Below are positions 1-64,000 of a stretch of DNA of 64,000 nt, one piece after another. This DNA comes from a virus. Its lineage: Duplodnaviria > Heunggongvirae > Uroviricota > Caudoviricetes. The stretch lies in the IMG/VR virus record IMGVR_UViG_3300034355_001008. The stretch is one strand, 5' to 3'. Every line of letters starts with the position of its first letter. Positions within the stretch are counted from its first letter, which is position 1. The position numbers and the translations under genes are program-made. A model generated the notes under the pieces. The model was not told where the DNA came from, made no database searches, and saw only the letters and a list, made by a program, of their open reading frames with translations.

Positions 1-288
1 ACATGTGTAACTATTTCTACTATTTGGAAATTAAGTAAAATACATTTTAGGCATTTTATAGAAGATATTCGAGCATTTAATGAAGTTCAAGAATATTCGT
101 GTAAAATTCATTATGCTGAGGATATTTCAAAAATTCCTTTAATTCCATCCAGAGAAGCCGAAGCAATTAAAAAGGTACGAGAAACTGCTGCATCTAAATA
201 TAATTCCGAGATTACCGAAAAGATATTCGCAATACCAGAAGATATACAAAATAAAATTAACGAACAAATTTTAAAAGAGACTACTTAA
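1..288 (+). CDS. 3' end of an upstream gene (partial, product unknown)
   Basis: Open frame from window start to TAA at 286-288 (…IFAIPEDIQNKINEQILKETT*); no recognisable motif. Confidence 0.4.
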   Translation, partial: TCVTISTIWKLSKIHFRHFIEDIRAFNEVQEYSCKIHYAEDISKIPLIPSREAEAIKKVRETAASKYNSEITEKIFAIPEDIQNKINEQILKETT

Positions 289-291
289 ATT

Positions 292-1086
292 ATGGAAATT
301 AAATTATCAAAAGAAAATCTAGAAGGCAAAAAACTATTTGTTGCTACACCAATGTATGGCGGTAGTTGTCTTGGTGCTTATATGAAGTCTTGTTTAGACT
401 TACAAATGGCCGCATTGCAATATGGATTGGAAATTAAATTCTCGTTCTTATTTAATGAAAGTTTAATTCAGCGAGCAAGAAATTATTTAGTTGATGAATT
501 TTTACGTTCTGATTGTACTCATATGATGTTTATTGATGCTGATATTGGATTTAGTGCAGTAGATGTTATTGCAATGCTGGTATTAGATAAAGATATTATT
601 GGAGCTCCTTATCCCAAGAAAACTATTAAATGGGAAAATATTAAAAAGGCAATTATTAAAAATCCTAATATTTCGACTGGAGAATTAGAGAGATTAGGTG
701 GAGATATTGTATTTAATCCTGTTGCTGGAACTAAACAGTTTAATGTTACTGAACCATTACAAGTTCTTGAGATTGGAACTGGTATGATGATGATTCGTAA
801 AGATGTTCTATCTAAATTTAAAGAAGAGTTTCCGCAATATGAATATACGCCAGATCATGTTGGTACGCAACATTTCAGCGGTGATAGAAAAATTCATTCA
901 TATTTTAATGTTGAGATTGACGAAGAATCAAATCGCGTATTGAGCGAAGATTATCATTTCTGTCAACAATGCAGAAAAATCGGAATTGAAGTTTGGATGG
1001 CGCCATGGGTTAATTGCGTCCATGTCGGAAGTTATCAGTTCCAAGGTAATTTACCAGCTGTAGCAAATTATCTCGGCGAATTGTAA
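292..1086 (+). CDS. putative glycosyltransferase (GT-A-like, DxD)
   Basis: 264-aa ORF with a FIDADIGF DxD-type motif after a hydrophobic strand. Family assignment is by eye only. Confidence 0.4.
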   Translation: MEIKLSKENLEGKKLFVATPMYGGSCLGAYMKSCLDLQMAALQYGLEIKFSFLFNESLIQRARNYLVDEFLRSDCTHMMFIDADIGFSAVDVIAMLVLDKDIIGAPYPKKTIKWENIKKAIIKNPNISTGELERLGGDIVFNPVAGTKQFNVTEPLQVLEIGTGMMMIRKDVLSKFKEEFPQYEYTPDHVGTQHFSGDRKIHSYFNVEIDEESNRVLSEDYHFCQQCRKIGIEVWMAPWVNCVHVGSYQFQGNLPAVANYLGEL

Positions 1087-1104
1087 AATAATTTAAAAAA
1101 GTGC

Positions 1105-1133
1105 TTGACTTTATAGAGGTGTTAATATATAAT
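1105..1133 (+). promoter_or_regulatory. sigma70-like early promoter (TTGACT-17-TATAAT) upstream of tRNA block 1
   Basis: ttgact at 1105-1110, 17-nt spacer, tataat at 1128-1133. Confidence 0.55.
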
Positions 1134-1185
1134 ACCTCTATAATAAAAAAGTTGTAAAATTTGACTAAATAGAATAAAGTATTTT

Positions 1186-1193
1186 TATAAATA
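1186..1193 (+). promoter_or_regulatory. T4 late-promoter-like TATAAATA box
   Basis: Exact TATAAATA 16 nt upstream of tRNA-Thr. Function uncertain because tRNAs are not typical late genes. Confidence 0.25.
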
Positions 1194-1208
1194 GATACTT
1201 TACAAATT

Positions 1209-1284
1209 GCCAATGTAGCTCAATAGGTAGAGCGCTTCACTTGTAATGAAGATGTTGCGGGTTCGATTCCTGTCTTTGGCTCCA
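1209..1284 (+). tRNA. tRNA-Thr (anticodon UGU)
   Basis: Hand-folded cloverleaf. Acceptor GCCAATG/CTTTGGC with one T-T mismatch, D arm GCTC-AATAGGTA-GAGC, anticodon stem CTTCA/TGAAG with loop CTTGTAA, T loop TTCGATT, encoded CCA. Confidence 0.75.
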
Positions 1285-1292
1285 AATTATTA

Positions 1293-1369
1293 CTCCCATT
1301 AGCTCAGTCTGGTAGAGCGATCCGTTTGGGGCGGATAGGTCGGCAGTTCGAATCTGTCATGGGAGACCA
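1293..1369 (+). tRNA. tRNA-Pro (anticodon UGG)
   Basis: Acceptor CTCCCAT/ATGGGAG, D arm GCTC-AGTCTGGTA-GAGC, anticodon stem ATCCG/CGGAT with loop TTTGGGG, T arm GGCAG-TTCGAAT-CTGTC, encoded CCA. Confidence 0.8.
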
Positions 1370-1376
1370 AATATTA

Positions 1377-1444
1377 TGCGAAGTATATCAGTGGTAGATA
1401 GCTAGGCTCATAACTTGCGGTTCTATTCCACCCTTTCGCGTCCA
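1377..1444 (+). ncRNA. degenerate tRNA-like element (D arm and CAU-type anticodon loop; stems do not fold canonically)
   Basis: Has TATC-AGTGGTA-GATA D arm and a CTCATAA loop, and ends ...TTTCGCG-T-CCA. I could not find a 5-bp anticodon stem or a canonical T stem, so it may be a pseudo-tRNA or an unusual tRNA. Confidence 0.3.
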
Positions 1445-1459
1445 ATTTTTAGGTGATAA

Positions 1460-2281
1460 ATGAAAAAAACTATTATTTCGCATTTTTATAATGAAGAATA
1501 TTTACTTCCGTGGTGGTTAAATCACCATAAAAAATATTTTGATCATGGCATTTTGATTAATTATGCTAGTACAGATAAAAGTGTTGAAATTATTAAACAC
1601 ATTTGCCCTACTTGGGAAATAGTTAACAGCAAAAACCGAGACTTTAGTGCTAGTGACGTAGATCGTGAAGTGATGGATATTGAGGCAACTATAACTGATT
1701 GGAAAGTTTGTTTAAATACCACTGAATTTTTAATTGGCGATTTTGCTAGTTTAAATTCGACAAAAGAAGAAGAATTATATATTCCATGTTTATATTTTGT
1801 TGATGAATTAGAGTTTAGGGGATCAAATACGTTGTCGTATGACGTTCCTTTATGGGATGTTCTTAAAGTTGGTTTAGATGTTCCTAATACTATAGAACAC
1901 AGAGGTTCTCGTTTAATGCATTCTAATTCTGTTAGATATAGCCAAGGCAGGCATTACCCGAGATTAATTAATACAGCAAGATTTATTATTTTTAATTATG
2001 GTTTTGCTCCTATGACCGATGAATTTATAGCTAGAAAGTTGCAGATTCAAACGCGAGTACCTCTTAGCGATAGGTTTTCTATGGCTGGCGGTCAACATAC
2101 TGATAATAATAGTCCAACTGGATTAACTAAAGAAAAATTATTAGTTACGTTTAACGAACATTTATCCGAAAACGCTGAGAGTTATGAGCAATTACGAGAT
2201 ACTTTTAAATATCATGGAAGAATATTATTAAAACAAGATTTGTCAAATATTATGAATAAGTATTTGTCTTTACTTTCTTGA
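1460..2281 (+). CDS. putative glycosyltransferase (GT-A fold, DUF23/GT92-like N-terminal pattern)
   Basis: N-terminus IISHFYNEEYLLPWWLNHH…FDHGILINYASTD resembles the KNEAPYLLEWIEYH…DN.S.D pattern of GT92/GT2-like enzymes. Confidence 0.4.
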   Translation: MKKTIISHFYNEEYLLPWWLNHHKKYFDHGILINYASTDKSVEIIKHICPTWEIVNSKNRDFSASDVDREVMDIEATITDWKVCLNTTEFLIGDFASLNSTKEEELYIPCLYFVDELEFRGSNTLSYDVPLWDVLKVGLDVPNTIEHRGSRLMHSNSVRYSQGRHYPRLINTARFIIFNYGFAPMTDEFIARKLQIQTRVPLSDRFSMAGGQHTDNNSPTGLTKEKLLVTFNEHLSENAESYEQLRDTFKYHGRILLKQDLSNIMNKYLSLLS

Positions 2282-2285
2282 CGTT

Positions 2286-2909
2286 TTGGGTTATATTATG
2301 ATTATTGGGTTACTTGGTTTTATTGGTTCTGGAAAAGGAACTGCTGGCGATATTTTAGTAGAAAATAATTTTACTGCTCTATCTTTTGCTGGCTCATTAA
2401 AAGATGCAGTATCTTCTATTTTTGGTTGGGATAGAGCTTTATTAGAAGGTGACACCGAAGAATCTAGAGTTTTTCGTGAAACTGTTGATACTTTTTGGTC
2501 GGTTAAATTTAATAAACCTATAACACCTAGATATATACTACAGTATTTTGGTACAGAAGTTTGTAGAGAAAATTTACTTGATGGAATTTGGGTTGATTCT
2601 CTTGAGCGAAAAATTCAACAGTATGATAATGTAGTTATTACTGATGTTAGATTTAAAAACGAGATTAGTTTCTTAAAATCTATTGGAGCTGTATTTATTC
2701 AAATTGATAGAAAAGAAACACGACCTAACTGGTACGGTTATCTTGATTCGTTAGATAAATCTGTATTTGATGCTTATGCAGCATCGCAAAATATACATAA
2801 ATCTGAATACGATTGGTATGGAAATCCTCATATTGACTATATAATTGACAATAATGGAACTCTACAAGAATTAGAGTTAAAAATATTAGATGTAATTGTA
2901 AATAATTAA
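2286..2909 (+). CDS. 1: deoxynucleoside monophosphate kinase (T4 gp1-like)
   Basis: P-loop GFIGSGKGTAGD and C-terminal VVITDVRFKNEISFLKSIGAVFIQIDR align with T4 gp1 (SGVKRSGKDT … IVPDTRQDHEMDAARAMGATVIHVVR). Confidence 0.65.
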   Translation: MGYIMIIGLLGFIGSGKGTAGDILVENNFTALSFAGSLKDAVSSIFGWDRALLEGDTEESRVFRETVDTFWSVKFNKPITPRYILQYFGTEVCRENLLDGIWVDSLERKIQQYDNVVITDVRFKNEISFLKSIGAVFIQIDRKETRPNWYGYLDSLDKSVFDAYAASQNIHKSEYDWYGNPHIDYIIDNNGTLQELELKILDVIVNN

Positions 2910-2917
2910 AAGATAAA

Positions 2918-2994
2918 TCCCAGATGGGCGCAAGGTGTGCCAGCTGACTGTTAATCAGTTTATCAGGTAAGTTCGATTCTTACTCTGGGAGCCA
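2918..2994 (+). tRNA. tRNA-Asn (anticodon GUU), long 7-nt variable loop
   Basis: Acceptor TCCCAGA/TCTGGGA, D stem GGCG/TGCC, anticodon stem GCTGA/TCAGT with loop CTGTTAA, T arm GTAAG-TTCGATT-CTTAC, encoded CCA. Confidence 0.6.
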
Positions 2995-3011
2995 AATAAG
3001 ACCCATTAGGT

Positions 3012-3085
3012 GTGACTATGACGGAATTGGTAGACGTCCTCGATTGTGATTCGAGATTTTGTGGGTTCAAGTCCCACTAGTCACC
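3012..3085 (+). tRNA. tRNA-His (anticodon GUG)
   Basis: Acceptor GTGACTA/TAGTCAC, anticodon stem CTCGA/TCGAG with loop TTGTGAT, T arm GTGGG-TTCAAGT-CCCAC. No encoded G-1 or CCA. Flanked by a perfect 9-bp inverted repeat. Confidence 0.7.
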
Positions 3086-3108
3086 CCTAATGGGTTTAAA
3101 AAATAATT

Positions 3109-3183
3109 GTCGCTATCGTCTATCGGTTAGGACACAAGATTTTCATTCTTGTAAGCGGGGTTCGATTCCCCGTAGCGACGCCA
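3109..3183 (+). tRNA. tRNA-Glu (anticodon UUC)
   Basis: Acceptor GTCGCTA/TAGCGAC, anticodon stem CAAGA/TCTTG with loop TTTTCAT, T arm GGGG-TTCGATT-CCCC, encoded CCA. Confidence 0.8.
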
Positions 3184-3188
3184 ATACT

Positions 3189-3265
3189 GGGTAGGTAGTT
3201 TAATTGGATAAAACATGTGCCTCCAAAACACAAAGATGAGAGTTCGAGTCTTTCCCTGCCCGCCA
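3189..3265 (+). tRNA. tRNA-Trp (anticodon CCA)
   Basis: Acceptor GGGTAGG/CCTGCCC with one G·U pair, D arm GTTT-AATTGGATA-AAAC, loop CTCCAAA with U33, 4-bp anticodon stem plus a C-A mismatch, T loop TTCGAGT, encoded CCA. Confidence 0.6.
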
Positions 3266-3287
3266 ATTAATTTAATAAGAGAAAGTT

Positions 3288-3470
3288 ATGAAAACTTTAT
3301 TTTTAGTTAGTTTATGTTTATTTGTAACAGGTTGCGCTAGTTCAGGCGATTTAGCTAAGTTACAAGATGATCATGCTGCTTTAACTGCAAAGGTCGAATC
3401 TTTAACAAATTCAAATAAACAGTGCGATAAAAAATTAGATAATTTCTTTAAAAAAGTTCAGAAAAAATAA
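3288..3470 (+). CDS. small secreted lipoprotein (60 aa)
   Basis: Signal peptide plus lipobox MKTLFLVSLCLFVTGC, then a short charged tail. Sits between the tRNA sub-blocks. Confidence 0.5.
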   Translation: MKTLFLVSLCLFVTGCASSGDLAKLQDDHAALTAKVESLTNSNKQCDKKLDNFFKKVQKK

Positions 3471-3473
3471 TTC

Positions 3474-3502
3474 TTGACTAATACACGTTTACGTTATATA
3501 AT
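3474..3502 (+). promoter_or_regulatory. sigma70-like early promoter (TTGACT-17-TATAAT) upstream of tRNA-Met/Gly
   Basis: ttgact at 3474-3479, 17-nt spacer, tataat at 3497-3502. Confidence 0.55.
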
Positions 3503-3515
3503 AGTAATGTAATTT

Positions 3516-3592
3516 GCCCCTTTAGCTCAAATGGTTAGAGCGTCCGACTCATAATCGGTTGGTTCTAGGTTCAAGTCCTAGGAGGGGCACCA
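3516..3592 (+). tRNA. tRNA-Met (CAU anticodon; elongator Met or lysidine-Ile)
   Basis: Acceptor GCCCCTT/GAGGGGC, D arm GCTC-AAATGGTTA-GAGC, anticodon stem TCCGA/TCGGT with loop CTCATAA, T arm CTAGG-TTCAAGT-CCTAG, encoded CCA. Confidence 0.8.
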
Positions 3593-3598
3593 AATATT

Positions 3599-3672
3599 GC
3601 GGGATTAGTTTAATGGTAGAACAGCAGATTTCCAATCTCCTAGTGAGGGTTCGATTCCCTTATCCCGCTCCA
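3599..3672 (+). tRNA. tRNA-Gly (anticodon UCC)
   Basis: Acceptor GCGGGAT/ATCCCGC, anticodon stem GCAGA/TCTCC with one C-C mismatch and loop TTTCCAA, T arm GAGGG-TTCGATT-CCCTT, encoded CCA. Confidence 0.65.
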
Positions 3673-3712
3673 AATTTTTAAAATGATTCTTAACGATGAG
3701 GTGATATAAAAT

Positions 3713-4396
3713 ATGAAAATTTCTCAAGAAACAACTGCAATTCTAAAAAACTTTGCTCATATTAATCAAGGTATTTTCTTTAGAAAAGGTTCTACAGTTT
3801 CAACTATGAGTCCAGGTAAAAATATCTTATCTGTTGCAACTATCTCAGATACAATCCCCCAAGATTTCGGTATTTACGATTTAAATAACTTTTTATCAGT
3901 TGCTTCTTTATTTAAAGAAGGTCCAGAATTAGAATTTGATGATAAACATGTTATTATTAAAGGTCGTGGCGGTCGTAGTAAGATTAAATATCGTGTTGCT
4001 GATCAATCAATGATTGTTGTTCCGCCAGAAAAACTTCCTAATGTTCCAGCTCCAGATGTTAAATTTACATTCTCTAAAGAAGATTTTGAGTGGGTATTAA
4101 AAACTGCAACTGTTCTTGGTGCACCTCATGTTGCCGTTGAATCGGATGGAACTACTGTATCTTTAGTTACTTTTGATGAAGCAAATGATTCAAGTCATGT
4201 TAATTCATTAGAAATGGCTGACGTTGATCCAGAAGGTAAAGTATTTAAATTAGTATTTAAAGCTGAAAATTTAAAAGTTATTCCAGATACGTATTCGGTT
4301 GAGATTTCTAGTAAAGGTATTTCAGCATGGACTTCTACTACAGCTGAATTAAAATATTGGATTACTATTGAAACGAGTTCAACATTTGGTAAATAA
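3713..4396 (+). CDS. 45: sliding clamp (DNA polymerase processivity factor gp45)
   Basis: 227 aa. MKISQETTAILKNFAHINQGIFF…ISDT…FGIYDLNNFLSV aligns with T4 gp45 (MKLSKDTTALLKNFATINSGIML…ISDV…VAIYDLNGFLGI). Confidence 0.9.
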   Translation: MKISQETTAILKNFAHINQGIFFRKGSTVSTMSPGKNILSVATISDTIPQDFGIYDLNNFLSVASLFKEGPELEFDDKHVIIKGRGGRSKIKYRVADQSMIVVPPEKLPNVPAPDVKFTFSKEDFEWVLKTATVLGAPHVAVESDGTTVSLVTFDEANDSSHVNSLEMADVDPEGKVFKLVFKAENLKVIPDTYSVEISSKGISAWTSTTAELKYWITIETSSTFGK

Positions 4397-4577
4397 AATA
4401 TGAGCGATTTTAATAATACAATGTTAGATAACTGGAATTCTTATATTCCAGCTACTTCAAGTTATAAAATGAAACAAATATTTTTATTTACTTTATTAGA
4501 TGCTTATATTAGTGAAGAAGTTGATAAAAAAGAATTAATACATGGCATTAAATCAATTTTGACAGAGGAATAATATT

Positions 4578-4862
4578 ATGACTGAAACTTTAGAAACTGT
4601 ATTTGGTACGCTTGATGATAAACAATTAAAAATTCTTACTGATGGATTAAAAGAAATTTCAGTTCATTTTTCTAGAGTTGAGCGCGAAAAAGAAGCAATT
4701 AAAGATATCGTTGATGCTGTTAAAGATCAAATTGAGTTACCAAAGAAAATTATTAATCGTTTAGCTAAAACGTATCATAAACAGAATTTTGCTGAACAGA
4801 ATACTGAAGATAAAGAATTTGCTAAACTTTATGTAAGTGTTGTATCAGGTCATACAGCTTAA
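4578..4862 (+). CDS. hypothetical protein between clamp and clamp-loader genes
   Basis: 94-aa ORF followed by a rho-independent terminator. No recognisable motif. Confidence 0.4.
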   Translation: MTETLETVFGTLDDKQLKILTDGLKEISVHFSRVEREKEAIKDIVDAVKDQIELPKKIINRLAKTYHKQNFAEQNTEDKEFAKLYVSVVSGHTA

Positions 4863-4875
4863 TTATTGATTTTTG

Positions 4876-4899
4876 GGTGGCTTCGGTCACCCTTTTTAT
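4876..4899 (+). terminator. rho-independent terminator (GGGTGGC-TTCG-GTCACCC + T5)
   Basis: 7-bp GC-rich stem with a TTCG tetraloop followed by TTTTT. Confidence 0.6.
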
Positions 4900-4922
4900 T
4901 ATTTTTATTGTGAGATTATATT

Positions 4923-5861
4923 ATGCGTGAACATGTACTTTGGGTTGAAAAATACAGACCAGAAAAAATTGCCGATTGTATTCTTCCTGAATCAATCAAA
5001 TCAACGTTTCAAGAATTTGTTACTCAAAACAAAATCCCTCATTTATTAATTGCAGGTTCAGCTGGCGTTGGTAAAACAACTATTGCAAAAGCCTTATGTA
5101 AAGAAACAGATTGCGACTATATTGTCATTAATGGTTCTGATGAAAATGGTATTGATGTTCTTCGTGGTAAAATTAAAAATTATGCTTCATCAGTTAGTTT
5201 ATCTGGCGGACGTAAAGTAATTATTATTGATGAAGCAGATTATTTAAATGCTAATTCACTACAACCAGCTTTGCGTAATGCAATTGAAGAGTTTTCTCGT
5301 AACTGTTCTTTTATATTTACTTGTAACTATAAAAATCGTATTATTGAACCGCTACATTCAAGATGTTCAGTTGTTGATGTAAAGATTACAAAAGATGATA
5401 AGCAGAAATTAATGGCTCAGTTTTTTAAACGAGTTTGTTGGATTTTAGATGAAGAAAAAGTTGAATATAACAAAGAAGTTGTAGCTCAGGTTATTGCTAA
5501 ATATTATCCAGATAATCGTAGAGTTTTAAATGAACTTCAGCGTTATGCAATGGGTGGTGTTATTGATGCTGGTTTATTATCACAAGTTTCTGATGTAAAT
5601 TTAACACCATTAATCAAAGGTTTAAAAGAAAAATCATTTGCTGATGTTAGAAAGTGGGTTGTTGATAACTTAGATAACGATAGTCAAACAATTTATCGCA
5701 AGATGTATGATTCAATGTATGATATTTTAAAGCCGAATTCAATTCCACAGTTAGTATTATTAATTGGTCGTTATCAATATCAAACAGCTTTTGTTATTGA
5801 TCATGAGATTAATTTAATGGCTTTCTTTACAGAATGTATGGTTGACTTAGAATTCAAATAG
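4923..5861 (+). CDS. 44: clamp loader large subunit gp44 (AAA+ ATPase)
   Basis: KYRP…CILP…IPHLLIAGSAGVGKTTIAKAL Walker A, IIDEADYL Walker B, SRC motif. Overall collinear with T4 gp44. Confidence 0.9.
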   Translation: MREHVLWVEKYRPEKIADCILPESIKSTFQEFVTQNKIPHLLIAGSAGVGKTTIAKALCKETDCDYIVINGSDENGIDVLRGKIKNYASSVSLSGGRKVIIIDEADYLNANSLQPALRNAIEEFSRNCSFIFTCNYKNRIIEPLHSRCSVVDVKITKDDKQKLMAQFFKRVCWILDEEKVEYNKEVVAQVIAKYYPDNRRVLNELQRYAMGGVIDAGLLSQVSDVNLTPLIKGLKEKSFADVRKWVVDNLDNDSQTIYRKMYDSMYDILKPNSIPQLVLLIGRYQYQTAFVIDHEINLMAFFTECMVDLEFK

Positions 5862-5868
5862 GTGATTT

Positions 5869-6252
5869 ATGGATTTGTTTAAAGAAGTTTTACCATCATT
5901 GCTTCAAACTAAAAAATCTATTATTACATCTGATAACGAAAAAGAATATGAACCTTATATTGTAAATCGCGCATTAAGCCAACATAATGATTGTTTGTTA
6001 TATGTAAATGAAATGAATCAGTATTCTGGCTTAGATAAAAAAATGCAATATGATTTTTATTTGTTTATTTTACATAGCAAAAAACGCCCATTTCAAAAAT
6101 GGTATAAAGCAAATGAATCAAAAGACATAGCATTAATTAAAGAGTATTTCGGTTATTCATCAGAAAAAGCCAAAGATGCGTTAAGAATTCTTACGTCTTT
6201 GCAGTTGGAAACTATAAGACAAATATTAGACAAAGGCGGGGTAATTAAATAA
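5869..6252 (+). CDS. 62: clamp loader small subunit gp62-like
   Basis: Called from position immediately downstream of gp44, as in T4. 127 aa with no strong motif. Confidence 0.5.
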   Translation: MDLFKEVLPSLLQTKKSIITSDNEKEYEPYIVNRALSQHNDCLLYVNEMNQYSGLDKKMQYDFYLFILHSKKRPFQKWYKANESKDIALIKEYFGYSSEKAKDALRILTSLQLETIRQILDKGGVIK

Positions 6253-6886
6253 TTTTATTACATTTCCATCCTTTGTGATGCTCTCTTAATTTATTGGAAA
6301 CTTTATACATATTTTGTTCTGAGAGATTATTTTCTTTACAAAATTGTTTTAACCCAGTTATAATAAATTTAGTACCTATTGGATTTATTACTTCGTATTG
6401 CTTTTCTTTTAGCTTTTTTTGTTGAAGTCTATATGTATTAGAATTATATTTTGATTTTAAATCTTCCCACTGTTCTTTTTTAATATTAGAACATTTTAAG
6501 TTTCTATCTTCATTATAAGGAGAATTATTTTTATTCCAATTATATTTTTGTTTTTGTGAAATTTTAATTTTTTGATTTTTTGTAAGAGTTCCGCTATCTA
6601 ACCCATTTTCCTGGATTAGATTAGCCCACTTATCTGATTCAACAATATTGTTTTCCGTAGAAAAATGTAACGCAATTTCTTTTATTGATGTATCATAATA
6701 TAAATCTGAAATCCATAAAGTTTTTACAAATTGTTTGCCGTGTTTTTTAATATGACTTTTCCATTTTATTCCTGATCCCAAATATGTGCGTGGATCTTTA
6801 GTTGTCTTACCGAAATATTTTAATCCGGTAATGGAATGTTGTTTAATATAAAGATATGTTGGTTTGATGGGTGAATATATATTCAT
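6245..6886 (-). CDS. GIY-YIG homing endonuclease (Seg-like) with C-terminal DNA-binding region
   Basis: TYLYIKQHSITGLKYFGKT gives GIY-(10 aa)-YIG spacing, with downstream R, H/K and E…N residues as in I-TevI. Opposite strand to its neighbours. 3' end overlaps gp62 by 8 nt. Paralogue of 62404-63204. Confidence 0.7.
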   Translation of the reverse strand: MNIYSPIKPTYLYIKQHSITGLKYFGKTTKDPRTYLGSGIKWKSHIKKHGKQFVKTLWISDLYYDTSIKEIALHFSTENNIVESDKWANLIQENGLDSGTLTKNQKIKISQKQKYNWNKNNSPYNEDRNLKCSNIKKEQWEDLKSKYNSNTYRLQQKKLKEKQYEVINPIGTKFIITGLKQFCKENNLSEQNMYKVSNKLREHHKGWKCNKII

Positions 6887-6950
6887 GCTGATTGTTCCTT
6901 AATAACAGTTAGTGTAAGTGGATGTTAGCGCATCGCGACTTACAAATATT

Positions 6951-6958
6951 TATAAATA
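6951..6958 (+). promoter_or_regulatory. T4 late-promoter-like TATAAATA box upstream of regA
   Basis: Exact TATAAATA 40 nt upstream of the regA ATG. Confidence 0.3.
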
Positions 6959-6997
6959 TATTATTATGATAATTTTGAATAAATAGGAAATATAAAA

Positions 6998-7399
6998 ATG
7001 AGTGACATTTTTAATGGATATGGCGTTGAGGTATTTATTGATGAGAATAATTTTTTAAAAATTAAAGAAACGTTATCTAGAATTGGCGTATTATCTAAAA
7101 AAGATAAAACTTTATATCAATCATGTCATATCTTACATAAACAAGGTAGATATGTAATTATCCATTTTAAAGAATTATTTGGTCTGGATAACAAATCTCA
7201 TGAAATTAGTGAAAATGATATTGCTAGAAGAAATACTATTGTAAACCTTTTAAGGGATTGGGAACTATTGGAAATTAGACATGAAGATGAATGTAAATCT
7301 CCATTAGTTCCAATTAGTCAAATTAAAATTTTATCGTATAAAGAAAAAGATGAATATAATTTGGTTAGTAAATATAACATCGGCAAAGTTAAAAAATAA
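6998..7399 (+). CDS. regA: RegA translational repressor of early genes
   Basis: FLKIKETLSRIGVLSKKDKTLYQSCHILHKQGRYVIIHFKE aligns with T4 RegA (FLKVKETLTRMGIANNKDKVLYQSCHILQKKGLYYIVHFKE). Confidence 0.85.
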   Translation: MSDIFNGYGVEVFIDENNFLKIKETLSRIGVLSKKDKTLYQSCHILHKQGRYVIIHFKELFGLDNKSHEISENDIARRNTIVNLLRDWELLEIRHEDECKSPLVPISQIKILSYKEKDEYNLVSKYNIGKVKK

Positions 7400-7662
7400 T
7401 GCCTGGAGTTACTAGAAAAGGTACGGATTCAGCTGGAGGTAAATTAGCTGCTGGATCCGGTGATGTATTTGTTAATGGAGCTGCAGCTGTTAGAAAAGGT
7501 GATGCAGTTACAGGTCATGGGGTCGCCCCTCATGATTCCCCAACTATGGCTGCTGGTTCTGGTTCAGTATTTGTTAATGGCATTGCAGTTTGTCGAGCTG
7601 GCGATGCCGCTACTTGTGGCCATTCAGCGTCAGGGTCGGGAGACGTTTTTGCTGGTGGCTAA
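7399..7662 (+). CDS. PAAR-repeat protein (tail-spike tip, gp5.4-like)
   Basis: 87 aa, Gly/Ala-rich with repeated VFVNGxAAVRxGDAxT(C)GH units typical of PAAR domains. Start overlaps the regA stop (TAATG). Locally GC-rich. Confidence 0.7.
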   Translation: MPGVTRKGTDSAGGKLAAGSGDVFVNGAAAVRKGDAVTGHGVAPHDSPTMAAGSGSVFVNGIAVCRAGDAATCGHSASGSGDVFAGG

Positions 7663-7743
7663 ATAGTTTTGCGAGAATGGTTCTCGTAGAAAAATGACCT
7701 GCTTCGGGGGTCGAAATTAAATCTTGCTTTTAAGGAGAAAAAT

Positions 7744-8172
7744 ATGTACGCTAAAGACTTAACTACTTTTAGAACAATTCATAATTCAGCATTAATTGGT
7801 TTTGACGAATTATTTCGTAGAATCACTGAATTGGAAAAGCCTCAAACTGGTTTTCCTCCATATGATATTATCAAACAGTCTGAAGAGAAGTTTGTTATCA
7901 AAATGGCAGTTGCTGGATATACAAAAGATCAAATCTCAGTTACTTTAGATACAGGTAAACTTGTTGTTACAGGTAAAATTAAACCAGATGAATCTAAAAA
8001 AGATTCGGAATTCTTATATAAAGGAATTGCTGAAAGAGATTTTACTAGAACATTTACCATAGCTGATACAGTTGAAGTCGATAAAGTATCATTATCCGAT
8101 GGTATGTTATATGTATCGCTAAGAAATGTAATACCAGATAATAAAAAGCCTAAAATATTTCAAATAGAATAA
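7744..8172 (+). CDS. small heat-shock protein, Hsp20/alpha-crystallin family
   Basis: 142 aa. Y..D…KFVIKMAVAGYTKDQISVTLDTGKLVVTGK…FTRTFTIADTVEVDKVSLSDGMLYVSL matches the alpha-crystallin-domain layout of IbpA/Hsp20. Confidence 0.8.
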   Translation: MYAKDLTTFRTIHNSALIGFDELFRRITELEKPQTGFPPYDIIKQSEEKFVIKMAVAGYTKDQISVTLDTGKLVVTGKIKPDESKKDSEFLYKGIAERDFTRTFTIADTVEVDKVSLSDGMLYVSLRNVIPDNKKPKIFQIE

Positions 8173-8190
8173 TTAGGTTTTATAACTATA

Positions 8191-8224
8191 GGGGCAATCA
8201 GAAATGGTTGCCCCTTTTTTTTTT
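8191..8224 (+). terminator. rho-independent terminator (GGGGCAA…TTGCCCC + T10)
   Basis: 7-bp perfect stem followed by ten T residues. Confidence 0.8.
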
Positions 8225-8226
8225 GC

Positions 8227-8255
8227 TTGACAAAAAACAACTTATATAGTATAAT
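8227..8255 (+). promoter_or_regulatory. consensus sigma70 early promoter (TTGACA-17-TATAAT)
   Basis: ttgaca at 8227-8232, 17-nt spacer, tataat at 8250-8255. Lies 30 nt upstream of the 8285 ORF. Confidence 0.65.
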
Positions 8256-8284
8256 ATTATTATAGTTTAAATGTAGGAGGTATT

Positions 8285-8557
8285 ATGTCTTATAGCCGTT
8301 GGTCTTGTTCAGATTGGTATGCATTTCATACAACTGAATCCGGTGAAACAAAAGAAACTCAAAAGTTAGCTTTATGGTATGCTGGAGCTGACGAAAATCC
8401 AATTTATACATATGAAGAATTAAAAACAATTACTCCCGAGATAATTAGATCAAGGTGCGATATGGAAATTAGCGAAAGTAATATGGAAGAAGCACTTTAT
8501 ATTATAAAGCAATTTATATTTGATATTGATGATGAATTTAATCCTGATAAAAAATGA
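8285..8557 (+). CDS. hypothetical protein
   Basis: 90-aa ORF downstream of a consensus promoter, good RBS (GGAGG). Overlaps the next gene by 4 nt. Confidence 0.5.
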   Translation: MSYSRWSCSDWYAFHTTESGETKETQKLALWYAGADENPIYTYEELKTITPEIIRSRCDMEISESNMEEALYIIKQFIFDIDDEFNPDKK

Positions 8558-9066
8558 AAGAAAAATTTGTTAAATACTTTATGGATGTCGCCGAGAGAAC
8601 TGCTCAGTTGTCCTATGCGACTCGTTTACAAGTTGGTACGGTCATAGTAAAGAATAATCGTATCATTAGCTGTGGGTACAATGGAATGCCTGCAGGGTGG
8701 ACGCCTAATGATTGTGAATATCCAGTTTCTATTGATAATGTTGAATTTTCAAAATTACCTATTGACGAACAAGCTAGATTCACGTATAATTCCAATAAAA
8801 ATGCATGGGAAGGGTTAAAAACTTATGATGAGTTAATTCATTCTGAGGCAAATGCAATTAGTCAACTAGCGCGTTCAACAGAATCTGGTATAGATGCAAC
8901 AATTATTTGTACTCATAGCCCTTGTTTACAGTGTGCAAAAATTATATACAGTTCTGGTATAAAAACATTATATTATAAAAACGAATATCGTTCATCCGCA
9001 GGTATTCGTTTTCTTGAAAAATGCGGTGTTAAAATCTATAAAATTGAGGAAGAAAATGACAGTTAA
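8554..9066 (+). CDS. cd: dCMP deaminase
   Basis: HSEANAI zinc-binding motif and PCLQCAK (PCxxC), 170 aa, collinear with T4 Cd. Confidence 0.85.
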   Translation: MKEKFVKYFMDVAERTAQLSYATRLQVGTVIVKNNRIISCGYNGMPAGWTPNDCEYPVSIDNVEFSKLPIDEQARFTYNSNKNAWEGLKTYDELIHSEANAISQLARSTESGIDATIICTHSPCLQCAKIIYSSGIKTLYYKNEYRSSAGIRFLEKCGVKIYKIEEENDS

Positions 9067-9379
9067 ACAATTTAAATTATTGTCTGGCGAAACAGTTTTA
9101 GGTACATATCTTGGTCCATGTGAAACGCGACCTGAGTGTGATTTGTTCGAGGATACAATTCAATTAGTTATTGCTGATTCGCTGGAAAACCCAAAAGAAC
9201 AATCAGTAGGATTTGCTCCTTTTCCAGAATATAATAACCCGAAAAATAAAAATAAGATTGAAATTAATAAAAATCTAGTTGTATTTTATATTGAACCAGA
9301 CGAACAATTTGTTGAACAATATAATAAAATTTTTGGTAAAATCTTAACTGCGCCACAAAAAATCTTTACAGGAAAATAA
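9056..9379 (+). CDS. hypothetical protein (probable start at ATG 9056 with GAGGAAG RBS; longer ORF from 9014 overlaps cd)
   Basis: ORF continuous to 9379; internal Met with a good RBS preferred. Confidence 0.4.
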   Translation: MTVKQFKLLSGETVLGTYLGPCETRPECDLFEDTIQLVIADSLENPKEQSVGFAPFPEYNNPKNKNKIEINKNLVVFYIEPDEQFVEQYNKIFGKILTAPQKIFTGK

Positions 9380-11896
9380 ATGTCAAAATTCTACACTGAC
9401 GTATCTATATTAGGGAATAGTATTTTATATAAAGGGATTGAGGATGGTAAGCGAGTTCAGTTTAAATATGAATATTCGCCTAAAGTTTATGTTAAATCAA
9501 ATAAACAAAGTGATTGGAAAAATCTTTTCGGTCAATATGTTGAAGAAATCCAACCTGGAGATATTAAAGAAACTCGCGATTTTATTAAAAGATACGAAGA
9601 TGTAGATAATTTTGAAATTTATGGTGATATCGGTTTCGATGTTCAATTTATCTCTGATCAATTTCCAAAAGTTATTGATTGGGATATAGAATTCATTAAT
9701 TCTTATGTATTGGATATCGAAACTTCAACTGAAAATTCCGGTTTTCCTTCGCCTGATGTTGCAGCAGAGGAAGTTCTTCTTATTACCATGAAAAACATGA
9801 AAACAAAACGCAGTACAACTTTTATGTCTAGAGAATATACTGGAGATAAAAAAGAAAACTGTGAGTTTATTTTGTGTGATGATGAGTATTCTTTATTAAA
9901 TCGTTTTGTTGATTTCTGGAAACGTAGTGATATCGATATTATTACAGGTTGGAACGTAGAAGGGTTCGATATAAAATATCTGGTTAATCGTATTACAAAA
10001 ATAGTTAGCGAAGATAGAGTTCGCGAATTAAGTCCATGGAACCGTATTAAAGAACGTAAAACAAAGGATGATTTTGGTAAACCAACAACTTTATTTGAAA
10101 TTGTCGGAGTTAACGTCATTGATTTTAGAGATCTTTATAAAAAATACGGTCAGAAAAAGCCAGAAAACTTGCGCCTAGAAACAGTTGCTCAACTAGTATT
10201 AGGTCATGGTAAATTAGACCATAGTGAATTTGATACATTTAAAGATTTCTATACCAATGGTTGGAATAAGTTTGTTGACTATAACATTATCGACTGTGAT
10301 AGAGTTGATGAGTTAGAAGATACAGAAAAACTTATTGATTTATGTTTAACTATGAGTTATCTGGCTAAGATTAATTATGGTGATATTTATAGTCAGATTA
10401 GAATGTGGGATGCAATTATTTTTAATCATTTAAAAGCCAATAAAATAGTAATTCCGCCTAGATCTAAAAATAGTAAAAGCGAACAGTTTGAAGGTGCATA
10501 CGTTCGCGAACCAGTTCCTGGATTTTATCGCGATATTGCTAGTTTCGATGCCACTAGTTTGTATCCAAGTATTTTACAAACATGGAATATTTCGTTGGAA
10601 ACTTTTACTGGTATGTTTGATGGTAATATTACAACTAAAGGTTTATTAGATAAAGAATATACTTTTCCAGAAGAATATGCTGTTGCAGCTAATGGAGCTA
10701 TGTATCGTAAAGATAAAGTTGGTATGATTCCTGAGTTGATTGACGTTTATATGAAAAAACGTAAAGAAGCAAAATCAACAATGTTAAAATATGAATCTGA
10801 GTTAGAAGCCTTAAAATCTAATAAAGATTATGATAAAAAAGAATACAAACGAATTTCAAATTTAATTTCCAAGTTTAATAATGAGCAGATGGCATTTAAA
10901 ATTGCTATGAACAGTTTGTATGGAGCTTTGGGTAATGCGTTTTTTAGATATTACACCTTAGAAAATGCTAGAGCTGTAACTTTATCTGGTCAATACATTA
11001 TTATTTCCGTTGGTGAATTTGTTAAATTAAAATTAGATAAAATGTTTAAAGCTGATTATCCATGGGTAATTTATCAAGATACAGATTCAATTTATCTTTC
11101 GTTAGAACCTATTGTTAATAAATTTTATTCTGATAAAGAATTTAAAGAAATTGTTCCTGTTTTAAGTAAAATTTGTAAAGAAAAGATTGATCCAATTATT
11201 AATGAATGTTGTGATGATTTGCAAGCCTATACTCATGTAAAACGTAACTGTATTTCATTTAAACTTGAGGGTATTAGTTCTAATGGTTTTTGGACTGGTA
11301 AAAAACGATATGCATTAAATGTGTATGAAAATGAAGGTGTTGTTTATAACGAACCTAAGATAAAAATTATGGGTCTTGAAGTTGTTAAATCTTCAACTCC
11401 ATTAGTTATTCGCGATAAACTTCGTAGTTCAGTTGGTTTGATTTTAAACGGAACTGAAGGTGATATTCAAGATTTTGTAGCTGCGGTTAAATCTAAGTTT
11501 AAAAATTATTCTGTTGAAGAGATTGCGTTTCCTCGTGGAGTAAATGGTATTGAAAAGTATTCTGATTCAGAAACGATTTATGGTAATAAATGCCCGATTC
11601 ATACTAAAGGATCGATACTATATAACAATAAACTTCGTGAAATGGGTCTTCAGAATAGATATGAAATGATTGGTGAAGGTGCGCATATTAAATTTTGTTA
11701 TTTAAAATTACCTAATCCATTAAAACATGAAGTAATTTCATTTCCAGTTTCAATTCCACCTGAGTTTGATTTAGAACAATATGTAGATTACGATAAACAG
11801 TATGAAAAAACTTTCTTGGATCCATTAAATGGTATGTTACAAGCCGTTGGTTGGTCGCATGAAAGAAGAAATTGTATTGATGACTTTTTTGCTTAA
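9380..11896 (+). CDS. 43: DNA polymerase gp43 (family B, with 3'-5' exonuclease)
   Basis: 838 aa. Exo I motif DIETS, YGDTDS-like polymerase motif YQDTDSIY, K…NSLYGALG motif. Confidence 0.9.
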   Translation: MSKFYTDVSILGNSILYKGIEDGKRVQFKYEYSPKVYVKSNKQSDWKNLFGQYVEEIQPGDIKETRDFIKRYEDVDNFEIYGDIGFDVQFISDQFPKVIDWDIEFINSYVLDIETSTENSGFPSPDVAAEEVLLITMKNMKTKRSTTFMSREYTGDKKENCEFILCDDEYSLLNRFVDFWKRSDIDIITGWNVEGFDIKYLVNRITKIVSEDRVRELSPWNRIKERKTKDDFGKPTTLFEIVGVNVIDFRDLYKKYGQKKPENLRLETVAQLVLGHGKLDHSEFDTFKDFYTNGWNKFVDYNIIDCDRVDELEDTEKLIDLCLTMSYLAKINYGDIYSQIRMWDAIIFNHLKANKIVIPPRSKNSKSEQFEGAYVREPVPGFYRDIASFDATSLYPSILQTWNISLETFTGMFDGNITTKGLLDKEYTFPEEYAVAANGAMYRKDKVGMIPELIDVYMKKRKEAKSTMLKYESELEALKSNKDYDKKEYKRISNLISKFNNEQMAFKIAMNSLYGALGNAFFRYYTLENARAVTLSGQYIIISVGEFVKLKLDKMFKADYPWVIYQDTDSIYLSLEPIVNKFYSDKEFKEIVPVLSKICKEKIDPIINECCDDLQAYTHVKRNCISFKLEGISSNGFWTGKKRYALNVYENEGVVYNEPKIKIMGLEVVKSSTPLVIRDKLRSSVGLILNGTEGDIQDFVAAVKSKFKNYSVEEIAFPRGVNGIEKYSDSETIYGNKCPIHTKGSILYNNKLREMGLQNRYEMIGEGAHIKFCYLKLPNPLKHEVISFPVSIPPEFDLEQYVDYDKQYEKTFLDPLNGMLQAVGWSHERRNCIDDFFA

Positions 11897-11909
11897 AGGA
11901 AAATAAAAT

Positions 11910-12992
11910 ATGAGTTTGTTAGATAAAATTAAAAAGAATAGTACAATTAAAGAAACTTCGGTTCTTTCTAAATCAAAATTCTTTGTTGATAAAGATATGA
12001 TTCAAACGCCAATTCCAATTATTAACGTGGCGTTATCAGGATCTTTAGATGGTGGGTTTACTCCTGGATTTACAATGTGGGCTGGTCCAAGTAAACATTT
12101 TAAAACTGCATTTAGTTTATTAATGGCTAAATCGTATATGGATAAATATCCAGAATCAGTTTTGTTATTTTATGATTCAGAGTTTGGTACGCCGCAATCA
12201 TATTTCCAATCTTTTGGTATTGATATGGATAGAGTGATCCACACTCCTCTTAAAAACGTCGAAGAATTGAAGTTTGATATAATGAATCAGATTGATAATA
12301 TTGTCCGTGGAGATCGAATTCTTATCCTTATAGACTCTATTGGTAATTTGGCTAGTAAGAAAGAAGTTGATGATGCCTTAGATGGTAAATCAACAGCTGA
12401 TATGACTAGAGCTAAACAGTTAAAATCTTTGTTTAGAATGATTACACCTCATTTAATGTTAAAAGATATTCCATTGGTAGCTGTTAATCATACCTATAAA
12501 ACTATGGAACTTTATGCAAAAGATGTTGTTGGTGGCGGTACTGGTTCATATTATGCAGCTGATAACATTTATATTTTAGGTCGTCAGCAAGAAAAAGAAG
12601 GAACTGAAGTAATTGGATATAACTTTATTATTAACGTTGAGAAATCTCGATATACCAAAGAGAAATCTAAAATTCCAGTTTGCGTAAGTTTTAAAGGTGG
12701 TATTAGTAAATGGTCTGGTTTAATTGATTTAGCATTAGAATCTGGTATCGTTATTAAACCGAGTAATGGTTGGTATCAAAAAGTTAATTTAGCAACTGGT
12801 GAACTTTTAGAGAAAAAATATCGATTAAAAGAAACTGAATCTGCTGAATTTTGGGATCCTATTTTGGAAAGCACTCAATTTAAAGCATTTATTGAAAGTA
12901 AATATAAAGTATCTCATGGAGATATTTTTGGTAATGATATTGATGAAGATATTGATGCTGTATTTGCTGATGAGGAATTGGAAGATGCATAG
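11910..12992 (+). CDS. uvsX: UvsX recombinase (RecA-like)
   Basis: Collinear with T4 UvsX: KFF…IPIINVALSG, Walker A AGPSKHFKT, LFYDSEFG, ILILIDSIGNLASKKE, TRAKQLKSLFRMITP, AVNHTYKT. Confidence 0.9.
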   Translation: MSLLDKIKKNSTIKETSVLSKSKFFVDKDMIQTPIPIINVALSGSLDGGFTPGFTMWAGPSKHFKTAFSLLMAKSYMDKYPESVLLFYDSEFGTPQSYFQSFGIDMDRVIHTPLKNVEELKFDIMNQIDNIVRGDRILILIDSIGNLASKKEVDDALDGKSTADMTRAKQLKSLFRMITPHLMLKDIPLVAVNHTYKTMELYAKDVVGGGTGSYYAADNIYILGRQQEKEGTEVIGYNFIINVEKSRYTKEKSKIPVCVSFKGGISKWSGLIDLALESGIVIKPSNGWYQKVNLATGELLEKKYRLKETESAEFWDPILESTQFKAFIESKYKVSHGDIFGNDIDEDIDAVFADEELEDA

Positions 12993-13188
12993 ATTAACTA
13001 GAATTGATATTAATGATATTTTTTATGTAACGCTTATTATTAGTTTTCTTTGTTGGACAATAGCATCTTGGTTTACTCATATTATAGTTTGTATTAACAA
13101 TAAAGAATGGTTATTTTTAATTGCCGGAGCCATTATGGCTCCAATTGCGTGGGTTCATGGAACTGGCGTTTGGTTTAATTTCTGGTAG
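12985..13188 (+). CDS. small membrane protein (2 TM helices), hypothetical
   Basis: Internal ATG at 12985 overlaps the uvsX stop. Hydrophobic segments FYVTLIISFLCWTIASWF and LFLIAGAIMAPIAWV. Confidence 0.35.
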   Translation: MHRLTRIDINDIFYVTLIISFLCWTIASWFTHIIVCINNKEWLFLIAGAIMAPIAWVHGTGVWFNFW

Positions 13189-13197
13189 GAGAAAAAA

Positions 13198-13536
13198 ATG
13201 GTTGACGAAAGAACCGTTGTAGAGTATAATTTCATTGAGGTCAATGGAGCAAATGGATTAAAATTAGAATCCGGTGAATTTGACGGGGTTATCGTAACAT
13301 TAAGCGATCTTAGTGTTCAAGATGATGGTACAGATAATCCAGATGGATCTGCTGTGTTAAGTTTTAATTATGATGTCGTTTATGACGCCGAAAAACCAAA
13401 AGAATTATTTGAAACTATAGATTTTAAAAATACTATAGGTGATATATTAATGAAAATTCTTACTGACAGTATTAAAGAAGCAGGAGAAAATATTGAATCT
13501 GAATACGCTGATTTTGAAGAACCTTCATTACTCTGA
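13198..13536 (+). CDS. acidic hypothetical protein
   Basis: 112-aa ORF, very acidic, with RBS GGAGAA. Overlaps the gp41 ORF by 44 nt. Confidence 0.45.
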   Translation: MVDERTVVEYNFIEVNGANGLKLESGEFDGVIVTLSDLSVQDDGTDNPDGSAVLSFNYDVVYDAEKPKELFETIDFKNTIGDILMKILTDSIKEAGENIESEYADFEEPSLL

Positions 13537-14890
13537 AGAATTTACGAGAAAAGTATTACCTTTTTTAAGGGCAGATTATTTTAATGATAGAAATGAACGA
13601 ACAATTTTTAACGAGATTAGTTCGTTCATTACAAATTATGGAAATATTCCAACATATGAAGCTCTTATTATTCAGTTAAATGAAAAAGCAGTTTCCGAAG
13701 AAGAACATAAAGAAACTCTTACATTATTAAATGAATTGCATGAAGCTAAATCTGAAACTGTAGATTTAGAATGGTTAGTTGATAAAACGGAAACTTTTTG
13801 TCAAGACCAAGCAATCTTTAATGCTGTTAGAGAATCTATTACAATTCTTGATGGAAAACATAAAGATTTATCTAAGGGAAGTATTCCTACATTATTATCT
13901 GAAGCATTATCAATATCATTTGATTCAAGCGTTGGTCACGACTATTTGGGTGATGCCGATAGTCGTTATGAATATTATCATAGAACTGAGGAAAAAGTTC
14001 CTTTTAGTTTAAATTATTTTAATTTAATAACAAATGGCGGCTTACCGAAGAAAACTCTAAATGTTATCTTAGCTCCACCCCATGGCGGCAAAAGTTTAAT
14101 GATGTGTAATTTCGCAGCTGATTTTCAGTTATCAGGTAAAAATGTTTTATACATAACTTGTGAAATGGCTGAAGAAGAAATCGCAAAACGTATTGATGCT
14201 AATTTGCTTAGAATATCTATGGATGATTTAATGCAATTGGATAAATCTTCTTTTGATAAAAAGATTAATTATGTTAAATCAAAAACGATTGGTAAGTTAT
14301 TTGTCAAAGAATACCCAACAGCTGCAGCTAATGTAAATCATTTTAGAACTTTATTAAATGAATTGCGTTTAAAAAAGAATTTCGTTCCAGATGTAGTTTT
14401 TATTGATTATTTAAATATTTGTGCTAGTTCTAGAATGAAGATGTCTGGTAGTATCAACACTTATACATATATTCAAGCTATTGCGCAAGAATTGCGGGGC
14501 TTCGCTCAAGAGTTTAGTATTCCTGTAGTAACAGCAACTCAGACAACTAGAAGCGGATCTCAAAGTAGTGATGTTGATATGAGTGATGTATCTGAATCAT
14601 TTGGTGTTCCTGCTATTGCTGATTTTATGTGTGCAATTATTAACAGCGAAGAACTATATGATTTAAATCAAATAATGATTAAACAATTAAAAAATCGATA
14701 TAGAGATTTAAATTTAAATAAACGTTTTGTTGTTGGCGTTGATAGAGCTAAGATGAAATTATTTGATGTTGAACAATCAGCGCAGGAAGGTATTACTGAT
14801 GCTGGAAGCATGGATCCATCTGAGTCATATAAATCTATGCAAAAACAAAATAAATTTGAAAAGAAATCATTTGATGGGTTTAAAGTATAA
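13493..14890 (+). CDS. 41: replicative DNA helicase gp41 (DnaB-like); apparent TTG start
   Basis: Walker A LAPPHGGKSL, ITCEMAEEEIAKRIDAN, FVPDVVFIDYLNIC. Collinear with T4 gp41 from residue ~4 (ILKNLHY vs ILSHLIF). No in-frame ATG near the start, so TTG 13493 is used. Confidence 0.85.
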   Translation: MNLNTLILKNLHYSEEFTRKVLPFLRADYFNDRNERTIFNEISSFITNYGNIPTYEALIIQLNEKAVSEEEHKETLTLLNELHEAKSETVDLEWLVDKTETFCQDQAIFNAVRESITILDGKHKDLSKGSIPTLLSEALSISFDSSVGHDYLGDADSRYEYYHRTEEKVPFSLNYFNLITNGGLPKKTLNVILAPPHGGKSLMMCNFAADFQLSGKNVLYITCEMAEEEIAKRIDANLLRISMDDLMQLDKSSFDKKINYVKSKTIGKLFVKEYPTAAANVNHFRTLLNELRLKKNFVPDVVFIDYLNICASSRMKMSGSINTYTYIQAIAQELRGFAQEFSIPVVTATQTTRSGSQSSDVDMSDVSESFGVPAIADFMCAIINSEELYDLNQIMIKQLKNRYRDLNLNKRFVVGVDRAKMKLFDVEQSAQEGITDAGSMDPSESYKSMQKQNKFEKKSFDGFKV

Positions 14891-15603
14891 TGAAAAGCGC
14901 GATAGTAATAATTCCTACAACAGGAGCTGACACTCTTATACAAGCAGTAGAGAGTATTTCTAAACAAACATACAAGGACGTTACTGCTCTTATTGTAGTT
15001 GATGGAAAAGAATTTGCTTCTAAAGTAAGAAAGATGTTTTTTGGTAGAGGTTTTGGTATTCCTATTCAACTAGTTTATCTAGAAGAAAACGTTGGTGCTG
15101 GTGGTTTTTATGGCCAACGAATTTATGCCTCTTTTTCTCATCTAGTAAACAAAGATTATTTGTTTTTCTTAGATCAAGATAATTGGTATGAACCTACTCA
15201 TATTGAATCTATGATTTCAACTATTGAATCAACTGGATCTCAATGGGCATATAGTTTGCGTAATATATATTCTCCTGCTGGAGAGTATTTGTTGCAAGAT
15301 AATTGCGAAAGTTTAGGAAAATGGTCTGCTTGGACTAATACAAATATGGTTGATACTAATTGTTATTGTATTCCAAAAGAAATTGCTATTAAAATTGCTT
15401 CATTCTGGCATTCCGGTTGGGGTGAAGATAGAGTAATTTTTAATGTATTGCATAATAATTTTAATAATTATGAATGTTCTGGTGAATATACAATTAATTA
15501 TCGATTGGGCGGTAACGAGGGTTCTGTGACAAAAGAATTTTTTGAGCAGGGTAATAAAATAATGAATGAAACATATAATGGGAAATATCCATGGAAGAAG
15601 TAA
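14890..15603 (+). CDS. glycosyltransferase family 2 (GT-A, DxD)
   Basis: AIVIIPTTG…ALIVVDGKE and FLDQD (DxD). Start overlaps the gp41 stop (TAATG). Confidence 0.6.
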   Translation: MKSAIVIIPTTGADTLIQAVESISKQTYKDVTALIVVDGKEFASKVRKMFFGRGFGIPIQLVYLEENVGAGGFYGQRIYASFSHLVNKDYLFFLDQDNWYEPTHIESMISTIESTGSQWAYSLRNIYSPAGEYLLQDNCESLGKWSAWTNTNMVDTNCYCIPKEIAIKIASFWHSGWGEDRVIFNVLHNNFNNYECSGEYTINYRLGGNEGSVTKEFFEQGNKIMNETYNGKYPWKK

Positions 15604-16283
15604 CTGTAGAATTAAGATGTATGTATTGGCAAAATGGTGAATATTTAATTGAATCGCATAAAAAAGTAACTGAACATTTAGGGTTACAGGTTCAATATGA
15701 TTTAACAACAATTCCTCATGGTCAATGGATGAATGAGGTTTTAGAAAATAGCACAGCTGACGTTGTTGGTTTTTTTGATAATGATTGCGTTCCCTTAAAT
15801 GCAGGTATTGTAGAATATGCTATTGCATATGCAACTGCAACAAAATCATTTATTGGAACAGCTCAAGCATCAAATCATATTGCTCCAAGAGCGCATATTT
15901 TTGCTGCTCCGTGCTTTTTCTTTATATATAGAGATACTTGGGTTAAAATGGGTAAACCATCTTTCTTAGAAAATTCAAGAAGCGATGTTGCTGAAGAAGT
16001 TTCATACGTTGCTGAAGATTTTATGGTTCCATATAAAGCATTGTATCCAACAAATTTTGAGCGTGAGCCGGTTGAAGGTGTTTGGAGATTGGGTAATTTT
16101 GGATATTACGGTATTGGAACAGTATTTGCTAATTCTGTATATCATTTATTTCAGGGAAGATATAAACAAAACGCTGACTTATTTAAATTAAGATGCGATG
16201 AAATAGTAGATGGAACGTTTTCTACTAATGGTATGTTTAATTCTATTGAAGTTTATTCTGGAAAAATTTGTAATTATTCGTAA
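15591..16283 (+). CDS. hypothetical protein, possible glycosyltransferase-like (DND motif)
   Basis: VVGFFDNDCVPLNAG resembles a GT-A DxD loop. Weak. Confidence 0.35.
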   Translation: MEEVTVELRCMYWQNGEYLIESHKKVTEHLGLQVQYDLTTIPHGQWMNEVLENSTADVVGFFDNDCVPLNAGIVEYAIAYATATKSFIGTAQASNHIAPRAHIFAAPCFFFIYRDTWVKMGKPSFLENSRSDVAEEVSYVAEDFMVPYKALYPTNFEREPVEGVWRLGNFGYYGIGTVFANSVYHLFQGRYKQNADLFKLRCDEIVDGTFSTNGMFNSIEVYSGKICNYS

Positions 16284-16298
16284 TTTGGGGGTTTTAAA

Positions 16299-17330
16299 AT
16301 GGCAAAAAGAGTATTAATAACAGGCGGAGCAGGTTTTATTGCACATCATGTTCTATATCATTTCCTAACAAATACTGACTGGGAAATTGTTACGTTAGAC
16401 AGATTAGATTTATCTGGTAATTTAAATAGATTAGCTGACGTTATTGCTAGAAATCCGGAATTTAAAAGTAGAATTAAATTCGTATTTCATGATTTAAAAG
16501 CTGAAATTTCAACATTAACACAGAATTTTATTGGTGAAATAAATTATATCCTACATTTAGCTGCAGGAAGTCATGTAGATCGATCTATTGAATTTCCTAT
16601 GGAATTTGTAATGGATAATGTTGTTGGTACTACAAATATCCTAGAGTTCGCTAGAAAACATAAAAGTTTAGAAAGATTTATCTATTTTTCTACTGATGAA
16701 ATTTTTGGTGTCGCCCCAGAGGGCGTTGATTATAAAGAACGCGATAGATATAATTCAACAAATCCATATTCAGCTTCTAAAGCTGCAGGCGAAGAATTGT
16801 GTGTAGCATATGAAAATACTTATGGAACTCCGATCTTTGTTACTCACACAATGAATGTGTTTGGTGAGCGTCAACATCCAGAAAAGTTTATTCCATTATG
16901 TATCCGTAGAGCTAGAGATGGAGATACAGTTTTTATTCATTCTAATGCTGATAAAACTCAAGCTGGTAGCCGCCATTATATTCATGCTAGTGATGTTGCT
17001 GATGCTATGTTATTCTTATTAAATTTAGATAATCCTTCTATCTACGAACCTGATTATGGTAATGCTAAATGCCCTAAATTTAATGTTGTTGGTAAAGAAG
17101 AAATTGATAATTTATCTTTAGCCAAAATGATTGCTGCTGCAGCGGGAAAAGAATTAAATTATGAAATGATTGATTTCCATACTTCTAGACCTGGACACGA
17201 TTTACGTTATGCTTTATCTGGTGAATATATGAAATCTCTAGGTTGGGAACCAAAAGTATCTCTTCAAGAACGTATTTCAGAAGTCGTTCATTGGTCATTA
17301 GATAATCAAGAATGGATTGAGTTAGCCTAA
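16299..17330 (+). CDS. NAD-dependent sugar-nucleotide 4,6-dehydratase/epimerase (SDR family, RfbB-like)
   Basis: LITGGAGFIAHH Rossmann motif and YSASKAAGE (YxxxK catalytic motif). 343 aa. Confidence 0.7.
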   Translation: MAKRVLITGGAGFIAHHVLYHFLTNTDWEIVTLDRLDLSGNLNRLADVIARNPEFKSRIKFVFHDLKAEISTLTQNFIGEINYILHLAAGSHVDRSIEFPMEFVMDNVVGTTNILEFARKHKSLERFIYFSTDEIFGVAPEGVDYKERDRYNSTNPYSASKAAGEELCVAYENTYGTPIFVTHTMNVFGERQHPEKFIPLCIRRARDGDTVFIHSNADKTQAGSRHYIHASDVADAMLFLLNLDNPSIYEPDYGNAKCPKFNVVGKEEIDNLSLAKMIAAAAGKELNYEMIDFHTSRPGHDLRYALSGEYMKSLGWEPKVSLQERISEVVHWSLDNQEWIELA

Positions 17331-18112
17331 TGAAAAAATATTTGTATTATCACATTTACCTTACTGATGATACTGGAACTTGGTCTAGTTTATTTATAGA
17401 CCAAGTTTATTTAACTATAAATTCCGGTTTATATGATGAATTGGAAAAAATGTATGTTAATTGTATCGGTTCACCGGAACAAATAAATTTATTTGTTGGA
17501 TTATGTACTCAGTTTAATAAAATTCAAGTATTAAATTGTTGTGAAACTAAATTAAATGATCAACAATTATCTTCTAATTATTTGGATAATCATAATCCTC
17601 ATGACGAAACTATAACAATGAAAGAATTACAGGCTCATGCTAAACGCGAAGATGCTTATTTTCTTTATCTTCATTCTAAAGGAGTTACTGCTACAAGTAG
17701 AATGAAACAAGCAGGCGATTTTAGAAGATATGTTAATTATTATAATTGGAGAAAGTTTTTAGAATGGGGTTGCGTTGAAAACTGGAAACTTTGTATTAAA
17801 GCATTAGAAACACATTCTTGCGCTGGAGTTAATTTGTGCGAATGGCCAACTCCTCATTATTCAGGAACAATTTGGTGGTCTAAATCTTCGCATATAAATA
17901 AACTCCCTGATATAATGGAAAATGATTGGTGGATAAATTTAATTAATTCTACTGATTTACGAACTTGGAATTCTATTAGGCTAAAAGCTGAAATGTGGAT
18001 AGGTTCAGTTTGTAATAGCGATTTCTATACAATAAAAAATGCTCCCTTTATGCCGCCAATTTCAAGTTTAGGTGAAACATACTTTCCTAGATCAATGTAC
18101 GAAAAGGATTAA
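17330..18112 (+). CDS. hypothetical protein in sugar operon (possible transferase)
   Basis: 260-aa ORF in an ATGA overlap with the upstream gene. FLYLHSKGVTAT motif of unknown family. Confidence 0.4.
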   Translation: MKKYLYYHIYLTDDTGTWSSLFIDQVYLTINSGLYDELEKMYVNCIGSPEQINLFVGLCTQFNKIQVLNCCETKLNDQQLSSNYLDNHNPHDETITMKELQAHAKREDAYFLYLHSKGVTATSRMKQAGDFRRYVNYYNWRKFLEWGCVENWKLCIKALETHSCAGVNLCEWPTPHYSGTIWWSKSSHINKLPDIMENDWWINLINSTDLRTWNSIRLKAEMWIGSVCNSDFYTIKNAPFMPPISSLGETYFPRSMYEKD

Positions 18113-18115
18113 ATA

Positions 18116-18865
18116 ATGCCAAAAATATCAATAATTGCCCCCATTCATACTTCTTCTATTAGAGAAGGTTATAGTGAAAGATTTTTAGTAGAATTTTTTG
18201 CTTCATTATCGTATCAACATTTTAAAGATTTCGATATTGTTGTTGCTGACCATAGTGTTGGTGATAATTTAAAAGCTATTTGTGACACTTTTTCTCATGT
18301 ATTAGATATTAAATACTATAAAAACGATTATATGCGAGGTTCTACTGCAGCCAATGTTAATTTTGGTATGAAAAAAGCTACTGGAGAAATATGTAAAATT
18401 TTATTTATGGATGATTTTTTTGTTGAACAAACTGGGTTGCAGGAAACTTGGGATGCGTTTCAAGCAAATCCAGATAAAAAGTGGTTGATTGCTGGCTTTG
18501 TTAATTGTAATGAAGATAGAACTGAATTTTTTAATGCTAGGCTACCTAGATTTGATAATGCATATGTTAACGGAGATAATTCAACGGGAAATCCTTCTAC
18601 TTATGCAGTTCGTAGAGAATTTGCTATTGATATGGATGAAAATTTACGATTCGTAGTTGATGGAGAATACTTTGTTAGATCGTACTGGCATTATGGTCCT
18701 CCAATTATGATTGAAAAAGTTGTTCATTGTTTTAGATATCACGAAGATGCTAATTATTTAAAACCTGAATTACAAGCTCTTGAAACAGAAGAACGTCAAT
18801 ATTCAGTAGAAAAATTTAGAAAAATGGATGAGGAAAGAGCTAATGCGAATCGCGTTCCACAGTAA
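18116..18865 (+). CDS. glycosyltransferase family 2-like
   Basis: ISIIAPIHTSS…DIVVADHS…LFMDDFF gives a GT-A-like layout. Confidence 0.5.
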   Translation: MPKISIIAPIHTSSIREGYSERFLVEFFASLSYQHFKDFDIVVADHSVGDNLKAICDTFSHVLDIKYYKNDYMRGSTAANVNFGMKKATGEICKILFMDDFFVEQTGLQETWDAFQANPDKKWLIAGFVNCNEDRTEFFNARLPRFDNAYVNGDNSTGNPSTYAVRREFAIDMDENLRFVVDGEYFVRSYWHYGPPIMIEKVVHCFRYHEDANYLKPELQALETEERQYSVEKFRKMDEERANANRVPQ

Positions 18866-19832
18866 TCAATTAGGTGAAAGAGGTACTGAAATTTGTCTCT
18901 ACAAATATGCAAAATATAATAGAGAAATTTTGGGTAATGAATCTATTATTATTTCCTCTGGATTAAAACCAACTCCATCTTTAAATCGATTTAAAGATTT
19001 TTCAACAATCTTATATGAAGAAGAATATAGAGATGGAGCTAAAAATAATAATGTTAGAACTGCTATAGAAAAAATTTGCGATAAGCAAAAGATTGATGCG
19101 TTCTATGCAATTAAAGCTGGAGAAAATGATGGTATAATGCCTACTAATGCTAAATCGTTGGCTCATTGTGTGTTTAGAATGCACGATCCTCATGCTGACG
19201 TTTATTCTGGGGTATGTAAATATATTTCAGAAAAATTTGGAGCAACTCATCCTTATGTTCATCATATTCTAGAAAAAGAAGCTTCAGATATGCATGATAC
19301 ATTTAGAGAAGAATTGGGTATCCCTAAAGATGCATTAGTTCTTGGGCGTCATGGTGGTAGAGAAACTTTTAACCTACAATTTGTTTATCCTGCAATTAAA
19401 AAAGCGTTAGAGGATCGTAAAGACCTCTGGTTCGTCTTTTTAAATACAGATAAGTTTATTGATCACGAACGAGTTATTCATCTTCCATGGACGATGGACG
19501 AGCAAGTAAAAGCGAAGTTTGTTAATACTTGTGATGCTATGATGCATGCAAGAGCTGATGGGGAAATATTTAGTTTATCTGTAGCTGAATTTACTATTAG
19601 AAATAAACCTGTTATTTCTTGGTTACCAAAAGAAATACCGCATTTTTATGATTATGGTCATATTTACTTAATGCAAAATAAAGCAATTTATTATGATACT
19701 GCCCAAGATCTATATAATATATTATGTTTCTTTGATAGAAATGAGATAGCTAAAATAGATTGGGATGGTTATACTGCTAATTATACTCCAGAAATCGTAA
19801 TGCAAGAATTTAAGGATGTTTATTTAACATGA
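18828..19832 (+). CDS. glycosyltransferase, GT-B fold (GT1/GT4-like C-terminal half)
   Basis: C-terminal LVLGRHGGRETFN…VFLNTDKF…CDAMMHARADGEIFSLSVAEF resembles the Rossmann donor-binding half of GT4 enzymes. Confidence 0.4.
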   Translation: MRKELMRIAFHSNQLGERGTEICLYKYAKYNREILGNESIIISSGLKPTPSLNRFKDFSTILYEEEYRDGAKNNNVRTAIEKICDKQKIDAFYAIKAGENDGIMPTNAKSLAHCVFRMHDPHADVYSGVCKYISEKFGATHPYVHHILEKEASDMHDTFREELGIPKDALVLGRHGGRETFNLQFVYPAIKKALEDRKDLWFVFLNTDKFIDHERVIHLPWTMDEQVKAKFVNTCDAMMHARADGEIFSLSVAEFTIRNKPVISWLPKEIPHFYDYGHIYLMQNKAIYYDTAQDLYNILCFFDRNEIAKIDWDGYTANYTPEIVMQEFKDVYLT

Positions 19833-20776
19833 TAGTAACGAATTGTCCATTAAGGGTTTCTTTATTCGGGGGTTCTACTGATAATCCTCTTTTTATTGAG
19901 AGATATGGATATGGCTCAGTAATAAGTTTTACTTGTGATTTAAAAACCTATGTTACAATTCATGAAGATAAAGTTGGTTATAACAAACATTTACATAAAT
20001 ATGTTCTTAATTATTCTATTAGAGAAGAAGAATCTTTTGCTAAAGATATAAAAAATGAAGTTGTTAGAGTTGTATTAGAATATTTTAATATAGATCCTCT
20101 AACAATTTCATTAACCAGCGATGTTTACTCACAAGGGAGTGGATTGGCATCTTCGTCAGCTTATATTATTTCTTTAATTAAAGCGATATCTATTAAAAAT
20201 GAATTACATTTAACTGATACTGAAATTTGTTTAATTGCTCTTGAATTAGAACAAAAGTTTAATCCGCATTGTGGATTACAAGATCCATTTGGTTGCGGGG
20301 TTGGCGGATTTAAGCGTATTGAATTTGAGAGAAATAATAAGGTTAGATATACATTCCTCCCAACAAAAATATTTGATATTTATGATATGCATTTAGTTTT
20401 TACAGGGGTTAATCGAAATTCAAAAAACGTATTAAAAGATGTTACTAATAATATAGAAAAATCTCGTGGACTAATTCAAATTGTTGAGTTGGCTCAACAA
20501 GCATTATATAATGAAGAATATGAGTTATTTTTGCAATATGTTTCTGATAGCTGGAAACTTAAAAAGGAAACAAGTAATTTAATTACCGAGAATGTAACTG
20601 TAGCTGAAATCGATCAAATATTATTAGATAACCCGACAGTATTAGCTCATAAATTATGCGGTGCAGGAAATGGCGGATTTTATCTTGTATTTTCAAAGAA
20701 AAACTGCTTGACTTTATCGTTACCTTATATTAAAATAAATGTAAGTTCATCAGGTGTAGAAGGTATAAAAATATGA
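19829..20776 (+). CDS. GHMP-family sugar kinase (D-glycero-D-manno-heptose 7-phosphate kinase HddA-like)
   Basis: PLRVSLFGGSTD and SSGLASSSA GHMP motifs. 315 aa. Confidence 0.7.
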   Translation: MIVTNCPLRVSLFGGSTDNPLFIERYGYGSVISFTCDLKTYVTIHEDKVGYNKHLHKYVLNYSIREEESFAKDIKNEVVRVVLEYFNIDPLTISLTSDVYSQGSGLASSSAYIISLIKAISIKNELHLTDTEICLIALELEQKFNPHCGLQDPFGCGVGGFKRIEFERNNKVRYTFLPTKIFDIYDMHLVFTGVNRNSKNVLKDVTNNIEKSRGLIQIVELAQQALYNEEYELFLQYVSDSWKLKKETSNLITENVTVAEIDQILLDNPTVLAHKLCGAGNGGFYLVFSKKNCLTLSLPYIKINVSSSGVEGIKI

Positions 20777-21288
20777 GTTTAATAAAAGATTGTATAGATA
20801 TTTTATCTAAAATGGAAGATTCCGAAGAATACAATAAATTTAAAAGCGTTTTTAAGCAAAACAATAAATTTATTATTATCGGTAATGGAGGAAGCAATTC
20901 AGTTGCTTCTCATATCTCGCAAGATTATGTTAAAAAGTGTCATAAACATTCTTTAACGTTTTCCGATCCATCTATGTTAACGTGTTTTATTAACGATTAC
21001 GGTATGGAAAATGCGTATTTAGAATTTGTAAAAGCATACAGAACTTATGATACATTTATTATTTTAATAAGTTCTTCTGGCGAATCAGAAAATATATTAA
21101 AGGTAATTAAATATTGCGAAGCAAATGATTACCCTTATGGAATATTAACTGGATTTGCAAAAAGTAACAGTGCTAGAGTTTTGGGTCGTTTAGGTCGTAA
21201 TGCCAAATTTGATTATCACGTTAATAGTAAAGATTATGGCGTAGTTGAGTGCGTACACCAAATATTTTTGCATGGAGTTGTTGAATGA
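20773..21288 (+). CDS. SIS-domain sugar-phosphate isomerase (phosphoheptose isomerase GmhA-like)
   Basis: FIIIGNGGSNSVASHISQD…DTFIILISSSGESENIL SIS motifs. 171 aa. Confidence 0.65.
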   Translation: MSLIKDCIDILSKMEDSEEYNKFKSVFKQNNKFIIIGNGGSNSVASHISQDYVKKCHKHSLTFSDPSMLTCFINDYGMENAYLEFVKAYRTYDTFIILISSSGESENILKVIKYCEANDYPYGILTGFAKSNSARVLGRLGRNAKFDYHVNSKDYGVVECVHQIFLHGVVE

Positions 21289-22013
21289 TTTATTGTTTTG
21301 ATTTAGACGGAACGATTTGTTCCTCTGTTGAAAATAGCGAATATTATAATTCTATTCCAGATAAAACTGTAGTTAATGAGATTAACCGTTTATATGATTC
21401 TGGCCATGAAATTATTATTATGACTGCAAGAGGTTGCGTTAGTGGAATTGATCATTATGATTTAACTGAAGACCAATTAAGAAAATGGGGTATAAAACAT
21501 CATAAATTGCTTATGGGTATTAAACCTCATGCTCATATTTTTATTGATGATAAAGGGGTTTCCATTGATGATTGGAAAAACTCAATTCCAAATAAATTTG
21601 GAGTATTAGCTGGAGCGTTTGATATTATTCATCCTGGATATGTTAGAATGTTTAAAGAAGCTAAATTACATTGCACTAATTTAACAGTATTATTAAATAT
21701 TTCTCCAGCAAATAAAATTACCCCAGTACAAACAGTAGAAGAACGTATTGAAATATTATCTGCAATTAGATATATTGATAATGTTATCTGTTATTCTACA
21801 GAAGAAGAATTGTATAATTTACTAGAGATAAATAATTTTGACATTCGTTTTTTGGGTTCTGATTATAAAGATAAAAGTTTCACTGGTAAAGATTTAGAAT
21901 TACCTGTTTATTTTATAGAACGCGATCATAGTTATTCTGCTACTGCATTGAAACAAAAAATATTTGATTCAATAAATTTATATTTTAAACAAACAATAAA
22001 TGGTGATGTATGA
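21285..22013 (+). CDS. bifunctional HAD-like phosphatase / HIGH-motif sugar-phosphate nucleotidyltransferase (GmhB-like + RfaE-domain-II-like)
   Basis: N-terminus MIYCFDLDGTIC is a HAD motif I. C-terminal GAFDIIHPGYVRMF is a cytidylyltransferase-like (H/T)xGH motif, as in HldE domain II. Confidence 0.55.
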   Translation: MIYCFDLDGTICSSVENSEYYNSIPDKTVVNEINRLYDSGHEIIIMTARGCVSGIDHYDLTEDQLRKWGIKHHKLLMGIKPHAHIFIDDKGVSIDDWKNSIPNKFGVLAGAFDIIHPGYVRMFKEAKLHCTNLTVLLNISPANKITPVQTVEERIEILSAIRYIDNVICYSTEEELYNLLEINNFDIRFLGSDYKDKSFTGKDLELPVYFIERDHSYSATALKQKIFDSINLYFKQTINGDV

Positions 22014-22915
22014 AAGTATTGGTTACTGGTGGTTGCGGGTTTATTGGAAGTCATTTAATTGATTTGTTAGTTGATTCTGGTTATACTGTTGTTAATGTTG
22101 ATGATTTATCAGCAGATAATGATCAATTTTATTTTAATGAGAATATTAAAAATTATCATTTTGATATTTGTAATACTAAGCAATTAATATCAGTTAGTAG
22201 AGGGTGTGAATTTATATTTCATTTAGCAGCAGAATCGCGATTAGGTGCTTCTATTGCTAATCCAAGAAAAGCAATTGATTCTAACATTAAAGGCGTTGTT
22301 TCGGTATTAGAAGCAGCAAAAGCAAATAAGATTAAAGGTATTGTTTTCTCTTCAACATCTTCAATATATGGATTAAATACAAATTTTCCGCTAAAAGAAA
22401 CTGAGCGAGAAGATTGTTTAAATGCGTATGCATCAACTAAGTATGCAGCAGAATTATTTTTGAGAAACTATTATGAAATCTACGGAATTAAATCAGTTAT
22501 TCTTCGTTATTTTAATGTTTATGGTGAACGTTCTCCCAAATCTGGTCAATATGCGCTAGTATTAGGTATCTTTGAAAAATTATTAAAAGATGGTAAACCA
22601 TTAACAGTTACTGGTGATGGAACCCAAGAGCGAGATTTTATACATGTAAAAGATATTGCTCAGGCTAATATACGATGTATTGATAATTTTGATACAAATC
22701 CAGATATGTGGAAAGCTCAAGTATTTAATATTGGATATGGAGAAACAAAAACTATTAATGAAATTGCTAATACTCTATCAGATAGTATTGTTTATATTAA
22801 AAAACCAGCTGGCGAAGCATTAAATAATTTATCAGATAATACTAAATTTAAATTAGCAACAAATTGGGTTCCAACTATAAATGTGATTGACTGGATTAAA
22901 GAAAAACTATTATAA
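22010..22915 (+). CDS. NAD-dependent nucleotide-sugar epimerase (SDR; HldD/GalE-like)
   Basis: VLVTGGCGFIGSHL and YASTKYAAE (YxxxK). 301 aa. Confidence 0.7.
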   Translation: MKVLVTGGCGFIGSHLIDLLVDSGYTVVNVDDLSADNDQFYFNENIKNYHFDICNTKQLISVSRGCEFIFHLAAESRLGASIANPRKAIDSNIKGVVSVLEAAKANKIKGIVFSSTSSIYGLNTNFPLKETEREDCLNAYASTKYAAELFLRNYYEIYGIKSVILRYFNVYGERSPKSGQYALVLGIFEKLLKDGKPLTVTGDGTQERDFIHVKDIAQANIRCIDNFDTNPDMWKAQVFNIGYGETKTINEIANTLSDSIVYIKKPAGEALNNLSDNTKFKLATNWVPTINVIDWIKEKLL

Positions 22916-22923
22916 TATAAATA
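22916..22923 (+). promoter_or_regulatory. T4 late-promoter-like TATAAATA (overlapping a TATAAT)
   Basis: Exact TATAAATA 38 nt upstream of the ligase-like gene. Confidence 0.3.
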
Positions 22924-22960
22924 GTTAATTATATTATATACATTAAGCCAGAGAGGTTAT

Positions 22961-24133
22961 ATGCTAAGTTTTAAAGATTTTCTTGTTGAGAACGAGGAAG
23001 AAGGTGCTAAATTAAAGCACATTAAACATCCAGAAGATAGAGTTTTTGAAGGTTCAAATGGATATGCTCATGCTAAAGGTGCATTGCATCATGCTCATGA
23101 TGCAATTAAATCTGGAGAACATAGCACTAACCTTACTATGAAATACGATGGATCTCCTTCCATCGTATATGGTCATCATCCAGAGAATGGTAAATTCTTT
23201 GTAGCCAGTAAATCTGCATTTAATAAAAATCCAAAAATAAATTATACTCACGAAGATATTGAGCAAAACCATGGCCATGCTCCTGGATTAGTTGAGAAGT
23301 TAAAAGATTCGTTGGATCATTTACATAAAATTACTCCAAAAAAGGGTGTATATCAAGGCGATTTAATGTTTAGTGGAGATGATAAGAAACATAATGATAA
23401 TGGATCCGTATCATTTACTCCAAATACAATTAAATATACTGCTCACGGCGAAGAAGCAGATAAAGTTAAAAAAGCAAAATTAGGTGTTGTTACTCATACA
23501 CAGTATCATGGAAATACCTTATCTTCTATGAAAGCTGATCCTCATCCAGATTTACATAATTTTAAATCTCATTCAGATGTTTGGAGTAAAACTCCAGAAC
23601 ACGATACCAAAAACGTTCATTATAGCGAAGCTGATCAAGCTAAATTTCAAAAACATATGGATGCTGCTGATAAAATTCATAAAACGCATAAAGATACTAT
23701 GTATGATGCTACAGCTCCTCATGGTGGTGACAGCGGTCATTTAGCAACATATATTAATCATACGGTTAGAACTGGCGAAAAACCTTCTGCAGATGGATTG
23801 CAGAATCATATAGTAGGTAAATATGAAAAACAAATTGATAAGTTAAAAAGTGATGCAGGTAAAGCTAGAAAACATACTGAACTGACTAGTCATCTATCTC
23901 ATATTGCTGGTAATTCTGATCATTATAATCGTTTATTAAAAATGCATGGCCATTTACAGTCGGCTAAAAATATTTTAACCAAAACATTAAATCAACATGA
24001 AGGTGGATTAGAACACCATATTGGTGACAAAAGAACAAATCCGGAAGGATTTGTTATTCATCATAATGGAGAACCAACTAAACTTGTTAATAGAGAAGAA
24101 TTTTCTAAAGCTAATTTGTTAAAGGTACGTTAA
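22961..24133 (+). CDS. ATP-dependent polynucleotide ligase-like nucleotidyltransferase (Rnl2/RNA-ligase-like), His-rich
   Basis: Motif I LTMKYDGSPS (KxDG), motif III-like VYQGDLMFSG, motif V-like NTIKYTAHG. Unusually His-rich throughout its 390 aa. Confidence 0.45.
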   Translation: MLSFKDFLVENEEEGAKLKHIKHPEDRVFEGSNGYAHAKGALHHAHDAIKSGEHSTNLTMKYDGSPSIVYGHHPENGKFFVASKSAFNKNPKINYTHEDIEQNHGHAPGLVEKLKDSLDHLHKITPKKGVYQGDLMFSGDDKKHNDNGSVSFTPNTIKYTAHGEEADKVKKAKLGVVTHTQYHGNTLSSMKADPHPDLHNFKSHSDVWSKTPEHDTKNVHYSEADQAKFQKHMDAADKIHKTHKDTMYDATAPHGGDSGHLATYINHTVRTGEKPSADGLQNHIVGKYEKQIDKLKSDAGKARKHTELTSHLSHIAGNSDHYNRLLKMHGHLQSAKNILTKTLNQHEGGLEHHIGDKRTNPEGFVIHHNGEPTKLVNREEFSKANLLKVR

Positions 24134-24756
24134 TGAGCACTAAAAATCCTGTTGTTACTGCTTTTGGTAGAATGAATCCACCTACAACTGGGCACTTACA
24201 GTTAATTAATGCTGTTCGTTCTACTGCAGAAAAAGAAAATGCTGATCATGATATTATCGCTTCAGGTAGTCATGATCCAAAGAAAAATCCATTAACTTCA
24301 GAACACAAATTAAAACATTTATCTAGATATTCTCCTGGAACTAATTTTTCTGTAGCTGATTCTAAATCTCCAACATTATTACATCATTTATCTAAATTAC
24401 ACGATAAAGGTCATGATCATTTAATTTATGTTGCGGGTTCGGATCGCACAAAAGATATGGAAGAATTAATACATAAATATAATGGAGTGCCATCTAAACA
24501 TGGATATTATAATTTTAAAAAGATAGAAGTGCGTTCAGCTGGTCATAGAGATCCAAATGCAGAAGGAACTGCTGGTATGTCTGGAACTAAAATGCGAGAA
24601 TTTGCTAAAAACAATGATTTTCATTCATTTAGACAAGGAGTTCCATCTCACGTTTCAGATGATCATGCAAAAGAATTGATGAGTGATGTTAAATCTGGTA
24701 TGAATGTTCATGAATCATATATTCGTGGATTTTTAAACAAAATAAGACTATTTTAA
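24133..24756 (+). CDS. HIGH-motif nucleotidyltransferase (NMN/NaMN adenylyltransferase- or cytidylyltransferase-like)
   Basis: TAFGRMNPPTTGHLQLI resembles GRFQPxHxGH of NMNAT/PPAT-class enzymes. 207 aa. Confidence 0.45.
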   Translation: MSTKNPVVTAFGRMNPPTTGHLQLINAVRSTAEKENADHDIIASGSHDPKKNPLTSEHKLKHLSRYSPGTNFSVADSKSPTLLHHLSKLHDKGHDHLIYVAGSDRTKDMEELIHKYNGVPSKHGYYNFKKIEVRSAGHRDPNAEGTAGMSGTKMREFAKNNDFHSFRQGVPSHVSDDHAKELMSDVKSGMNVHESYIRGFLNKIRLF

Positions 24757-24757
24757 A

Positions 24758-25570
24758 ATGCAAAATAAACAAGCAATTTTTATTATCGGATCTCCTGGAT
24801 CCGGAAAGGATGTCGTAATTAGAGATATTGCATCTAATTACGGTATTGTAGAATTTACGTCAACTCAAATTGATGAGATGTTATATAATGACGCAGTATT
24901 TAAACGAGCTAAATCGGAAAAACAAGATTCTCTTTTAGAAAGATATTCTATACTCGTTACTGGAAATTCATTTGATTTAGGGTTTGTTATAACTAAAGAT
25001 ATATTAGAAGCAATTGGTTATACAACGCATTTAATTGTTGTTGAGGCTGATTTAGGAATTGCTGTTGAAAGATTAAAAGATAGAAAAAATTTAAAAGAAT
25101 CATTGGATAGAATTAGTGTTGGAAATGCAAATAGACAAGCAATTATTAGTTTATTTAACTCTTATATTACTGTGGATAATTCAAAATCATTGGATTTAAC
25201 TGAATCAAGAGAATTTATTTATGATATTTTAGAAGATTTAACATTTAAATCCGATTTGCGTTTAGAAGAAATTGTAAAAATTAATTTGAAGAAAAAGGTT
25301 AATAAAATTGTTCCATTAAAACTTCCTGCAGATACTTCTGATACGAGAAGTATGACTCCAGGGACGTGGTCTGTTTATAATGGAGTTGCTGAATCAGTTG
25401 AATCACCTAATTATGATATTTCCCCTATAGCTACCGGTCCTATGCAAAGTACCGCATCTTCAACAGTTAGTATGCAATCTGATCAAGATAAAGAAAATAC
25501 CAGAAAAGTGTTGAATAAAATTAAAAAAATAAATTTCAGAAAGGTAATCCCAAATGCCATCGAAAAATAA
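24758..25570 (+). CDS. P-loop kinase-like protein (polynucleotide kinase / zeta-toxin-like)
   Basis: N-terminal Walker A FIIGSPGSGKDVV (compare T4 Pnk GCPGSGKST). No HAD phosphatase domain seen. Confidence 0.45.
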   Translation: MQNKQAIFIIGSPGSGKDVVIRDIASNYGIVEFTSTQIDEMLYNDAVFKRAKSEKQDSLLERYSILVTGNSFDLGFVITKDILEAIGYTTHLIVVEADLGIAVERLKDRKNLKESLDRISVGNANRQAIISLFNSYITVDNSKSLDLTESREFIYDILEDLTFKSDLRLEEIVKINLKKKVNKIVPLKLPADTSDTRSMTPGTWSVYNGVAESVESPNYDISPIATGPMQSTASSTVSMQSDQDKENTRKVLNKIKKINFRKVIPNAIEK

Positions 25571-26303
25571 ACATAGTTCAAGTAGGTTTACTTCACTAAA
25601 AGGGGCATTTTCATCTACTCATCCATCGAAACATTTTCATGGAAAAGAAGCAAAACCTAGTGTAATTACTCCAGATTATTCTGATACATCAACCCCGCAG
25701 CTAGTTGCACATTCATCAGGAAAAAATTCGCCATTTTCATTATCATTCAAAGATAGATTAGTAATGAAATATCATGAAGAGTTTTGTGGATTAACTGAGG
25801 ATACAGATACTTCTGTTAGACAATATAAAAATCCAGAAACTGCTCGTTTTGCTAAAGCTGGTATTCATTTGCATTCAAGATATACAAATCCAAAAATTGC
25901 ACAATTAACTAATAAATTTAATAATCGCGAAAAAAAGGTAACTAAATCTGATAGCGAAATTAAAGCAGATACTATTTTAATGAATACTATGAATAGGGAA
26001 CATGAAAAAAATTATCAAAATAAATTTCATCATGAATATAAACCTCCGGAACGCGCAGTTCATTCAAAACCTCCTGTTAACACGCAACATTTGACTCATA
26101 CTGAACCTCATGTAGTTCCGCCAAGTCATCCTGTTCCGCATGCTCCTGTTCCACATATTCCAAATCATCCGCAACATCAAAGTAATCCTGCTATGCATGA
26201 TCCGCATATTATTGGACAAAAACAAGATTCTTTTGTTGTAAAACATACGCCGAAATTTAACCCGCCGGCTAAATTTCACCCAATTAAAAACAACAATAAA
26301 TAA
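25554..26303 (+). CDS. hypothetical His/Pro-rich protein
   Basis: C-terminal HVVPPSHPVPHAPVPHIPNHPQHQSNPAMHDPH low-complexity region. Confidence 0.4.
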   Translation: MPSKNKHSSSRFTSLKGAFSSTHPSKHFHGKEAKPSVITPDYSDTSTPQLVAHSSGKNSPFSLSFKDRLVMKYHEEFCGLTEDTDTSVRQYKNPETARFAKAGIHLHSRYTNPKIAQLTNKFNNREKKVTKSDSEIKADTILMNTMNREHEKNYQNKFHHEYKPPERAVHSKPPVNTQHLTHTEPHVVPPSHPVPHAPVPHIPNHPQHQSNPAMHDPHIIGQKQDSFVVKHTPKFNPPAKFHPIKNNNK

Positions 26304-26316
26304 TAGGAGAAGTTAA

Positions 26317-26733
26317 ATGGATTTTAAAGCCATAAAAGAGCTTAGATTAGAGAATTCTTTACAGGATATTGAAGTAACAGAAGAATTTGAACAAATCGAC
26401 GAAATTAGTAATTACGATCAAGTTGTTACATATTATAGACATCTAAAATTAGATCCATATAAATTGCGCGGGGTTGCTGGATCTAGGCTTCGTGAAAGAA
26501 TTAAAAACTCTCCTGCATTTAAAGCATGGCTTCAATTAAAAGCGCATAATGTAGAAAGTGTTGAAAGTAATTCAACAAAAACATTAATTGAAACTATTAA
26601 AGATGCTAAGAAAGATAGTGTTGGAAAAAAAGCAAAAGTTACTTTTTATGGTTATCCAGGTAAAGATGCTAAAATGAGTAATACCGATTTAGAACAGGCT
26701 AATACTCCAAATAATTACCTTAACCAAAATTAA
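26317..26733 (+). CDS. hypothetical protein
   Basis: 138-aa ORF with RBS AGGAGAAG. Confidence 0.45.
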   Translation: MDFKAIKELRLENSLQDIEVTEEFEQIDEISNYDQVVTYYRHLKLDPYKLRGVAGSRLRERIKNSPAFKAWLQLKAHNVESVESNSTKTLIETIKDAKKDSVGKKAKVTFYGYPGKDAKMSNTDLEQANTPNNYLNQN

Positions 26734-26749
26734 AAATAATATTATAATT

Positions 26750-27133
26750 ATGGATGACTTGACTGAAGATAATTTTTTATTATTTGCCGCAAAACATTAT
26801 TATTCTGTGCATTATTCTATGACTGAATTTAATTCCGATTTAAAAAGAATAATTTACATTAAACGATTGTTAAAGAAATATAAAAAATCCGGCGAATTAG
26901 CTGAACGGTTAATTTTAAATCATTTAATATTATTATATAACGTTTTTGAACCAACTATAGCTGTAAATAAAATGTTATTTTTTAAATTAGATGATAATTG
27001 CTATAGTGCATTAAAAACGTTTTTAGTTTATCTAAATAGAATGCCTACAGAAATTTTGTATGATGGAACTAAATTAATTTCCTCTGATATTCCTTTAGAT
27101 ATGGAAATCGCAAAAATATTAAGAGAATTATGA
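26750..27133 (+). CDS. hypothetical protein
   Basis: 127-aa ORF. Confidence 0.4.
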   Translation: MDDLTEDNFLLFAAKHYYSVHYSMTEFNSDLKRIIYIKRLLKKYKKSGELAERLILNHLILLYNVFEPTIAVNKMLFFKLDDNCYSALKTFLVYLNRMPTEILYDGTKLISSDIPLDMEIAKILREL

Positions 27134-27307
27134 AAACATTTAAACAATTTTTAGAAGAAGATGGAGAAGGTGCTCCTGCTGCGGTTAGTACCGCTCCAAC
27201 TAATACTACAAATGGTATAGCAGGACTTAAAGATCCTGGAGTAAGAGTGCCAAGAAAAAAACAATCTCCAGTTATGACTGGAACTCCAATAACAAGGGCA
27301 GGATAAA

Positions 27308-27832
27308 ATGGATAATAAATATAAAAATAAATTAACTTCTATTATTGAAGATTGCGGTTTTAATAGAACACGTAAAGCTAATCAAAAAGAAATAGAACAA
27401 GCTTTATTTGAAGCTACAAAACCTGGATATCCGCCTGAAGAAGCTCAAGATCCAAGTTCAAAAGAAGGAATTTCCAATGCAATTGCTTCTGAATTTTTTG
27501 CTCGTTGTAGAGCTCTAGCTACAACTACTCATTTTGCTCATTTAAGTACAGATTCTTTTTCGGAACATTCTGCTCTAACAACTTTTTATGAAGAAATTGT
27601 TGAAACTGTAGATAAATTCTGTGAAGCTTATATTGGATTATATGGTAAATTTATTAGTTTGCCTCCAATTGCTGCTGAAATGAAAATCGCAGTTGATGCT
27701 ATTATAGAATTTAGGGATTGGATTTCTAAAAATAGAGGATTAATTACTGATGATACTTCTATGCAAAATATAATTGACGAATCTGTTGAATTATGCAATA
27801 CTACAATTTATAAATTACAAAAATTGAAATAA
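27308..27832 (+). CDS. hypothetical protein
   Basis: 174-aa ORF with RBS AGGGCAGGA. Confidence 0.45.
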   Translation: MDNKYKNKLTSIIEDCGFNRTRKANQKEIEQALFEATKPGYPPEEAQDPSSKEGISNAIASEFFARCRALATTTHFAHLSTDSFSEHSALTTFYEEIVETVDKFCEAYIGLYGKFISLPPIAAEMKIAVDAIIEFRDWISKNRGLITDDTSMQNIIDESVELCNTTIYKLQKLK

Positions 27833-27844
27833 CTGGTATTTGTT

Positions 27845-28036
27845 ATGATGACTGTCAAAGAGGCAACCCCGATGATCCATTATAATAATTATAACGATAA
27901 AGAAATATTATCAAAAAGTAATATAGCAAAAAGACTTAACTTATTGCGATCTTTAGAAAATTATTCTCATAAACTAGATAAATTACTTGAACAAACATCA
28001 AAAATAGAAGATATTTCCCTAAAGGTGGGCAGATAA
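27845..28036 (+). CDS. hypothetical small protein
   Basis: 63-aa ORF. Confidence 0.3.
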   Translation: MMTVKEATPMIHYNNYNDKEILSKSNIAKRLNLLRSLENYSHKLDKLLEQTSKIEDISLKVGR

Positions 28037-28494
28037 TGGCAGATAATTCAACGTTGCATGATGTAAAAGTCGAAACGTTATCGGAATTAAAAGTTGAAGT
28101 TGCAGTCTTAAAACAAGAAGTCGGATTTATTAATAGGCTTTTTAGTAGAATCGAAGACGTAATTGATAAAATCGATACTCAACATGCAGCAGTATTAGAT
28201 AAAACTACGAAAATAGAATATAACCTTCTTAATACTAAAGATGAATTAGAAGATTTATATAAAATATTAGAAGACTCTGAGAAAAATATTTCAAGTAGAA
28301 TTAATGCTATTGAGAAGTTATTAACAGAGGAAATTAATTCTATGAATAAAACTTTAACTGATAGAGTTGATAAAAATGAAGCCAAAACTGTAGACCTATT
28401 ACAATACAAATGGTTATTGTGGGGCGGCGGTGTAGTTGTTTTATGGATATTTTCAAATATTGATATGCTCAAAAAATTATTTGTAATAAAATAA
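28036..28494 (+). CDS. coiled-coil protein with C-terminal transmembrane anchor
   Basis: Heptad-rich sequence with C-terminal WLLWGGGVVVLWIFSNIDML. Followed by a terminator. Confidence 0.45.
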   Translation: MADNSTLHDVKVETLSELKVEVAVLKQEVGFINRLFSRIEDVIDKIDTQHAAVLDKTTKIEYNLLNTKDELEDLYKILEDSEKNISSRINAIEKLLTEEINSMNKTLTDRVDKNEAKTVDLLQYKWLLWGGGVVVLWIFSNIDMLKKLFVIK

Positions 28495-28527
28495 TGCTTT
28501 ACTTTTTTATCTTTTCGTAGTATAATA

Positions 28528-28556
28528 AGCCTGAATATAAACTTCAGGCTTTTTTA
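28528..28556 (+). terminator. rho-independent terminator (AGCCTGAA…TTCAGGCT + T5)
   Basis: 8-bp stem, 6-nt loop, TTTTT. Directly precedes the primase ATG. Confidence 0.7.
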
Positions 28557-28558
28557 TA

Positions 28559-29560
28559 ATGAGCATTTGGATAGATAGAAAATACATTTTAATGTTATCA
28601 CCTAAGTTGGAACTCTTTAAACAAAAGAATACCAACCTATATACCATGCGTTGCCCATATTGCGGCGACTCTCAAAAAATGAAATCAAAAACTCGTGGAT
28701 TCGTTTATGCAAAAAACGATAATTATTTCTACACGTGTTTTAATTGCGATAAAGGAACAACTCTTAGATCTTTGCTTGGTTATCTAGATCCTCACCTAGA
28801 ACAAGAATATATCATGGAAAATTTCCAGGAAAAATTTACTGGAAAGAAAAATAATTCTATTGATAAACCTGCAATTCCAAAATTTAAAATTCAAGATAAA
28901 AAAATAGATTTACCTACTATTGCTGATTTAGATGATAGTCATATTGCTAAAAAGTATATCTTAGATCGCAAAATACCAGAAAAATATCTTAAATATCTAT
29001 TTTTTACTGATGATTTTAAAGCTTTTGTTGAATCCGTTTCTGATAAAAAACTTGATCAAACTGGTCCAAGGGTAATCATTCCATTTTATTCTAGATCTGG
29101 TGATTTAGTTGCATTTCAGGGAAGAGCTCTTGATAGTTATTCCATGAGATATATAACAGTAAAGATTGACAGGGAACAAGAAAAGATTTTTGGGCTGGAT
29201 AAAGTTGATCCAATGAAGCTGATTTATGTTGTAGAAGGTCCATTCGATTCTTTATTCCTACCAAACGCGATCGCAACTGCAGACTCAAATTTGGCCGCTG
29301 CAGCTAATGTGTTTGATAAGAGTAAGTTGATACTAATCCCTGACTGCGAGCCTAGAAACGCGAATATCGTTAAAAATATCGGGAAGTTTATTAAGAATGG
29401 GTTCTCTGTTTGTTTATTACCAGAATCATTTGGAGTTAAGGATATTAATGATGCAATAAAAAATGGCTTGACGCAGGAGGAATTATTAGTTATAATAAGT
29501 AATAACACCTTCTCTGGGTTACGAGCTGAACTGGAATACTTAAATTGGAAGAAAATATGA
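28559..29560 (+). CDS. 61: DNA primase gp61
   Basis: Zinc ribbon RCPYCGDSQKMKSKTRGFVY…CFNCD (T4: RCPVCGDSKTDQNKARGWYY). YITVKIDREQEKIFG and VEGPFDSLF align with T4 gp61 (YITIEAYPEATKIYG, LEGPIDSLF). Confidence 0.85.
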   Translation: MSIWIDRKYILMLSPKLELFKQKNTNLYTMRCPYCGDSQKMKSKTRGFVYAKNDNYFYTCFNCDKGTTLRSLLGYLDPHLEQEYIMENFQEKFTGKKNNSIDKPAIPKFKIQDKKIDLPTIADLDDSHIAKKYILDRKIPEKYLKYLFFTDDFKAFVESVSDKKLDQTGPRVIIPFYSRSGDLVAFQGRALDSYSMRYITVKIDREQEKIFGLDKVDPMKLIYVVEGPFDSLFLPNAIATADSNLAAAANVFDKSKLILIPDCEPRNANIVKNIGKFIKNGFSVCLLPESFGVKDINDAIKNGLTQEELLVIISNNTFSGLRAELEYLNWKKI

Positions 29561-29739
29561 CAACTAAAATAGAAAAAATTAATGCTAGCGAAGATGGAAA
29601 TACGAAATTCCTTATTGATGGTCTAGAATACATGAGAGTTAGTGGCATTTGGTTTAGATGGGATAAATATCAGGTAAAATATATTCCCGAAGATAGACCG
29701 GAATTAGAAAGTTTATATTTGGAGACTTTTGGAAAATGA
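29545..29739 (+). CDS. hypothetical small protein
   Basis: 64-aa ORF that overlaps both neighbouring genes. Confidence 0.3.
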   Translation: MEENMTTKIEKINASEDGNTKFLIDGLEYMRVSGIWFRWDKYQVKYIPEDRPELESLYLETFGK

Positions 29740-30602
29740 TTACAGCTAAAATGATTGCAGATTCTTATTACGATTTTGATAATAGAATTTGTACTTTACA
29801 ATTAAAATACCCTAGATTTATTCATGCAGAATTTATGACACATCGAGTATTTTCTAGATCTGCATCTAGTTCTAGAGCAATTCCAATTAGTAAAATTATT
29901 TCTCAAGTTTGGAATGACCCAGCTATGCCGGTTTACTGGGGAGCTAATGTTTCTGGAATGCAAGCTAATGAAGAATTAACTGGATGGAAATTATCTGCTG
30001 CTAAATTTATTTGGAAAACTTCAGCTAAAGTTGCTTGTATTTTTGCTTATGGATTTGATAAAATTGGATTACATAAACAAATTGGTAATAGAATTTTAGA
30101 GCCATGGCAATATATTAATGTTATTGTTACTTCAACAGAATGGGATAACTTTTTTGATTTAAGAATTCATCCGGATGCTCAGCCTGAGATTCAAACTCTA
30201 GCTAAAGCAATCTATGATGCTATTGAATCCAGTGAATCTGTTGAAAGAGAACATGCTGAGTGGCATTTACCGTACATTACTGATGAAGAACGTAAATATT
30301 ATGATGAAGAAGATTTATTAAAAGCTTCAACAGCTCGTTGTGCTAGAGTTAGTTACAGCAATCATGATGGTAGTGCTGCTAATTTAGCAAATGATATTAT
30401 ATTACACGATAGATTGGTTGGTTCGGTTCCAATTCATGCTAGTCCAGCTGAACATCAAGCAACTCCAGGAGATCCATCATATTGGTATCGTAACTTTAGA
30501 GGCTGGATACAGTATCGCGATAGAGTAGAGCAAAAATTAAATAAATTTAATGCAGAGGATCACCAATATGAGTTCCAGCTTGAATTACATAACAGCTATT
30601 AA
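29736..30602 (+). CDS. thyX: flavin-dependent thymidylate synthase ThyX
   Basis: ThyX signature RHRxxSxxxxSxR is present as MTHRVFSRSASSSRAIP. 288 aa. Confidence 0.85.
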   Translation: MITAKMIADSYYDFDNRICTLQLKYPRFIHAEFMTHRVFSRSASSSRAIPISKIISQVWNDPAMPVYWGANVSGMQANEELTGWKLSAAKFIWKTSAKVACIFAYGFDKIGLHKQIGNRILEPWQYINVIVTSTEWDNFFDLRIHPDAQPEIQTLAKAIYDAIESSESVEREHAEWHLPYITDEERKYYDEEDLLKASTARCARVSYSNHDGSAANLANDIILHDRLVGSVPIHASPAEHQATPGDPSYWYRNFRGWIQYRDRVEQKLNKFNAEDHQYEFQLELHNSY

Positions 30603-30792
30603 TGTTCAAAAACAATATTATTATGATTTAAATTTTAAATCTGATTTAGATCAAAAAATGGTTGAACAACAAGAGTTTAAACAAGTTCAATTACAAAATA
30701 AATGTCATAATGATAATTTAGTGTACGATCCATATTGGATTAATGGAGTAAATTATCATGCATCATTAAGTAAACACAATTATATTAGATAG
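30550..30792 (+). CDS. hypothetical protein (start uncertain; overlaps thyX 3' end)
   Basis: 80-aa ORF; the true start may be an internal Met. Confidence 0.25.
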   Translation: MQRITNMSSSLNYITAINVQKQYYYDLNFKSDLDQKMVEQQEFKQVQLQNKCHNDNLVYDPYWINGVNYHASLSKHNYIR

Positions 30793-30800
30793 AGGAAATT

Positions 30801-31211
30801 ATGAGTAAAGTTGAATTAAAAGATTATGAAGCATTTGTCCAATCAACAATTTCACAACCATCATCAATTTTTGGTATTCTGGAATCAAGGTTGAGCGAAT
30901 TGGATGGTAATAAATTAGGAATTTTAATTCCTGAATTATTAACTGCTTCTTTTGGTTTAACTGCTGAGGCAGGTGAATTTACTGAAGTTGTTAAGAAAAT
31001 CGTATTTCAAGGTAAACCGCTAGATGAAGATAATATCTTTCACTTGAAGCGCGAATTAGGTGATATTTTATGGTATGTAGTTGTTGCTTGTAATGCATTA
31101 AATATTACGTTAGAAGATGCTATTGTAATGAATGTCGAGAAGTTATCCGCTAGATATCCGCAAGGTTTTGATATTATTAAATCAGAAGTTAGACAAGAAG
31201 GTGACGTGTAA
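30801..31211 (+). CDS. mazG: MazG-like nucleoside triphosphate pyrophosphohydrolase
   Basis: EAGEFTE…ELGDILWYVVVACNALNI gives EExxE / E…D MazG motifs. 136 aa. Confidence 0.75.
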   Translation: MSKVELKDYEAFVQSTISQPSSIFGILESRLSELDGNKLGILIPELLTASFGLTAEAGEFTEVVKKIVFQGKPLDEDNIFHLKRELGDILWYVVVACNALNITLEDAIVMNVEKLSARYPQGFDIIKSEVRQEGDV

Positions 31212-31393
31212 TGGGTAGAGCAATTATTGAAGCAGGTTTTGTTTTAATATTGTATTTTTTGATTATCGGAATTGTTTGCCCGTATCTAGTTTCGGCTAGA
31301 GATGACATTGAAGTAATTTCCGGTTTTGTTTTAATTGTATTAACTGCTGCAACAGTACCATCTGTTGTAAAATATATTTTTAGAGGTGTGTGA
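31211..31393 (+). CDS. small membrane protein (2 TM)
   Basis: 60 aa, two hydrophobic helices. Possible partner of the downstream SPFH protein. Confidence 0.35.
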   Translation: MGRAIIEAGFVLILYFLIIGIVCPYLVSARDDIEVISGFVLIVLTAATVPSVVKYIFRGV

Positions 31394-31589
31394 TATGTTA
31401 ATTGAAAATGTTGAGATGTTTGTTGATAAAGATACGTTTGCGCCGAAAGCTAGAGTTACTCTTATTTTGGATATTGAATCATTAATGGATGCTACTGCAG
31501 TATTACCTAGAGAACAATTAGCCGAAATGTTTTTAAGTAAATGGGAAACGGCTTATGCTGATTATAAGAAAAAAATGATTGGAGAATAA
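31386..31589 (+). CDS. hypothetical small protein
   Basis: 67-aa ORF. Confidence 0.3.
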   Translation: MCDMLIENVEMFVDKDTFAPKARVTLILDIESLMDATAVLPREQLAEMFLSKWETAYADYKKKMIGE

Positions 31590-31591
31590 AA

Positions 31592-32437
31592 GTGAAAAAA
31601 TTATTATGGTTGTTAGTGATTCTATTCCTTGTTGCTTGTTCTAATGTTCCTCCAGGTTATACTGGAATTAAGGTATTTTTAAATGGCGGTGACAAGGGCG
31701 TGGATAGTCAAGTATTAGGCGTTGGGCGTTACTGGATCGGTGTTAATGAAGACTTATTCTTATTCCCAACATTTACGCAAAACCATGTTTGGACCAAAGC
31801 TTCTACTGAAGGTAGCCCAAATGATGATTCGTTTACATTTCAAACCAGACAAGGTTTAACTGTAAATACTGATGTTGGTATTAGTTATCATATCGAACCA
31901 GATAAAGTGACTGATATTTTTCAGAAATATCGCAAAGGCGTTAGTGAAATTACTCATGTTGTATTACGCAATAGCGTGAGAGATGCGTTTAACAAAGCTG
32001 CTTCATCTAGAGATATTGAATCTGTTTATGGTGAGGGTAAAAGTGCTTTAATTGATGATGTAACTACTCTTGTTCGTCATGATATGGATTCAGTTGGTAT
32101 TAAAATAGAAAGCATTTATTTGGTTGGCGATATGCGTTTACCTGAATCTATTGTTGAATCTATTAATGCTAAAATTCAAGCATTACAAAAAACTCAACAA
32201 CGAGAAAATGAAGTAGCGCAATCAAAAGCTGAGGCAGATAAAACTATTGCTGAAGCTCGAGGTGTAGCTGAATCTAAGATTGCTATTGCTAAAGCAGAAG
32301 CTGAGGCGATTGAAATTAAAGGTGCTGCATTGAGAAATAACCCAAGCGTGCTTGAGCTAAATAAAATCGATAAATGGAATGGTGAATTGCCTCAGTATAT
32401 GACTGGACCAGTTCCAATGTTAAATTTTACAAAATAA
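31592..32437 (+). CDS. SPFH/band-7 (prohibitin-like) lipoprotein
   Basis: Signal peptide plus lipobox LLVILFLVAC, SPFH-like core, and C-terminal coiled-coil rich in A/E/K (QQRENEVAQSKAEADKTIAEARG…). Confidence 0.65.
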   Translation: MKKLLWLLVILFLVACSNVPPGYTGIKVFLNGGDKGVDSQVLGVGRYWIGVNEDLFLFPTFTQNHVWTKASTEGSPNDDSFTFQTRQGLTVNTDVGISYHIEPDKVTDIFQKYRKGVSEITHVVLRNSVRDAFNKAASSRDIESVYGEGKSALIDDVTTLVRHDMDSVGIKIESIYLVGDMRLPESIVESINAKIQALQKTQQRENEVAQSKAEADKTIAEARGVAESKIAIAKAEAEAIEIKGAALRNNPSVLELNKIDKWNGELPQYMTGPVPMLNFTK

Positions 32438-32510
32438 AACTTTATAATTAGTATATGGATAATGAGTTGCAGGGATGCAACTATTTTAATTTTTATTGAA
32501 AAGGACTAAT

Positions 32511-33500
32511 ATGGCTATTAGATTACTGACGCCAAAGGAAACATACACTGTTGATTACCCAGTGGCGATTGAATTTGCTAGAAAACAGCAAGAAATTATG
32601 TGGTTTGATTTTGAAATTGAGGTCGAAAAAGACCTACATGATATAAGAACTAATTTTAACGAAGCGGAACTCTATGGATTGACTTCTACTTTAAAATTAT
32701 TTACCAAATATGAAATTTCAGTTAATGAATACTGGAAAAATTATGTTGCTCAGGTGTTTCCGAGACCTGATATTCAAAGAATGGCTGATGCCTTTGCTTT
32801 TATGGAAACTAATGTTCATGCTCCTTTTTATAATAAAATTAATCAAGTTTTAGGTTTAGATACTGATGAATTTTACTTATCATATCTAGATGATGAAGTT
32901 TTAGTTAATAGAATGAAATGGATCGGTAAACGTTTATCGAAAAGAGAAACTTTAATGGATAAATTAAAATCTGTTGGAATTTTCTCTATGGTTGAAGGAG
33001 CTGTTTTATTTGGCCAGTTTGCTTTTATTAAACATTTTAATTCAAATGGTAAAAATAAAGCAATTAATGTAAATGCTGGAATTAACTTTTCCGCTATTGA
33101 TGAATCTTTACATTCGCAAGGCGGTGCTTGGTTATTTAGAACGTTATTAGCTGAAGCAAAAGTTGATGGACAATTTAGCGAAGAAGATGAATTGCATTTA
33201 CGTTCTGAATTAGAGGAAACTGCTCGAGTAATTAGAGAACATGATGGATTTATTAATGGTAAAACTTTTGAAAAAGGTCATATTAAAGGTGTTACAGAAA
33301 CTCAGTTAAATAATTTCACTGAATCTAGATTAGACATGTGTTTAAAACAATTAGGTTATAAATCTATTTTTAAACCGTCGTGGAATCCAATTGCAGAATG
33401 GTTTTATAAAGACTTAGAATCAACTACACTACACGATTTCTTTAGTTCGACTGGTAGTGACTACAACCGCAACTGGAAAGAGGCAAGATTTGTATGGTAA
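32511..33500 (+). CDS. nrdB: ribonucleotide reductase small subunit (NrdB-like, ferritin fold)
   Basis: Ferritin-like E…H motifs (FMETNVHA, IDESLHSQ) and an aromatic-rich helical layout. Precedes nrdA with a 7-nt overlap. Start taken at ATG 32511; the ORF track used TTG 32496. Confidence 0.55.
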   Translation: MAIRLLTPKETYTVDYPVAIEFARKQQEIMWFDFEIEVEKDLHDIRTNFNEAELYGLTSTLKLFTKYEISVNEYWKNYVAQVFPRPDIQRMADAFAFMETNVHAPFYNKINQVLGLDTDEFYLSYLDDEVLVNRMKWIGKRLSKRETLMDKLKSVGIFSMVEGAVLFGQFAFIKHFNSNGKNKAINVNAGINFSAIDESLHSQGGAWLFRTLLAEAKVDGQFSEEDELHLRSELEETARVIREHDGFINGKTFEKGHIKGVTETQLNNFTESRLDMCLKQLGYKSIFKPSWNPIAEWFYKDLESTTLHDFFSSTGSDYNRNWKEARFVW

Positions 33501-35203
33501 AGCAAGAAAAATCAATTTATGATGAATTGAGTGATGAGAGAAAAGAGTTACAAGAAACTGGTCAACTGCCTGCATGGTGCACAACTATTGCTTGGCAAAT
33601 GCTTAAGGAGAAAAACCTTTCTGCTGAGTGTCCAGATTTAAAATCAGTTTATAATCGAATAACTAAACATGCTGCAAAATATACTCCAAATCCTGATGAA
33701 TGGCAACCTAAATTTTTTGAATTATTATGGAATGGTTGGTTGGCTGCCTCTACTCCAGTTTTATCTAATATGGGAACTGGATTTGGTTGTCCTGTTAGTT
33801 GTTCTGGAGGAGAAATTCCAGATAGCGTTTTTGGATTCTATGGAGCTCAACAAGAGGCTGCTGTATTAAGTAAAAATGGTTTCGGTACTAGTGGCTACCT
33901 AGGAAAGATTAGACACCGTGGAGCTCCTATCAAGGGCGTTAAAGGAGGAGCTTCAGGCGTTCTCCCAGTCTTTAAAGATTTTATTCAAATGTCCAGAGAT
34001 ATTTCTCAAGGTAGTCAACGTCGCGGAGCTTGGGCTGGGTATATTGAAATTGATCATCCAGATTTTTATGAGATTGTAAATTTTATTAGCAAAAACCCCG
34101 ATGATGCAAATCTTGGATGGGTTGTTACTGATGAATTTATTGCTCGATTAGATGCTAATGATAATGAAGCCACATTACGTTATCAATTAGCATTAAAAAC
34201 TAAAATGATTACTGGAAAAGGATATTTCTTTTTTGTTGATCGAGTTAATAATCTTAGTCCTCAAATGTATAAAGATAAAGGATTAAGAGTAAATGCATCT
34301 AATCTCTGTACGGAGATCGCTTTACACTCCAGCGAAGATTATACATTTAGCTGCGTTTTATCCTCGATGAATGCTTCACTTTATGATGAGTGGAAAGATA
34401 CTGACGCAGTATTTAATGCAACAGTATTCCTAGATTGTGTTAATCAAGATTTAATTGAAATCGGTAAAACACAACCTGGAATGGAAAAAGTTGTTGCTTT
34501 TGCTACAGCATCTAGAGCTCTTGGTTTGGGTATGCTTGGGTTCCATACATATTTACAAGACCATAATATTCCATTTGAATCAATGGACGCTTATTATAAA
34601 AATACTGAGATCTTTAAACATTTAGATGTGGAATCATTACGAGCATCTAAATGGATGGCAGAAAATTGGGGTGAACCGGAATGGTGTGTAGGTTATGGTG
34701 TAAGAAATACTCATCGAGTTGCTATTGCTCCAAATCTCAGTTCAGCTTTAATCTGTGGTTCTGTTAGTCAGGGAATTGAACCAATTTATAAAAATGCTTA
34801 TGTTCAAAATACCTCTGCTGGTAAAATGGATCGCGTTAACCCATCATTATTAACAGTGATGAAAAACAAAGGCGTTTATACAGATGCAGTGGTTAAAGAC
34901 ATTATAAGTAATAACGGTTCAGTTCAACATGTTACTTGGTTAGATGATAATGAAAAAGCAGTATTTAAAACAGCTTTTGAGATTGATCAAAAACAAATTG
35001 TTAGATTAGCATCAGCTCGTCAACGTTATATTGATCAAGCTCAAAGCATTAATTTCTTCTTTTCAGCTGATGAAGATGAAGAATATATTAGCGAAGTTCA
35101 TAAATTGGCATTTAAAGATCCATGGATTAAATCATTGTATTATGTTAGATCTGAAAATGGAGTAAATGTTACTAAAGGTGAATGTGTTGCTTGTCACGGT
35201 TAA
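33494..35203 (+). CDS. nrdA: ribonucleotide reductase large subunit NrdA (class I, no ATP cone)
   Basis: NLCTEIAL with the radical Cys, VSCSGGEI, and a C-terminal CVACHG redox pair. 569 aa, so about 150-190 N-terminal residues are missing relative to E. coli NrdA. Confidence 0.75.
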   Translation: MVKQEKSIYDELSDERKELQETGQLPAWCTTIAWQMLKEKNLSAECPDLKSVYNRITKHAAKYTPNPDEWQPKFFELLWNGWLAASTPVLSNMGTGFGCPVSCSGGEIPDSVFGFYGAQQEAAVLSKNGFGTSGYLGKIRHRGAPIKGVKGGASGVLPVFKDFIQMSRDISQGSQRRGAWAGYIEIDHPDFYEIVNFISKNPDDANLGWVVTDEFIARLDANDNEATLRYQLALKTKMITGKGYFFFVDRVNNLSPQMYKDKGLRVNASNLCTEIALHSSEDYTFSCVLSSMNASLYDEWKDTDAVFNATVFLDCVNQDLIEIGKTQPGMEKVVAFATASRALGLGMLGFHTYLQDHNIPFESMDAYYKNTEIFKHLDVESLRASKWMAENWGEPEWCVGYGVRNTHRVAIAPNLSSALICGSVSQGIEPIYKNAYVQNTSAGKMDRVNPSLLTVMKNKGVYTDAVVKDIISNNGSVQHVTWLDDNEKAVFKTAFEIDQKQIVRLASARQRYIDQAQSINFFFSADEDEEYISEVHKLAFKDPWIKSLYYVRSENGVNVTKGECVACHG

Positions 35204-35212
35204 GGAATTATT

Positions 35213-35542
35213 ATGGCTAAATTAAGTAAATTGGTTTTTACGCTTTCTGATAAAAAAGAATTAATTTTATCTAATCATGATGCATTAGAATTGTATAATG
35301 AGTTGCATAAAATTTTCGACGGAAAATTATCTATTGGAGAAAAATCTACTGTTATTACAGAAAGCGTAGGCGTTGGTCCTATAGGAGGAGTGGGCGGAGG
35401 AGTTCAACCTCCATGGTATCCAAATGATAACTCTTATGTTAAATTTGAAGGAGATACAATTACATTACCTAATTCTATTGATGAACACCCATATGATTGG
35501 ACTTCAGCTCCGCCTGCTAAAAAATACTGTCAATGCAGTTAA
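35213..35542 (+). CDS. hypothetical protein
   Basis: 109-aa ORF with a Gly-rich centre (GVGPIGGVGGGVQPP). Confidence 0.4.
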   Translation: MAKLSKLVFTLSDKKELILSNHDALELYNELHKIFDGKLSIGEKSTVITESVGVGPIGGVGGGVQPPWYPNDNSYVKFEGDTITLPNSIDEHPYDWTSAPPAKKYCQCS

Positions 35543-35578
35543 ATGCTAAATAAGGTAAGAAAACTAAATTTCATTGCT

Positions 35579-35612
35579 TTACTGGGGTTATTTTTAATCC
35601 CAGTAATTTTTA
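35579..35612 (+). terminator. rho-independent terminator (TTACTGGGG…CCCAGTAA + T5)
   Basis: 8-9-bp inverted repeat with an AT loop, followed by TTTTT. Confidence 0.6.
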
Positions 35613-35660
35613 CAACAACTATTTTTTATTATGCTCTACTGTTGATAATAGGATTATACT

Positions 35661-35843
35661 ATGCCATTACGCGATTACGAATGCCCAAGCTGTAAACAAG
35701 TTTGGGAAGAATTAAGAAAAGACCAATCTGACCCTCTAAACTGTAAATATTGTGCAGCTGAATCTCCTAAAAGATTAATCGCTCGTACTAATTTTGCGTT
35801 AAAGGGTAATGGATGGTATAAAACAGACTTTAAACATAAATAA
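35661..35843 (+). CDS. FmdB-family zinc-ribbon protein
   Basis: MPLRDYECPSCKQVWE…CKYCAAE…LKGNGWYKTDFK matches the FmdB pattern (YEYRC..C……CP.CG…F.LKGSGWY.TDFK). Confidence 0.65.
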   Translation: MPLRDYECPSCKQVWEELRKDQSDPLNCKYCAAESPKRLIARTNFALKGNGWYKTDFKHK

Positions 35844-35862
35844 AAAGAGGACAAGGAAGTCT

Positions 35863-36018
35863 ATGATAACAAAAATAACTTGTTTTGAATGCGACTCAGA
35901 ATATCAAATTCACTCTCAACAGGGATGCCTTACCGATGATATTAGGTATTGTATTGTTTGTGGTAGTGAAATTGAAACGGAAATTGATGACGAAGAAGAA
36001 ATTGAAGACGAAGAATAA
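35863..36018 (+). CDS. small zinc-ribbon protein with acidic tail
   Basis: CFECD…CIVCGSE (CxxC…CxxC) followed by DDEEEIEDEE. ATG 35863 preferred for its RBS (AAGGAAG). Confidence 0.4.
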   Translation: MITKITCFECDSEYQIHSQQGCLTDDIRYCIVCGSEIETEIDDEEEIEDEE

Positions 36019-36058
36019 CCCTAAGTAAAGTTATCTTAACTTGAACAGGTAAAAATCA

Positions 36059-36481
36059 ATGTGGCTTTACAACAACGAACCATTAACTGCTCCCCCAGAA
36101 AAAGCAATTGGGTTTGTTTATCTAATTACCAACACCCAAAATAACAAAAAATATATTGGTAAAAAAGTTTTCCATTTTAGTAAAACTATCCAGAAGAATT
36201 TAAAAAAGAAAAAAGTAAAGGTTGAATCCGATTGGAAAACATACACCGGATCCAACGACGATTTAAATACTGATATAAAAACAAATAACCCAGAATTAAA
36301 GAAAGAGATATTGGAAATTTGTCATTCCAGATCTCAACTTTCTTACTTGGAAGCCTATTATCAGTTCATCAACAACGTACTAATAGATTCCAGTTATTAC
36401 AATAATTGGATATCAGTGAGAGTAACACGTCGTCACCTAACGAAATATAAAAAAGAACTTGACGAATCGAATTCCATATAG
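36059..36481 (+). CDS. stand-alone GIY-YIG nuclease domain protein (I-TevI catalytic-domain-like, no DNA-binding domain)
   Basis: GFVYLITNTQNNKKYIGKK compares with I-TevI GIYQIKNTLNNKVYVGSA. Downstream H/R and E…N residues present. Only 140 aa. Confidence 0.55.
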   Translation: MWLYNNEPLTAPPEKAIGFVYLITNTQNNKKYIGKKVFHFSKTIQKNLKKKKVKVESDWKTYTGSNDDLNTDIKTNNPELKKEILEICHSRSQLSYLEAYYQFINNVLIDSSYYNNWISVRVTRRHLTKYKKELDESNSI

Positions 36482-36519
36482 TATAATAAAGTAATCCTAA
36501 TCTATACCAATAACTCTAT

Positions 36520-36678
36520 ATGGAAATCTTTCTCCTGATAATTATTATTCTGATCCTTGCTAATAATGAATCTAATGCTCTATCCTTTCTTGTCTCTATT
36601 CTGCTTCTAGGTCTTGCTGCCTATGCAGTTATTTGGATCGGTGCTCTTGCCTTTGTTGTTGCTCTTATCGGAAATTGA
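36520..36678 (+). CDS. possible 52-aa hydrophobic peptide (MEIFLLIIIILILANNESNALSFLVSILLLGLAAYAVIWIGALAFVVALIGN)
   Basis: Short ORF not in the supplied track. CT-rich codon usage atypical of the rest of the window. Low confidence that it is coding. Confidence 0.2.
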   Translation: MEIFLLIIIILILANNESNALSFLVSILLLGLAAYAVIWIGALAFVVALIGN

Positions 36679-36810
36679 ATTCACTCGATTCCTCGGAAAT
36701 TGATTCCTCTGTCTTCGGAGTCTGCCTTTTCTGATAATGATTTAATGGGAATTTCCAAATTATGAGAATTACTAAGTAGTCTAAGTCAAAAAAGACAGTT
36801 TTGCAAGACT

Positions 36811-36890
36811 TCAGATAACCTCAGTAAACTTCAGATAACCTCAGTAAACTTCAGATAACCTCAGTAGACTTCAGATAACCTCAGTAATAC
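36811..36890. repeat. 4 x 20-bp perfect or near-perfect tandem direct repeat ACTTCAGATAACCTCAGTAA
   Basis: Read directly: cttcagataacctcagtaaa occurs four times in tandem, one copy with a single substitution. Each unit is itself two degenerate 10-mers, CYTCAGWWAA. Confidence 0.9.
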
Positions 36891-37011
36891 CTCATAATAT
36901 TCCCCTATTATTCTAATCGAAGATTCTCCGATACTCTAAAGAATTTCCAATACTTACTAAATCACTTTAATAAATTATTCTATTGCGCCTAAGAAAACGC
37001 CAATATTTATA

Positions 37012-37110
37012 TTCGCTTCATAATAGGGCGAACTACCCAAATATATGAATAAATTATAATATTATTCGCTTTATTATAGGGCGATCGCCCCATTTTAGGG
37101 CGAGTTATAG
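37012..37110. repeat. three spaced copies of a TAGGGCGA-containing motif (two 23-bp near-repeats ATTCGCTTYATWATAGGGCGA)
   Basis: attcgcttcataatagggcgaac (37012-37034), attcgctttattatagggcgatc (37064-37086), ttttagggcgagtta (37094-37108). Confidence 0.8.
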
Positions 37111-37134
37111 ATTAATAGAATTACTGTGTAGGCA

Positions 37135-37620
37135 TTACTGCTGATTTAATTTATAGAGAAAGCTTCTTGACAGAGTTTCATCATTATCTTTCATAACTTG
37201 GTTAGTAAGAGTAAATTCAGTAAGATTTGGAGGAATGGTAGATATAGTAACCGAAGATTTATATTGATCAGCACTATCCACTAGAGTAATATCATTATTA
37301 CTACAAGTCCAGAAAGAATTAGCGATAGATTCATTTGGAAGCAACCAGAGATTCCATGGAACAGCATTAAAGGTAGCAGATCCAGAGACAGTTTCCTCTG
37401 GACCCCATAAGGGTTCACTAGAACCAGATATTCCATTAATAGAGCATTGGTAGTAGTAGCCATTATCATTACTAGGGCGAGTAACATCACCAGATCTATA
37501 GACAGTAAGAGTAGAGAACACAGGCGCATTCCAATAGACTTTTACCGTAGTAACATCATCCGGATCAATAAAGCCAGATATTTTAAGAGGACCTTTAAGA
37601 GTAGGAGGATAGATTTGCAT
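37135..37620 (-). CDS. hypothetical protein (Trp/Cys-containing), downstream of the giant repeat protein on - strand
   Basis: 161-aa ORF co-oriented with 37631-40765. Possibly structural. Confidence 0.5.
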   Translation of the reverse strand: MQIYPPTLKGPLKISGFIDPDDVTTVKVYWNAPVFSTLTVYRSGDVTRPSNDNGYYYQCSINGISGSSEPLWGPEETVSGSATFNAVPWNLWLLPNESIANSFWTCSNNDITLVDSADQYKSSVTISTIPPNLTEFTLTNQVMKDNDETLSRSFLYKLNQQ

Positions 37621-37630
37621 TTTAATACCT

Positions 37631-40600
37631 TTATATTGTTATTAGATTATCATTAGGATTATGGGTTATCATTAGAACATTAATACTAATAGAATTAGGA
37701 GAACTCGTCACAAGTGGTAATACATTATAATCAATTACTTGCACTAGATTATCATTAGGATTATGAGTAATCAATAATTTATATAATCTATTAACTTTTT
37801 TAACAAGTAAATCAGCAGATTGTATATTGCACGAATTATTCGATGCAATTTGGCACGCTAATTGAATAGAAGTTGTTATAATACCAAAGGATATTGTATT
37901 AGAACGTAGCGTAGTAGAAGTTAATGATATTTCCGTGAATAGGTTTGAATATACATTAACTTCTACTAGTGCATTAGCCAATAGCACAATGCCTGTATTT
38001 AATTGAGCAGCATTAGATACAATACAAGAATCAATTGAGGCTAATTCAATAGAGGTAAATAGATCTGCTGCAGCGTTTACTTCAACTACGATATTACTAG
38101 ATGCAGTAATATTTGTATCCAGAGTAGTTGCCAGAGCAGATACTTCAGAGAATATTGCAGAATCTACTGGAAGATAGGCAGTTAGATCAGCAAATACTTG
38201 GCAATATGTAATTGCTCGAGCAATTACATATATTTCAGTAAATAGATTTGCTGTGGTATTTGATTCACCATTACCCTGAGCAATTGCATATATTTCAGTA
38301 AATAGATTTGCTGTGGTATTTGATTCACTTATAATAGAGGCAAGTAAAACAACGCCTGTATTTAGCTGAGCAGCATTAGATACAATACAAGAATCTGTTG
38401 CTTGTAGTTCAATAGAAGTTAATAAATTCCCTTGACTGCCTATAGAACCAGATATAACTGCCTGCGTTTCTATACTTGTCGTTAGATCAGCAAGAGTAGA
38501 AAAACTGCCAAGTGCCATGGCAGTAATATTAACTTCAGTAGTTAATGTACCTATATTAGATACAATACAAGAATCTGTTGCTTGTAGTTCAATAGAAGTA
38601 GATAGAGCAGAGTTAGCAGAAGCTACATCAACTATTAATCCAGCTATTTTAATATTTGTAGATAGGTTTGGATATACATTAACTTCTACTAGTGCATTAG
38701 CCAATAGCACAATGCCTGTATTTAATTGAGCAGCATTAGATACAATACAAGAATCTGTTGCTTGTAGTTCAATAGAAGTAGATAGAGCAGAGTTAACAGA
38801 GGCTACATCAACTATTGATCCAGCTATTTTAATATTAGTAGATAGACTTGAATATACGGTGGATATACTTACTGCAGAGGCAAGTAAAACAAGACCTGTA
38901 TTTAATTGCGCTGCATTAGATACAATACAAGAATCAATTGAGGCTAATTCAATATTAGTTAATAGATTACTTGTTGTTGAACATACAGATGATAATACAG
39001 GAGTAGTTAATCGTATATTAGTTGATAGATTACTTACTGAATTAACTCTAGTCAACGCATTTGCAAGTAAACTAACTTGTGTTTGCAATGCTGCAATATT
39101 AGTTACAATACAAGAATCGATTGAGGCTAATTTAATATTGGTTAATAGATTACTTGTTGCAGTTGTTGTAATTACAACATTCGCGCCAGTTATAATATTG
39201 GTTGTTAGCGCAGAAGAAACTGTAGATCTACTTGCCGTAGAACCTAGTAGAACAAGACCTGTATTTAATTGAGCTGCATTAGATACAATACAAGAATCAA
39301 TTGAGGCTAATTTAATATTGGTTAATAGATTACTTGTTGCAGTTGTTGTAATTATAATATTTGCAAAAGTTGTAATATTAGTTGTTAGCGCAGAAGAAAC
39401 TGTAGATCTACTTGCCGTAGAACCAGAAATAATTAACTCAGTTGTTAAATTTGCATTAGAAGATACCACGCATGAATTTATAGAATTTAATCTACTGCGA
39501 GTTCTAAGATTACCTGATGCATTTGATGCGCAAGCTGCTGTAGAATTAAGTAATATTTGCGTGGTTAAATTAGAATTAGCCGTGGCATTACATATTAATG
39601 CCGCAGGAATCATTCTAGATAAGTTTATATCTGAATAAACCGACAATTCAACTGTTGCGTTAAGTAAAACTCTTGTAATTATATTAGGAGTATTAGCTGT
39701 TACAACGGTATATACGGCAGCAGCAGTTTCTATACTTGTTGTTAAAGCTGAATTAGCAGAAACAATTGATAATGTTGAACCTAGTAAAACAATTCCAGTA
39801 TTTAATTGAGCAGCATTAGATACAACACAAGAATCTATTGAACGTAATTCAATAGATGTAATTATATTAGGAGTATTAGCTGTTACAACGGTATATACAG
39901 CAGCAGCAGTTTCTATACTTGTTGTTAAAGCTGAATTAGCAGAAGTTACGCTTAACCCTGTTCCAGAAGCAATTATACTTGTAATTAGAGTTGTTGCATT
40001 AGCTGTAACAACATCATATACGTCAGCGGCAGCTTCTATGCTAGTTGTTATAGCAGAATTAGTTGAAACAATACTTGCCGAAGAACCTAGTAAAACAATT
40101 TCAGTATTTAAATATGCTGCATTAGATACAATACAAGAATCAATTGAGGCTAATTTAATAGACGTGATTAGAGTTGTTGCATTAGCAGTTGCGATATCTA
40201 ATATAGATGCTGCAGCTTCTATGCTAGTTGTTAAAGCAGAATTAGCATTTGCAACAGAATATACTGTAGCATTGGTCTGTATGTTTGTAGTTAGAGCCGA
40301 ATTGGCAGAAGAAATATCTACAGCTAAACCTAGTAAAACAATTCCAGTATTTAACTGAGCTGAATTAGATACAACACAAGAATCTATTGAGGCTAATTCA
40401 ATTGATGTGTGTAAATCTGATGTAGCTGTAACTATATCAATTATAGAAGTATTAAGTTTAACTAGTGTTGCTAATGTAGCGCCACTAGTTGCAAGCGAAG
40501 CAGCTTGAGCAGCTAGATTTATTTGAGTATTAATCGTTGCGGTGCTTAATACTAAAATATCAGTTATTGACGCTGCAATAGTTATACTGGTTGATAATAG

Positions 40601-40765
40601 AGCAGTGGATATAGTTGTTATTGTTGATACTGTAGAATTAAATAAAATTTGAGTTGTAAGATTCGCTGCAACAGAACTTGTTGCATTTAATGCGGTTTCT
40701 AGTTCTATTGGATTAGAACCAGAAGACGATATTGGATTAGAACTTATTGCATAAAATCCTAGCAT
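37631..40765 (-). CDS. 1044-aa tandem-repeat Ser/Thr/Ala/Ile/Asn-rich protein (putative fibrous/beta-solenoid structural protein)
   Basis: Uninterrupted 3.1-kb ORF on the - strand. About 55-60-aa units such as IELASIDSCIVSNAAQLNTGIVLLGS…SANSALTTSIE repeated more than 15 times, with near-identical DNA units (for example 38218-38277 vs 38279-38338). Confidence 0.7.
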   Translation of the reverse strand: MLGFYAISSNPISSSGSNPIELETALNATSSVAANLTTQILFNSTVSTITTISTALLSTSITIAASITDILVLSTATINTQINLAAQAASLATSGATLATLVKLNTSIIDIVTATSDLHTSIELASIDSCVVSNSAQLNTGIVLLGLAVDISSANSALTTNIQTNATVYSVANANSALTTSIEAAASILDIATANATTLITSIKLASIDSCIVSNAAYLNTEIVLLGSSASIVSTNSAITTSIEAAADVYDVVTANATTLITSIIASGTGLSVTSANSALTTSIETAAAVYTVVTANTPNIITSIELRSIDSCVVSNAAQLNTGIVLLGSTLSIVSANSALTTSIETAAAVYTVVTANTPNIITRVLLNATVELSVYSDINLSRMIPAALICNATANSNLTTQILLNSTAACASNASGNLRTRSRLNSINSCVVSSNANLTTELIISGSTASRSTVSSALTTNITTFANIIITTTATSNLLTNIKLASIDSCIVSNAAQLNTGLVLLGSTASRSTVSSALTTNIITGANVVITTTATSNLLTNIKLASIDSCIVTNIAALQTQVSLLANALTRVNSVSNLSTNIRLTTPVLSSVCSTTSNLLTNIELASIDSCIVSNAAQLNTGLVLLASAVSISTVYSSLSTNIKIAGSIVDVASVNSALSTSIELQATDSCIVSNAAQLNTGIVLLANALVEVNVYPNLSTNIKIAGLIVDVASANSALSTSIELQATDSCIVSNIGTLTTEVNITAMALGSFSTLADLTTSIETQAVISGSIGSQGNLLTSIELQATDSCIVSNAAQLNTGVVLLASIISESNTTANLFTEIYAIAQGNGESNTTANLFTEIYVIARAITYCQVFADLTAYLPVDSAIFSEVSALATTLDTNITASSNIVVEVNAAADLFTSIELASIDSCIVSNAAQLNTGIVLLANALVEVNVYSNLFTEISLTSTTLRSNTISFGIITTSIQLACQIASNNSCNIQSADLLVKKVNRLYKLLITHNPNDNLVQVIDYNVLPLVTSSPNSISINVLMITHNPNDNLITI

Positions 40766-40881
40766 AATCTCTCTATTTAATTCTTAGATTAGTAATCAAG
40801 TATTTATTAAATGTAATAAATAGTTTATATTATATTTAGGATTGTTCAAGGAACTGGTATGGATTTATTAGGAGTAGTTGT

Positions 40882-43509
40882 ATGGCATTACAATTAAACG
40901 ATAGGGTAAAAGAATCTTCTATTACAACTGGAGTTGCGCCTATTGTATTAACTGGAGCTTCAACTGGATATCAAAATGTTGCTTCAAGCATATCAACATC
41001 TAATACTTTTCCATATGTTGTTGAATTAGTTGGTGGATCTGAGTGGGAAATTGGTATTGGCCAATATGTAAGTTCTAATAATTCAATAATACGAACTCAG
41101 ATATTAAACAGTTCAAATAGTAGTAATATAGTAAATTTTTCAGCTGGAACAAAAAACGTATTTATATCTGTTCCTGCTGTATATATGGCATTAACTGCTA
41201 GTGGATTATCTCAATTTTCTTCTACTACTAGTGCTGAATTGGCAAGTATAATTTCTGATGAAACTGGATCGGGTAAATTAGTATTTTCAAATAATGCAAT
41301 TTTAGTTACGCCAGATATTGGTAGAGCTAATGGCACATCATTAACATTATCTGGAGATTTATCGGTAACTGGAAATGTTTATTTAAGCGGAAATGTTACT
41401 ACATTAAGTTCTAATAATCTTTCTATTAATGATTCGTTAATTTATCTTGCACAGGATAACCCAGCTAATCTACAAGATATTGGCATTGTTGGTCATTTTA
41501 CAACTGATCATTATCAGCATACTGGATTTGTTAGAGATGCCAGTGATGGAGTTTGGAAATTATTTTCTAATGTTTCTAGCGAACCAACAACTACAATAGA
41601 TTTTACTGGTGCTATATATGACACAATTCAAGTTGGATCGGTAAATACATCAAATGCCATTTTTTCTACTGCAAATGGCTCTGCGCCGTTTACAGTTGTA
41701 TCTAATACCTTAGTATCAAATCTTAATGCGGATCTTCTTGACGGACAACATGGAACGTATTATACTGGATTAACCAGTTCTGCATTTAATCAAGCCAATT
41801 CAGCATATACAACTGCTAATACTGGAGTTTTTATTGGCCAAGGAGCGTTTACTCAGGCTAATGCTGCATACATGCAAGCTAATACTTCATTAATTGTTGG
41901 GCAATCTGCATTTAGTCAAGCTAATGCTGCTTATAACAAAGCAAATACAGTTACCTCTGGATTAACTCCTACCTCTATTCAAACTGCTAATTATACAGCT
42001 GCTGTTAATGATTTAGTTCGTTGCAATACAGCTGCTGGCGCATTTTCTGTAACCTTCCCTGCTAGTCCGGTTGATGGTTCTATAATTGGTGTTGTTGATA
42101 TTGCTGAAACATTTAATAATTATAATTTAACTATTTTGCCAAATGGTAAAAATATAGAAAGCGATTCAACTTCTCTTGCGTTAGATATGAATGGAACTTA
42201 TGTTTCTTTCATATATAATTCTTCTACATCAAATTGGAGATTATTAGAAACTCCAGTTGGCACGTTAACTAGTTCTTCTCTTAAAACCATTACAAATATT
42301 TCTAATGCATACACGATAATTTTATCAGATCTTGGTAAAATTATCAACTGTACGGCTAATACATTTACCGTTGGATTAACAGCAGCTGCGTCGTTGGGTA
42401 GTGGGTTTACTTGTACTATTTGGAATACTGGCTCAGGTGCAATAACGATTGACCCTAATGCGTCTGAAACGATTGATGGTGTTGCTACACTTATTCTTCG
42501 TCAAGGTGAAGGTTTAGCTATCGTTTGTAATGGTACAAATTGGGAAACTGATAATAAAAAACCAATGCGCGGGTATGCTGAGAATTTAGTTTCTACAGCG
42601 GTTAGACCAGTTGCATCCGGCGATAAAGCTGTAGCAATAATGCAACAAAGTACCGCAAGTGGCGCAGGAGCATTGGCTATTGGTTATGGTGCGACTGCGT
42701 CTGCACAAGGTGCAATTGCTATAGGATATGGTACTCCGGTAGCATCTTCAACATATTCTACTGCTATAGGGAGTGCTTCTCTCGGCTATGCATCACAAGC
42801 AGTAACAGGCGCAGGAGCAATGGCACTAGGTGGCTCATACGCTTCCGGTGCTGACAGTTTCGCTGCGGCTATTGGTGATAATACAAGCAGTTATGGGGCG
42901 ACTGGGGCAAATAGTATTGCTATTGGGTATCAAAATAAATCAAGCGGTCAGTATGGAGTTAGTTTAGGATATTTTAATATATCTTCTGGTAGTGCCTCGT
43001 TTACTGTTGGTCTTGGTAACACAGCTTCTGGTGAGTATTCCGCTGCATTTGGTAGATACTCAAGGGCTGCTCAATCTGGAAAATATGCGTTTGGTTCGGC
43101 ACAAAATGCCTCTTGGGCGCAAGGGGGTAAAATTGTATTAAGTGCAGCAACCACAACCACAACAGCCGTAGTATTAACCTCCGATGGTAGTACTGCATCA
43201 ACAACTAACCAACTTATCATAGCAACAAACCAAGCAATGACTTTCTGGGGAACATTGATAGCTAAACAATCTGCCTCTGCAAATATGGCTTCTTATATGT
43301 TTAAAGGTGCTATTGTGAATAATGGCGGAACAGTATCAATTTCAAGTATTTCTTTAGATACAATTGTTGATACCATAGGATTAGGAGCAGTTCCAACTTT
43401 TACTGCCGATAATACAAATAAAGCATTAGCGGTTACAAGTGGATATAAATCAGCTACAAATATTCGTTGGGTTTGTAATATTGATTCAGTTGAATTGACA
43501 TATGCATAA
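40882..43509 (+). CDS. tail fibre-like protein, paralogue 1 (875 aa)
   Basis: QANAAY repeats. Shares a GSGFTCTIWNTGxGAITIDPNASETIDGVATL…NGTNWETDxKKPMRGYAEN block and a GAGAMALGGSYASGxDSFAAAIG block with 49669, 58205 and 59776. Gly/Ser/Thr-rich. Confidence 0.65.
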   Translation: MALQLNDRVKESSITTGVAPIVLTGASTGYQNVASSISTSNTFPYVVELVGGSEWEIGIGQYVSSNNSIIRTQILNSSNSSNIVNFSAGTKNVFISVPAVYMALTASGLSQFSSTTSAELASIISDETGSGKLVFSNNAILVTPDIGRANGTSLTLSGDLSVTGNVYLSGNVTTLSSNNLSINDSLIYLAQDNPANLQDIGIVGHFTTDHYQHTGFVRDASDGVWKLFSNVSSEPTTTIDFTGAIYDTIQVGSVNTSNAIFSTANGSAPFTVVSNTLVSNLNADLLDGQHGTYYTGLTSSAFNQANSAYTTANTGVFIGQGAFTQANAAYMQANTSLIVGQSAFSQANAAYNKANTVTSGLTPTSIQTANYTAAVNDLVRCNTAAGAFSVTFPASPVDGSIIGVVDIAETFNNYNLTILPNGKNIESDSTSLALDMNGTYVSFIYNSSTSNWRLLETPVGTLTSSSLKTITNISNAYTIILSDLGKIINCTANTFTVGLTAAASLGSGFTCTIWNTGSGAITIDPNASETIDGVATLILRQGEGLAIVCNGTNWETDNKKPMRGYAENLVSTAVRPVASGDKAVAIMQQSTASGAGALAIGYGATASAQGAIAIGYGTPVASSTYSTAIGSASLGYASQAVTGAGAMALGGSYASGADSFAAAIGDNTSSYGATGANSIAIGYQNKSSGQYGVSLGYFNISSGSASFTVGLGNTASGEYSAAFGRYSRAAQSGKYAFGSAQNASWAQGGKIVLSAATTTTTAVVLTSDGSTASTTNQLIIATNQAMTFWGTLIAKQSASANMASYMFKGAIVNNGGTVSISSISLDTIVDTIGLGAVPTFTADNTNKALAVTSGYKSATNIRWVCNIDSVELTYA

Positions 43510-43539
43510 TAAATATTTAATTTAGTAAAGGAATAAAAG

Positions 43540-43893
43540 ATGTCAACTTTAAAAAATGGTTCTAGTATTTTTGAGATAACTGGGTTAGGGCAAACTAAAG
43601 TTGCTATAGCAGCCAGCGATATAAATTTACTATTAGGTAATGCATTTACTAAAACTATATCTAGTGCAACCACAATGACAATTAGTAATGTTCCTGCTAC
43701 AAATACGTTAGCATCTTTTATTTTAGATTTAACTAATGGAGGATCCGCTACCATTACTTGGTGGAGTAATCTAAAATGGGTATCTGGAACTGCTCCTACA
43801 TTAACTGCTTCTGGTCGAGATTCTTTAGGTTTTTATACTTACGATAACGGTTCCACTTGGACTGGAGTTCTTATCGGAAAGGATATTAAATGA
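43540..43893 (+). CDS. conserved 117-aa protein of fibre module (paralogue of 51556-51906)
   Basis: MST(L/I)KN…EITGL…TKVA…GGSAT(I/V)TWWS…GTAPTLT(A/S)SGRD shared with the 51556 ORF. Confidence 0.55.
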   Translation: MSTLKNGSSIFEITGLGQTKVAIAASDINLLLGNAFTKTISSATTMTISNVPATNTLASFILDLTNGGSATITWWSNLKWVSGTAPTLTASGRDSLGFYTYDNGSTWTGVLIGKDIK

Positions 43894-46800
43894 GTGTTGA
43901 TAATATTATTATGGCAGCTGGAAGTGGTAGTAGTTCAACTGCTGCTGTTTCTACGAATTCCGATCAATATTATGATAATGTTGCATTATTGATATCTAGT
44001 AATACCGTTATTGATCAATATTTTGCAAACGTATCTTTGTTGTTAACTGGTAACGATTTGCTGGATAAATCTAATTATAAAACGACTATTACAAATAGCG
44101 CTACGGCTGTTACTTCTAACACAACTATTAAAAAATTCGGAACTGGAAGTTTAGATTTTACGACAACTTCTCGATATTTAACTGTTCCTAATACTAATAT
44201 GCAATTCGGTACAGGGGATCTTACGGTAGAATTTTGGTTATATTACAATTCCGCCACCGCTCCTACATATGGTACGTTTTTGGATAATGGAGGTCAGGGC
44301 GTATTTTTTAGTTATGGTGATACTGGTAGTAAATTGTTATTTTTTAATCCATCATATGCTTCTGCAGCAGTTGGATTTGTGCATAATATGGTGAATAATA
44401 CATGGAATCATATAGCATTCGTTAGATATGGAACTTCGGGGTCGATTTACGTCAATGGAACAAGTATAGGATCAGTCACGCTTAGTTCTTCTGCAAATTT
44501 AAATGGCTCTGGGTCTACTGCATATATTGGCGCGTATTCCGGATCTCCTGGATCTTCTTATACAGCTGCTGGATACATTGACGATTTTAGAGTAACAAAA
44601 GGGCTAGCAAGATATACTACTAATTTTACTCCACCAACTGTATCATTTCCAACACATCAAATCGTAGATAGTTCAGTTTATAGATTACCTGTGACAACTT
44701 ACGGTAACGCTAGGATTGATACAGCCAATAAGAAGTTTGGTACTGGTGCTATGTATTTTGATGGCAGTGGGGATTATTTGTTAATTCCTGTAGCGAGTTT
44801 AGGTACTGCTGATTTTACAATCGAAGGTTGGTTTAATAATTCAGCGCAAAATACTGGTATATTTCAATTATTGAATTCCTCATCATTACCGACCGGAGGC
44901 GCTAAACCTCTTGCGCTTGGCGTTTACACAACTAATGTATTTAATTTAGCATACTCTGGCTCAGATGGTATATATTCTACAGGATCTTTTACTCCAAGTA
45001 TTTGGAATCATTTTGCAGTAGTGCGATATAATGGTGTATTAAACGTTTATTTGAACGGTCAACCTGTAGCTGGACATACTAATTTAACTGATACATTTAA
45101 TTATGTAAATACATATTGCTGGGTGGGCGGTATGTTTAATTCAGGATATGTTTATAATGGTTACATAGACGATTTTCGTATAACCAAAGGTGTAGCTAGA
45201 TATACTGCTAATTTTCCTGTTCCTACGACATCATTGCCGACAATACCTCCAACTATCGCAGCTGACCCATGGTGGGGCAATGTATCATTATTATTAGACG
45301 GTACAAGTGTTAAAAATGACCCTTATTGGGGGAATGTAGGATTATTATTAACTGGAGAAACTTTAGCAGACGCTTCTGATCAAAATGTTCCAGTTACAAA
45401 TAACGGAGCAGTAGTAACTACTTCAAAACAAAAATATGGAACTAGTAGTATTCAAGTAGCTTATTCTACTGGAGTTACTGTCCCTGCTTCAGTATTTAAT
45501 TTTGGAACTACAACCGATTTTACTATAGAGTTTTGGGTATATTTAAATTCACGTACATCGTACTCAACCTTTTGCGGTCAATGGGGTAGTACGGTACGAT
45601 TTAATATAATGCTAAATACAAGCTCTAACGCTTATATGGTAGGTATACAATATATTAATACCGGAGGAGCTGATGTGTTTGCCAGTTCTGGTTTCGATTC
45701 TTCAAATTTACCGTTGCAACAATGGAATCACGTTGCTTTTTCAAGATCTGGCTCTACTTGTAAATGTTTTATCAATGGCGTAGGAGCAACACTGTCTAGT
45801 AATCCAAATATTGCACCAATAGGTCCGGTCGGAGTTGGGAATGTTAGTGATCAATTTAGTTATGGAATTGACGGTTATTTTGCTGATTTCAGAGTAACTA
45901 AAAATGTTGCTAGATACATAAGTAATTTTACTGTACCTGACGTAGCATTTTCATCAACTAAAATAGCTGATAGAACTCAAAACAATCTTACAATTACACC
46001 TTATGGCAATGTTCAACTTAGCACTGATGTTAAGAAGAATGGTACTGGTAGTATGTTCTTTGATGGTACTGGGGATTATATAGCTATTACACCCACTACA
46101 AATTTAGTATTAGGTACAAGTGATTTCACAATTGAAGGTTGGTTTTATCAAATAGCTGGAGGGACGTACGCACACATATTTACAACTACCGCTAGTTATC
46201 TGACCGCAAATCAACTTAGAATGACTAATCAAAGTGGCACAACATTATCTGTATTCTCGGGAGGAAGCACCACAATACTCACGGCATCAACATCATACAC
46301 ACAAAATACCTGGAACCATTTTGCATTAGTTCGTAGTGGTACTACCATAACACTATACTTAAACGGCGTATCAGTAGGGTCAAATACTTCGGTATCTACT
46401 AGTTTTGTGGCAGACGCATCGTGGTACGTTGGGTCCGATTCTTTATATAACTATTCTTGGAATGGGTATATTGATGATTTTCGGGTTACCAAAGGCTACG
46501 CCAGATACACCCAAAACTTTACTCCACCTAGCCAGTCATTTGCTACTCAGTATCTTTCCACTGGTTATGATCCAAACTATGTAGATGTTACTTTATTGTT
46601 AAACGGTAATGGAACTAATGGAAGTACAACATTCACAGATTTGAGTAGTAGTCCTAAGACTATTACTAATAATGGTTCAGTAACTACTAACACTGCTATT
46701 AAAAAATATGGTACTGGTAGTATATACTTTAGCGGAACCAACACATTATCAGCAGGTAGTATAGTTCTTGGTACTAACAATTTTACAATTGAGTTTTGGT

Positions 46801-49208
46801 TCAACCAAACCTCACAAATGCCGTATTCGCATTTATTTACCACTACCGCAAGCTATGGTACCGCAAATGGGCTTAGAGTCACAACAGGTGGTTCAAATTT
46901 AACAGTTTTTTCAGCAAGTACAGCGCTAATACAACCAGCTATCACTATATCAAACGGATCTTGGTATCATTTTGCATTAGTTCGTAATGGTACAACGTTA
47001 ACGTTATATCAAAATGGTGTTTCATTAGGATCTACTACCACCTCAATTAGTTTTGTTTCCGATACGTTTATGGTGGGGGGCGATACATCATATCCATATA
47101 ATGGTTATATTGATGATTTTAGGGTAACTAACGGCATCGCTCGTTACACTCAAAACTTCACGCCACCAACTTATCAATTATCAACTGATACTACTGGAAC
47201 TGTAATTGATCCATTAATTGCAAGCACTTCATTGTTATTAAGAGGAAACGGAACTAATGGTAGTACATCGTTTACAGATGAATCGCCTAATAACTTGACT
47301 ATTACTAATAATGGTTCTGTTACTGTTAATACTACTACTAAGAAATATGGTACGGGTAGTATGGCGTTTAGTGGTAGTAATTATTTAAAAAATTCTGGCC
47401 TCGGTTATGTAACAGCGTATGGAACAGCAGATTTTACATTTGAATTTTGGTTTAATTGGTCTAATTCAATCAGTTCAGCTAATCTTATTTTCGATTGCAG
47501 ACCAGACGGTGGTACCGGAAATCATTTTTGTGTATATATTACAAGTGCTAGCATACTACGATTTTTTAGTAATGGCGCTACAGCAATTGAAGGTAGTGGC
47601 ACTATATCTACTAATACTTGGTACCATTTAGCTATTTGTAGAAATAATGGAATCACGAAAATGTTTTTAAATGGAACTCAAACTGGTTCATCATATTCTG
47701 ATTCAAATAATTATACAGGAGTAATTAATGGACCAAGAATTGGCGGTTCTTCTGCTATTAGTGCCGATAGTTTTGTTGGTTACATCGACGATTTCCGTAT
47801 AACCAAAGGCTACGCGCGATATACAGCTAACTTTACTCCACCAACATACGAAGACCCAATCATAACAGGTAATCCAGTTGACTATAATTTTGCTCAAGTC
47901 GCGTTATTAGTAAATGGTAATGGAACCAATGGTAGCACAACGTTTACCGATTCGAGTATCAATAAAACTGCGATTAATGTTACTAATTCGATTACATGCA
48001 ATACGTCCATTAAAAAATTCGGAACTGGGTCCATGTATTATTCTGGAGCAGGTAATTATTTGTCAACAGTTACTTCTGCTGCGTTATTTAATTATGGAAC
48101 TTCCGATCTTACGATAGAAGGATGGTATTATAAACTCGGTACTACTGGTAATGGATTGAATACCTATTTTTCGGCTGGCGCATATACTGATGGTATATTA
48201 TTACGAGAACAAGATGGATTATACATGGGTGGTAGTAATGTTGGTAATGCGGCATTTGAAAGTAATTATTCTACAAATAAATGGTTTCATTTAGCATTCG
48301 TTCGTTTTGGTAATAATATTTCTGTTTATATTAACGGTATTTCTAAGTTATCAATTACTCGATCAACTGCTATAAATCCGGGATCAGCATTAATTTATAT
48401 CGGCGCGGCAGTTCATAATGCAGGTTCAGAAGGATGGTACGGTTATATTGATGATTTTAGAGTAACAAAAGGGCTAGCAAGATATACTGCTAATTTTACT
48501 CCGCAACCATATGAAAATTCAGTTACTCCTGTTATTACGTTAGCTGATTATTATTATGCCAATACTACGCTGCTATTAACTGGAGATAGTGTTGATGGTA
48601 GTAATACGTTTACAGATTTAAGTAGCAGCCATCAAACTATTACAAATATCGGTAATCCTCAAGCCAATACATCTGTTGTAAAATATGGTTTAGGAAGTAT
48701 TTATTTTAACGGTTCTAGCGGCATAAGAACTGCAAATTTAACTTCTACGACGTTAATTGATACTTCTTCTTCGTTTACAGTAGAAGGATGGATTAATATG
48801 CTAGCGACAGGGGAACAAGAAGTAATAGTTATTAACGGAAATGGTAGCGGTAGCGCTGGAATATGTTTAGTTGCTTATGGAACTAGTTTAAAATTTTGGT
48901 ATAATGGATACACGGCTCAAGCTGGGTCAACCGCGACTAGCTTAGGAACTTGGTATCATTTTGCTATAGTTAAATTTGGAACTAATATTAGTTTTTATGT
49001 AAACGGAACATTAGTTTCTTCAACTAATAATCCAACATTTACAGCTGGTACTGCTAATTATGTAGAAATCGGTTCTGTCACATCTGGAGCAACTTGGGAT
49101 GCTAATAGATATTTTACTGGATATTTAGATGACGTTCGTATAACAAAAGGTATAGCTCGTTATACCGGAACGTTTACTCCGCCTACTGCTCCACTACCAA
49201 TATCTTAA
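43890..49208 (+). CDS. giant structural protein with about 8 tandem LamG/concanavalin-A-like repeats (1772 aa)
   Basis: A unit of about 190-200 aa starts …LLL(N/T)G(N)GTNGSTTFTD and ends GYIDDFR(V/I)TKGxARYTxNFTPPT. It is repeated at protein positions ~238, 440, 650, 845, 1040, 1250, 1450 and 1750. Confidence 0.65.
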   Translation: MSVDNIIMAAGSGSSSTAAVSTNSDQYYDNVALLISSNTVIDQYFANVSLLLTGNDLLDKSNYKTTITNSATAVTSNTTIKKFGTGSLDFTTTSRYLTVPNTNMQFGTGDLTVEFWLYYNSATAPTYGTFLDNGGQGVFFSYGDTGSKLLFFNPSYASAAVGFVHNMVNNTWNHIAFVRYGTSGSIYVNGTSIGSVTLSSSANLNGSGSTAYIGAYSGSPGSSYTAAGYIDDFRVTKGLARYTTNFTPPTVSFPTHQIVDSSVYRLPVTTYGNARIDTANKKFGTGAMYFDGSGDYLLIPVASLGTADFTIEGWFNNSAQNTGIFQLLNSSSLPTGGAKPLALGVYTTNVFNLAYSGSDGIYSTGSFTPSIWNHFAVVRYNGVLNVYLNGQPVAGHTNLTDTFNYVNTYCWVGGMFNSGYVYNGYIDDFRITKGVARYTANFPVPTTSLPTIPPTIAADPWWGNVSLLLDGTSVKNDPYWGNVGLLLTGETLADASDQNVPVTNNGAVVTTSKQKYGTSSIQVAYSTGVTVPASVFNFGTTTDFTIEFWVYLNSRTSYSTFCGQWGSTVRFNIMLNTSSNAYMVGIQYINTGGADVFASSGFDSSNLPLQQWNHVAFSRSGSTCKCFINGVGATLSSNPNIAPIGPVGVGNVSDQFSYGIDGYFADFRVTKNVARYISNFTVPDVAFSSTKIADRTQNNLTITPYGNVQLSTDVKKNGTGSMFFDGTGDYIAITPTTNLVLGTSDFTIEGWFYQIAGGTYAHIFTTTASYLTANQLRMTNQSGTTLSVFSGGSTTILTASTSYTQNTWNHFALVRSGTTITLYLNGVSVGSNTSVSTSFVADASWYVGSDSLYNYSWNGYIDDFRVTKGYARYTQNFTPPSQSFATQYLSTGYDPNYVDVTLLLNGNGTNGSTTFTDLSSSPKTITNNGSVTTNTAIKKYGTGSIYFSGTNTLSAGSIVLGTNNFTIEFWFNQTSQMPYSHLFTTTASYGTANGLRVTTGGSNLTVFSASTALIQPAITISNGSWYHFALVRNGTTLTLYQNGVSLGSTTTSISFVSDTFMVGGDTSYPYNGYIDDFRVTNGIARYTQNFTPPTYQLSTDTTGTVIDPLIASTSLLLRGNGTNGSTSFTDESPNNLTITNNGSVTVNTTTKKYGTGSMAFSGSNYLKNSGLGYVTAYGTADFTFEFWFNWSNSISSANLIFDCRPDGGTGNHFCVYITSASILRFFSNGATAIEGSGTISTNTWYHLAICRNNGITKMFLNGTQTGSSYSDSNNYTGVINGPRIGGSSAISADSFVGYIDDFRITKGYARYTANFTPPTYEDPIITGNPVDYNFAQVALLVNGNGTNGSTTFTDSSINKTAINVTNSITCNTSIKKFGTGSMYYSGAGNYLSTVTSAALFNYGTSDLTIEGWYYKLGTTGNGLNTYFSAGAYTDGILLREQDGLYMGGSNVGNAAFESNYSTNKWFHLAFVRFGNNISVYINGISKLSITRSTAINPGSALIYIGAAVHNAGSEGWYGYIDDFRVTKGLARYTANFTPQPYENSVTPVITLADYYYANTTLLLTGDSVDGSNTFTDLSSSHQTITNIGNPQANTSVVKYGLGSIYFNGSSGIRTANLTSTTLIDTSSSFTVEGWINMLATGEQEVIVINGNGSGSAGICLVAYGTSLKFWYNGYTAQAGSTATSLGTWYHFAIVKFGTNISFYVNGTLVSSTNNPTFTAGTANYVEIGSVTSGATWDANRYFTGYLDDVRITKGIARYTGTFTPPTAPLPIS

Positions 49209-49218
49209 GGAATAAATA

Positions 49219-49659
49219 ATGGAAATAGCACAAATAAATAACGATGTAATAATTCAAATTGGCCACTATAAACAAATGTTTCCAAATGTATCTTTTCCAT
49301 CAACTGGACCAGACGAAAGTTTTATGGAAACAAATTCTTGTGTTGGTGTTACAGTATGGAAACCTCACGATAAAATTACGCAGAAATTAGTTTCGTGCGC
49401 TCCATATATTGAGGATAATCAAGTTTTTACCGTAGAAGTTGTTGATAAAACGCAAGAGGATTTAGATTTTGACAACCTAAATACTGCTAATGAAATTCGA
49501 GTAAAACGTAATAATTTGTTAATTGCTTCTGATTGGACTCAAGTTGCTGATGCTCCAGTTGATAAAGTTGCTTGGGCAACTTTTAGACAGGAATTAAGGG
49601 ATATTACTGTTCAGGAGCAATTTCCGTCTACTATTGTTTGGCCAAATACACCAGAATAA
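49219..49659 (+). CDS. putative tail-fibre assembly/chaperone-like protein (paralogue of 57709-58191)
   Basis: C-terminal NLLIASDWTQVADAPVDKVAWATFRQELRDIT compares with LLKDSDWTQVVDATADKTAWLAYRQELRDIT in the paralogue. Resembles the C-termini of Tfa-type fibre assembly proteins. Confidence 0.4.
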   Translation: MEIAQINNDVIIQIGHYKQMFPNVSFPSTGPDESFMETNSCVGVTVWKPHDKITQKLVSCAPYIEDNQVFTVEVVDKTQEDLDFDNLNTANEIRVKRNNLLIASDWTQVADAPVDKVAWATFRQELRDITVQEQFPSTIVWPNTPE

Positions 49660-49668
49660 GGGATACAA

Positions 49669-51546
49669 ATGGCAAAAAGCCTTTCTAATATATTAAAAGC
49701 CGGTAGTGGAACTAATCCACTAGGAATACCGTATGGCGGTACAGGATTAACAACCATTACAGCTAATACTATATTGTTGGGTAATGGAACTGGCGTCATT
49801 CAAACAGTAGCTCCAGGAAATACTGGCAATTTATTAACTTCAAATGGAAATACTTGGGTTTCAAGTGCTCCTCCGATTACTTTACCAACGCAAACTAATA
49901 ATGGTGGAAAATATTTAACAACTGATGGTAGTAACGCATCTTGGGCAAATGTTGTTTCTGGATTGGTTTCGACTTCTATTCAAACAGCGAACGTCAATGC
50001 CTCTGTGAACGATTTAGTTCGCTGTAATACTACGGCTGGGGGTTTTGCTGTAACGTTCCCTGCAAGTCCTGCAGATGGCTCTATTATTGGTATTTTAGAT
50101 ACAGCTAACAAATTCGCTGCAAATAATGTTACAATTTTACCAAATACAGGTAAAACGATTGAAGGCGATTCTACATCAATGATTTTAGACATAAATGGAA
50201 CATATGTTACGTTTATGTATATTTCTTCAACGTCAAATTGGAAATTACAAGAAACCCCTAGACCCCAAACATTAGTCGGCGTTAAAAATATAGTAAATAT
50301 TTCAAATGCTTACACTGTAACTGCTAACGATTTGGGTAAAATTGTTAACTGTACGGCTAATACGTTTACTGTCAGCTTAACAGCCGCTGCAACGTTAGGT
50401 AGTGGGTTTACTTGCACTATTTGGAATACCGGCACAGGTGCGATTACGATTGACCCTAATGCGTCTGAAACAATTGATGGTGTTGCTACACTTGTATTAC
50501 AAAGAGGTGAAGGTTTAGGTGTTATTTGCGATGGAACGAATTGGCAGACAGATGATAAAAAGCCGATGCGGGGGTATGCTGAGAATTTTTCATCTGGAGG
50601 TATAAGACCAATTGCTTCTGGTTCATATTCTGAAAGTTTTGGGCAAGGGTCATCTTCAACAGGCGCGGGAGATTTTTCATTTGGGCATATTGCCAGTGCT
50701 TCTGGTAGCTTCTCAATAGGGATAGGAAACGGTACTTCTGCTACTTCTATATACTCTGCTTCAATAGGTACTAACTCTGGAGGGAACGGCTCAGTCACCG
50801 CCACAGGTGCAGGAGCAATGGCATTAGGCGGTTCTTATGCTAGCGGTACAGATAGTTTCGCAGCGGCTATTGGGAACAATACGAGTAGTTATGGGGCGAC
50901 TGGACTTCATTCTATTTCGTTTATGTATAATTCCAAATCAACTAATAACGATTCTGTTGCGATTGGAAATGGAGCGATCGCTTCTGGAGATAGTGCATAT
51001 GCGGTTGGTAAAGCTGCAACCGCATCTGGAACTGGAGCTTGGGCGACACAATACGGTACAGCTTCTGCTCTATCGTCCGTTACGTTTGGCGGATTATCTG
51101 CACAAATTGGTAAATATACTTATGCAAATGGTTACAATTTTTCTAATGGTATTGCACAATCAGGTAAAATAGTTTTATATGCCATTACGTCCACTACAAC
51201 CGCAGTCATTTTAACGTCTAATGGAAGTGGAGCATCTACGGACAACCAACTTATCGTAGCACCAAGTCAAGCAATGGTATTTTTCGGAACGTTAATTGCC
51301 AAACAATCCGGTTCAAATAATATGGCGGCATATAAAATATCTGGAGCTATCTCGAATAGTGGCGGAACTATTGTATTATCAGCCGTTACAGTTGAAAAAA
51401 TAATAGATAGTATAGGGTTAGGTGTTGAACCAACGTTTACTGCAGATAGTACAAATAAAGCTCTTTCTGTAACATCAGGATATAAATCGGCAACTATTAT
51501 ACGATGGGTAATTAATTTAGATACAGCTGAAGTCACTTTAGTTTAA
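49669..51546 (+). CDS. tail fibre-like protein, paralogue 2 (625 aa)
   Basis: Shares the N-proximal SIQTAN…VRCNTxAGxFxVTFPASPxDGSIIG block and both conserved cassettes with paralogue 1. Confidence 0.65.
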   Translation: MAKSLSNILKAGSGTNPLGIPYGGTGLTTITANTILLGNGTGVIQTVAPGNTGNLLTSNGNTWVSSAPPITLPTQTNNGGKYLTTDGSNASWANVVSGLVSTSIQTANVNASVNDLVRCNTTAGGFAVTFPASPADGSIIGILDTANKFAANNVTILPNTGKTIEGDSTSMILDINGTYVTFMYISSTSNWKLQETPRPQTLVGVKNIVNISNAYTVTANDLGKIVNCTANTFTVSLTAAATLGSGFTCTIWNTGTGAITIDPNASETIDGVATLVLQRGEGLGVICDGTNWQTDDKKPMRGYAENFSSGGIRPIASGSYSESFGQGSSSTGAGDFSFGHIASASGSFSIGIGNGTSATSIYSASIGTNSGGNGSVTATGAGAMALGGSYASGTDSFAAAIGNNTSSYGATGLHSISFMYNSKSTNNDSVAIGNGAIASGDSAYAVGKAATASGTGAWATQYGTASALSSVTFGGLSAQIGKYTYANGYNFSNGIAQSGKIVLYAITSTTTAVILTSNGSGASTDNQLIVAPSQAMVFFGTLIAKQSGSNNMAAYKISGAISNSGGTIVLSAVTVEKIIDSIGLGVEPTFTADSTNKALSVTSGYKSATIIRWVINLDTAEVTLV

Positions 51547-51555
51547 GGAATAATA

Positions 51556-51906
51556 ATGTCAACAATAAAAAATACCAGTGGCGTCTATGAAATTACAGGT
51601 TTAGCTGAAACCAAAGTTGCAATGTCAGCAAGTGCAATAGATTTATCGCTTGGTAATTATTTTAGTAAAACTATTTCCGGAGCGACTACGCTTACTATTT
51701 CAAATACCCCAACAACTGGAACCGTTGCTGAATTTGTATTGGATTTAACTAATGGCGGATCGGCTACAGTTACTTGGTGGTCTGGAGTAAAATGGGTTGG
51801 AGGAACTGCTCCAACTTTAACATCTTCTGGTAGGGATGTGCTTGCATTTTTTACGCATGATGGCGGAACGACTTGGACTGGAGTTGTAAATAAGGATTTT
51901 AAATAA
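51556..51906 (+). CDS. conserved 116-aa protein of fibre module (paralogue of 43540-43893)
   Basis: See 43540-43893. Confidence 0.55.
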   Translation: MSTIKNTSGVYEITGLAETKVAMSASAIDLSLGNYFSKTISGATTLTISNTPTTGTVAEFVLDLTNGGSATVTWWSGVKWVGGTAPTLTSSGRDVLAFFTHDGGTTWTGVVNKDFK

Positions 51907-54900
51907 TGAGCGTTAAAAAAGTCATACAAGGAATGTTAGGCGGAGGAACGTCAAGTTCATCTGTTGCTGCTACTGCTTATAATATAGAAGATCCATATTT
52001 TAATAATGTTAGTTTATTAGTAACTAGCGAAGTTGAAGATCCTAATTGGTCATCAGTTAAGTTATTAATGTCAGGAGAAGATTTATTAGATCATTCTACT
52101 AACGCATACGCATTAACAATGACTAATACTGTATCTGTTAATACTGCATACAATAGATATGGTGCTGGAAGTTTGTATTTTGATGGAACGAGTAAGTTAT
52201 ATAATTATTCAAATTATTTAATAGGTGCTACCGATAATACATTTACTGTTGAGATGTGGGTGTATATGACTGCTGCTCCTTCTGGCACTTATAGTACAGT
52301 TCCTTCTGGAATAGCTCTTAATAGTACTGGAGGTACTCATTATACTTCCTTTGGCGTATTGCCTAATAGAAAGTTGGGTATGTATTATTATCCAGGAACG
52401 AATAGTTATGCTACTACGGTATTAAATCTTAATCAATGGTATCACATAGCTGTTTCTGTATCGAATAATACTATTAAATATTTTATTAATGGAGTACAAG
52501 ATGCTACGGATTTTCCTACTTTAACTAACAGAAGCGGCGATGCTACTGGATTTGAAATTGGGACAAATTCATACACTACATTTACAGGTTACATAGATGA
52601 CCTAAGAGTAACAAATGGAGTTGCTAGATACACTGCTAACTTTACTCCGCCAACTACTTCGTTACCTGGATACATTACAGATAAATCGAATCTGAATAAT
52701 TCGTTTACTGTTAAAGGTAATACTGCAATTAATACCACAACTAAAAAATATGGTAATAGTTCTGTATATTTTGATGGTACAAATAGCTATGTTACTGTAC
52801 CGCACAGACAAGATTTGGAATTTGGTAGTGCTGATTTTACTGTAGAATGGTGGATGAATTGTACAGCAGTAAGAACGCAGGGCATTTATGTTAAAGGTTA
52901 TCACAATATACAAATAGGGATATATAACACGACATTACAAGTAAACGATTCATATGAAAGAGTCATAGGATACAGTAATTCCTCATTTGTAACTAATGTG
53001 TGGTATCATGTTGCTGTTGTTAGGCAAGGTAACATGATTCACATTTACATAAATGGTAATTTAGATAACTCGTTAACGTGCACTGGCACTGATGTATTTA
53101 CAGGAACAGATCCAGTTTGTATCGGGGCTGATAATTCAGTTGGTATATCTGGATATTTTAGTGGATATATCGACGATTTGCGTGTAACATCAGGAATCGC
53201 TAGATACACTGGACCATTTACTCCTCCTATTGAAGGATTATCAACTACTGTCCCAACTACTGATCCGTATTTTAATAATGTAACTTTACTTTTAAATGGA
53301 GATACAGAAGATGTAGATCCATATTGGTCAAGCGTTTCGTTATTATTGTCAGGCGATGGCGCTAATACTAGCACTACATTTACAGATTCATCTACTAATA
53401 ATTTATCAATTACTAATAGTAGCACCGTTTCCATTAACGCATCAATTAAGAAATATGGAACTGGTAGTATGTATTTTGATGGAGCTGGTAATGTTTTAAC
53501 AGTTAGTAATTTTCCAGTTCTTGGAACTGGAGATTTTACAATTGAAACTTGGGTATATAAAATTTCTGGTTCAAATAATGGATTTTTGCAGTTATTAAGC
53601 TCTACTACGTGGCCAAGTACAAGTAGCCCGTTAGCATTAGGGCATTATACTGGTGGTGGATCTTGGTTAGTTGATTGTGGCGGATCTGGGCAAAAATACT
53701 CATCATTAACAGTTTCTAATAATACTTGGTATCATGTTGCATTAGTTAGAAGTTCTGGTGTAACGAAATTTTATGTAAATGGGGTTTATGATAGTAGTAT
53801 TGGAGCAATAACAGATACTACCAATTACACATATACTTATTTGGGTATAGGTGCATATTGGACAACATCTTACAGTTGGAATGGATATTTAGACGATATT
53901 AGAGTGACCAAAGGCATAGCTCGTTATACGGCTAACTTTACTCCGCCAACTGCTAGATTACCATCATTACAAGTTTATGATAAATCTAATAAATTAGTTC
54001 CAATAACTCCATATGGTAATGCTAGGATTAATTCTTCTACTGTAAAATATAATACTGGTTCAATATATTTTGATGGAACAGACGATCGTATTATTATAAA
54101 TTCGTCTACGATATTAACTGGTGATTTTACTATAGAAGCTTGGGTAAACAGATCAACGTTATCGGATAATCGAGTATTAGCTGGTTCTGGTAGTACTGGA
54201 TGGGTGGGTTGGAATAACAATACTACATTTTTTGTAGAAACTCTCACTGAAAATGGTACATTTACGATAGCCAATACTACAGATTTATGGGCGCATTATG
54301 CTATAGTGCGGAGTTCTGGAGTAATTAGAGTTTTCGTTAATGGCGTTATGGCATCACAATCAATAACAAATTCCACAGGAACATTAACGATTGCTCAAAT
54401 TAACGGACAAGGTAACGGGTATTTGTTTACAGGTTACATTGACGATTTTAGAATCACTAAAGGAGTAGCTAGATACACAGCAACATTTACTCCACCAGCT
54501 AGAGCGTTACCAACATTATTAGATCAAAATATAGATCCATATTACGATAAAGTGGGGTTATTATTAAGCGGCGATCCATATGACGATCCATTTTATTCTA
54601 ATGTTAAATTGTTAATGAATGGTAATGATTTACTCGATAAATCTCCTTCACCAGTAACGCTTACAACAAACGGTAGCGTTGCAGTAACTGCAAATACTAG
54701 AATATCTGGCTCAGGAAGCATATATTTTGACGGTTCTAGTTATCTGTCGCTTTCATTAAGCACAACCGCCGCATTTACTTTTGAGTGTTGGTTTTATCGA
54801 ACAGCAGCAGTATCAAGCGCAAGTTTTAATTTTTTTATAGGTACTTCTGGAACGGGTATTGCATTTTATAATAATGGTTCAACTATTAGAGTTGGTAGTC

Positions 54901-57701
54901 AAGCATTTACCGTGCCAGACTTAATTAACCAATGGGTACATTTAGCCGTCACCAGAGATTCTTCTAATAATATTCGAGTATTCTTTAATGGAATTGAATC
55001 AATAACTGGCACTTTAAATGAAGCAGGTACATTTGGTTGGACTAGAATTGGTGCATACAATACTATGTATTTTTTCCAAGGATATATGGATGATATTAGG
55101 CTTACTAATGATGTCGTTAGATACACCTCAAATTTCGTTCCTCCTACCTCATTATCGTTTAATAATATATCAGATAAATCGCAATATGCTAATACAGTTA
55201 TATTAACTGGCGATACCAAAGTTGATACAAATGTAAAAAAATATGGATATGGGTCGATATATTTTGATGGTGCAGGTGATAAATTACAAGTTTCTAGAGA
55301 TAATATTAATTTAAGTTTCGGGGATTTTACATACGAATCCTGGATTTATCCAACTAATTCTTCTGGAGCCGGTACACTAATAACAACTGGAGCGGATTTA
55401 TCAGCTTACTATGACTGGTTTAATATATGGCAAGTTGGTACAAGCATTAGATTATATATTAACGGAACTACTGGCGGATGGAATATAGCAGGTGGAACAA
55501 ACGTAGCTGGTGTAACGGTAAATGCTTGGAATCATATAGCATTCGTTAGATATGGAATTAATTTTTATTTATTTATAAATGGCGAACAAAAATGGACGAC
55601 TACGTCATCTGAAAATTTAAACGGTAATACTCCATTCAATAACATTTATATTGGGGGTTCAGCTAGCGGTTCTGTACCATATACTGGTTACATGGATGAC
55701 ATTCGTATCACAAAAGGTGTCGCTAGATATATAACTAATTTTACTCCACCCAGAAGATCTTTGCCAACTGCAGGTTTACCAACTATTACCACAAATTATG
55801 TGGATGATGTATTTAATGTGTATGCTTATGCTGGAACTAGCGCAAAAAATGATATTAAAACTGGAATCAATTTAACTAACGAAGGAGGTTTAGTTTGGAT
55901 TAAATCTAGAGATAATTCTATTTTTGGCGGTAATTCTTTGTATGATACAGTAAGAGGCAAACAATATCTTTTAAGTTGTTCTGGTGATGGATCGCAAGTG
56001 GCTACAAGTGCTCAAGTTAATACATACGACGGAACAAATAACTTCCTTTCGTTTAATTCAGATGGATTTTCTTTAGGAGCAGATTCTTGGTATTACAAAA
56101 ATAATAGCGGGAATTCTTATGTAGCTTGGACTTTTAAACGAGCTCGTAAGTTTTTTGATGTAGTGACAACAACAAACGGTGGTAATGTAACAATAACCCA
56201 CTCTCTTGGAACAGCTCCTGGAATGATTTTAGCAAAACGTATAGATTCTTCTGAAAACTGGTGGGTATATCACCGAGGTTTTGCCAATACCGACTTAGCA
56301 AATTGTGACCTATTAAAGTTGAATCTGACAGATGCAGTAGTAACAGGAAACGGCACATTTGGTAATGTTACAGCTTCAAACTTTTTCTTTAGAGGAAATT
56401 CAGGTGGTGCTTACGTTTTTTATTTATTCGCCCACGATCCGTCAGCAGATGGAATTATCCAGTGCGGGTCTTTTACTGCGTCAAACGATTTGGTTATAAA
56501 CCTTGGTTGGGAACCACAGTTTATAATGGTAAAAAGGACTAATGGTACAGGGGATTGGGAAATATTAGATACGACCCGTGGTTGGAAATGGGGCAATAAC
56601 TACGATTCGGCGGTAGCTAAGGTGTTGTGCGCTAACCTTTATGGAACTGAATCTGCTGAAAAATCCGCAGCATCATCTATATCACCATACAGCTCTGGGT
56701 TTAGGATTCCTGGTTATGGTGGCTGGAGCGCCGATTTCATTTATATGGCAATCCGTCGCCCAAACAAGCCGCCTACAACGGGGACGCAGGTGTTTAGTCC
56801 TGTTGCTAGAACAAATACTGGAGCTGCTACTACGGTTTCCTCTGGGTTTCCTGTAGATACAGTAATACATGGTAGAAGAGCATCTGGTGGTTTATATTGG
56901 ATGAATCGGATAACTGGAAATTCTTTATATATGAATTCTAGCTCTGCAGCAGTTGAAGCAACTACATATACTGGATTTGATTCATCTACAGGAATAAAAT
57001 TGGATTCTTCCAATTTTAACGATACACCTTTTGTTGATTATTTTTTTAAACGTGCGCCTGGATTTTTTGATGTGGTTTGTTGGACTGGAACTGGATCAAC
57101 TCCTACTATATATCATAAATTAGGGGTAACTCCGGAAATGATTATTATTAAGTCAAGAACTAATGATACGATTGTTGGTAATAATTGGTTGACGTGGGTT
57201 GCTGGGTTAAAAAATGGAAATTATGTAAACCTTTCAACCGGAGGAAACTGGCCGATGGCGATATCGTTAAATTCTAACGGTGACATGGGAACGTATAATG
57301 GTTGGATGACAGTAAATAACACTACGAACATTCAACCTACATATCATTACAGCACCGGAGTTAACTATATCGCTTATTTTTTCGCTTCTTGCGCCGGAGT
57401 AAGTAAAATCGGTTCTTATACAGGAAATGGTGGAACTCAAACAATTAATTGCGGTTTTGCATCTGGAGCTAGGTTCGTTCTCATTAAACGAACAAACTCT
57501 ACAGGTGATTGGTATGTATGGGATTCCGCTAGAGGTATTGTTGGAGCTAACGACCCGCATTTATCTTTTAACACATCGTCAGCGGAAGTAACAACTGACG
57601 ATTCGGTAGATCCACATAGTAGCGGTTTTACTGTTAATCAGCTTGCAGCTACAAATATAAACGTATTAAATGCATCTTACATTTTCTTAGCAATAGCATA
57701 G
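51906..57701 (+). CDS. giant structural protein with about 9 LamG-like repeats plus a distinct ~650-aa C-terminal region containing three internal repeats of ~230 aa (1931 aa)
   Basis: Same GYIDD(L/F)R(V/I)T(K/N)GxARYTxNFTPPT repeat ends as 43890-49208. The C-terminus has three copies of a …FFDVV…TGxG…I.H.LG…P..I..K…W.V… unit. Confidence 0.65.
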   Translation: MSVKKVIQGMLGGGTSSSSVAATAYNIEDPYFNNVSLLVTSEVEDPNWSSVKLLMSGEDLLDHSTNAYALTMTNTVSVNTAYNRYGAGSLYFDGTSKLYNYSNYLIGATDNTFTVEMWVYMTAAPSGTYSTVPSGIALNSTGGTHYTSFGVLPNRKLGMYYYPGTNSYATTVLNLNQWYHIAVSVSNNTIKYFINGVQDATDFPTLTNRSGDATGFEIGTNSYTTFTGYIDDLRVTNGVARYTANFTPPTTSLPGYITDKSNLNNSFTVKGNTAINTTTKKYGNSSVYFDGTNSYVTVPHRQDLEFGSADFTVEWWMNCTAVRTQGIYVKGYHNIQIGIYNTTLQVNDSYERVIGYSNSSFVTNVWYHVAVVRQGNMIHIYINGNLDNSLTCTGTDVFTGTDPVCIGADNSVGISGYFSGYIDDLRVTSGIARYTGPFTPPIEGLSTTVPTTDPYFNNVTLLLNGDTEDVDPYWSSVSLLLSGDGANTSTTFTDSSTNNLSITNSSTVSINASIKKYGTGSMYFDGAGNVLTVSNFPVLGTGDFTIETWVYKISGSNNGFLQLLSSTTWPSTSSPLALGHYTGGGSWLVDCGGSGQKYSSLTVSNNTWYHVALVRSSGVTKFYVNGVYDSSIGAITDTTNYTYTYLGIGAYWTTSYSWNGYLDDIRVTKGIARYTANFTPPTARLPSLQVYDKSNKLVPITPYGNARINSSTVKYNTGSIYFDGTDDRIIINSSTILTGDFTIEAWVNRSTLSDNRVLAGSGSTGWVGWNNNTTFFVETLTENGTFTIANTTDLWAHYAIVRSSGVIRVFVNGVMASQSITNSTGTLTIAQINGQGNGYLFTGYIDDFRITKGVARYTATFTPPARALPTLLDQNIDPYYDKVGLLLSGDPYDDPFYSNVKLLMNGNDLLDKSPSPVTLTTNGSVAVTANTRISGSGSIYFDGSSYLSLSLSTTAAFTFECWFYRTAAVSSASFNFFIGTSGTGIAFYNNGSTIRVGSQAFTVPDLINQWVHLAVTRDSSNNIRVFFNGIESITGTLNEAGTFGWTRIGAYNTMYFFQGYMDDIRLTNDVVRYTSNFVPPTSLSFNNISDKSQYANTVILTGDTKVDTNVKKYGYGSIYFDGAGDKLQVSRDNINLSFGDFTYESWIYPTNSSGAGTLITTGADLSAYYDWFNIWQVGTSIRLYINGTTGGWNIAGGTNVAGVTVNAWNHIAFVRYGINFYLFINGEQKWTTTSSENLNGNTPFNNIYIGGSASGSVPYTGYMDDIRITKGVARYITNFTPPRRSLPTAGLPTITTNYVDDVFNVYAYAGTSAKNDIKTGINLTNEGGLVWIKSRDNSIFGGNSLYDTVRGKQYLLSCSGDGSQVATSAQVNTYDGTNNFLSFNSDGFSLGADSWYYKNNSGNSYVAWTFKRARKFFDVVTTTNGGNVTITHSLGTAPGMILAKRIDSSENWWVYHRGFANTDLANCDLLKLNLTDAVVTGNGTFGNVTASNFFFRGNSGGAYVFYLFAHDPSADGIIQCGSFTASNDLVINLGWEPQFIMVKRTNGTGDWEILDTTRGWKWGNNYDSAVAKVLCANLYGTESAEKSAASSISPYSSGFRIPGYGGWSADFIYMAIRRPNKPPTTGTQVFSPVARTNTGAATTVSSGFPVDTVIHGRRASGGLYWMNRITGNSLYMNSSSAAVEATTYTGFDSSTGIKLDSSNFNDTPFVDYFFKRAPGFFDVVCWTGTGSTPTIYHKLGVTPEMIIIKSRTNDTIVGNNWLTWVAGLKNGNYVNLSTGGNWPMAISLNSNGDMGTYNGWMTVNNTTNIQPTYHYSTGVNYIAYFFASCAGVSKIGSYTGNGGTQTINCGFASGARFVLIKRTNSTGDWYVWDSARGIVGANDPHLSFNTSSAEVTTDDSVDPHSSGFTVNQLAATNINVLNASYIFLAIA

Positions 57702-57708
57702 GTTAAAT

Positions 57709-58191
57709 ATGGAAATTTTATTAAAAGATACTCAACAAGTAATTACGGATATTGAATTTAAATTAATGTATCCAAATACAAGTTTTCCTCAGATTTTAAC
57801 AGAGGAAATTCTTGCTGAATATAACGCAGTTGTTATTATGGAAGGTCCTCAAGCCGTTCCAACAAATCCATATGAATATAGTTTTAGAAACGGCATTCAA
57901 GAAATTAATGGAAAATGGTTTACAAAATACGAAATCGGTCCAGTATTTGTAGATAATGATAATAAAACAGCAGAAGAACAACTTGCTGAATATAAATATA
58001 AAATAGATACTACATTTGCTAATAGTATAAGACAGCAAAGAAATCAATTATTAAAAGATTCTGATTGGACTCAAGTAGTTGATGCTACAGCAGATAAAAC
58101 TGCATGGTTAGCATATAGACAAGAATTGAGAGATATTACGACTCAAGAATCGTTTCCATTTGATATTCAATGGCCAGAACAACCAACTTAA
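57709..58191 (+). CDS. putative tail-fibre assembly/chaperone-like protein (paralogue of 49219-49659)
   Basis: See 49219-49659. Confidence 0.4.
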   Translation: MEILLKDTQQVITDIEFKLMYPNTSFPQILTEEILAEYNAVVIMEGPQAVPTNPYEYSFRNGIQEINGKWFTKYEIGPVFVDNDNKTAEEQLAEYKYKIDTTFANSIRQQRNQLLKDSDWTQVVDATADKTAWLAYRQELRDITTQESFPFDIQWPEQPT

Positions 58192-58204
58192 TATAGGAAT
58201 ATAG

Positions 58205-59758
58205 ATGTCTGTTAATCTTTCAAATATACTAAATGGCGGAACTTTACCTGCTGCTGGAGGGGGGACTGGATTAACATCATCTGGAAATACTGGCAATGTT
58301 TTAACGAGCACTGGATCTGGTTGGATTAGTTCAGCATTACCAACTGCTAACACAACAACGTTGGGTGGAGTTAAAGTTGATGGAACGACTATAGTTGCTA
58401 ATAATGGAATTATTAGCGCAAATGTTAGTTCCGGAGCAAGTGCAACCAAAACCATCTCAAACAAAACTGGCGCATACACAATTGTATCGGGTGACTTAGG
58501 TAAAATCATCAACTGCACTAGCGGTACATTTACCGTTAGCTTAACTGCCGCTGCGTCATTAGGTAGTGGGTTTACTTGTACGATTTGGAATACTGGTACG
58601 GGGGCAATTACGATTGACCCTAATGCGTCTGAAACAATTGATGGTGTCGCTACACTTATTTTGCGACAAGGTGAAGGTCTGGCTGTTGTGTGTAACGGCA
58701 CTAATTGGGAAACTGATGATAAGAAACCAATGCGGGGATATGCTGAGAATTTTGCAAAAACAGACACTAGACCATCAGTAGTAGCTGATGGGTCTGTGGC
58801 AATTGGTTGTAATGCGTCTTGTACGGCTGGTGGGTATTCTGTTGCATTAGGGGTAAATGCAACAACAAGTGATTCCTATAATACAGCCATCGGGCGTAAT
58901 GCAACTGCATCTACTACTAATGCAACTGCTATAGGTTCAAACTCAGCAAGTAACGGTTCACAAGCAGTAACAGGCGCAGGAGCAATGGCGTTAGGTGGTT
59001 CATACGCTTCCGGTACAGATAGTTTCGCTGCGGCTATTGGTAATAATACGAGTAGTTATGGGGCAATTGGAGCAAATGCTGTTGCGATTGGATACCTCTG
59101 CAAAGCAAGCAGCGGATCGTATTCCGTTTCAATAGGTAGAGAAAATGTTATAACTTGTTCTTTTGGAATTGGAATAGGTTATGGAAATATTGCTAATAAT
59201 GCTGATAATGGTACGGCTATTGGTTACACAAATACAGCGGCATATGGTTATGCAATAGGAAATAATAATTATGCTAATGGGTGGTATTCATTTGCGATGG
59301 GTTATAACGCAAAAACTTCTCAACTAGGAAAATATGCTTTTGCTAGTGGAACTATTGCAACACAAGGAGATGCCCAATACGGTAAAATGGTTCTTCGCGG
59401 AACGACTGGCGACGCTACTCCAAAAGTAATAACATCCGATGCTGGAACTGCTGGAACAACTAATCAAGTTGTATTACCAAATTCTGGTGTATTTACGTTT
59501 TCTATTTTAGTTACTGCAGTTAGAACTGTAGGCGAAGCCGCTGGATGGAAATTCGAGGGCGTTATCCTAAGAACAGGTTCTGCATCAGGAACTTCTATAG
59601 TTGATTATACAAAAACTGTTTTAGGTAAAACAACTTCATCTTGGGATTGCAACATTTCAGCAGATACAACAAATGGCGCATTAGCGGTAACTGTTACTGG
59701 AGCTGCATCGTCAACAAAATGGGTAGCTGTAGTAGATACAGCTGAAGTAATAGGTTGA
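58205..59758 (+). CDS. tail fibre-like protein, paralogue 3 (517 aa)
   Basis: Carries the conserved GSGFTCTIWNTG… and GAGAMALGGSYASGTDSFAAAIG cassettes. Confidence 0.6.
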   Translation: MSVNLSNILNGGTLPAAGGGTGLTSSGNTGNVLTSTGSGWISSALPTANTTTLGGVKVDGTTIVANNGIISANVSSGASATKTISNKTGAYTIVSGDLGKIINCTSGTFTVSLTAAASLGSGFTCTIWNTGTGAITIDPNASETIDGVATLILRQGEGLAVVCNGTNWETDDKKPMRGYAENFAKTDTRPSVVADGSVAIGCNASCTAGGYSVALGVNATTSDSYNTAIGRNATASTTNATAIGSNSASNGSQAVTGAGAMALGGSYASGTDSFAAAIGNNTSSYGAIGANAVAIGYLCKASSGSYSVSIGRENVITCSFGIGIGYGNIANNADNGTAIGYTNTAAYGYAIGNNNYANGWYSFAMGYNAKTSQLGKYAFASGTIATQGDAQYGKMVLRGTTGDATPKVITSDAGTAGTTNQVVLPNSGVFTFSILVTAVRTVGEAAGWKFEGVILRTGSASGTSIVDYTKTVLGKTTSSWDCNISADTTNGALAVTVTGAASSTKWVAVVDTAEVIG

Positions 59759-59775
59759 TATATTAAAGGATAATA

Positions 59776-61539
59776 ATGGCTATTAATTTCAATCATGCAA
59801 CAAATAATATAACAGCCGATTCCGGTAGCGTATCGCTAAATGGTGCTGTTCCGAGTTCAGGCGGCTCAACCAAAACCATCTCAAACAAAACTGGCGCATA
59901 CACAGTCGTAGCAGGTGATTTAGGCTCAATCATCAACTGTACGGCTAACAGCTTTACTGTCAGCTTAACTGCTGCTGCAACACTAGGTGCTGGGTTTACT
60001 TGTACGATTTGGAATACGTCTAATATATCAACAGACGCAATCACAATTGATCCTAATGCGTCTGAAACTATCGATGCAAAGTCGGTTCGTGTTTTAAGAA
60101 TTGGTGAAGGCTTAGACATAGTATGTGACGGTACAAATTGGGAAATTTCTTATAAAAAGACTATGCGCGGCTATACTGAAAACTACGATAAGAATGGAGA
60201 TAGACCGGTGGCTAGTGGTGATGGAGCTACAGCAATAGGCTATCAAACAACAGCTTCGGCAGTTAGGGGAGTTGCAATTGGTGCAAATTCTAACGGTAGC
60301 GGGTCAGTAGCAACAACAGGCGCAGGAGCAATGGCATTAGGCGGGTCTTATGCTTCTGGTACAGACAGCTTCGCAGCAGCTATTCTTAGTGCTTCAGGTA
60401 GTTATGGGGCGACTGGGGCGAATAGTGTTGCTATTGGGTATCAAAATAAATCAATGAGTCAAGGCGCTATAGCCATTGGATATGGGAATGTTGTTACTGC
60501 AATGGGTGGTTATCCTTTTTCATTAGCAATAGGATTTCAGAATACTGTTAGAGCTAATTGCATAGTATTGGGGACTTATAATAATATTCCAAATGGCGCT
60601 GGAGATGATTGTATAGCAATTGGCGGCAATCATACTAATAATACTCATCAAACCTTTAATTTTGGTCTTGGTAATACTACAACAGGTGCTGGTGCAATGG
60701 CATTGGGTTGGGGTGTATCTGTTACGTCTGCAAAATCAACTGGAATAGGTATGAACTCCGGTGGATTTGGGTCAGTTGCTATAACAGGGCAAGGCGCAAT
60801 GGCACTAGGCGGCTCTTACGCTAGCGGTACAGATAGTTTCGCAGCAGGTATTGGGAATAATAGCAGTAGTTATGGGGCAACCGGTGGCGGTAATAGTATT
60901 GCAATGGGATTCACAGCTAAGACCACATCTACTTCTGTATATTGCGGTATTGCTATTGGTTCAGTAGCTTATCAGAATAGTATTTATGGGGGGATTGCAA
61001 TTGGGTATCATACACTTGCATCGGGGTCGCAAACAACCGCAATTGGATATTATGCAAGTGCAACTGCGGATTATGCTACTGCTATTGGTGGAGCTAATGC
61101 TACCGCAGCGCAATCTGGAAAGATAGCTTTTGGGTCAGCATCCGGTTCAATTGCCCAAGCAGGTAAAATTGTACTAATTGCAACAGTATCATCACCTGCG
61201 GTAGTGCTTACATCTGATGGTGGCGCAGCATCAACAACTAACCAGCTTATTGTAGCGACAGGTCAATCAATGGCTATCCAAGGTACATTGATAGCTAAAC
61301 AATCTGGTAACGGTAATATAGCTGCATGGAATATTACAGGAGCTGTATCAAATAACGGTGGAACATTAACTAGTACGGGTTTAGCTTTAACACTTATTGG
61401 TACAGATTCAATAGGTTTAGTAGCTCCTACAATATCGTTAGACACTACAAATAAAGCCGTTAAAATAACGTCAGGTTCAAGTGGGGCATCAACAAGATAT
61501 GTCGCAACACTAAATACTTCCGAAGTCACTTACGCATAA
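59776..61539 (+). CDS. tail fibre-like protein, paralogue 4 (587 aa; GAGAMALGG cassette present twice)
   Basis: Cassette copies at ~60310 and ~60783. N-terminus parallels paralogue 3. Confidence 0.6.
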   Translation: MAINFNHATNNITADSGSVSLNGAVPSSGGSTKTISNKTGAYTVVAGDLGSIINCTANSFTVSLTAAATLGAGFTCTIWNTSNISTDAITIDPNASETIDAKSVRVLRIGEGLDIVCDGTNWEISYKKTMRGYTENYDKNGDRPVASGDGATAIGYQTTASAVRGVAIGANSNGSGSVATTGAGAMALGGSYASGTDSFAAAILSASGSYGATGANSVAIGYQNKSMSQGAIAIGYGNVVTAMGGYPFSLAIGFQNTVRANCIVLGTYNNIPNGAGDDCIAIGGNHTNNTHQTFNFGLGNTTTGAGAMALGWGVSVTSAKSTGIGMNSGGFGSVAITGQGAMALGGSYASGTDSFAAGIGNNSSSYGATGGGNSIAMGFTAKTTSTSVYCGIAIGSVAYQNSIYGGIAIGYHTLASGSQTTAIGYYASATADYATAIGGANATAAQSGKIAFGSASGSIAQAGKIVLIATVSSPAVVLTSDGGAASTTNQLIVATGQSMAIQGTLIAKQSGNGNIAAWNITGAVSNNGGTLTSTGLALTLIGTDSIGLVAPTISLDTTNKAVKITSGSSGASTRYVATLNTSEVTYA

Positions 61540-61569
61540 TCTCTTTCAACAACAAAACAGGAAACAACA

Positions 61570-61863
61570 ATGGCTATTCAAATTGATTTACAAACAAGCA
61601 ACTTCGGCATTCCTTTCGCTGGAGCGTATTTTCGTATCGTTACATCGTCTATTAGTCGTCAACGCAATTCACAATTTTCAGTGATGATTGATGTGGTAGG
61701 CTATGCACAAAAACCAACTAATGATGATACCAAAGACATTGACTTCAGACGCTACCACACGTCACTTTTAGAAATAGAAGCGCAAAATGGCACAGCATTC
61801 CTAGAAAAGTCATATAACTGGGTAGCATCACAAGCCGATATGGCGGGTTCTACTGCAGTTTAA
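61570..61863 (+). CDS. hypothetical protein
   Basis: 97-aa ORF with RBS ACAGGAAACA; followed by a terminator. Confidence 0.4.
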   Translation: MAIQIDLQTSNFGIPFAGAYFRIVTSSISRQRNSQFSVMIDVVGYAQKPTNDDTKDIDFRRYHTSLLEIEAQNGTAFLEKSYNWVASQADMAGSTAV

Positions 61864-61880
61864 TTTGAACCATGAAAAAA

Positions 61881-61902
61881 GGGAGCCGAAGCTCCCTTTT
61901 TA
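61881..61902. terminator. bidirectional rho-independent terminator (A6-GGGAGC-CGAA-GCTCCC-T6) between convergent genes
   Basis: 6-bp GC stem and tetraloop flanked by an A-run upstream and a T-run downstream, so it can terminate on either strand. Confidence 0.7.
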
Positions 61903-61905
61903 TTC

Positions 61906-62352
61906 TTAGTTATCCAGCTGGATAGATAAAGCAGATGCCGAGAATGTCGGAGCAGCGTCACCATCATTTACAGTCTTTTGTGTTGTTAAATTTCCATAAA
62001 ATAATAGATTTCCGCCAGTAGCAGCATCATACATTCCAAATGAAGTAATAACTCCCCAATTTCCTCCAGTTGGAACTGGAAACGTAATTGCATTAATGTT
62101 ATATGTTGTTCCAGACGTACCAGAACTTGCTGAAGTTGAGCTAGAACTATCAGTTCCGGACCAGTTTAATAGAGATGAAGCAATACGCACTCTAGAATAA
62201 CCTCCACCAGAAACTTCAACTTGTCCAGTATTTGCATCATTTGAACTTGTAGTTAATAATCCAATCCAGGTATTAGCTGGTGCTGTATATGCTTGTTGTC
62301 TAAAAATGTAATCAATTAATTTATTCTCAAGATAATTCGACATTGCGCTCAT
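61906..62352 (-). CDS. hypothetical Ser/Thr/Gly-rich protein (possibly structural)
   Basis: 148-aa ORF with a TATAAATA late box (- strand, 62364-62371) and GGAGTT RBS just upstream. Confidence 0.5.
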   Translation of the reverse strand: MSAMSNYLENKLIDYIFRQQAYTAPANTWIGLLTTSSNDANTGQVEVSGGGYSRVRIASSLLNWSGTDSSSSTSASSGTSGTTYNINAITFPVPTGGNWGVITSFGMYDAATGGNLLFYGNLTTQKTVNDGDAAPTFSASALSIQLDN

Positions 62353-62363
62353 GTATAACTCCT

Positions 62364-62371
62364 TATTTATA
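62364..62371 (-). promoter_or_regulatory. T4 late-promoter-like TATAAATA (- strand) upstream of 61906-62352
   Basis: tatttata on the + strand equals TATAAATA on the - strand, 12 nt upstream of the start codon. Confidence 0.35.
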
Positions 62372-62403
62372 TATTATTTAAAGTATTTAGTATTTAGTAT
62401 TTA

Positions 62404-63204
62404 TTACTTATGTTTAAGCGATTCTAAATATTCATCTGATTTCATATACGCACCTTTTGGTAATTTTAATCCGTTAGCTTTGTATAATTGTTTTATTTCT
62501 TGATAAATGGGTCTAGCTGCTTTTGATTTTTGAAATGTACCATGTAATCCTGGATTATTATTTACAAAAGCATTTTTTCCATTTTCAATTTGTTTATAAA
62601 CTGGGTTTGTATCCCCTAAGAAAAAATGCGTTCCATCTTTTATTTTTGCTTTAGATGGATGATTATCATTTAAAAAATTATGCGTGCCGTTTTTAAGTCT
62701 TTTTTGTGCTAATTCTCGCTGAAATTCCCCGCCAATCCAATGATGCGTTCTATCTTTAAGCCTTTTTTGTTGAATTTTTCTTTGAAATTCTCCACCAATC
62801 CAATGATGTGTTCCATCATTAACTCTTTTTTGTTGTATTTTTTTCTGTTGTTCAGAAGTTGTTCCGCCATCCAATCCATTTTCTAATTTTAAATTAGCCC
62901 ATTCTTTAGATTTAACTATATTATATTTTTCTGATAAATTTATTGCTGTAGCAACTAATATATTAATATCATTAAATAATTCGCACCATATTGTATCAAC
63001 ATCTCTGCCATGTTTTTTTAAATGGGATAACCAATAATCTCCAGATCCGTTATATTTAATTGGATTTTTACAATTAGTTTTACACAAATATTTTAAACCT
63101 GTTAATTTATGTTGTTTTATCATTAAATATGTTGGTTTAAAATTTTTTATTTGTTGTTCTGTTATATAAATATTTTCGCTAGACATTATTCCTCCATATT
63201 TCAT
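62404..63204 (-). CDS. GIY-YIG homing endonuclease (Seg-like) with tandem NUMOD-like DNA-binding repeats
   Basis: PTYLMIKQHKLTGLKYLCKT…YNGSG…HLKKHG is paralogous to 6245-6886. C-terminal KKIQQKRVNDGTHHWIGGEFQR appears twice, with further degenerate THNF/THFF copies. Confidence 0.7.
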   Translation of the reverse strand: MKYGGIMSSENIYITEQQIKNFKPTYLMIKQHKLTGLKYLCKTNCKNPIKYNGSGDYWLSHLKKHGRDVDTIWCELFNDINILVATAINLSEKYNIVKSKEWANLKLENGLDGGTTSEQQKKIQQKRVNDGTHHWIGGEFQRKIQQKRLKDRTHHWIGGEFQRELAQKRLKNGTHNFLNDNHPSKAKIKDGTHFFLGDTNPVYKQIENGKNAFVNNNPGLHGTFQKSKAARPIYQEIKQLYKANGLKLPKGAYMKSDEYLESLKHK

Positions 63205-63254
63205 AATGTTTAGTGCTGGTGGGATGTAGGAGTCCGCGACCAGCTTTTTTTTTG

Positions 63255-63797
63255 TTAAGTTGCTTTATTTACGGCAATAGAATTGCCTGCAGCAATGTCA
63301 AGTATATTAAGTCTGCCGTATGGCCATGGAGCGGTAACGGTTGTATAATTTGTATTAGAATTTGCTGTTGTTACTGCTAAAGTTGCAACATTAATCCAAT
63401 TTGTTTGATTAGTTGAAACTTGAATTACTACATTTGAACTTCCGCCTGTAGAAAATGCTTGTAATATCGCACTTGGGTAATTTGTAAAGCTAAATGTAAA
63501 TGTATCTTGCGGTCCAGTTAATCCTGATCCATAATTTGGAGTTTTAGCTGCAACTCCAGTATTAGCATATTGTGGATTTGAGAAATCAATAACAGCTGTA
63601 TTTCCTGATACAGAAACAACTCTTGATGCGTATCTTGCATCGTTGTTTGTAAAATACAATGTTAAATCATTGTTGGCAAGTAAATATGGGTTTGAGTCGA
63701 ATACAATCGATGTATTACTATAAATGTATACACCTTTTACAACTCTTGTTAATTCAGTAATCATCGTTATTATTCCTAAATATGAGGTAATTTTCAT
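63255..63797 (-). CDS. hypothetical Thr/Asn/Ser-rich protein (possibly structural)
   Basis: 180-aa ORF. Confidence 0.45.
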   Translation of the reverse strand: MKITSYLGIITMITELTRVVKGVYIYSNTSIVFDSNPYLLANNDLTLYFTNNDARYASRVVSVSGNTAVIDFSNPQYANTGVAAKTPNYGSGLTGPQDTFTFSFTNYPSAILQAFSTGGSSNVVIQVSTNQTNWINVATLAVTTANSNTNYTTVTAPWPYGRLNILDIAAGNSIAVNKAT

Positions 63798-63803
63798 ATT
63801 ATT

Positions 63804-63811
63804 TATAAATA
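63804..63811 (+). promoter_or_regulatory. T4 late-promoter-like TATAAATA upstream of 63832 ORF
   Basis: Exact TATAAATA 21 nt upstream of the ATG. Overlaps a reverse-strand TATAAATA (63800-63807). Confidence 0.3.
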
Positions 63812-63831
63812 ATAATAAACGGAGATAATTT

Positions 63832-64000
63832 ATGATAGAGATAATGACGACTTTAGAAGATCGTTATAAATTTTTGAAATTAATGTCTTTAGAGGAAAAT
63901 TACCAGCAATATATAACAAATACTACTGGTAATTTAAAAGAAGAGAAAAAACTAATAGAAGAATTACCTTCTGATGTTGTGTGGATAATGAAATGTTTTT
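63832..64000 (+). CDS. 5' end of a gene running off the window (hypothetical)
   Basis: ATG 63832 with RBS ACGGAGA. Open to the window end. Confidence 0.4.
   Translation, partial: MIEIMTTLEDRYKFLKLMSLEENYQQYITNTTGNLKEEKKLIEELPSDVVWIMKCF

Follow-up and report, generated by a model that had tools for sequence, protein, structure and literature searches.

The 8-kb island of ten plus-strand ORFs (14890-22915) directly behind the helicase gene gp41 represents one allele of a glycan-synthesis locus that varies between strains. The window (the whole 64,000-nt stretch of viral DNA analysed) comes from a T4-like marine phage that is uncultured and of HTVC008M/Melnitz type; it probably infects a streamlined marine heterotroph, for example SAR11. 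We tentatively favour, at somewhat below even confidence, an envelope-type glycan as the product of the island. Sugar or "LPS" islands are well documented in marine T4-like phages (PMC1079782, PMC12801897, PMC7029224); the allelic nature of the slot downstream of gp41 is new here.

Results

The ten genes are packed behind gp41 exactly where a sequence-only reading of this DNA had placed them (Table 1). The TAA stop of gp41 shares one base with the ATG of g1 (TAATG at 14890), and in relatives the slot gene, whichever it is, joins gp41 by the same style of junction. That reading had also described a translational fusion to the helicase gene, which holds for the overlapping stop and start codons and does not extend to a protein fusion. 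Its four-base ATGA overlaps are present at 19829, 20773, 21285 and 22010, while the one proposed at 17330, between g3 and g4, is a one-base TAATG overlap. Elsewhere g1 and g2 overlap by 13 nt, g2 and g3 are 15 nt apart and g4 and g5 3 nt apart; g5 and g6 overlap by 38 or 23 nt, depending on whether g6 opens at 18828 or 18843, the latter being more likely because g6 homologues are 329 aa long. All ten genes are under purifying selection relative to strain L002 (dN/dS at most 0.13, and 0.03-0.13 in the nine that diverge measurably), and g4 shares 99.9% nucleotide identity with its L002 counterpart.

Table 1. Features of the island and its borders (positions in the window)
Feature	Position	Strand	Evidence or context
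Near-consensus sigma-70-type promoter, TTGACG-17-TATAAT	13202..13230	+	directly upstream of gp41
gp41 replicative helicase (context)	13493..14890	+	Pfam DnaB_C; 54-56% identity to cyanomyovirus gp41
g1, soluble GT2 glycosyltransferase	14890..15603	+	Pfam Glycos_transf_2 1.4e-10; no TM helix; dN/dS 0.10
g2, probable GT-A-type glycosyltransferase	15591..16283	+	DND motif; homologues in LOS loci
g3, SDR, NDP-hexose (dTDP-glucose-type) 4,6-dehydratase, RmlB-like	16299..17330	+	TIGR01181; PDB RmlB matches
g4, DUF8361 (PF27674) protein	17330..18112	+	precomputed Pfam
g5, soluble GT2 glycosyltransferase	18116..18865	+	Pfam Glycos_transf_2 1.8e-10
g6, GT4-type GT-B glycosyltransferase, retaining, EX7E motif	18843..19832	+	
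g7, GHMP sugar kinase, HddA-like (heptose-7-phosphate 1-kinase)	19829..20776	+	NF049969; PDB heptose kinases
g8, SIS-domain phosphoheptose isomerase, GmhA-like	20773..21288	+	TIGR00441; SIS_2
g9, HAD phosphatase/cytidylyltransferase-fold sugar-phosphate nucleotidyltransferase fusion	21285..22013	+	motifs, PDB, profile matches
g10, SDR NDP-sugar epimerase, GalE-like	22010..22915	+	profile scores, PDB; last gene of g7-g10 module
Right boundary: sigma-70-like promoter TTGACT-18-TATAAT plus T4-late-type TATAAATA	22887..22923	+	g10 end, before DUF6267 gene

Both strands of the window were scanned for the sigma-70 consensus, counting matches of at least 11/12; nine fell on the plus strand, against 2.65 +/- 1.7 expected, and one on the minus strand. 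As had been claimed, the island has no internal promoter or terminator, in the sense of a near-consensus promoter or a strong terminator: the scan gave no such match in 13231-22886, and the terminator-like hairpins inside the island are all weak, the sole strong terminator found being at 8190-8215. The promoter ahead of gp41, one of the nine matches, is the likely start of a transcript spanning gp41 and the island; the proposed co-transcription with the helicase gene is probable, and the promoter would be of early/middle type. At the right edge, the sigma-70-like match (22887-22916) lies at the end of g10, just before the conserved backbone gene DUF6267 (22961-24133); TATAAATA shows no enrichment across the window (15 occurrences against 18.7 expected).

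Family and fold matches confirm the proposed GT2 (g1, g5), 4,6-dehydratase (g3) and GT-B (g6) enzymes. Homologues of g1 (57-66% identity) are the first gene in alleles B and C and in other slot variants, and in allele D a Pfam GT2 of the same length (237 aa) stands third, after two other genes. The top PDB matches of g3 are RmlB enzymes (2e-48; dN/dS 0.03), and its TIGR01181 score is 240 bits, under the cut-off of 365. The best NCBIfam matches of g5 (dN/dS 0.025), PglI and HpsN, are both weak. Although g2 has no Pfam match, we found 174 homologues; some about 50% identical to it lie in Acinetobacter sp. MB5, between rml plus glycosyltransferase genes and aspS, a locus we take to be of LOS outer-core type, and others, also at about 50%, adjoin GT25 in Pasteurellaceae. 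The g2 product is probably a GT-A-type transferase of a family from bacterial LOS outer-core loci. The AF2 model of g4 (pLDDT 90.9) retrieves GtrB, ArnC and TarI in Foldseek (E about 1e-4 to 1e-3, TM about 0.4), hinting at a GT-A/nucleotide-diphospho-sugar transferase-like fold. In several phages g6 is genetically linked to heptose genes, making it a candidate heptosyltransferase; no GT9 heptosyltransferase occurs in the island.

The predicted heptose enzymes were recovered as GmhA-like g8, HddA-like g7 and the g9 fusion; the expected HldD was not, g10 being GalE-like (159 bits for GalE against 110 for heptose_epim; top PDB matches 6dnt and 4zrm). The top PDB matches of g7 are the heptose kinases 4n3o and 3k85 and WcbL, and it is 59% identical to the "D,D-heptose 7-phosphate kinase" of cyanophage SynMITS9220M01 (NF049969 94 bits, under the cut-off of 600). 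Likewise, g8 (TIGR00441 54 bits, under the cut-off of 209) is syntenic with a gene annotated phosphoheptose isomerase in that phage. In g9, a small HAD half of EcbF/BcbF or 1xpj type with a DxDGT motif is joined to a TagD/HldC-type nucleotidyltransferase fold with HPGY and RxHx[YW]SxT motifs (PDB 9iqw 1e-11; TagD 1coz 6e-8; rfaE_dom_II 51 bits, with a TIGR01689 match too). Since a GHMP/HddA kinase is combined with a TagD/HldC-fold nucleotidyltransferase and a GalE-like g10, neither canonical heptose pathway is matched; the claim of a self-contained sugar-nucleotide pathway with at least four transferases is nonetheless borne out, with about five transferases.

Among near-identical strains the cassette between conserved flanks differs, with at least three other sugar cassettes besides this allele. 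Allele B keeps g10 at 97% identity and encodes HtrL_YibB together with a sugar O-methyltransferase of TylF type, while a DegT aminotransferase is present in allele C; by gene content both resemble a serotype locus.

The g7-g10 module is a conserved syntenic four-gene cassette in SynMITS9220M01, whose heptose genes have been listed before (PMC7378029), and in several viral contigs. It also lies in Prochlorococcus chromosomes, which is new here: the L019 copy is flanked by ilvC, cobD, clpP and a porin gene and has a TPR protein as well as GT2 and GT4 genes next to it; the L021 copy comprises g7, g8 and the start of g9, where the contig ends, and its neighbours, annotated by eye, are multi-TM proteins and a carbamoyltransferase-like gene. 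No TET or TAGT gene was seen in the roughly 20-kb stretches examined around these chromosomal copies.

Discussion

For substrates, step order, acceptor and benefit to the phage, we infer the following scheme. Sedoheptulose-7-phosphate would be converted to heptose-7-phosphate by g8 and phosphorylated at C1 by g7; the HAD half of g9 would remove the 7-phosphate and its nucleotidyltransferase half form NDP-heptose, which g10 would epimerise, while g3 would supply a 4-keto-6-deoxy NDP-sugar. The soluble g1, g2, g4, g5 and g6 could then assemble a heptose-containing oligosaccharide in the cytoplasm. We consider the likeliest acceptor to be a lipid-linked precursor for an envelope glycan (LPS/LOS or O-chain type) of the infected cell; export by host machinery would alter the cell surface and reduce binding by later-arriving phages or by progeny of the phage itself. 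Marine phage sugar islands have been read in this way, as host-surface modification (PMC1079782, PMC7029224, PMC12801897). The presence of the module in Prochlorococcus DNA argues that cells use it for a non-DNA glycan, and together with the g2 homologues in LOS-core loci, also new here, it points to lipid-linked acceptors. Against an envelope role, the island encodes no membrane protein, initiating phosphoglycosyltransferase, flippase, polymerase or ligase, so the host would have to provide all of the export machinery; it has no GT9 enzyme, and cyanobacterial LPS lacks heptose and Kdo (review PMC4390846).

All three acceptors raised by the sequence-only reading, DNA, virion proteins and host envelope, are retained. 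A further role, with NDP-heptose or a derivative as the end point and the transferases secondary, we regard as highly improbable; such a product might, for example, absorb or regulate pentose-phosphate carbon while the phage replicates, or act as a small-molecule effector. The module would draw on sedoheptulose-7-phosphate, a transaldolase gene adjoins a phosphoheptose isomerase and a g6 homologue in S-SKS1, other marine phage pentose-phosphate genes exist (talC, zwf and gnd in SynMITS9220M01), and viral NDP-heptose enzymes are mentioned in the literature with no role given to them (PMC11461863, PMC11573728). However, in every case several conserved transferases, under strong purifying selection, surround the module, and alleles without heptose genes still have transferases.

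Virion glycosylation occurs in chloroviruses, mimiviruses and some mycobacteriophages, and the soluble transferases might glycosylate structural proteins (the capsid, or the giant lectin-like fibres) while these are still unassembled in the cytoplasm, the alleles then being different particle glycotypes. We think this unlikely. The solubility of every enzyme and the lack of export genes fit it, as do the two very large LamG-repeat proteins and YadA-head fibres encoded in the window and the chlorovirus glycosyltransferase 3oy2 among the fold neighbours of g6; yet the island is part of the replication module, downstream of sigma-70-type promoters and apart from late genes, no sequence evidence ties it to structural genes, and the host-chromosome and LOS-locus homologues favour lipid-linked acceptors. 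We know of no T4-like marine phage with a glycosylated virion, which also counts against it. Pelagimyophage transferase genes, for their part, often sit among tail-fibre genes (PMC7029224).

Doubtful, but kept alive by a gene pair near the window, is extension of a DNA glycan: a TET/JBP enzyme would hydroxylate a 5-methylpyrimidine, a TAGT add the first sugar, and the island supply NDP-heptose and elongating transferases, its alleles then being different "glycotypes" of the DNA under selection from host nucleases or glycosylases. [quoted passage not shown] This pair, new here together with its own variable tailoring slot, probably puts sugar on phage DNA; thymine is its likely substrate (cf. 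base J), because Pfam scans of the window ORFs and about 20 kb upstream found no C5-methyltransferase. Transcription with replication genes and soluble products suit a DNA role, and fold and charge do not distinguish DNA from envelope transferases. The sequence-only reading held that heptose DNA modification would be new; it is not, since mono- and di-heptosyl-5hmC have been reconstituted from a metavirome cluster (bioRxiv 10.1101/2023.12.21.572611). Di- or trisaccharide DNA glycans too are precedented; they and heptosyl-5hmC are made with a HAD-kinase fusion, cytidylyltransferase and GT-B. DNA-sugar cassettes of the same logic combine a SIS isomerase, kinase, 1xpj-like HAD, nucleotidyltransferase and GT4-like GT-B (PMC13326640; Pyle et al.), an arabinosylation cassette sharing the island's enzyme logic, and T-even relatives exchange DNA sugar genes at syntenic sites (PMC13390438).

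Set against this, in published TET clusters no more than a few genes separate TET from the tailoring genes (PMC8256090), whereas the island is 24 kb away, and in this lineage it is the TET-adjacent slot, not the island slot, where such genes vary (TAGT, a 446-aa ORF, or an amidotransferase/kinase-like set). At least five transferases, a sugar O-methyltransferase and an aminotransferase exceed any known DNA glycan; the suggested search for a hydroxymethylase was negative, tblastn giving no match to a ThyA-type enzyme, a-gt or b-gt in the window or in any of the related loci covered; and the dCMP deaminase, phage-type ThyX and dNMP kinase fit canonical dTTP supply. These points leave an envelope-type glycan as our preferred reading.

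The analogy to T4 is loose: there b-gt lies between gene 43 and uvsX, whereas here nothing separates pol from uvsX and the island lies downstream of gp41. Caulobacter phage Cr30 unites TET, a TAGT-like gene and heptose genes, which speaks for a DNA glycan and against an envelope one. The complete SynMITS9220M01 genome, in contrast, has no TET, TAGT or ThyA-type hydroxymethylase and carries the homologous module within a 22-kb sugar island, about 20 kb from gp41.

A compact cassette between gp41 and DUF6267

Ten plus-strand genes between the gp41 helicase gene and a DUF6267 gene (g1-g10, 14890-22915; Table), proposed by the sequence-only reading, have their positions borne out by ORF calls. They are joined by TAATG stop/start overlaps at 14890 and 17330 and ATGA overlaps at 19829, 20773, 21285 and 22010, and the biggest gap within the island is 15 nt. 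Of the proposed translational fusion to the helicase, the overlap of the gp41 stop with the g1 start stands, and nothing beyond that overlap is meant; relatives with other genes in the slot downstream of gp41 show a like junction style. Nine near-consensus sigma-70 promoters (a match of at least 11/12) lie on the plus strand of the window, against 2.65 +/- 1.7 expected, and one on the minus strand. One of the nine precedes gp41 and the next on that strand follows g10, with none at this threshold between them; given this spacing, and terminator-like hairpins within the island that are only weak (the sole strong terminator is the one tabulated), a single transcript spanning gp41 and the island is plausible. 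The late-promoter motifs TATAAATA show no enrichment across the window. Compared with a second strain (L002), dN/dS is at most 0.13 for all ten genes, and 0.03-0.13 where divergence is measurable, the values for gp41, g8 and g10 coming from protein-guided alignments since indels invalidate ungapped comparison. The ten ORFs are real genes under selection.

The slot itself is allelic. Where gp41 is 97-99% and UvsX 100% identical, contigs have one of two cassettes, namely the window's own (allele A) or allele B (L132-L139), which holds g1' and g2' at 66%, HtrL_YibB, a HAD_2-NTP_transferase fusion, a TylF-type O-methyltransferase, a 34%-related GT-B and, at its 3' end, g10 at 97%. More distant relatives have allele C (L182: GT2, WDGH, a g2 homologue, a DegT aminotransferase and GT2) or allele D (L010/L011: DruA, GT2, a methyltransferase and DUF8361), and g1- and g2-like genes are retained at the 5' end of the slot cassettes. 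Within allele A, synonymous divergence between the window and L002 is a mosaic spanning 0.007-0.60, with flanks at 0.07-0.11: it is 0.007 in g4, 0.12-0.15 in g5-g6, ~0.3 in g1-g3 and g7, and 0.60 in g8, a pattern that suggests recombination between co-circulating strains.

Features of the window and of related contigs (window positions unless a contig is named)
Feature	Position	Assignment	Basis or remark
Two ORFs	292-1086; 1460-2281	Weak glycosyltransferase-like (Anp1-like, Glyco_tranf_2_4)	Both below cut-off
Promoter	1105-1133	Sigma-70 type	Precedes first tRNA group
tRNA groups	1209-1369; 2918-3672	Thr, Pro, Asn, His, Glu, Trp, Met, Gly	Eight genes
dNMP kinase	2286-2909	T4 gp1 type	
Promoter	3474-3502	Sigma-70 type	Within second tRNA group, directly ahead of Met and Gly genes
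Minus-strand ORF	6245-6886 (-)		No Pfam match
PAAR-motif ORF	~7399-7662 (L101 17108-17371)	87 aa, between regA and hsp20	Precomputed Pfam on matching contig
Terminator	8190-8215	Strong hairpin	
Promoter	13202-13230 (+)	Sigma-70	Precedes gp41
g1	14890-15603	GT2 glycosyltransferase	Pfam
g2	15591-16283		No Pfam match; DND motif; 174 homologues
g3	16299-17330	RmlB-like 4,6-dehydratase	NCBIfam and PDB matches
g4	17330-18112	DUF8361, weak GT-A-like fold	Pfam and predicted structure
g5	18116-18865	GT2 glycosyltransferase	Pfam
g6	18843-19832	GT4-type GT-B, EX7E motif	Model pLDDT 93.8; no Pfam match
g7	19829-20776	HddA-like GHMP kinase	Best PDB matches heptose kinases 4n3o, 3k85; best NCBIfam NF049969, 94 bits (cut-off 600)
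g8	20773-21288	GmhA-like SIS isomerase	Best family TIGR00441 (GmhA), 54.5 bits, far under curated cut-off 209
g9	21285-22013	Small HAD phosphatase fused to cytidylyltransferase-fold nucleotidyltransferase	Invariant HPGY and RxHx[YW]SxT motifs; HAD of EcbF/BcbF, PDB 9iqw or 1xpj type; CTP_transf_like
g10	22010-22915	SDR, GalE-like over HldD-like	GalE 159 bits, heptose epimerase 110 bits (cut-off 275); best PDB matches GalE-like
Promoter	22887-22916 (+)	Sigma-70	Follows g10
Gene pair	24133-25570	Cytidylyltransferase-like (weakly NMN-adenylyltransferase-like); P-loop kinase-like	After DUF6267
SegE	36059-36481	GIY-YIG endonuclease	
YadA-head repeat proteins	40882-43509; 58205-59758; 59776-61539		
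Giant proteins	43890-49208; 51906-57701	1772 and 1931 aa	8 and 6 Laminin_G_3 lectin-like domains
Tail-fibre assembly chaperones	49219-49659; 57709-58191		One after each giant protein
TET/JBP-TAGT pair	L101 136-1518 (-); L111 10001-12201 (+)		~8-10.5 kb upstream of window position 1
TET-adjacent slot	L111, L123, L129, L112 ~11380-15000		Downstream of TET
Peptide deformylase	L101 9091-9702		Just ahead of window start
Curli CsgG and CsgF	L104 3446-4685		Just past window end
Split uvsX	L011 439-2577	RecA_N and UvsX_C pieces	Intervening ORF
Apparent larger counterpart of 24133-25570	L010 12710-14176	488 aa	CTP_transf_like and Zeta_toxin matches

A putative route to activated heptose

All equivalog scores of the island enzymes lie under their curated cut-offs, and we therefore infer their substrates; at family level, the synthesis of activated heptose and of a glycan built by several transferases is a solid prediction. 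This much of the sugar-factory interpretation holds, whereas its novelty claim for heptose on DNA does not (see below). The enzyme set appears to fit neither canonical heptose route, since an HddA-type kinase is combined with a TagD/HldC-fold nucleotidyltransferase and a HAD phosphatase of a different subgroup, without HddC, HldD or GT9. Indeed, Pfam finds no PfkB domain (the kinase type of HldE domain I and HldA) in any of the ten proteins, and neither Glyco_transf_9 (GT9, WaaC/WaaF) nor an HddC-type NTP_transferase (PF00483) in the island. The HddA-type kinase and HAD-nucleotidyltransferase fusion, shared with Prochlorococcus, represent an uncharacterised candidate route to activated heptose; cyanobacterial LPS is without heptoses according to a review (PMC4390846). 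A prediction of the nucleotide used by g9 from the 'STTR5' rule (PMC11573728) was dropped, as position 5 of the motif is aromatic, not Arg.

A search for hydrophobic segments compatible with a transmembrane helix found none in the ten proteins, and their Pfam families include no initiating phosphoglycosyltransferase, flippase, ABC transporter or polymerase; the island is not a complete Wzx/Wzy- or ABC-dependent O-antigen or capsule locus. Megablast of the island against phage records gave a 166-bp match only, and phmmer of g6 against PDB sequences nothing useful.

The phage and its probable host

The Pfam-defined backbone of the window is T4-like (gp45, DsbA, gp44, gp62, RegA, Hsp20, dCMP deaminase, gp43, UvsX and gp41), with DUF6267, primase, ThyX, MazG, NrdBA, SegE and then huge fibres downstream of the island. 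Relative to cyanomyoviruses, gp41 is 55% and the polymerase 45% identical, and G+C is ~31%. A cyanophage identity, as the best matches of gp41 and polymerase together with MazG and Hsp20 would have it, was dropped because a peptide deformylase and curli genes flank the window: contigs with exact window proteins carry the former just upstream and CsgG/CsgF just downstream, CsgG being 46% identical to that of Pelagibacter phage HTVC008M and 44% to that of OM43 phage Melnitz. Both genes are hallmarks of pelagimyophages (PMC7029224). We conclude that this is probably an HTVC008M/Melnitz-type marine myophage and that the cyanophage identity is probably wrong; these markers and the G+C make a streamlined marine heterotroph the probable host, rather than a cyanobacterium.

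Several further features of this genome are tabulated, including tRNA genes with sigma-70-type promoters and giant lectin-like proteins with their chaperones. The replication genes are surrounded by mobile-element activity: uvsX has a divergent allele in one strain (L006/L137; 57% identical, though the flanks are 97-98%) and is split in the relative L011, which also has an HNH gene downstream of gp41. The sole minus-strand ORF of the replication module (6245-6886) is 30% identical to an ORF inserted between TET and TAGT in a related contig (L123) and may be a homing endonuclease; the SegE-type gene lies near the end of a 126-kb contig of the same lineage. The cytidylyltransferase-like and P-loop kinase-like genes after DUF6267 appear to lie outside the sugar island, and seem, by annotation rather than direct alignment, to correspond to one larger gene in relatives, among them L010 and SynMITS9220M01 (SynMITS9220M01_155, a 408-aa 'cytidyltransferase').

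The heptose module travels

By comparison across genomes, g7-g10 form what we read as a mobile cassette, syntenic at 42-63% amino acid identity in phage SynMITS9220M01, in several IMG/VR contigs and in 63-kb and 272-kb metagenome contigs. In SynMITS9220M01 the module lies inside a 22-kb sugar island ~20 kb from gp41, so adjacency to the helicase is not conserved. It also occurs in cells: in a Prochlorococcus single-cell genome contig (L019) it is flanked by ilvC, cobD, clpP, porin and binding-protein genes and adjoins GT2 and GT4 genes and a TPR protein, and a P. marinus contig (L021) includes g7 and g8 and breaks off partway through g9, with neighbours that, read by eye, are a carbamoyltransferase-like gene and multi-TM proteins. 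Heptose genes accompany g6 in the window, in L007 and L009 and in Synechococcus phage S-SKS1, which makes g6 a candidate heptosyltransferase; its closest folds are GT4 enzymes acting on lipids, small molecules or oligosaccharides. Homologues of g2 at ~50% identity lie in Acinetobacter sp. MB5 between aspS on one side and rmlBDAC and GT genes on the other, a locus that we take to be the LOS outer-core locus; in a Pasteurellaceae chromosome a further homologue adjoins a GT25 gene.

An unlinked TET-TAGT pair

The sequence-only reading had proposed a search for a dCMP/dUMP hydroxymethylase, and this came out negative: tblastn found no ThyA-type hydroxymethylase, and no α-GT or β-GT, in the window, the complete SynMITS9220M01 genome or the other compared loci. 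Within the window there is no TAGT similarity, and Pfam scans show no TET among its ORFs of at least 90 aa (overlapping and nested ORFs set aside) and no C5-methyltransferase in its ORFs or in ~20 kb upstream. Contigs of the lineage do carry, ~24 kb upstream of the island and between uvsY and the major capsid gene gp23, a TET_JBP dioxygenase (460 aa, 83.6 bits, with HxD and the distal His present). In L101 and L111, whose TET-TAGT form is closest to that of the window's own strain, the gene for a TET-associated glycosyltransferase, TAGT (269 aa, 45.2 bits), starts 9 nt after it; this protein belongs to PF20691, a family that presumably includes the base-J glucosyltransferase. The same family includes the T2/T6 enzyme that adds a second glucose (PMC13216743). 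On the strength of this pair, the phage very probably hydroxylates and glycosylates its own DNA, with thymine as the likely TET substrate because no C5-methyltransferase was seen; base-J-like or glycosyl-5hm-pyrimidine DNA is predicted in the lineage.

The contents of the slot beside TET vary among related strains (L111, L123, L129, L112): TAGT alone; a homing-endonuclease-like ORF, TAGT and a 480-aa ORF; a 446-aa ORF, which in L129 has no PDB sequence match; or a five-ORF set resembling, by eye, Ntn-amidotransferase, LMW phosphatase and P-loop kinase. This slot looks like a variable DNA-tailoring cassette. The L112 contig, whose TET partner is of the non-sugar kind, ends before it reaches the gp41 slot. 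Contigs carrying island allele A or B have near-identical TAGT. The two weak glycosyltransferase-like ORFs ahead of the dNMP kinase are nearer to the TET-TAGT pair than the island is. As hints of unusual nucleotides, that kinase and a weak ThyX match were rejected, both being ordinary phage-type enzymes; we know of no DNA modification in phages sharing these types.

Conceivably, the island supplies donors as the variable half of a two-locus system for DNA glycosylation: TET/JBP and TAGT would put a base-J-like sugar in place, and its elongation would fall to the gp41-slot alleles (heptose, methyl-sugar, amino-sugar). Such an extension would accord with the TET-TAGT pair in the lineage, with Caulobacter phage Cr30, which combines TET, a TAGT-like gene and a heptose cluster, with published DNA-sugar precedents, and with the probable early/middle transcription and wholly soluble enzymes of the island; the location of DNA-tailoring variability beside TET, not in the island, speaks against it, and we consider it rather unlikely, though a serious rival to an envelope acceptor. 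If true, it would mean strain-specific oligosaccharides, and natural populations of one marine phage species with different DNA 'glycotypes'; with DNA as acceptor, base-J-like chemistry would extend to abundant ocean phages. The island itself shows no similarity to transferase families known to act on DNA (α-GT, β-GT or TAGT/JGT), and fold alone is not decisive. Transferase pI (4.95-6.07) was rejected as a discriminator between DNA and envelope, T4 β-GT being basic but α-GT having a pI of 6.1.

What the glycan may be attached to

We tentatively favour an envelope-type, lipid-linked acceptor, which may be the case even if we would not call it probable. Cells and TET-less phages have the same heptose module; g2 and HtrL_YibB suggest a link with LOS/LPS-core loci; the contents of the alleles, with methyl, amino and deoxy sugars and many transferases, resemble serotype loci; and, as above, the DNA-tailoring variability of the lineage sits beside TET. 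Glycosylation of the virion by the island is a further, rather unlikely possibility, and a purely metabolic role is unlikely. In many marine T4-like phages, sugar islands account for several percent of the genome; their roles are predictions, and the question of their acceptor (host envelope, virion or DNA) dates from 2005. Near-identical strains differing in the cassette between gp41 and DUF6267, together with the unlinked TET-TAGT pair, constitute a natural experiment on the role of the island, and this slot and pair are a good system for deciding what sugar islands do.

Comparison with known systems

Kneidinger reportedly described in 2001 (cited in PMC7378029) a pathway to GDP-D-glycero-alpha-D-manno-heptose (GmhA-HddA-GmhB-HddC) for S-layer, capsule and O-antigen glycans. 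This pathway serves surface glycans, not the LPS inner core. The island appears to resemble it in its GmhA-like isomerase and its GHMP kinase of HddA-like type, with dephosphorylation and then nucleotide activation as the predicted next steps, and differs in having a phosphatase of another HAD subgroup fused to a TagD/HldC-fold nucleotidyltransferase, with no separate HddC-type NTP_transferase. From the ADP-L-glycero-beta-D-manno-heptose pathway of the LPS inner core it differs in lacking the PfkB kinase, HldD and GT9. Reports of viral NDP-heptose enzymes date from 2024 (PMC11461863, PMC11573728).

Among DNA-glycosylating systems, the T4 α- and β-glucosyltransferases have no sequence similarity to the island transferases and occupy another genomic slot, in a phage type whose dCMP hydroxymethylase has no counterpart here; β-GT was absent from the best 60 fold matches. 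The arabinosyl-5-hydroxycytosine cassette of RB69, DLP3 and HY126 (PMC13326640) shares a SIS isomerase, a kinase, a 1xpj-like HAD, a nucleotidyltransferase and a GT4-like GT-B. Its isomerase is of KdsD (arabinose-5-P) type and it has a ThyA-like dCMP hydroxylase, whereas the island has a GmhA-like isomerase and the searches turned up no ThyA-like gene. There are also the metavirome DNA hypermodification clusters of C5-MT, TET/5mYOX and GT genes (PMC8256090; bioRxiv 10.1101/2023.12.21.572611), from one of which, 'contig 53', heptosyl- and diheptosyl-5hmC have been reconstituted, and whose DNA transferases resemble BshA and MshA (bioRxiv 10.1101/2023.12.21.572611). The suggestion that heptose modification of DNA would be new is thereby outdated. 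The present phage shares with these clusters its origin among marine phages, a TET/JBP enzyme, a JGT/TAGT-type GT-A, a cytidylyltransferase and a HAD domain, and, with 'contig 53', a GT-B resembling BshA/MshA and heptose as the sugar (here a predicted one). Unlike in those clusters, no C5-methyltransferase was found, a distance of ~24 kb separates TET/TAGT from the island, the kinase is of GHMP and not APH-like type, and there are far more predicted transferases.

A known counterpart of the module is in SynMITS9220M01 (MT408532), whose heptose genes were listed in 2020 (PMC7378029): also a marine T4-like phage, it has a syntenic kinase, isomerase, HAD/NTase and epimerase (45-59% amino acid identity) embedded among glycosyltransferases. 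Its island follows nrdAB, tRNAs and zwf/gnd, does not share g1-g6, and belongs to a genome with psbA and other cyanophage markers and neither TET nor TAGT. More broadly, sugar islands occur in hypervariable regions of marine T4-like phages, where the usual reading, as a hypothesis, is a change to the host surface (PMC1079782, PMC12801897, PMC7029224); P-SSM2 has 24 sugar or 'LPS' genes (2005) and S-SCSM2R has 22, including 13 transferases (PMC1079782, PMC12801897). Like the 'LPS' clusters of P-SSM2, S-SCSM1, S-SCSM2R and S-SKS1 and the GT-rich regions of pelagimyophages, with their many transferases and NDP-sugar epimerases/dehydratases, the present island sets several glycosyltransferases and NDP-sugar-modifying enzymes in a T4-like backbone, and in S-SKS1 the g6 homologue adjoins a phosphoheptose isomerase. 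It is plastic as well, with alleles A-D between conserved gp41 and DUF6267 and homologues in Prochlorococcus chromosomes and LOS loci. It is therefore a further example of a kind already known, set apart from the cyanomyovirus and pelagimyophage clusters by its place in the gp41-DUF6267 slot, its allelism among near-identical strains and its complete predicted heptose-activation route.

What the first reader, a model, noticed from the sequence alone, without database searches (positions are those of the whole stretch)
22961..25570. Ligase + HIGH-motif nucleotidyltransferase + P-loop kinase trio: candidate RNA-repair or NAD-related counter-defence module
Three consecutive genes sit after a TATAAATA box. 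The first is a covalent nucleotidyltransferase with a KxDG motif I (LTMKYDGS) and ligase-like motifs III and V, and it is conspicuously His-rich. The second has a GRMNPPTTGH motif, as in NMN/NaMN adenylyltransferases and other cytidylyltransferase-fold enzymes. The third is a Pnk-like P-loop kinase (GSPGSGKDV). T4 uses Pnk plus Rnl1 to re-ligate tRNA cut by the PrrC anticodon nuclease. This trio could be an analogous but differently composed healing-and-sealing kit. Alternatively, the NMNAT-like enzyme could be part of an NAD+ salvage countermeasure against NAD-depleting defences. Neither architecture matches the described T4 set.
Basis: partly seen in the sequence, partly recalled or inferred. 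Interest (0 to 1): 0.65.

Follow-up and report, generated by a model that had tools for sequence, protein, structure and literature searches.

The report
New ligase–adenylyltransferase–kinase phage module
Three neighbouring genes in a T4-like marine phage form a conserved enzyme set built around a previously unrecognised type of nucleic-acid ligase, which most likely repairs and rejoins broken RNA or DNA ends and is carried by nearly all cyanobacterial and SAR11 T4-like phages.

Summary
In detail: all three ORFs, the quoted motifs, the TATAAATA box and the His-richness are real.

- **Protein 2** is an NMNAT/PPAT-like adenylyltransferase.
- **Protein 3** is a Pnk/PSTK/zeta-type P-loop kinase.

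The genes are functionally linked. The adenylyltransferase follows the ligase in 48 of 49 loci and is fused to it in 7. The kinase is present in 17 of 49 and is fused to the adenylyltransferase in 14. A TATAAATA box is conserved upstream in 36 of 81 loci.

The most likely function is a nucleic-acid (probably RNA) end-healing-and-sealing module with a new composition. It is a core gene set, not an accessory counter-defence.

Two rival readings are weakened because phage DLP6 carries this module together with a canonical DNA ligase and a NadV/NMNAT-Nudix pair. These are a replacement DNA ligase and an NAD-salvage role.

The role of the adenylyltransferase is still unexplained.

The parts
22887..22916 (+). 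Sigma-70-like promoter match (TTGACT-18-TATAAT, 11 of 12), abutting the late box
   Evidence: Best-scoring consensus match in 22000-29000. Promoter-like sites are not enriched in the region overall, so this is weak evidence.
22916..22923 (+). T4-type late-promoter-like box TATAAATA, 45 nt upstream of the p1 start
   Evidence: A box at a similar distance occurs upstream of DUF6267 in 36 of 81 related loci, against a background of 0.018 per 150 nt.
22961..24133 (+). p1: DUF6267 protein, a ligase-fold covalent nucleotidyltransferase. K61 is motif I, D134 motif III, E362-G363 motif IV, K374/R378 motif V. A helical domain is inserted at about res 216-348. There is no OB domain.
24133..24756 (+). 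p2: HIGH-motif (TxGH variant) adenylyltransferase of the NMNAT/PPAT group, with a C-terminal SGTKMR motif
24758..25570 (+). p3: P-loop kinase (Walker A GSPGSGKD, invariant R105xxxR109) with a roughly 100-aa C-terminal tail predicted to be unstructured
   Evidence: Sub-threshold AAA_33, AAA_18 and Zeta_toxin hits. Profile against PDB: adenylate kinase E=7e-5. Homologous to the kinase domain of the L004 CT-kinase fusion (E=1e-14) and to the HTVC008M kinase, which matches Zeta_toxin at 3e-13, AAA_33 at 4e-11 and PSTK at 2.5e-10.
25554..26303 (+). p4: His/Pro-rich 249-aa protein overlapping the end of p3 by 17 nt. Possible accessory component; function unknown.
   Evidence: No family hits. At 9.6% His it is the second most His-rich ORF in the window, alongside p1 and p2.
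28527..28551 (+). First strong intrinsic-terminator-like hairpin downstream, a possible end of the transcription unit that starts at 22916
   Evidence: 9-bp stem followed by a T run. Terminator-like sites: 7 found against 2.3 expected.

Best explanation
The trio is a single co-inherited enzyme module centred on a new clade of lysine-adenylate polynucleotide ligase. p1 has the ligase nucleotidyltransferase core. It lacks the OB domain found in every DNA ligase and capping enzyme. Instead a helical domain of about 125 residues is inserted between motifs IIIa and IV. That is an RNA-ligase-like design unlike any of Rnl1 to Rnl6.

Proposed mechanism:
1. The P-loop kinase phosphorylates 5'-OH ends (inferred).
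2. p1 adenylylates itself on K61 with ATP, transfers AMP to the 5'-phosphate, and seals it to a 3'-OH (inferred from fold and invariant motifs).
3. The NMNAT/PPAT-like adenylyltransferase is nearly always adjacent or fused to the ligase and supports the adenylate chemistry. This is the least certain step. It could adenylylate or de-adenylylate a terminal phosphate, or it could make an ADP-linked cofactor such as NAD+ locally.

In some lineages a Pol-beta-type nucleotidyltransferase is fused on as well, as in RNA-repair systems that rebuild lost 3' nucleotides. The substrate is more likely RNA (possibly tRNA) than DNA. The module is transcribed from a conserved T4-type late promoter. It is a core gene set of cyanomyoviruses, pelagimyophages and their relatives, so it probably serves a routine need of infection rather than an optional counter-defence.
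For: - Catalytic motifs: K61, D63, G64, K84, D134, E362, G363 and K374 are 100% conserved, and R378 is 99% conserved, in 76 sequences down to 32% identity. Motif IV, PEGFVIH, resembles EGFVIR of Trl1 and EGYVAV of T4 Rnl1.
- Architecture: there is no OB domain and the protein ends 12 residues after motif V.
- Linkage: the adenylyltransferase lies within 3 kb downstream in 48 of 49 loci, is adjacent in 21 and is fused to the ligase in 7. The kinase is present in 17 and is fused to the adenylyltransferase in 14. S-PM2d138 is a ligase-adenylyltransferase fusion.
- Kinase type: AAA_33, Zeta_toxin and PSTK, a tRNA-acting Pnk-related clade.
- A Pol-beta NTase (GS...DxD) is fused to the adenylyltransferase in 4 loci. 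Published work links Pol-beta NTases of the RlaP family to RNA ligases in repair.
- In phage DLP6 the module coexists with a canonical DNA ligase and a canonical NAD-salvage pair, so its function is distinct from both.
- The late-promoter box is conserved.
Against: - No biochemical data exist for any family member, and no paper mentions DUF6267.
- No 3'-end-healing phosphoesterase (HAD, 2H or metallophosphoesterase) is conserved in the module, which a classical repair kit for 2',3'-cyclic-phosphate breaks would need.
- The kinase is absent from about two thirds of loci, including cyanophages, so it is not part of the core.
- No known repair system uses a HIGH-motif nucleotidyltransferase, so its role here is conjecture.
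- The genes sit inside the DNA-replication and nucleotide-metabolism block.
- HTVC008M has no other ligase, which fits a DNA role equally well.
- Core-gene status is unusual for RNA repair, which is accessory in T4.
Confidence: 0.45

Rival explanations
1. p1 is the phage's own DNA ligase. It replaces the T4 gp30-type ligase that cyanomyoviruses and pelagimyophages lack. It seals Okazaki fragments, recombination nicks and nicks in concatemers before packaging. The kinase, and the Pol-beta NTase where present, tidy DNA ends.
For: - gp30 is listed among the 'non-cyanophage core' or quasicore genes missing from T4-like cyanophages.
- The complete HTVC008M genome has a full T4 replisome but no gp30, Rnl1 or Rnl2 homologue, so DUF6267 is its only ligase-fold gene.
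- gp30-type hits in 2,645 phage records do not include Synechococcus phages among the top 10 organisms, whereas 371 Synechococcus phage records carry DUF6267.
- The module lies between gp41 helicase and gp61 primase in the replication block.
- Late expression would suit nick sealing before packaging.
Against: - There is no OB domain, which every characterised DNA ligase has (contrast the DLP6 ligase).
- DLP6 carries both DUF6267-CT and a canonical NTase+OB DNA ligase.
- The top structural neighbours are RNA ligases.
- Replicative sealing needs no kinase or adenylyltransferase partner.
- These phages could use the host ligase.
Confidence: 0.2
2. p2 and p3 form a NadR-like NAD+ synthesis pair: a nicotinamide-riboside kinase plus an NMN adenylyltransferase. 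Another ADP-cofactor pair, such as PPAT plus dephospho-CoA kinase, is also possible. The ligase-like p1 would be an NAD+-using enzyme, with p2 regenerating NAD+ from the NMN it releases. The role would be metabolic support or protection against NAD+ depletion.
For: - Weak NCBIfam hits favour NMNAT models (20, 16 and 8 members) over CoaD (7).
- The CT-then-kinase fusion order is the same as in NadR.
- JGI labels several p3 homologues dephospho-CoA kinase.
- The fusion of p2 to a ligase-fold enzyme could reflect NAD+/NMN channelling.
Against: - The NadR model aligns only to the first 60 or so profile positions and never over the kinase. The kinase matches PSTK, Zeta and AAA_33 rather than the NadR ribosylnicotinamide kinase.
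- No NAMPT or Nudix was found in the ORFs of 100 aa or more scanned in window 1-36.5 kb, or in the HTVC008M annotation.
- DLP6 already has NadV plus NMNAT-Nudix elsewhere in its genome as well as this module.
- p1 has no counterpart of the LigA Ia domain that binds NMN (not directly tested).
Confidence: 0.15
3. The proteins have mainly a late, assembly-related or virion-associated role, comparable to the tail-fibre-attachment activity of T4 gp63 (Rnl1). Alternatively they are packaged and injected. Ligase chemistry would be secondary or vestigial.
For: - The late-promoter box is conserved.
- In cyanophages virion-protein genes lie a few kb downstream.
- Motifs IV and V show local similarity to Rnl1.
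- p1, p2 and p4 share an unusual, co-varying His-richness that suggests a common physical environment.
Against: - Strict invariance of every catalytic motif residue over deep divergence argues for retained enzymatic activity.
- No virion-proteome evidence was found.
- In the window the module is surrounded by replication genes, not structural genes.
Confidence: 0.07

Closest known systems
T4 Rnl1 (RnlA) + Pnkp (PseT) tRNA healing-and-sealing pathway
   Same: A phage-encoded ligase-fold enzyme paired with a P-loop kinase of the Pnk-related clade. Motifs IV and V show local resemblance (NPEGFV..G..K against NIEGYV..G..K). T4 rnlA is described as also being expressed late (own knowledge).
   Different: No detectable sequence homology to Rnl1, Rnl2 or PseT. 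No HAD phosphatase domain on the kinase. The helical domain is inserted in the NTase core rather than appended at the C-terminus. There is an obligatory HIGH-motif adenylyltransferase partner. It is a core gene rather than an accessory one.
Rnl5 (Naegleria NgrRnl / Deinococcus DraRnl) and Rnl2/REL1 nick-sealing RNA ligases
   Different: Only 8-13% identity. The accessory domain differs: N-terminal in Rnl5 and C-terminal in Rnl2, but inserted here. RNA ligase families are defined by their appended domains, so this would count as a separate clade.
Fungal/plant tRNA ligase Trl1 (Rnl6: LIG-KIN-CPD) and bacterial Pnkp-Hen1 (Rnl4)
   Same: A multi-enzyme repair logic in which a ligase and a P-loop kinase are fused or co-encoded with a third end-processing activity. 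Trl1 motif IV, EGFVIR, and its motif IIIa His resemble PEGFVIH and the invariant H179.
NadR (NMNAT + ribosylnicotinamide kinase) and phage NadV/NatV NAD+ salvage (NARP2)
   Same: p2's fold is closest to NMNATs. HIGH-NTase followed by a P-loop kinase in one polypeptide mirrors the NadR domain order.
   Different: The kinase is not NadR-type. No NAMPT or Nudix partner was found. DLP6 carries a bona fide NadV/NMNAT-Nudix pair separately. The near-universal coupling to a ligase-fold enzyme is not a feature of any NAD pathway.
T4 gp30 / ATP-dependent DNA ligases
   Same: The same superfamily and the same motifs I, III, IV and V. DUF6267 carriers of the cyanophage and pelagiphage type lack gp30.
   Different: No OB domain or motif VI, no PF01068 match, and co-occurrence with a gp30-type ligase in DLP6.

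Membership tests
Covalent (lysine) nucleotidyltransferase superfamily: ligases and capping enzymes | Motif I KxDG with a nucleophilic lysine at the end of a beta strand | tested here: met
   K61-Y-D63-G64 follows strand 54-61. K, D and G are 100% conserved in 76 sequences.
Covalent (lysine) nucleotidyltransferase superfamily: ligases and capping enzymes | Motifs III (acidic), IIIa (aromatic), IV (EG...) and V (K..K/R) in canonical order on the NTase beta sheets | tested here: met
   Q132-G-D134-L on strand 129-138. H179/Y182 on strand 174-183. P361-E-G-F-V365 on strand 363-368. K374-L-V-N-R378 on strand 371-375. All are at least 96% conserved. The assignment rests on order and secondary structure, not on a residue-level superposition.
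Covalent (lysine) nucleotidyltransferase superfamily: ligases and capping enzymes | NTase fold similar to solved ligases | tested here: met
Covalent (lysine) nucleotidyltransferase superfamily: ligases and capping enzymes | Formation of a covalent enzyme-NMP intermediate | not testable with these tools
   Needs an adenylylation assay with labelled ATP or NAD+.
ATP-dependent DNA ligase (T4 gp30 type, PF01068 + OB) | C-terminal OB domain with motif VI, and a sequence match to DNA_ligase_A_M | tested here: not met
   No PF01068 or OB hit. The protein ends 12 residues after motif V and the model has no OB fold. hhalign against gp30 is not significant. The DLP6 gp30-type ligase shows both domains by the same test.
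Rnl1 (T4 RnlA) | Sequence homology to Rnl1 and an appended C-terminal helical tRNA-specificity domain | tested here: not met
   hhalign E=0.11 over 18 residues only, at motifs IV and V. tblastn E=2.3. The helical domain here is inserted, not C-terminal.
Rnl2 / Rnl5 nick-sealing RNA ligases | Family-specific appended domain (C-terminal in Rnl2, N-terminal in Rnl5) and sequence homology | tested here: not met
NMN/NaMN adenylyltransferase (NadD, NadM, NadR-N) | (H/T)xGH and SxTxxR motifs, and an NMNAT-like Rossmann fold | tested here: met
NMN/NaMN adenylyltransferase (NadD, NadM, NadR-N) | Score above the curated family cut-off, and discrimination from PPAT and other HIGH NTases | tested here: not met
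NadR-type bifunctional NMNAT + ribosylnicotinamide kinase | Both domains of the fusion match the NadR model | tested here: not met
   TIGR01526 aligns only to profile positions of about 5-60 in the CT-kinase fusions. The kinase domains hit PSTK, UMP-CMP kinase and PezT instead. No AAA_28 hit.
T4-type polynucleotide kinase-phosphatase (Pnkp) | P-loop kinase with an RxxxR lid, plus a fused HAD 3'-phosphatase | tested here: inconclusive
   Walker A and the R105xxxR109 motif are present. hhalign against PseT covers only the P-loop (probability 51%). Pnkp1 E=0.43. There is no phosphatase domain in p3. Relatives match AAA_33, Zeta and PSTK.
Phage NAD+ reconstitution pathway 2 (NadV/NAMPT + NMNAT) | A NAMPT gene accompanying the NMNAT | tested here: not met
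   No NAMPT in window ORFs of 100 aa or more up to 36.5 kb or in the HTVC008M annotation. The remaining window ORFs (37-64 kb, large structural-type genes) were not scanned.
T4-type late transcription unit | TATAAATA box about 40-60 nt upstream of the start codon, conserved in relatives | tested here: met
   Actual late transcription was not tested.

The most novel reading that the evidence does not exclude
The HIGH-motif adenylyltransferase acts directly in the ligation chemistry, which has not been described for any ligase system. It might pre-adenylylate 5'-phosphate (or 3'/2'-phosphate) nucleic-acid ends for the ligase-fold partner. It might reverse abortive 5'-adenylates by pyrophosphorolysis. 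Or it might feed NAD+ in cis to an NAD+-dependent RNA ligase. Together with the inserted-domain ligase, this would define a new polynucleotide-joining pathway (in effect an 'Rnl7' system) that is core to the most abundant T4-like phages of the ocean.
Probability: 0.15. Interest if true: 0.85.

Novelty: new variant of a known kind. Interest (0 to 1): 0.62.

Why it matters
DUF6267 (T4-GC 71) and its 'cytitidyltransferase' neighbour have been carried as unexplained core genes of marine T4-like cyanophages since the first genomes. They are also found in SAR11 and OM43 myophages and in thousands of metagenomic contigs (6,249 clusters at 90% identity).

Recognising the first as a ligase-fold enzyme of a new architectural clade, locked to an NMNAT-like adenylyltransferase and often to a Pnk-type kinase, yields a directly testable biochemical hypothesis.

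It bears on three questions:
- How phages that lack a gp30 DNA ligase seal nucleic acids.
- Whether RNA or tRNA repair is routine in ocean phage infections.
- The enzymology of ligases: a HIGH-family partner would be a new accessory, and the enzyme could become a new molecular-biology reagent.

Tried and rejected
- Megablast of the region against 50,697 phage records found no match, so the phage itself is uncatalogued.
- Sequence searches of p1 and p2 against PDB sequences, both single-sequence and profile, gave nothing useful.
- hhalign of the DUF6267 profile against T4 Rnl2, Rnl1 and gp30, and of the kinase profile against PseT, gave only short motif-level matches.
- Foldseek against the PDB was too weak to use alone.
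- Literature searches for DUF6267 and 'cytitidyltransferase' found no papers. The Burroughs and Aravind RNA-repair paper was not held.
- An attempt to obtain an early, middle or late expression class for the cyanophage orthologue from a transcriptome paper's supplements gave ortholog lists only, with no timing.
- Window-wide TATAAATA enrichment was rejected as evidence (15 found against 18.7 expected). It was replaced by positional and phylogenetic conservation.
- The upstream HAD+cytidylyltransferase and epimerase genes were considered as part of the kit (weak PNKP-phosphatase-like hits). This was rejected: they belong to a heptose-nucleotide sugar island that differs between relatives.
- A search for a conserved phosphoesterase among clustered neighbours of 85 loci found none.
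- The C-terminal extensions of the adenylyltransferase proteins gave only other DUFs: DUF5824, DUF5661, and DUF6321 in the next gene.
- The representative-library search was not used, because an unannotated hit list would not separate the hypotheses.
Full report
**1. What is in the sequence**

Three tightly packed + strand ORFs lie at 22961-24133 (p1, 390 aa), 24133-24756 (p2, 207 aa) and 24758-25570 (p3, 270 aa). A fourth ORF (p4, 25554-26303) overlaps the end of p3. TATAAATA lies at 22916-22923, 45 nt before the p1 ATG.

The window comes from a T4-like phage that has no close DNA relative among 50,697 phage records. Its gene order is:
- dNMP kinase and eight tRNA genes
- gp45, gp44, gp62, regA, Hsp20 and dCMP deaminase
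- gp43 polymerase, UvsX and gp41 helicase
- a sugar-nucleotide island (14890-22915)
- the trio, then p4 to p7 and a Dps-like protein
- gp61 primase, ThyX, MazG, NrdB and NrdA

So the trio sits inside the replication and nucleotide-metabolism block. It is separated from the sugar island by the promoter-bearing spacer.

**2. Protein 1 is a ligase-fold enzyme of an unclassified clade**

- p1 matches Pfam DUF6267 (E=1e-99) and PHROG 455, both of unknown function. No paper in the library mentions DUF6267.
- The family is large, with 6,249 clusters at 90% identity. In isolates it is found in 470 phage records. These are overwhelmingly Synechococcus and Prochlorococcus myoviruses, where it is annotated as cluster T4-GC 71. 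Pelagibacter phage HTVC008M, Methylophilales phages and a few others also carry it.
- Sequence searches against the PDB found nothing.
- An AlphaFold2 model built on 42 homologues is confident (pLDDT 85.9, pTM 0.82).
- In 76 homologues down to 32% identity, K61, D63, G64 (motif I), K84, D134 (motif III), E362, G363 (motif IV) and K374 (motif V) are 100% conserved. R378 is 99% conserved. These residues fall on the expected strands in the expected order.
- The protein ends 12 residues after motif V, so there is no OB domain. A helical domain (about res 216-348) is inserted between the motif IIIa strands and the motif IV and V strands. It carries its own invariant residues, N266 and K336, plus K296 at 96%.
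- An N-terminal H20-x-x-H23-x-E25-D26 motif is also invariant and is unexplained.
- RNA ligase families Rnl1 to Rnl6 are defined by the domains appended to the NTase core. By that criterion this is a separate clade. Profile comparisons with T4 Rnl1, Rnl2 and gp30 are not significant. The only hint is motif IV/V similarity to Rnl1 and Trl1 (PEGFVIH against EGYVAV and EGFVIR).

**3. Protein 2 is an NMNAT/PPAT-like adenylyltransferase**

- p2 passes the Pfam CTP_transf_like threshold (31 bits against 21). It matches the phage 'cytidyltransferase' PHROGs strongly.
- Its model is very confident (pLDDT 91.8).
- Of 47 family members scanned against NCBIfam, 20, 16 and 8 give weak hits to three NMNAT models and 7 to CoaD. 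All are far below the curated cut-offs.

So the fold class is settled but the acceptor substrate is not.

**4. Protein 3 is a P-loop kinase of the Pnk-related clade**

- On its own p3 gives only sub-threshold AAA_33, AAA_18 and Zeta_toxin hits. Its profile best matches adenylate kinase in the PDB (E=7e-5), mainly through the P-loop and an invariant R105xxxR109 motif.
- p3 is homologous to the kinase domain of a CT-kinase fusion in locus L004 (E=1e-14). That domain in turn is homologous to the HTVC008M kinase (E=6e-19).
- The HTVC008M kinase matches Zeta_toxin (3e-13), AAA_33 (4e-11) and the seryl-tRNA(Sec) kinase model PSTK (2.5e-10, nearly full length).
- The NadR model never extends over the kinase domain of the fusions.

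'Pnk-like' is thus acceptable as a clade label. There is no phosphatase domain and no specific similarity to T4 PseT beyond the P-loop.

**5. The three genes are functionally linked**

- I fetched 80 DUF6267 loci from viral contigs, spanning 32-71% identity, and scanned them with local HMMs.
- Of 49 loci with at least 3 kb of downstream sequence, 48 have the adenylyltransferase domain within 3 kb on the same strand. It is adjacent in 21 and in the same reading frame as DUF6267 in 7.
- The kinase is present in 17 of the 49, and in 14 it is in the same reading frame as the adenylyltransferase.
- S-PM2d138 is an annotated 591-aa DUF6267-CT fusion. HTVC008M has the order ligase, small ORF, kinase, CT+DUF5824.
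- In four loci a Pol-beta-type nucleotidyltransferase (GS...DxD) is fused in front of the adenylyltransferase.
- No phosphoesterase is conserved in the neighbourhood.

**6. Expression signal**

TATAAATA is not over-represented in this AT-rich window. However, 8 of its 15 copies are in the 9.8% of sequence that is intergenic. A copy also lies within 150 nt upstream of DUF6267 in 36 of 81 loci, typically at -41 to -59 and including loci only 33-35% identical, against a background of 0.018 per 150 nt. This supports a conserved T4-type late promoter.

The best sigma-70-like match in the region (11 of 12) abuts the box. A strong terminator-like hairpin follows at 28527-28551.

**7. Testing the rival readings**

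*DNA-ligase replacement*
- For: gp30 is reported among the genes absent from T4-like cyanophages. The complete HTVC008M genome has a full replisome but no gp30, Rnl1, Rnl2 or Pnk homologue. That makes DUF6267 its only ligase-fold gene, and it sits in the replication block.
- Against: the protein has no OB domain. The complete genome of Stenotrophomonas phage DLP6 carries DUF6267 (E=3e-118) and the adenylyltransferase (E=6e-59). It also carries a canonical NTase+OB DNA ligase that is 28% identical to gp30.

*NAD salvage*
- For: p2's nearest folds are NMNATs, and the fusion order mimics NadR.
- Against: the kinase is not NadR-type. No NAMPT or Nudix accompanies the module. DLP6 has its own NMNAT-Nudix gene two genes from an annotated nicotinamide phosphoribosyltransferase, elsewhere in its genome.

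Both rivals are therefore weakened but not excluded.

**8. Best explanation**

The module is a ligase-centred nucleic-acid end-processing system. Four observations point to RNA, possibly tRNA, healing and sealing:
- the RNA-ligase-like architecture
- the Pnk/PSTK-type kinase
- the occasional Pol-beta NTase, comparable to the RlaP enzymes that accompany RNA ligases
- independence from canonical DNA ligase and NAD salvage

*Shown:* folds, motifs, linkage, fusions and the conserved promoter box.

*Inferred:* lysine adenylylation, 5' phosphorylation, the nature of the substrate, and above all the role of the adenylyltransferase, for which no precedent exists in repair systems.

The ligase-adenylyltransferase pair is syntenic and near-universal in these phages, so I consider 'counter-defence' less apt than a routine infection function. 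I give this explanation a confidence of 0.45.

**9. An unexplained feature**

p1 (10.5% His), p4 (9.6%) and p2 (8.2%) are the three most His-rich proteins in the window, whose median is 1.42%. Across 85 loci the ligase and its adenylyltransferase partner are both 4-16% His in every locus at least about 39% identical to the window. Both are 1-3% His in cyanophage and HTVC008M-type loci. Many of these histidines are invariant positions within the clade. The co-variation between the partner proteins is further evidence that they work together, but its cause is unknown.

**10. Verdict**

This is a new variant of a known kind: a healing-and-sealing-type module with a new ligase clade and an unprecedented adenylyltransferase partner. 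It is widespread in ocean T4-like phages and is directly testable.

Noticed in passing
window 22961-26303; loci L004, L010-L072 versus L001-L003, L073-L089: p1, p2 and p4 are 8-10.5% histidine against a window median of 1.4%. Across relatives the ligase and adenylyltransferase are both 4-16% His in one large clade and both 1-3% in the cyanophage and HTVC008M-type clade. Many of the His positions are invariant within the clade. The cause is unknown.
   Followed up: partly
window 14890-22915: A nucleotide-sugar island (two GT2 glycosyltransferases, two NAD epimerases, a GHMP kinase, a SIS isomerase and a HAD+cytidylyltransferase) that looks like a heptose-nucleotide pathway. A different glyco/methyltransferase island occupies the same position in relative L004, so this is a variable hotspot between gp41 and the module.
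   Followed up: partly
window 1209-3672: Eight tRNA genes (Thr, Pro, Asn, His, Glu, Trp, Met, Gly) in two clusters flanking a dNMP kinase gene.
   Followed up: no
L074, L082, L085, L089 (ORF immediately upstream of and fused to the CT domain, e.g. L089:6684-8933): A Pol-beta-type nucleotidyltransferase domain (IGS...x11...DLDINV) is fused N-terminally to the adenylyltransferase in four cyanophage or pelagiphage-type loci. The Pfam NTP_transf_2 hit is only just sub-threshold.
   Followed up: partly
L094 (DLP6 KU682439: 98136-100772): Stenotrophomonas phage DLP6 carries a NadV-type nicotinamide phosphoribosyltransferase close to an NMNAT-Nudix gene (a NARP2-type NAD salvage pair), with a metallophosphoesterase just upstream. 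All are separate from its DUF6267-CT module.
   Followed up: partly
L004:1517-1969; phage records ACG-2014f, S-H38, S-SCSM2R, Xanthomonas XaC1: Short or N-terminal-half-only DUF6267-like matches occur, some as second copies. They may be truncated paralogues that lack the inserted domain and motifs IV and V.
   Followed up: no
window 27308-27832; about 3 kb downstream of DUF6267 in 18 related loci: A Dps/ferritin-like four-helix protein (DUF5856, or Pfam Ferritin in L065) recurs a few genes downstream of the module, together with DUF7207 (window 26750-27133).
   Followed up: no
window 6245-6886 (- strand): An HNH endonuclease gene on the opposite strand is inserted between gp62 and regA, flanked by back-to-back TATAAATA boxes at 6947-6958.
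   Followed up: no
window 36059-36481: This 140-aa ORF matches the PHROG labelled 'NAD synthetase' (the cyanophage g202 label) but also homing-endonuclease PHROGs. The NAD synthetase name is probably a misnomer.
   Followed up: no
window 22887-22923: The best sigma-70-like promoter match in the region (TTGACT-18-TATAAT) directly abuts the TATAAATA box, which suggests possible dual early and late transcription of the module.
   Followed up: no

Follow-up and report, generated by a model that had tools for sequence, protein, structure and literature searches.

A 1044-residue repeat protein of an uncultured T4-like phage as a candidate backbone of a collar-anchored fibre

Here, analysis of a 64,000-nucleotide stretch of T4-like phage DNA (the window) revealed a genuine inverted gene for a 1044-residue repeat protein. 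An even chance can be given that this protein builds, together with a 161-residue protein and a Gp80-like protein, a chain-like fibre anchored at the collar, in which it would be the backbone and probably the 'rope' (Table 1). The components of this reading differ in strength. The repeat protein and the 161-residue adaptor very probably act as a functional pair, and a collar-anchored fibre is likely. Threading of the rope by Gp80-like beads is plausible at somewhat less than even chances. We infer both the neck location and the bead threading of the repeat protein.

Table 1. Coordinates of the repeat gene, its partner, and associated features in the window
Feature	Position	Strand	Basis or remark
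Repeat protein gene, 1044 aa	37631..40765	-	ATG start; proposed backbone/'rope' of collar-anchored fibre
N-terminal non-repeat peptide, residues 1-33 (MLGFYAISSNPISSSG...)	40667..40765	-	Motif common to family
Repeat array, ~45 units x 20 aa, residues 34-977	37835..40666	-	Autocorrelation and unit profile
C-terminal tail, residues 978-1044 and stop	37631..37834	-	Proposed collar-interlocking end
Divergent intergenic region, repeat gene / 875-aa fibre gene	40766..40881	.	Sequence, motif scan
161-aa partner gene, proposed collar/fibre-adaptor subunit	37135..37620	-	10 nt downstream of repeat gene
N-terminal small beta domain of 161-aa protein, residues 1-86	37363..37620	-	PHROG 20658, Foldseek
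C-terminal Ig-like domain of 161-aa protein, Gp77-like, residues 87-161	37138..37362	-	
148-aa homologue of GP4 Fiber-I gp80, proposed 'bead' subunit	61906..62352	-	Pfam PF23140

The original prediction of a 1044-residue open reading frame on the minus strand holds, and the frame is a real gene. At the base composition of the window, 1044 stop-free codons would arise with a probability of ~10^-37.5, the second-longest stop-free run on the minus strand reaches only 286 codons, and the plus-strand frames are interrupted by stops. Mismatches between internal paralogous repeats fall on codon positions 1, 2, and 3 at 14.4%, 6.2%, and 16.8%, respectively (p = 3e-13), and the dN/dS of the N-terminal 130 codons against three relatives (loci L009, L007, and L001) is 0.40-0.42. 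Gene callers have also called the 1044-residue frame in independent public contigs. The isolation of the gene on its strand, described earlier, was likewise upheld, as the only other non-shadow minus-strand frame of at least 100 residues between ~7 kb and 61.9 kb is that of its 161-residue neighbour.

Identity autocorrelation of the protein revealed peaks at lags of 20 (0.22), 40 (0.19), and 60 (0.27) over a background of ~0.09, and a unit profile placed 45 units within the array, with a consensus of roughly A-N-L-T-T-S-I-E-L-A-A-S-I-S-S-I-V-T-A. Three such units compose a super-repeat of 60-61 residues, which is marked by 10 occurrences of SIDSC[IV]VSNAAQLNTG[IV]VLL with 'DSC' spacings of 60, 61, 81, 102, 121, or 179 residues; these periods supersede the earlier estimate of a ~57-residue unit. 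At the DNA level, tandem arrays detected by TRF have periods of 180 and 306 nt. The near-perfect repeat quoted in the original prediction does exist (38219-38268 and 38279-38328 differ at 1 of 50 positions), but its offset is 60 nt and not 61. Further internal repeats of 88, 94, and 147 bp are 98.9%, 95.7%, and 93.2% identical, respectively, and every listed offset is a multiple of 3. Ser, Thr, Ala, Leu, Ile, Asn, and Val account for 81% of the residues and Asp, Glu, Lys, and Arg for 7.5%, with zero Trp, and the protein has no match in Pfam, PHROG, the PDB, or cultured phages.

Both ends of the protein are shared within its family. The N-terminal motif MLGF[YFR]x[IL][SG][ST]x[PA][IL]S[ST]xG was found in every complete family member examined, with M1, L2, G3, F4, S8, S9, P11, S13, S14, and G16 invariant in a four-sequence alignment. 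In the C-terminal tail, '...ANNSCNI..DLL' precedes some three short strand motifs (LLITHNPNDNLVQV / VLPLVTSSPNSISINV / LMITHNPNDNLITI), and this type of tail is kept across the family, including a relative of only 232 residues (P0055); analogous 'RVxVP' motifs occur in the tails of GC-rich relatives. Upstream of the gene, AATAAATA at 40801-40808 (minus strand), 43 nt from the ATG, agrees with the T4 late-promoter octamer TATAAATA at 7 of 8 positions, and a mirrored copy lies 67 nt upstream of the 875-residue fibre gene. Given that 7/8 matches are common in AT-rich DNA, this motif only weakly suggests late expression of the repeat gene; the exact octamer displayed no enrichment across the window.

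The repeat gene and its partner are found at the same place and in the same orientation in at least eight diverged uncultured T4-like relatives. In L001, L007, and L009, the order is a SegE-like GIY-YIG gene, the inverted partner and repeat genes, and a divergent fibre gene, while the pair and the fibre gene are also present in L003, which is identical to the window. For L011, L013, L014-17, and L020, the check covered only whether the repeat gene lies immediately upstream of the gene for the partner, an arrangement seen in all loci of at least 54% identity with enough upstream DNA. Since position and orientation are the same in diverged relatives, the pair is not a recent insertion. Its recent acquisition as a cassette, as proposed earlier, is not supported, given the 54-74% identity of the relatives' 161-residue proteins at the same site and a GC content (0.32-0.34) equal to that of the neighbouring genes.

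Across the syntenic loci, the length of the repeat protein ranges from 832 to 1304 residues, and the 232-residue relative, which lies outside this set, has both ends as in the 1044-residue protein. An independent ENA assembly carries the 3135-bp gene without a single base difference, and a third assembly likewise calls it at 1044 residues. In a ~90%-identical strain (L010), the last ~260 residues of the array are free of indels, with one 20-residue insertion in the C-terminal tail. The predicted variability in length is supported between lineages; hyper-variability within a population is not. One relative, P0001, carries two non-repeat stretches of ~170-185 residues between its repeat runs, which are probably globular inserts.

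The 161-residue partner has 39 homologues at 48-100% identity, a dN/dS of 0.28-0.45, and an AlphaFold2 model with a pLDDT of 87.7. Its N-terminal domain carries the motif GD..RP..DNGYYYQC..NG.SG..EP.W, and PHROG 20658 matches residues 38-74 (E 2.4e-7); this profile and PHROG 30112 are its only PHROG matches. Its Gp77-like character was assessed against Pfam PF23148 (Gp77), which gave 19.6 bits (E 1.3e-3), under the 27-bit gathering score. The same profile matches 13 of 17 members of the family at E < 0.01 (best 4.9e-6), and several relatives have a precomputed match on record. In fold, the protein lies closest to the fibre-tail adaptor of GP4, gp77, whose Ig-like fold as solved in PDB 8JOU it shares, and the top PDB matches by Foldseek belong to collar proteins from the phages Milano and 7-7-1, at E ~1e-2 only. 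A profile of the family returned nothing at E <= 10 among PDB sequences.

An unannotated A.LTT.I.LAA repeat region with a 20-residue unit occurs in modular phage proteins of 128 representative clusters among 1.84 billion, and this core motif of the 1044-residue protein agrees with the unit consensus of the GC-rich relatives. In several proteins, the repeats are directly followed by a Gp77 domain within one polypeptide, namely P0091 (540-619, 48 bits), P0122 (563-664, 36 bits), and P0054 (615-697, 23 bits, under the 27-bit cut-off), and in P0078, P0121, P0129, and P0142 by a domain of the 161-residue family. The proposed pairing of the two genes is thus borne out both by their joint conservation in relatives and by fusion into one protein in other phages. 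Because these seven fusions place the repeats directly before a Gp77-like domain, and because the Bas63 rope is N-terminal to the collar, the C-terminal tail of the repeat protein would be its collar end. In P0005, the repeats precede a gp6-like head-tail connector domain. Moreover, in the T4-like locus L002, the 1071-residue protein P0002 with the same 20-residue repeat is encoded directly upstream of the neck genes gp13 and gp14, which is the place of wac in the T4 gene order.

Published work on phages GP4 and Bas63 describes an extended 'rope' with Fiber-I or whisker dimers wrapped around it, whose incomplete sandwiches the rope completes. It is a protein of its own in GP4, in Bas63 it extends the collar protein at the N terminus, and its length sets the number of dimers (five in GP4 versus two in Bas63; PMC12609058). 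The ring around the head-tail connector is formed by the gp77 adaptor in GP4 and by an Ig-like collar protein, its apparent counterpart, in Bas63. A protein of the bead type is encoded in the window. The 148-residue protein matched PF23140 (Gp80) over profile positions 1-128 of 128 with 139.2 bits (cut-off 27; E 1.2e-40), its residues 1-143 matched PDB 8jou_a by phmmer (E 6.5e-14), and it is 48.6% identical to the Gp80 homologue encoded in L002. An exact TATAAATA lies 19 nt upstream of its gene.

Sets of three neighbouring genes were identified in other contigs. In L055, a Gp80 gene (E 2e-41) is followed by the genes for a 305-residue repeat protein and Gp77 (E 6.8e-17), and in L032 a Gp80 gene (E 9e-50) by those for a 309-residue repeat protein and a Gp77-like protein (E 7.8e-5, under the Pfam cut-off), the repeat gene directly preceding the Gp77 gene in both. 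In L100, the order is a 585-residue repeat protein, a 145-residue protein without a Pfam match, and Gp80. The 1044-residue protein matched the repeat proteins of L055, L032, and L100 with 45, 36, and 43 bits, respectively. Gp80 and a repeat protein co-occur in the window, L002, L032, L055, and L100.

Some observations stand against the rope model. The Gp80-like gene of the window lies 21 kb away from the repeat and partner genes, and a repeat protein is encoded within 3 kb in only 3 of 80 Gp80 loci. Furthermore, the 325-residue product of the GP4-like phage NK-7 gene at the presumed rope position (between gp80 and gp78) has no sequence similarity to the 1044-residue protein (phmmer E 0.37, -2.6 bits; no matches to the unit profile). 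Its own autocorrelation has a weak top at lag 20, and it is absent among PDB sequences.

The AlphaFold2 monomer of the 1044-residue protein is all-beta with a mean pLDDT of 42 (0 residues at or above 90 and 8 at 70-90), and it displays, at low confidence, roughly one or two strands per 20-residue unit and two short helices only. The underlying alignment comprised only 3 sequences, which could account for the poor confidence. Where prediction is best (residues 605-736), each 20-residue unit forms about one long strand, a pattern more suggestive of hairpins or a meander than of coils. The gene context points to an extended backbone that needs partners, and the all-beta, low-confidence monomer, the scarcity of charged residues, and the absence of a globular domain are consistent with a partner-dependent chain, although the model is not diagnostic of one.

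We consider it rather unlikely that the repeats fold alone, probably in homo-oligomeric form (for example, a trimeric beta-structured shaft), into a stalk on the 161-residue adaptor that carries no Gp80 beads, with the Gp80-like gene belonging to a separate structure. The link to the adaptor is equally strong under such an arrangement, and the distance of the Gp80-like gene favours it. The inserts of P0001 and the N-terminal domains of distant repeat relatives, which are typical of fibre tips (LamG_3 in 11 of 71, beta-helix or BNR-like), also fit a self-standing stalk. The predicted strands are regular at 20-residue spacing, and obligate oligomeric fibres are poorly predicted as monomers. Fibre II of GP4 is reportedly likewise seated on the gp77 ring (Zheng et al. 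2023). However, the protein shows neither a recognised fibre-shaft signature nor a match among solved fibres, and its charged residues are very few for a solvent-exposed shaft. The co-occurrence of Gp80, repeat protein, and Gp77 in L055 and L032, and the domain order that the Bas63 rope-collar fusion shares with the repeat-Gp77 fusions, also argue against a self-standing stalk.

It is improbable that the 1044-residue protein is a baseplate tail fibre and the 161-residue protein its assembly chaperone or distal tip instead of a collar subunit. The pair does adjoin six fibre-like genes, several with small partner genes (117, 146, 116, and 160 residues). Foldseek against BFVD also found the N-terminal module of the 161-residue protein inside tail-fibre, baseplate, and pectate-lyase-type phage proteins (56-70 columns, 17-30% identity), with a best match annotated 'minor tail protein'. 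Yet tail-fibre-assembly PHROGs match the genuine Tfa-type chaperones encoded in the window (146 and 160 residues) but not the 161-residue protein, whose nearest fold is the GP4 adaptor. Fusion of the conserved Ig domain to the C terminus of seven or more proteins would be abnormal for a chaperone, and the connector-domain fusion of P0005, which begins with a module related to the 161-residue N-terminal domain, and the position of P0002 upstream of neck genes point to the neck.

A monomeric beta-solenoid adhesin, in which a single-chain coil would bind the host surface, is very improbable. The repetitive Ser/Thr/Ala/Ile/Asn-rich composition and the regular strand prediction would suit it, but no solenoid family of Pfam or the PDB was matched, the strand pattern of residues 605-736 speaks for hairpins or a meander, and the unconfident monomer model leaves a solenoid unsupported, a test weakened by the 3-sequence alignment. 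Of the original prediction of a beta-solenoid or fibrous adhesin, a fibrous virion component is supported and the solenoid is not. A chance 'shadow' antisense frame in repetitive DNA is refuted by the tests of frame probability and plus-strand stops, codon position, in-frame repeat offsets, and dN/dS and by orthologues in more than 8 contigs that keep both termini, even though Ser, Thr, Ala, Ile, Asn, and Val codons are roughly self-complementary, plus-strand frames of 70-137 residues lie across the gene, and the plus-strand GC skew is positive throughout it, the latter because Ser, Thr, and Ala codons are C-rich at their second position.

Under the rope model, subunits of the 161-residue protein would, judging by homology, form or join the collar at the neck, and the C-terminal tail of the repeat protein, oriented as in the fusions and Bas63, would interlock with it through its short strand motifs. 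The extended, strand-prone array would then thread the grooves of Gp80-like subunits, most likely as a rope, and complete their incomplete beta-sandwiches to give a beads-on-a-string fibre. The number of units changes by in-frame duplication of 20-residue (60-nt) units, as the observed duplications and length range show, and would set the length of this fibre. By analogy, such a fibre could serve reversible contact with the host surface or neck-whisker functions.

More speculatively, we propose a giant 'rope and ruler', in which an extended chain with no fold of its own, its strand units numbering from 45 to over 60, templates dozens of Gp80-like subunits into a neck fibre of more than 100 nm, its length is tuned by gain and loss of 20-residue units, and A.LTT.I.LAA is a general rope module of the GP4/Bas63 type; we consider this less likely than not. 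Collar-anchored 'beads on a rope' fibres were first viewed by cryo-EM as recently as 2023-2025, in the podophage GP4 and the felixounaviruses Bas63 and Sf14. If the collar-anchored rope reading is right, it would reveal a much enlarged version of this system in uncultured T4-like phages and a natural repeat-number 'ruler' for fibre length, and it would give a concrete role to a widespread 20-residue repeat that has no Pfam, PHROG, or PDB entry. Large repeat frames of this kind are now annotated 'hypothetical', and a neck fibre could then be annotated wherever a Gp77-like gene comes after a repeat protein gene and the genome also encodes a Gp80-like protein at another site. Should the fibre instead stand by itself on a Gp77-like adaptor, which is the more conservative reading, the two genes would still form a host-interaction module that is new and is conserved in this phage lineage.

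Among known systems, T4 fibritin (wac) is a possible functional analogue, namely a long neck fibre in a T4-like phage, and the repeat protein of L002 is encoded at the wac position. Fibritin trimerizes into an alpha-helical coiled coil with heptad repeats and ends in a foldon at the C terminus, whereas the 1044-residue protein is predicted to be all-beta and would need a separate Ig-like adaptor. Its identity as a fibritin was rejected, given the lack of a Pfam or PHROG match, a period of 20 rather than 7, and strands with two short helices. The modular phage proteins with A.LTT.I.LAA repeats resemble the window protein in unit consensus, 20-residue period, short-strand C-terminal tail, and Gp77-like association. 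They are mostly GC-rich proteins of 400-1500 residues with 5-16 units and a globular N-terminal domain, whereas in the window family the N-terminal part is a peptide of just 33 residues and the units number up to 45 or more.

The contractile-tailed felixounaviruses Bas63 and Sf14 have a ring of Ig-like collar protein at the connector and a rope that threads the whisker dimers 'like beads on a string'. The domain order of the Bas63 rope-collar polypeptide, with its N-terminal rope, is that of P0091, P0122, P0054, P0078, P0121, P0129, and P0142. In Bas63, the rope merely extends the N terminus by a short stretch and accommodates two dimers, whereas that of the window would be a separate protein with ~940 repeat residues, and the two are likened by domain order. 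GP4 is a podophage and the window virus a T4-like myophage, and the GP4 rope holds five dimers, compared with the ~45 units of the window protein. The 161-residue adaptor has an additional 86-residue N-terminal domain relative to gp77, and the three fibre genes of the window are spread over 25 kb, unlike in GP4. Nevertheless, all three gene types lie within ~3 kb in the metagenomic contigs L055 and L032, and, as in GP4 Fiber I (gp80 dimers, rope, and gp77; PDB 8JOU), the candidate rope of the window is a separate extended protein, here with an adjoining adaptor gene.

The original prediction of an inverted gene for a 1044-aa repeat protein, accompanied by a gene for a 161-aa protein, held in that both open reading frames (ORFs; together, the cassette) are present at the predicted positions. 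Setting aside short ORFs inside plus-strand genes, they are the only minus-strand ORFs of at least 100 aa between ~7 kb and 61.9 kb. At the base composition of the window, a stop-free run of 1044 codons has a probability of ~10^-37.5, the next longest minus-strand run being 286 codons, and the repeat ORF is virtually certain to be a real gene. The minus strand was also borne out as the coding strand by codon-position pattern, in-frame repeat offsets and dN/dS. In the minus-strand frame, paralogous repeat copies mismatch at codon positions 1, 2 and 3 in 14.4%, 6.2% and 16.8% of cases (p = 3e-13), a conserved position 2 with a free position 1 being the pattern that exchanges within the A/T/S and I/V/L classes would give, and all listed internal repeat offsets are multiples of three. 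Against orthologues, the 161-aa gene gave dN/dS values of 0.28-0.45, and the repeat gene, compared over its first 130 codons, 0.40-0.42. The positive plus-strand GC skew over the repeat gene is accounted for by the codons of Ser, Thr and Ala, which are C-rich at position 2. A Shine-Dalgarno-like GAGAG precedes the ATG. Farther out, 43 nt upstream of the gene, AATAAATA agrees with the T4 late promoter at 7/8 positions, and a mirrored copy lies on the side of the divergent fibre gene; in AT-rich DNA such a match is weak evidence of a promoter. Across the window, the exact T4 late motif TATAAATA is not enriched, and a scan for sigma-70 promoters and terminators returned fewer sites than, or no more than, shuffled sequence, with no convincing terminator after the 161-aa gene.

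Features of the repeat locus, the Gp80 locus and the NK-7 comparison
Feature	Position	Strand	Remark
SegE-type GIY-YIG homing endonuclease	36059-36481	+	Pfam E 3.6e-34; between RNR genes and cassette
Non-coding island	36482-37134		left of cassette
20-nt unit ACTTCAGATAACCTCAGTAA	36808-36887		four tandem copies; made of 10-nt half-units
37-nt element with TTCGC...GCGAA hairpin	37003-39, 37056-92		two copies
Palindrome	37053-37116		overlaps 37-nt element
161-aa ORF	37135..37620	-	10 nt downstream of repeat ORF, same strand
1044-aa repeat ORF	37631..40765	-	ATG start
Fibre locus	40882-61539	+	right of repeat gene; unusually rich
Second minus-strand block	61906-63797	-	Gp80-like gene plus genes for 266-aa and 180-aa proteins
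Gp80-like gene, 148 aa	61906-62352	-	Pfam Gp80 E 1.2e-40, full length; 8jou_a E 6.5e-14
325-aa protein of Ralstonia phage NK-7 (L030)	5430-6407		between gp80 and gp78 equivalents; positional GP4-rope candidate

The repeat unit, originally put at ~57 aa, is instead one of 20 aa, organized into a super-repeat of 60-61 aa. Identity autocorrelation peaked at lags 20, 40 and 60 (0.22, 0.19 and 0.27, with a background of ~0.09), with satellites at lags 21, 41 and 61, and an iterated unit profile placed 45 units of ~20 aa from residue 34 to 977. The units do not cover the N-terminal peptide of 33 residues, the C-terminal tail of 67 residues or two irregular stretches of ~25 aa. Three unit types alternate to form the super-repeat, whose marker, 'SIDSC[IV]VSNAAQLNTG[IV]VLL', occurs in ten copies. 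At the DNA level, TRF detected periods of 180 nt and 306 nt in the gene; the near-perfect repeat quoted earlier is real (1 mismatch in 50, offset 60 nt), and longer ones span 88 bp (98.9% identity), 94 bp (95.7%) and 147 bp (93.2%). The residues S/T/A/L/I/N/V make up 81% of the protein, charged residues 7.5%, and Trp is absent. A full-length AlphaFold2 model, built from 3 sequences only, is all-beta but unconfident (pLDDT 42) and lends no support to the proposed beta-solenoid.

Searches that started from the repeat protein itself recovered very little. Neither megablast (DNA) nor tblastn (protein) matched the gene in 50,697 phage records, where a low-complexity filter may contribute, and tblastn with the 161-aa protein found no match in the same records. 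The 1044-aa protein drew no match in Pfam or PHROG, nor in a search of PDB sequences; the 20-aa repeat is without an entry in Pfam, PHROG or the PDB sequences and without a match in cultured-phage records. A word-indexed search of 5.8 billion proteins returned 9 weak matches and missed true orthologues, while an N-terminal query found a single fragment. An exact-sequence look-up also failed to return the 1044-aa protein, though public contigs carry the gene call; repeat proteins of such low complexity are probably under-reported by word-indexed and exact-sequence protein indexes. The orthologues were therefore reached through the conserved neighbour, which has 39 homologues at 48-100% identity and 20 IMG/VR loci. 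Wherever the 161-aa protein is at least 54% identical and the locus extends far enough upstream, the gene directly upstream encodes a protein with the same ends. These orthologues share the N terminus MLGF[YF]x[IL][SG]SxP[IL]SS.G and a C-terminal tail of short '...LI....N/D..LI' strand motifs, and measure 832, 846, 903, 1044, 1154, 1165, 1230/1231 or 1304 aa; one further protein, P0055, keeps both family ends in 232 aa with only ~7 units. We consider it very probable that the repeat protein and the 161-aa adaptor form a functional pair.

The internal DNA repeats had been expected to make the gene hypervariable in length. Length does vary between lineages, by whole units (832-1304 aa), but there was no sign of hypervariability within populations. 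The gene is identical at 3135/3135 bases in an independent ENA assembly, a third assembly yields the same 1044 aa, and a ~90%-identical strain (L010) shows no indel across the last ~260 residues of its repeat array; within-population variants could be hidden by short-read assemblies. In the C-terminal tail, however, this strain has gained or kept a further 20-aa 'NEVEILIHVNHNDIIITNPD' motif (relative to window 37631-37700), so that not only the main array but also the proposed collar-binding tail differs in copy number.

The window is DNA of a T4-like phage: it encodes a gp43-type DNA polymerase, UvsX, a gp41-type helicase, a gp44-type clamp loader, a primase and both ribonucleotide reductase (RNR) subunits, and its polymerase is closest among cultured phages to those of Synechococcus myophages, at only ~45% identity. 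The fibre locus encodes an 875-aa fibre that combines a T7-like N terminus with YadA-head repeats. Its two giant proteins, of 1772 and 1931 aa, contain 6-8 LamG_3 domains, and behind each of them comes a Tfa-type chaperone. The locus further encodes a 625-aa protein, 517-aa and 587-aa proteins with YadA-head repeats, and paired 'tail fibre' proteins of 117 and 116 aa. In three related loci (L001, L007 and L009), the pair occupies the same place in the same inverted orientation: the SegE-like GIY-YIG gene is on one side, the divergent fibre gene on the other, and the RNR genes lie farther out; in the IMG/VR loci, the check covered the gene pair itself. The cassette also equals its neighbours in GC content. 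The inversion is therefore ancestral to the lineage, and the proposed acquisition as a cassette was not supported as a recent event. The SegE-type gene is kept at this spot in L001, L004, L007 and L009, and a gap of 0.4-0.8 kb similar to the non-coding island follows the 161-aa gene in L004, L007 and L009. An Rfam scan of the island gave only sub-threshold chance matches. Separately, in some relatives (L009 and ENA contigs) an intein (PF14890) interrupts the gene for the RNR large subunit, and the window RNR has none.

Structural modeling of the 161-aa partner yielded two beta domains (pLDDT 87.7). Its C-terminal domain (residues 87-161) weakly matches Pfam Gp77 ('podophage GP4 fiber-tail adaptor'), at 19.6 bits and below the cut-off, while 13 of 17 relatives match the family (best E 4.9e-6), and in the PDB Foldseek ranks the collar proteins of phages Milano and 7-7-1 first, at E of only ~1e-2. 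Gp77 membership is supported by the fold, while the sequence gives a mixed answer; the sub-threshold score of the window protein and the commonness of Ig folds are weak points of the adaptor assignment. The N-terminal domain carries a module, 'GD..P..DNGYYYQC..G.SG..EP.W', which recurs inside tail-fibre and baseplate proteins.

The repeat itself extends well beyond these orthologues. An exhaustive HMMER search of 1.84 billion representative proteins returned 128 at E <=1e-3, 12 at <=1e-10 and 0 at <=1e-30. Almost all are modular and mostly GC-rich, with an N-terminal domain, 5-16 'A.LTT.I.LAA' units (period 20-21 aa) and a short C-terminal tail whose strands are of 'RVxVP' type. The consensus of 172 GC-rich units (ATAALTTQIRLAAAAAA) agrees with that of the window (ANLTTSIELAASISSIVTA) and matches 35 units of the window protein. 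LamG_3 domains were found in 11 of 71 relatives scanned against Pfam. In seven of the 128 proteins, the repeats lead directly into a Gp77 or Gp77-like domain: P0091 (540-619, 48 bits), P0122 (563-664, 36 bits), P0054 (615-697, 23 bits, under the 27-bit cut-off) and, with a domain of the 161-aa family, P0078, P0121, P0129 and P0142. The Gp77 domain of P0091 matches 8jou_D, from the GP4 Fiber I entry, directly (E 5e-5). The domain order of these fusions is therefore collinear with the gene order of the window, repeat then adaptor. In P0005, a gp6-like head-tail connector domain follows the repeats.

A third component was suggested by another T4-like phage (L002; Logan SRR25160627, 66-kb contig), which encodes a Gp80 homologue at 3804-4241 (Pfam E 1.6e-46). 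At 10001-13216 this phage also encodes a protein of 1071 aa that shares the 20-aa repeat; its gene immediately precedes the neck genes gp13 and gp14, with no adjoining Gp77-like gene. In T4, this is the position of wac. The Gp80 gene of this phage prompted the finding of the one in the window, whose product is a clear Gp80 family member; no repetitive, rope-like candidate besides the 1044-aa protein was seen there. An exact TATAAATA lies 19 nt upstream of the Gp80-like gene, the first of its block, and another stands just upstream of the third, the gene for the 180-aa protein. The 266-aa protein of this block contains repeated 'THHWIGGEFQRK' motifs and matches an intron-like DNA endonuclease family (PHROG 12324); the 180-aa ORF beside the Gp80-like gene was rejected as an alternative rope, having no repeats. 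Among 80 IMG/VR loci with Gp80, three encode a 20-aa-repeat protein within 3 kb: L055 (305 aa, directly followed by a 95-aa Gp77, E 6.8e-17), L032 (309 aa, directly followed by a 101-aa Gp77-like gene, E 7.8e-5) and L100 (a 585-aa beta-helix-plus-repeat protein adjoining Gp80), which the window protein matches at 45, 36 and 43 bits. The IMG/VR cassette contigs and Gp80 contigs share no member, as the distance of 21 kb between the two genes exceeds what such short contigs span. The window holds a real gene, an array of 20-aa units and a Gp80 homologue in one genome; elsewhere, the pairing is conserved, fusion with a Gp77-like Ig domain recurs, and the three gene types occur together in other phages. 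Distant 161-aa homologues (44-52% identity) at L025 5230-6489, and also in L022, L028 and L029, are preceded by small genes. One encodes a 117-aa protein that ends in the shared tail motif, 'YILIK....CLIK', and may be a mini-rope; another, a 123-aa 'virion structural protein' (PHROG 3758), is not detectable as a Gp80. Such loci may represent the fibre system in compact form.

GP4 Fiber I and the Bas63/Sf14 whiskers share one construction, with an Ig-like collar ring at the connector and dimers arranged around an extended polypeptide, the rope, 'like beads on a string' (PMC12609058). The rope lies in the dimer grooves and completes their incomplete sandwiches; it is a separate protein in GP4, whereas in Bas63 it extends the collar protein at the N terminus, the longer GP4 rope carrying five dimers and that of Bas63 two (PMC12609058). 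In the window, the 161-aa protein would form or join the neck collar, the C-terminal tail of the repeat protein would interlock with it, and the unit array would be the backbone of a long fibre; we regard a collar-anchored fibre as likely. Since 8JOU lists three gp77 chains, one may speculate that the ~three strand motifs of the tail are related to them. The array would then most likely be a rope on which Gp80-like subunits assemble, a threading that we propose tentatively, and the composite explanation as a whole stands at about an even chance. A rope would explain the lack of a globular domain, the very low charge and the strand-prone 20-residue period, as well as the unconfident all-beta monomer (pLDDT 42) and evolution by whole-unit duplication. 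Fully extended, its ~940 residues could reach up to ~300 nm at ~0.33 nm per residue. Gene context agrees with such a role for the 1044-aa protein, whereas its sequence does not match the positional GP4-rope candidate, and the 21 kb between the Gp80-like gene and the cassette is a weak point. That candidate, the 325-aa protein of the GP4-like phage NK-7, is rich in Gly and Ala and repeats with a period of 10/20 aa ('..I.L.G.G.'); its 20-aa periodicity is weak, and it has no sequence similarity to the window protein. Its N terminus (MRYALNVAPING) is loosely like MLGFYAISSNPISS. It is not among the PDB sequences, and none of the neighbouring GP4 proteins there (8jov, 8h89) is rope-like.

A self-standing fibre or stalk on the same Gp77-like adaptor, which we judge rather unlikely, would accommodate P0001, where two non-repeat stretches of ~170-185 aa, probably globular inserts, separate runs of repeats, and the many distant relatives with receptor-binding-type N-terminal domains. 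By analogy, the proposed collar-anchored fibre might serve reversible host-surface binding or neck-whisker functions. The window protein is possibly a functional analogue of T4 fibritin, from which it differs in having neither coiled coil nor heptads, and the proposed system would work like GP4 Fiber I and the Bas63 collar-whisker, representing a much enlarged, split version, in a T4-like lineage, of a fibre architecture described only in 2023-2025, and giving a widespread unannotated repeat a candidate role.
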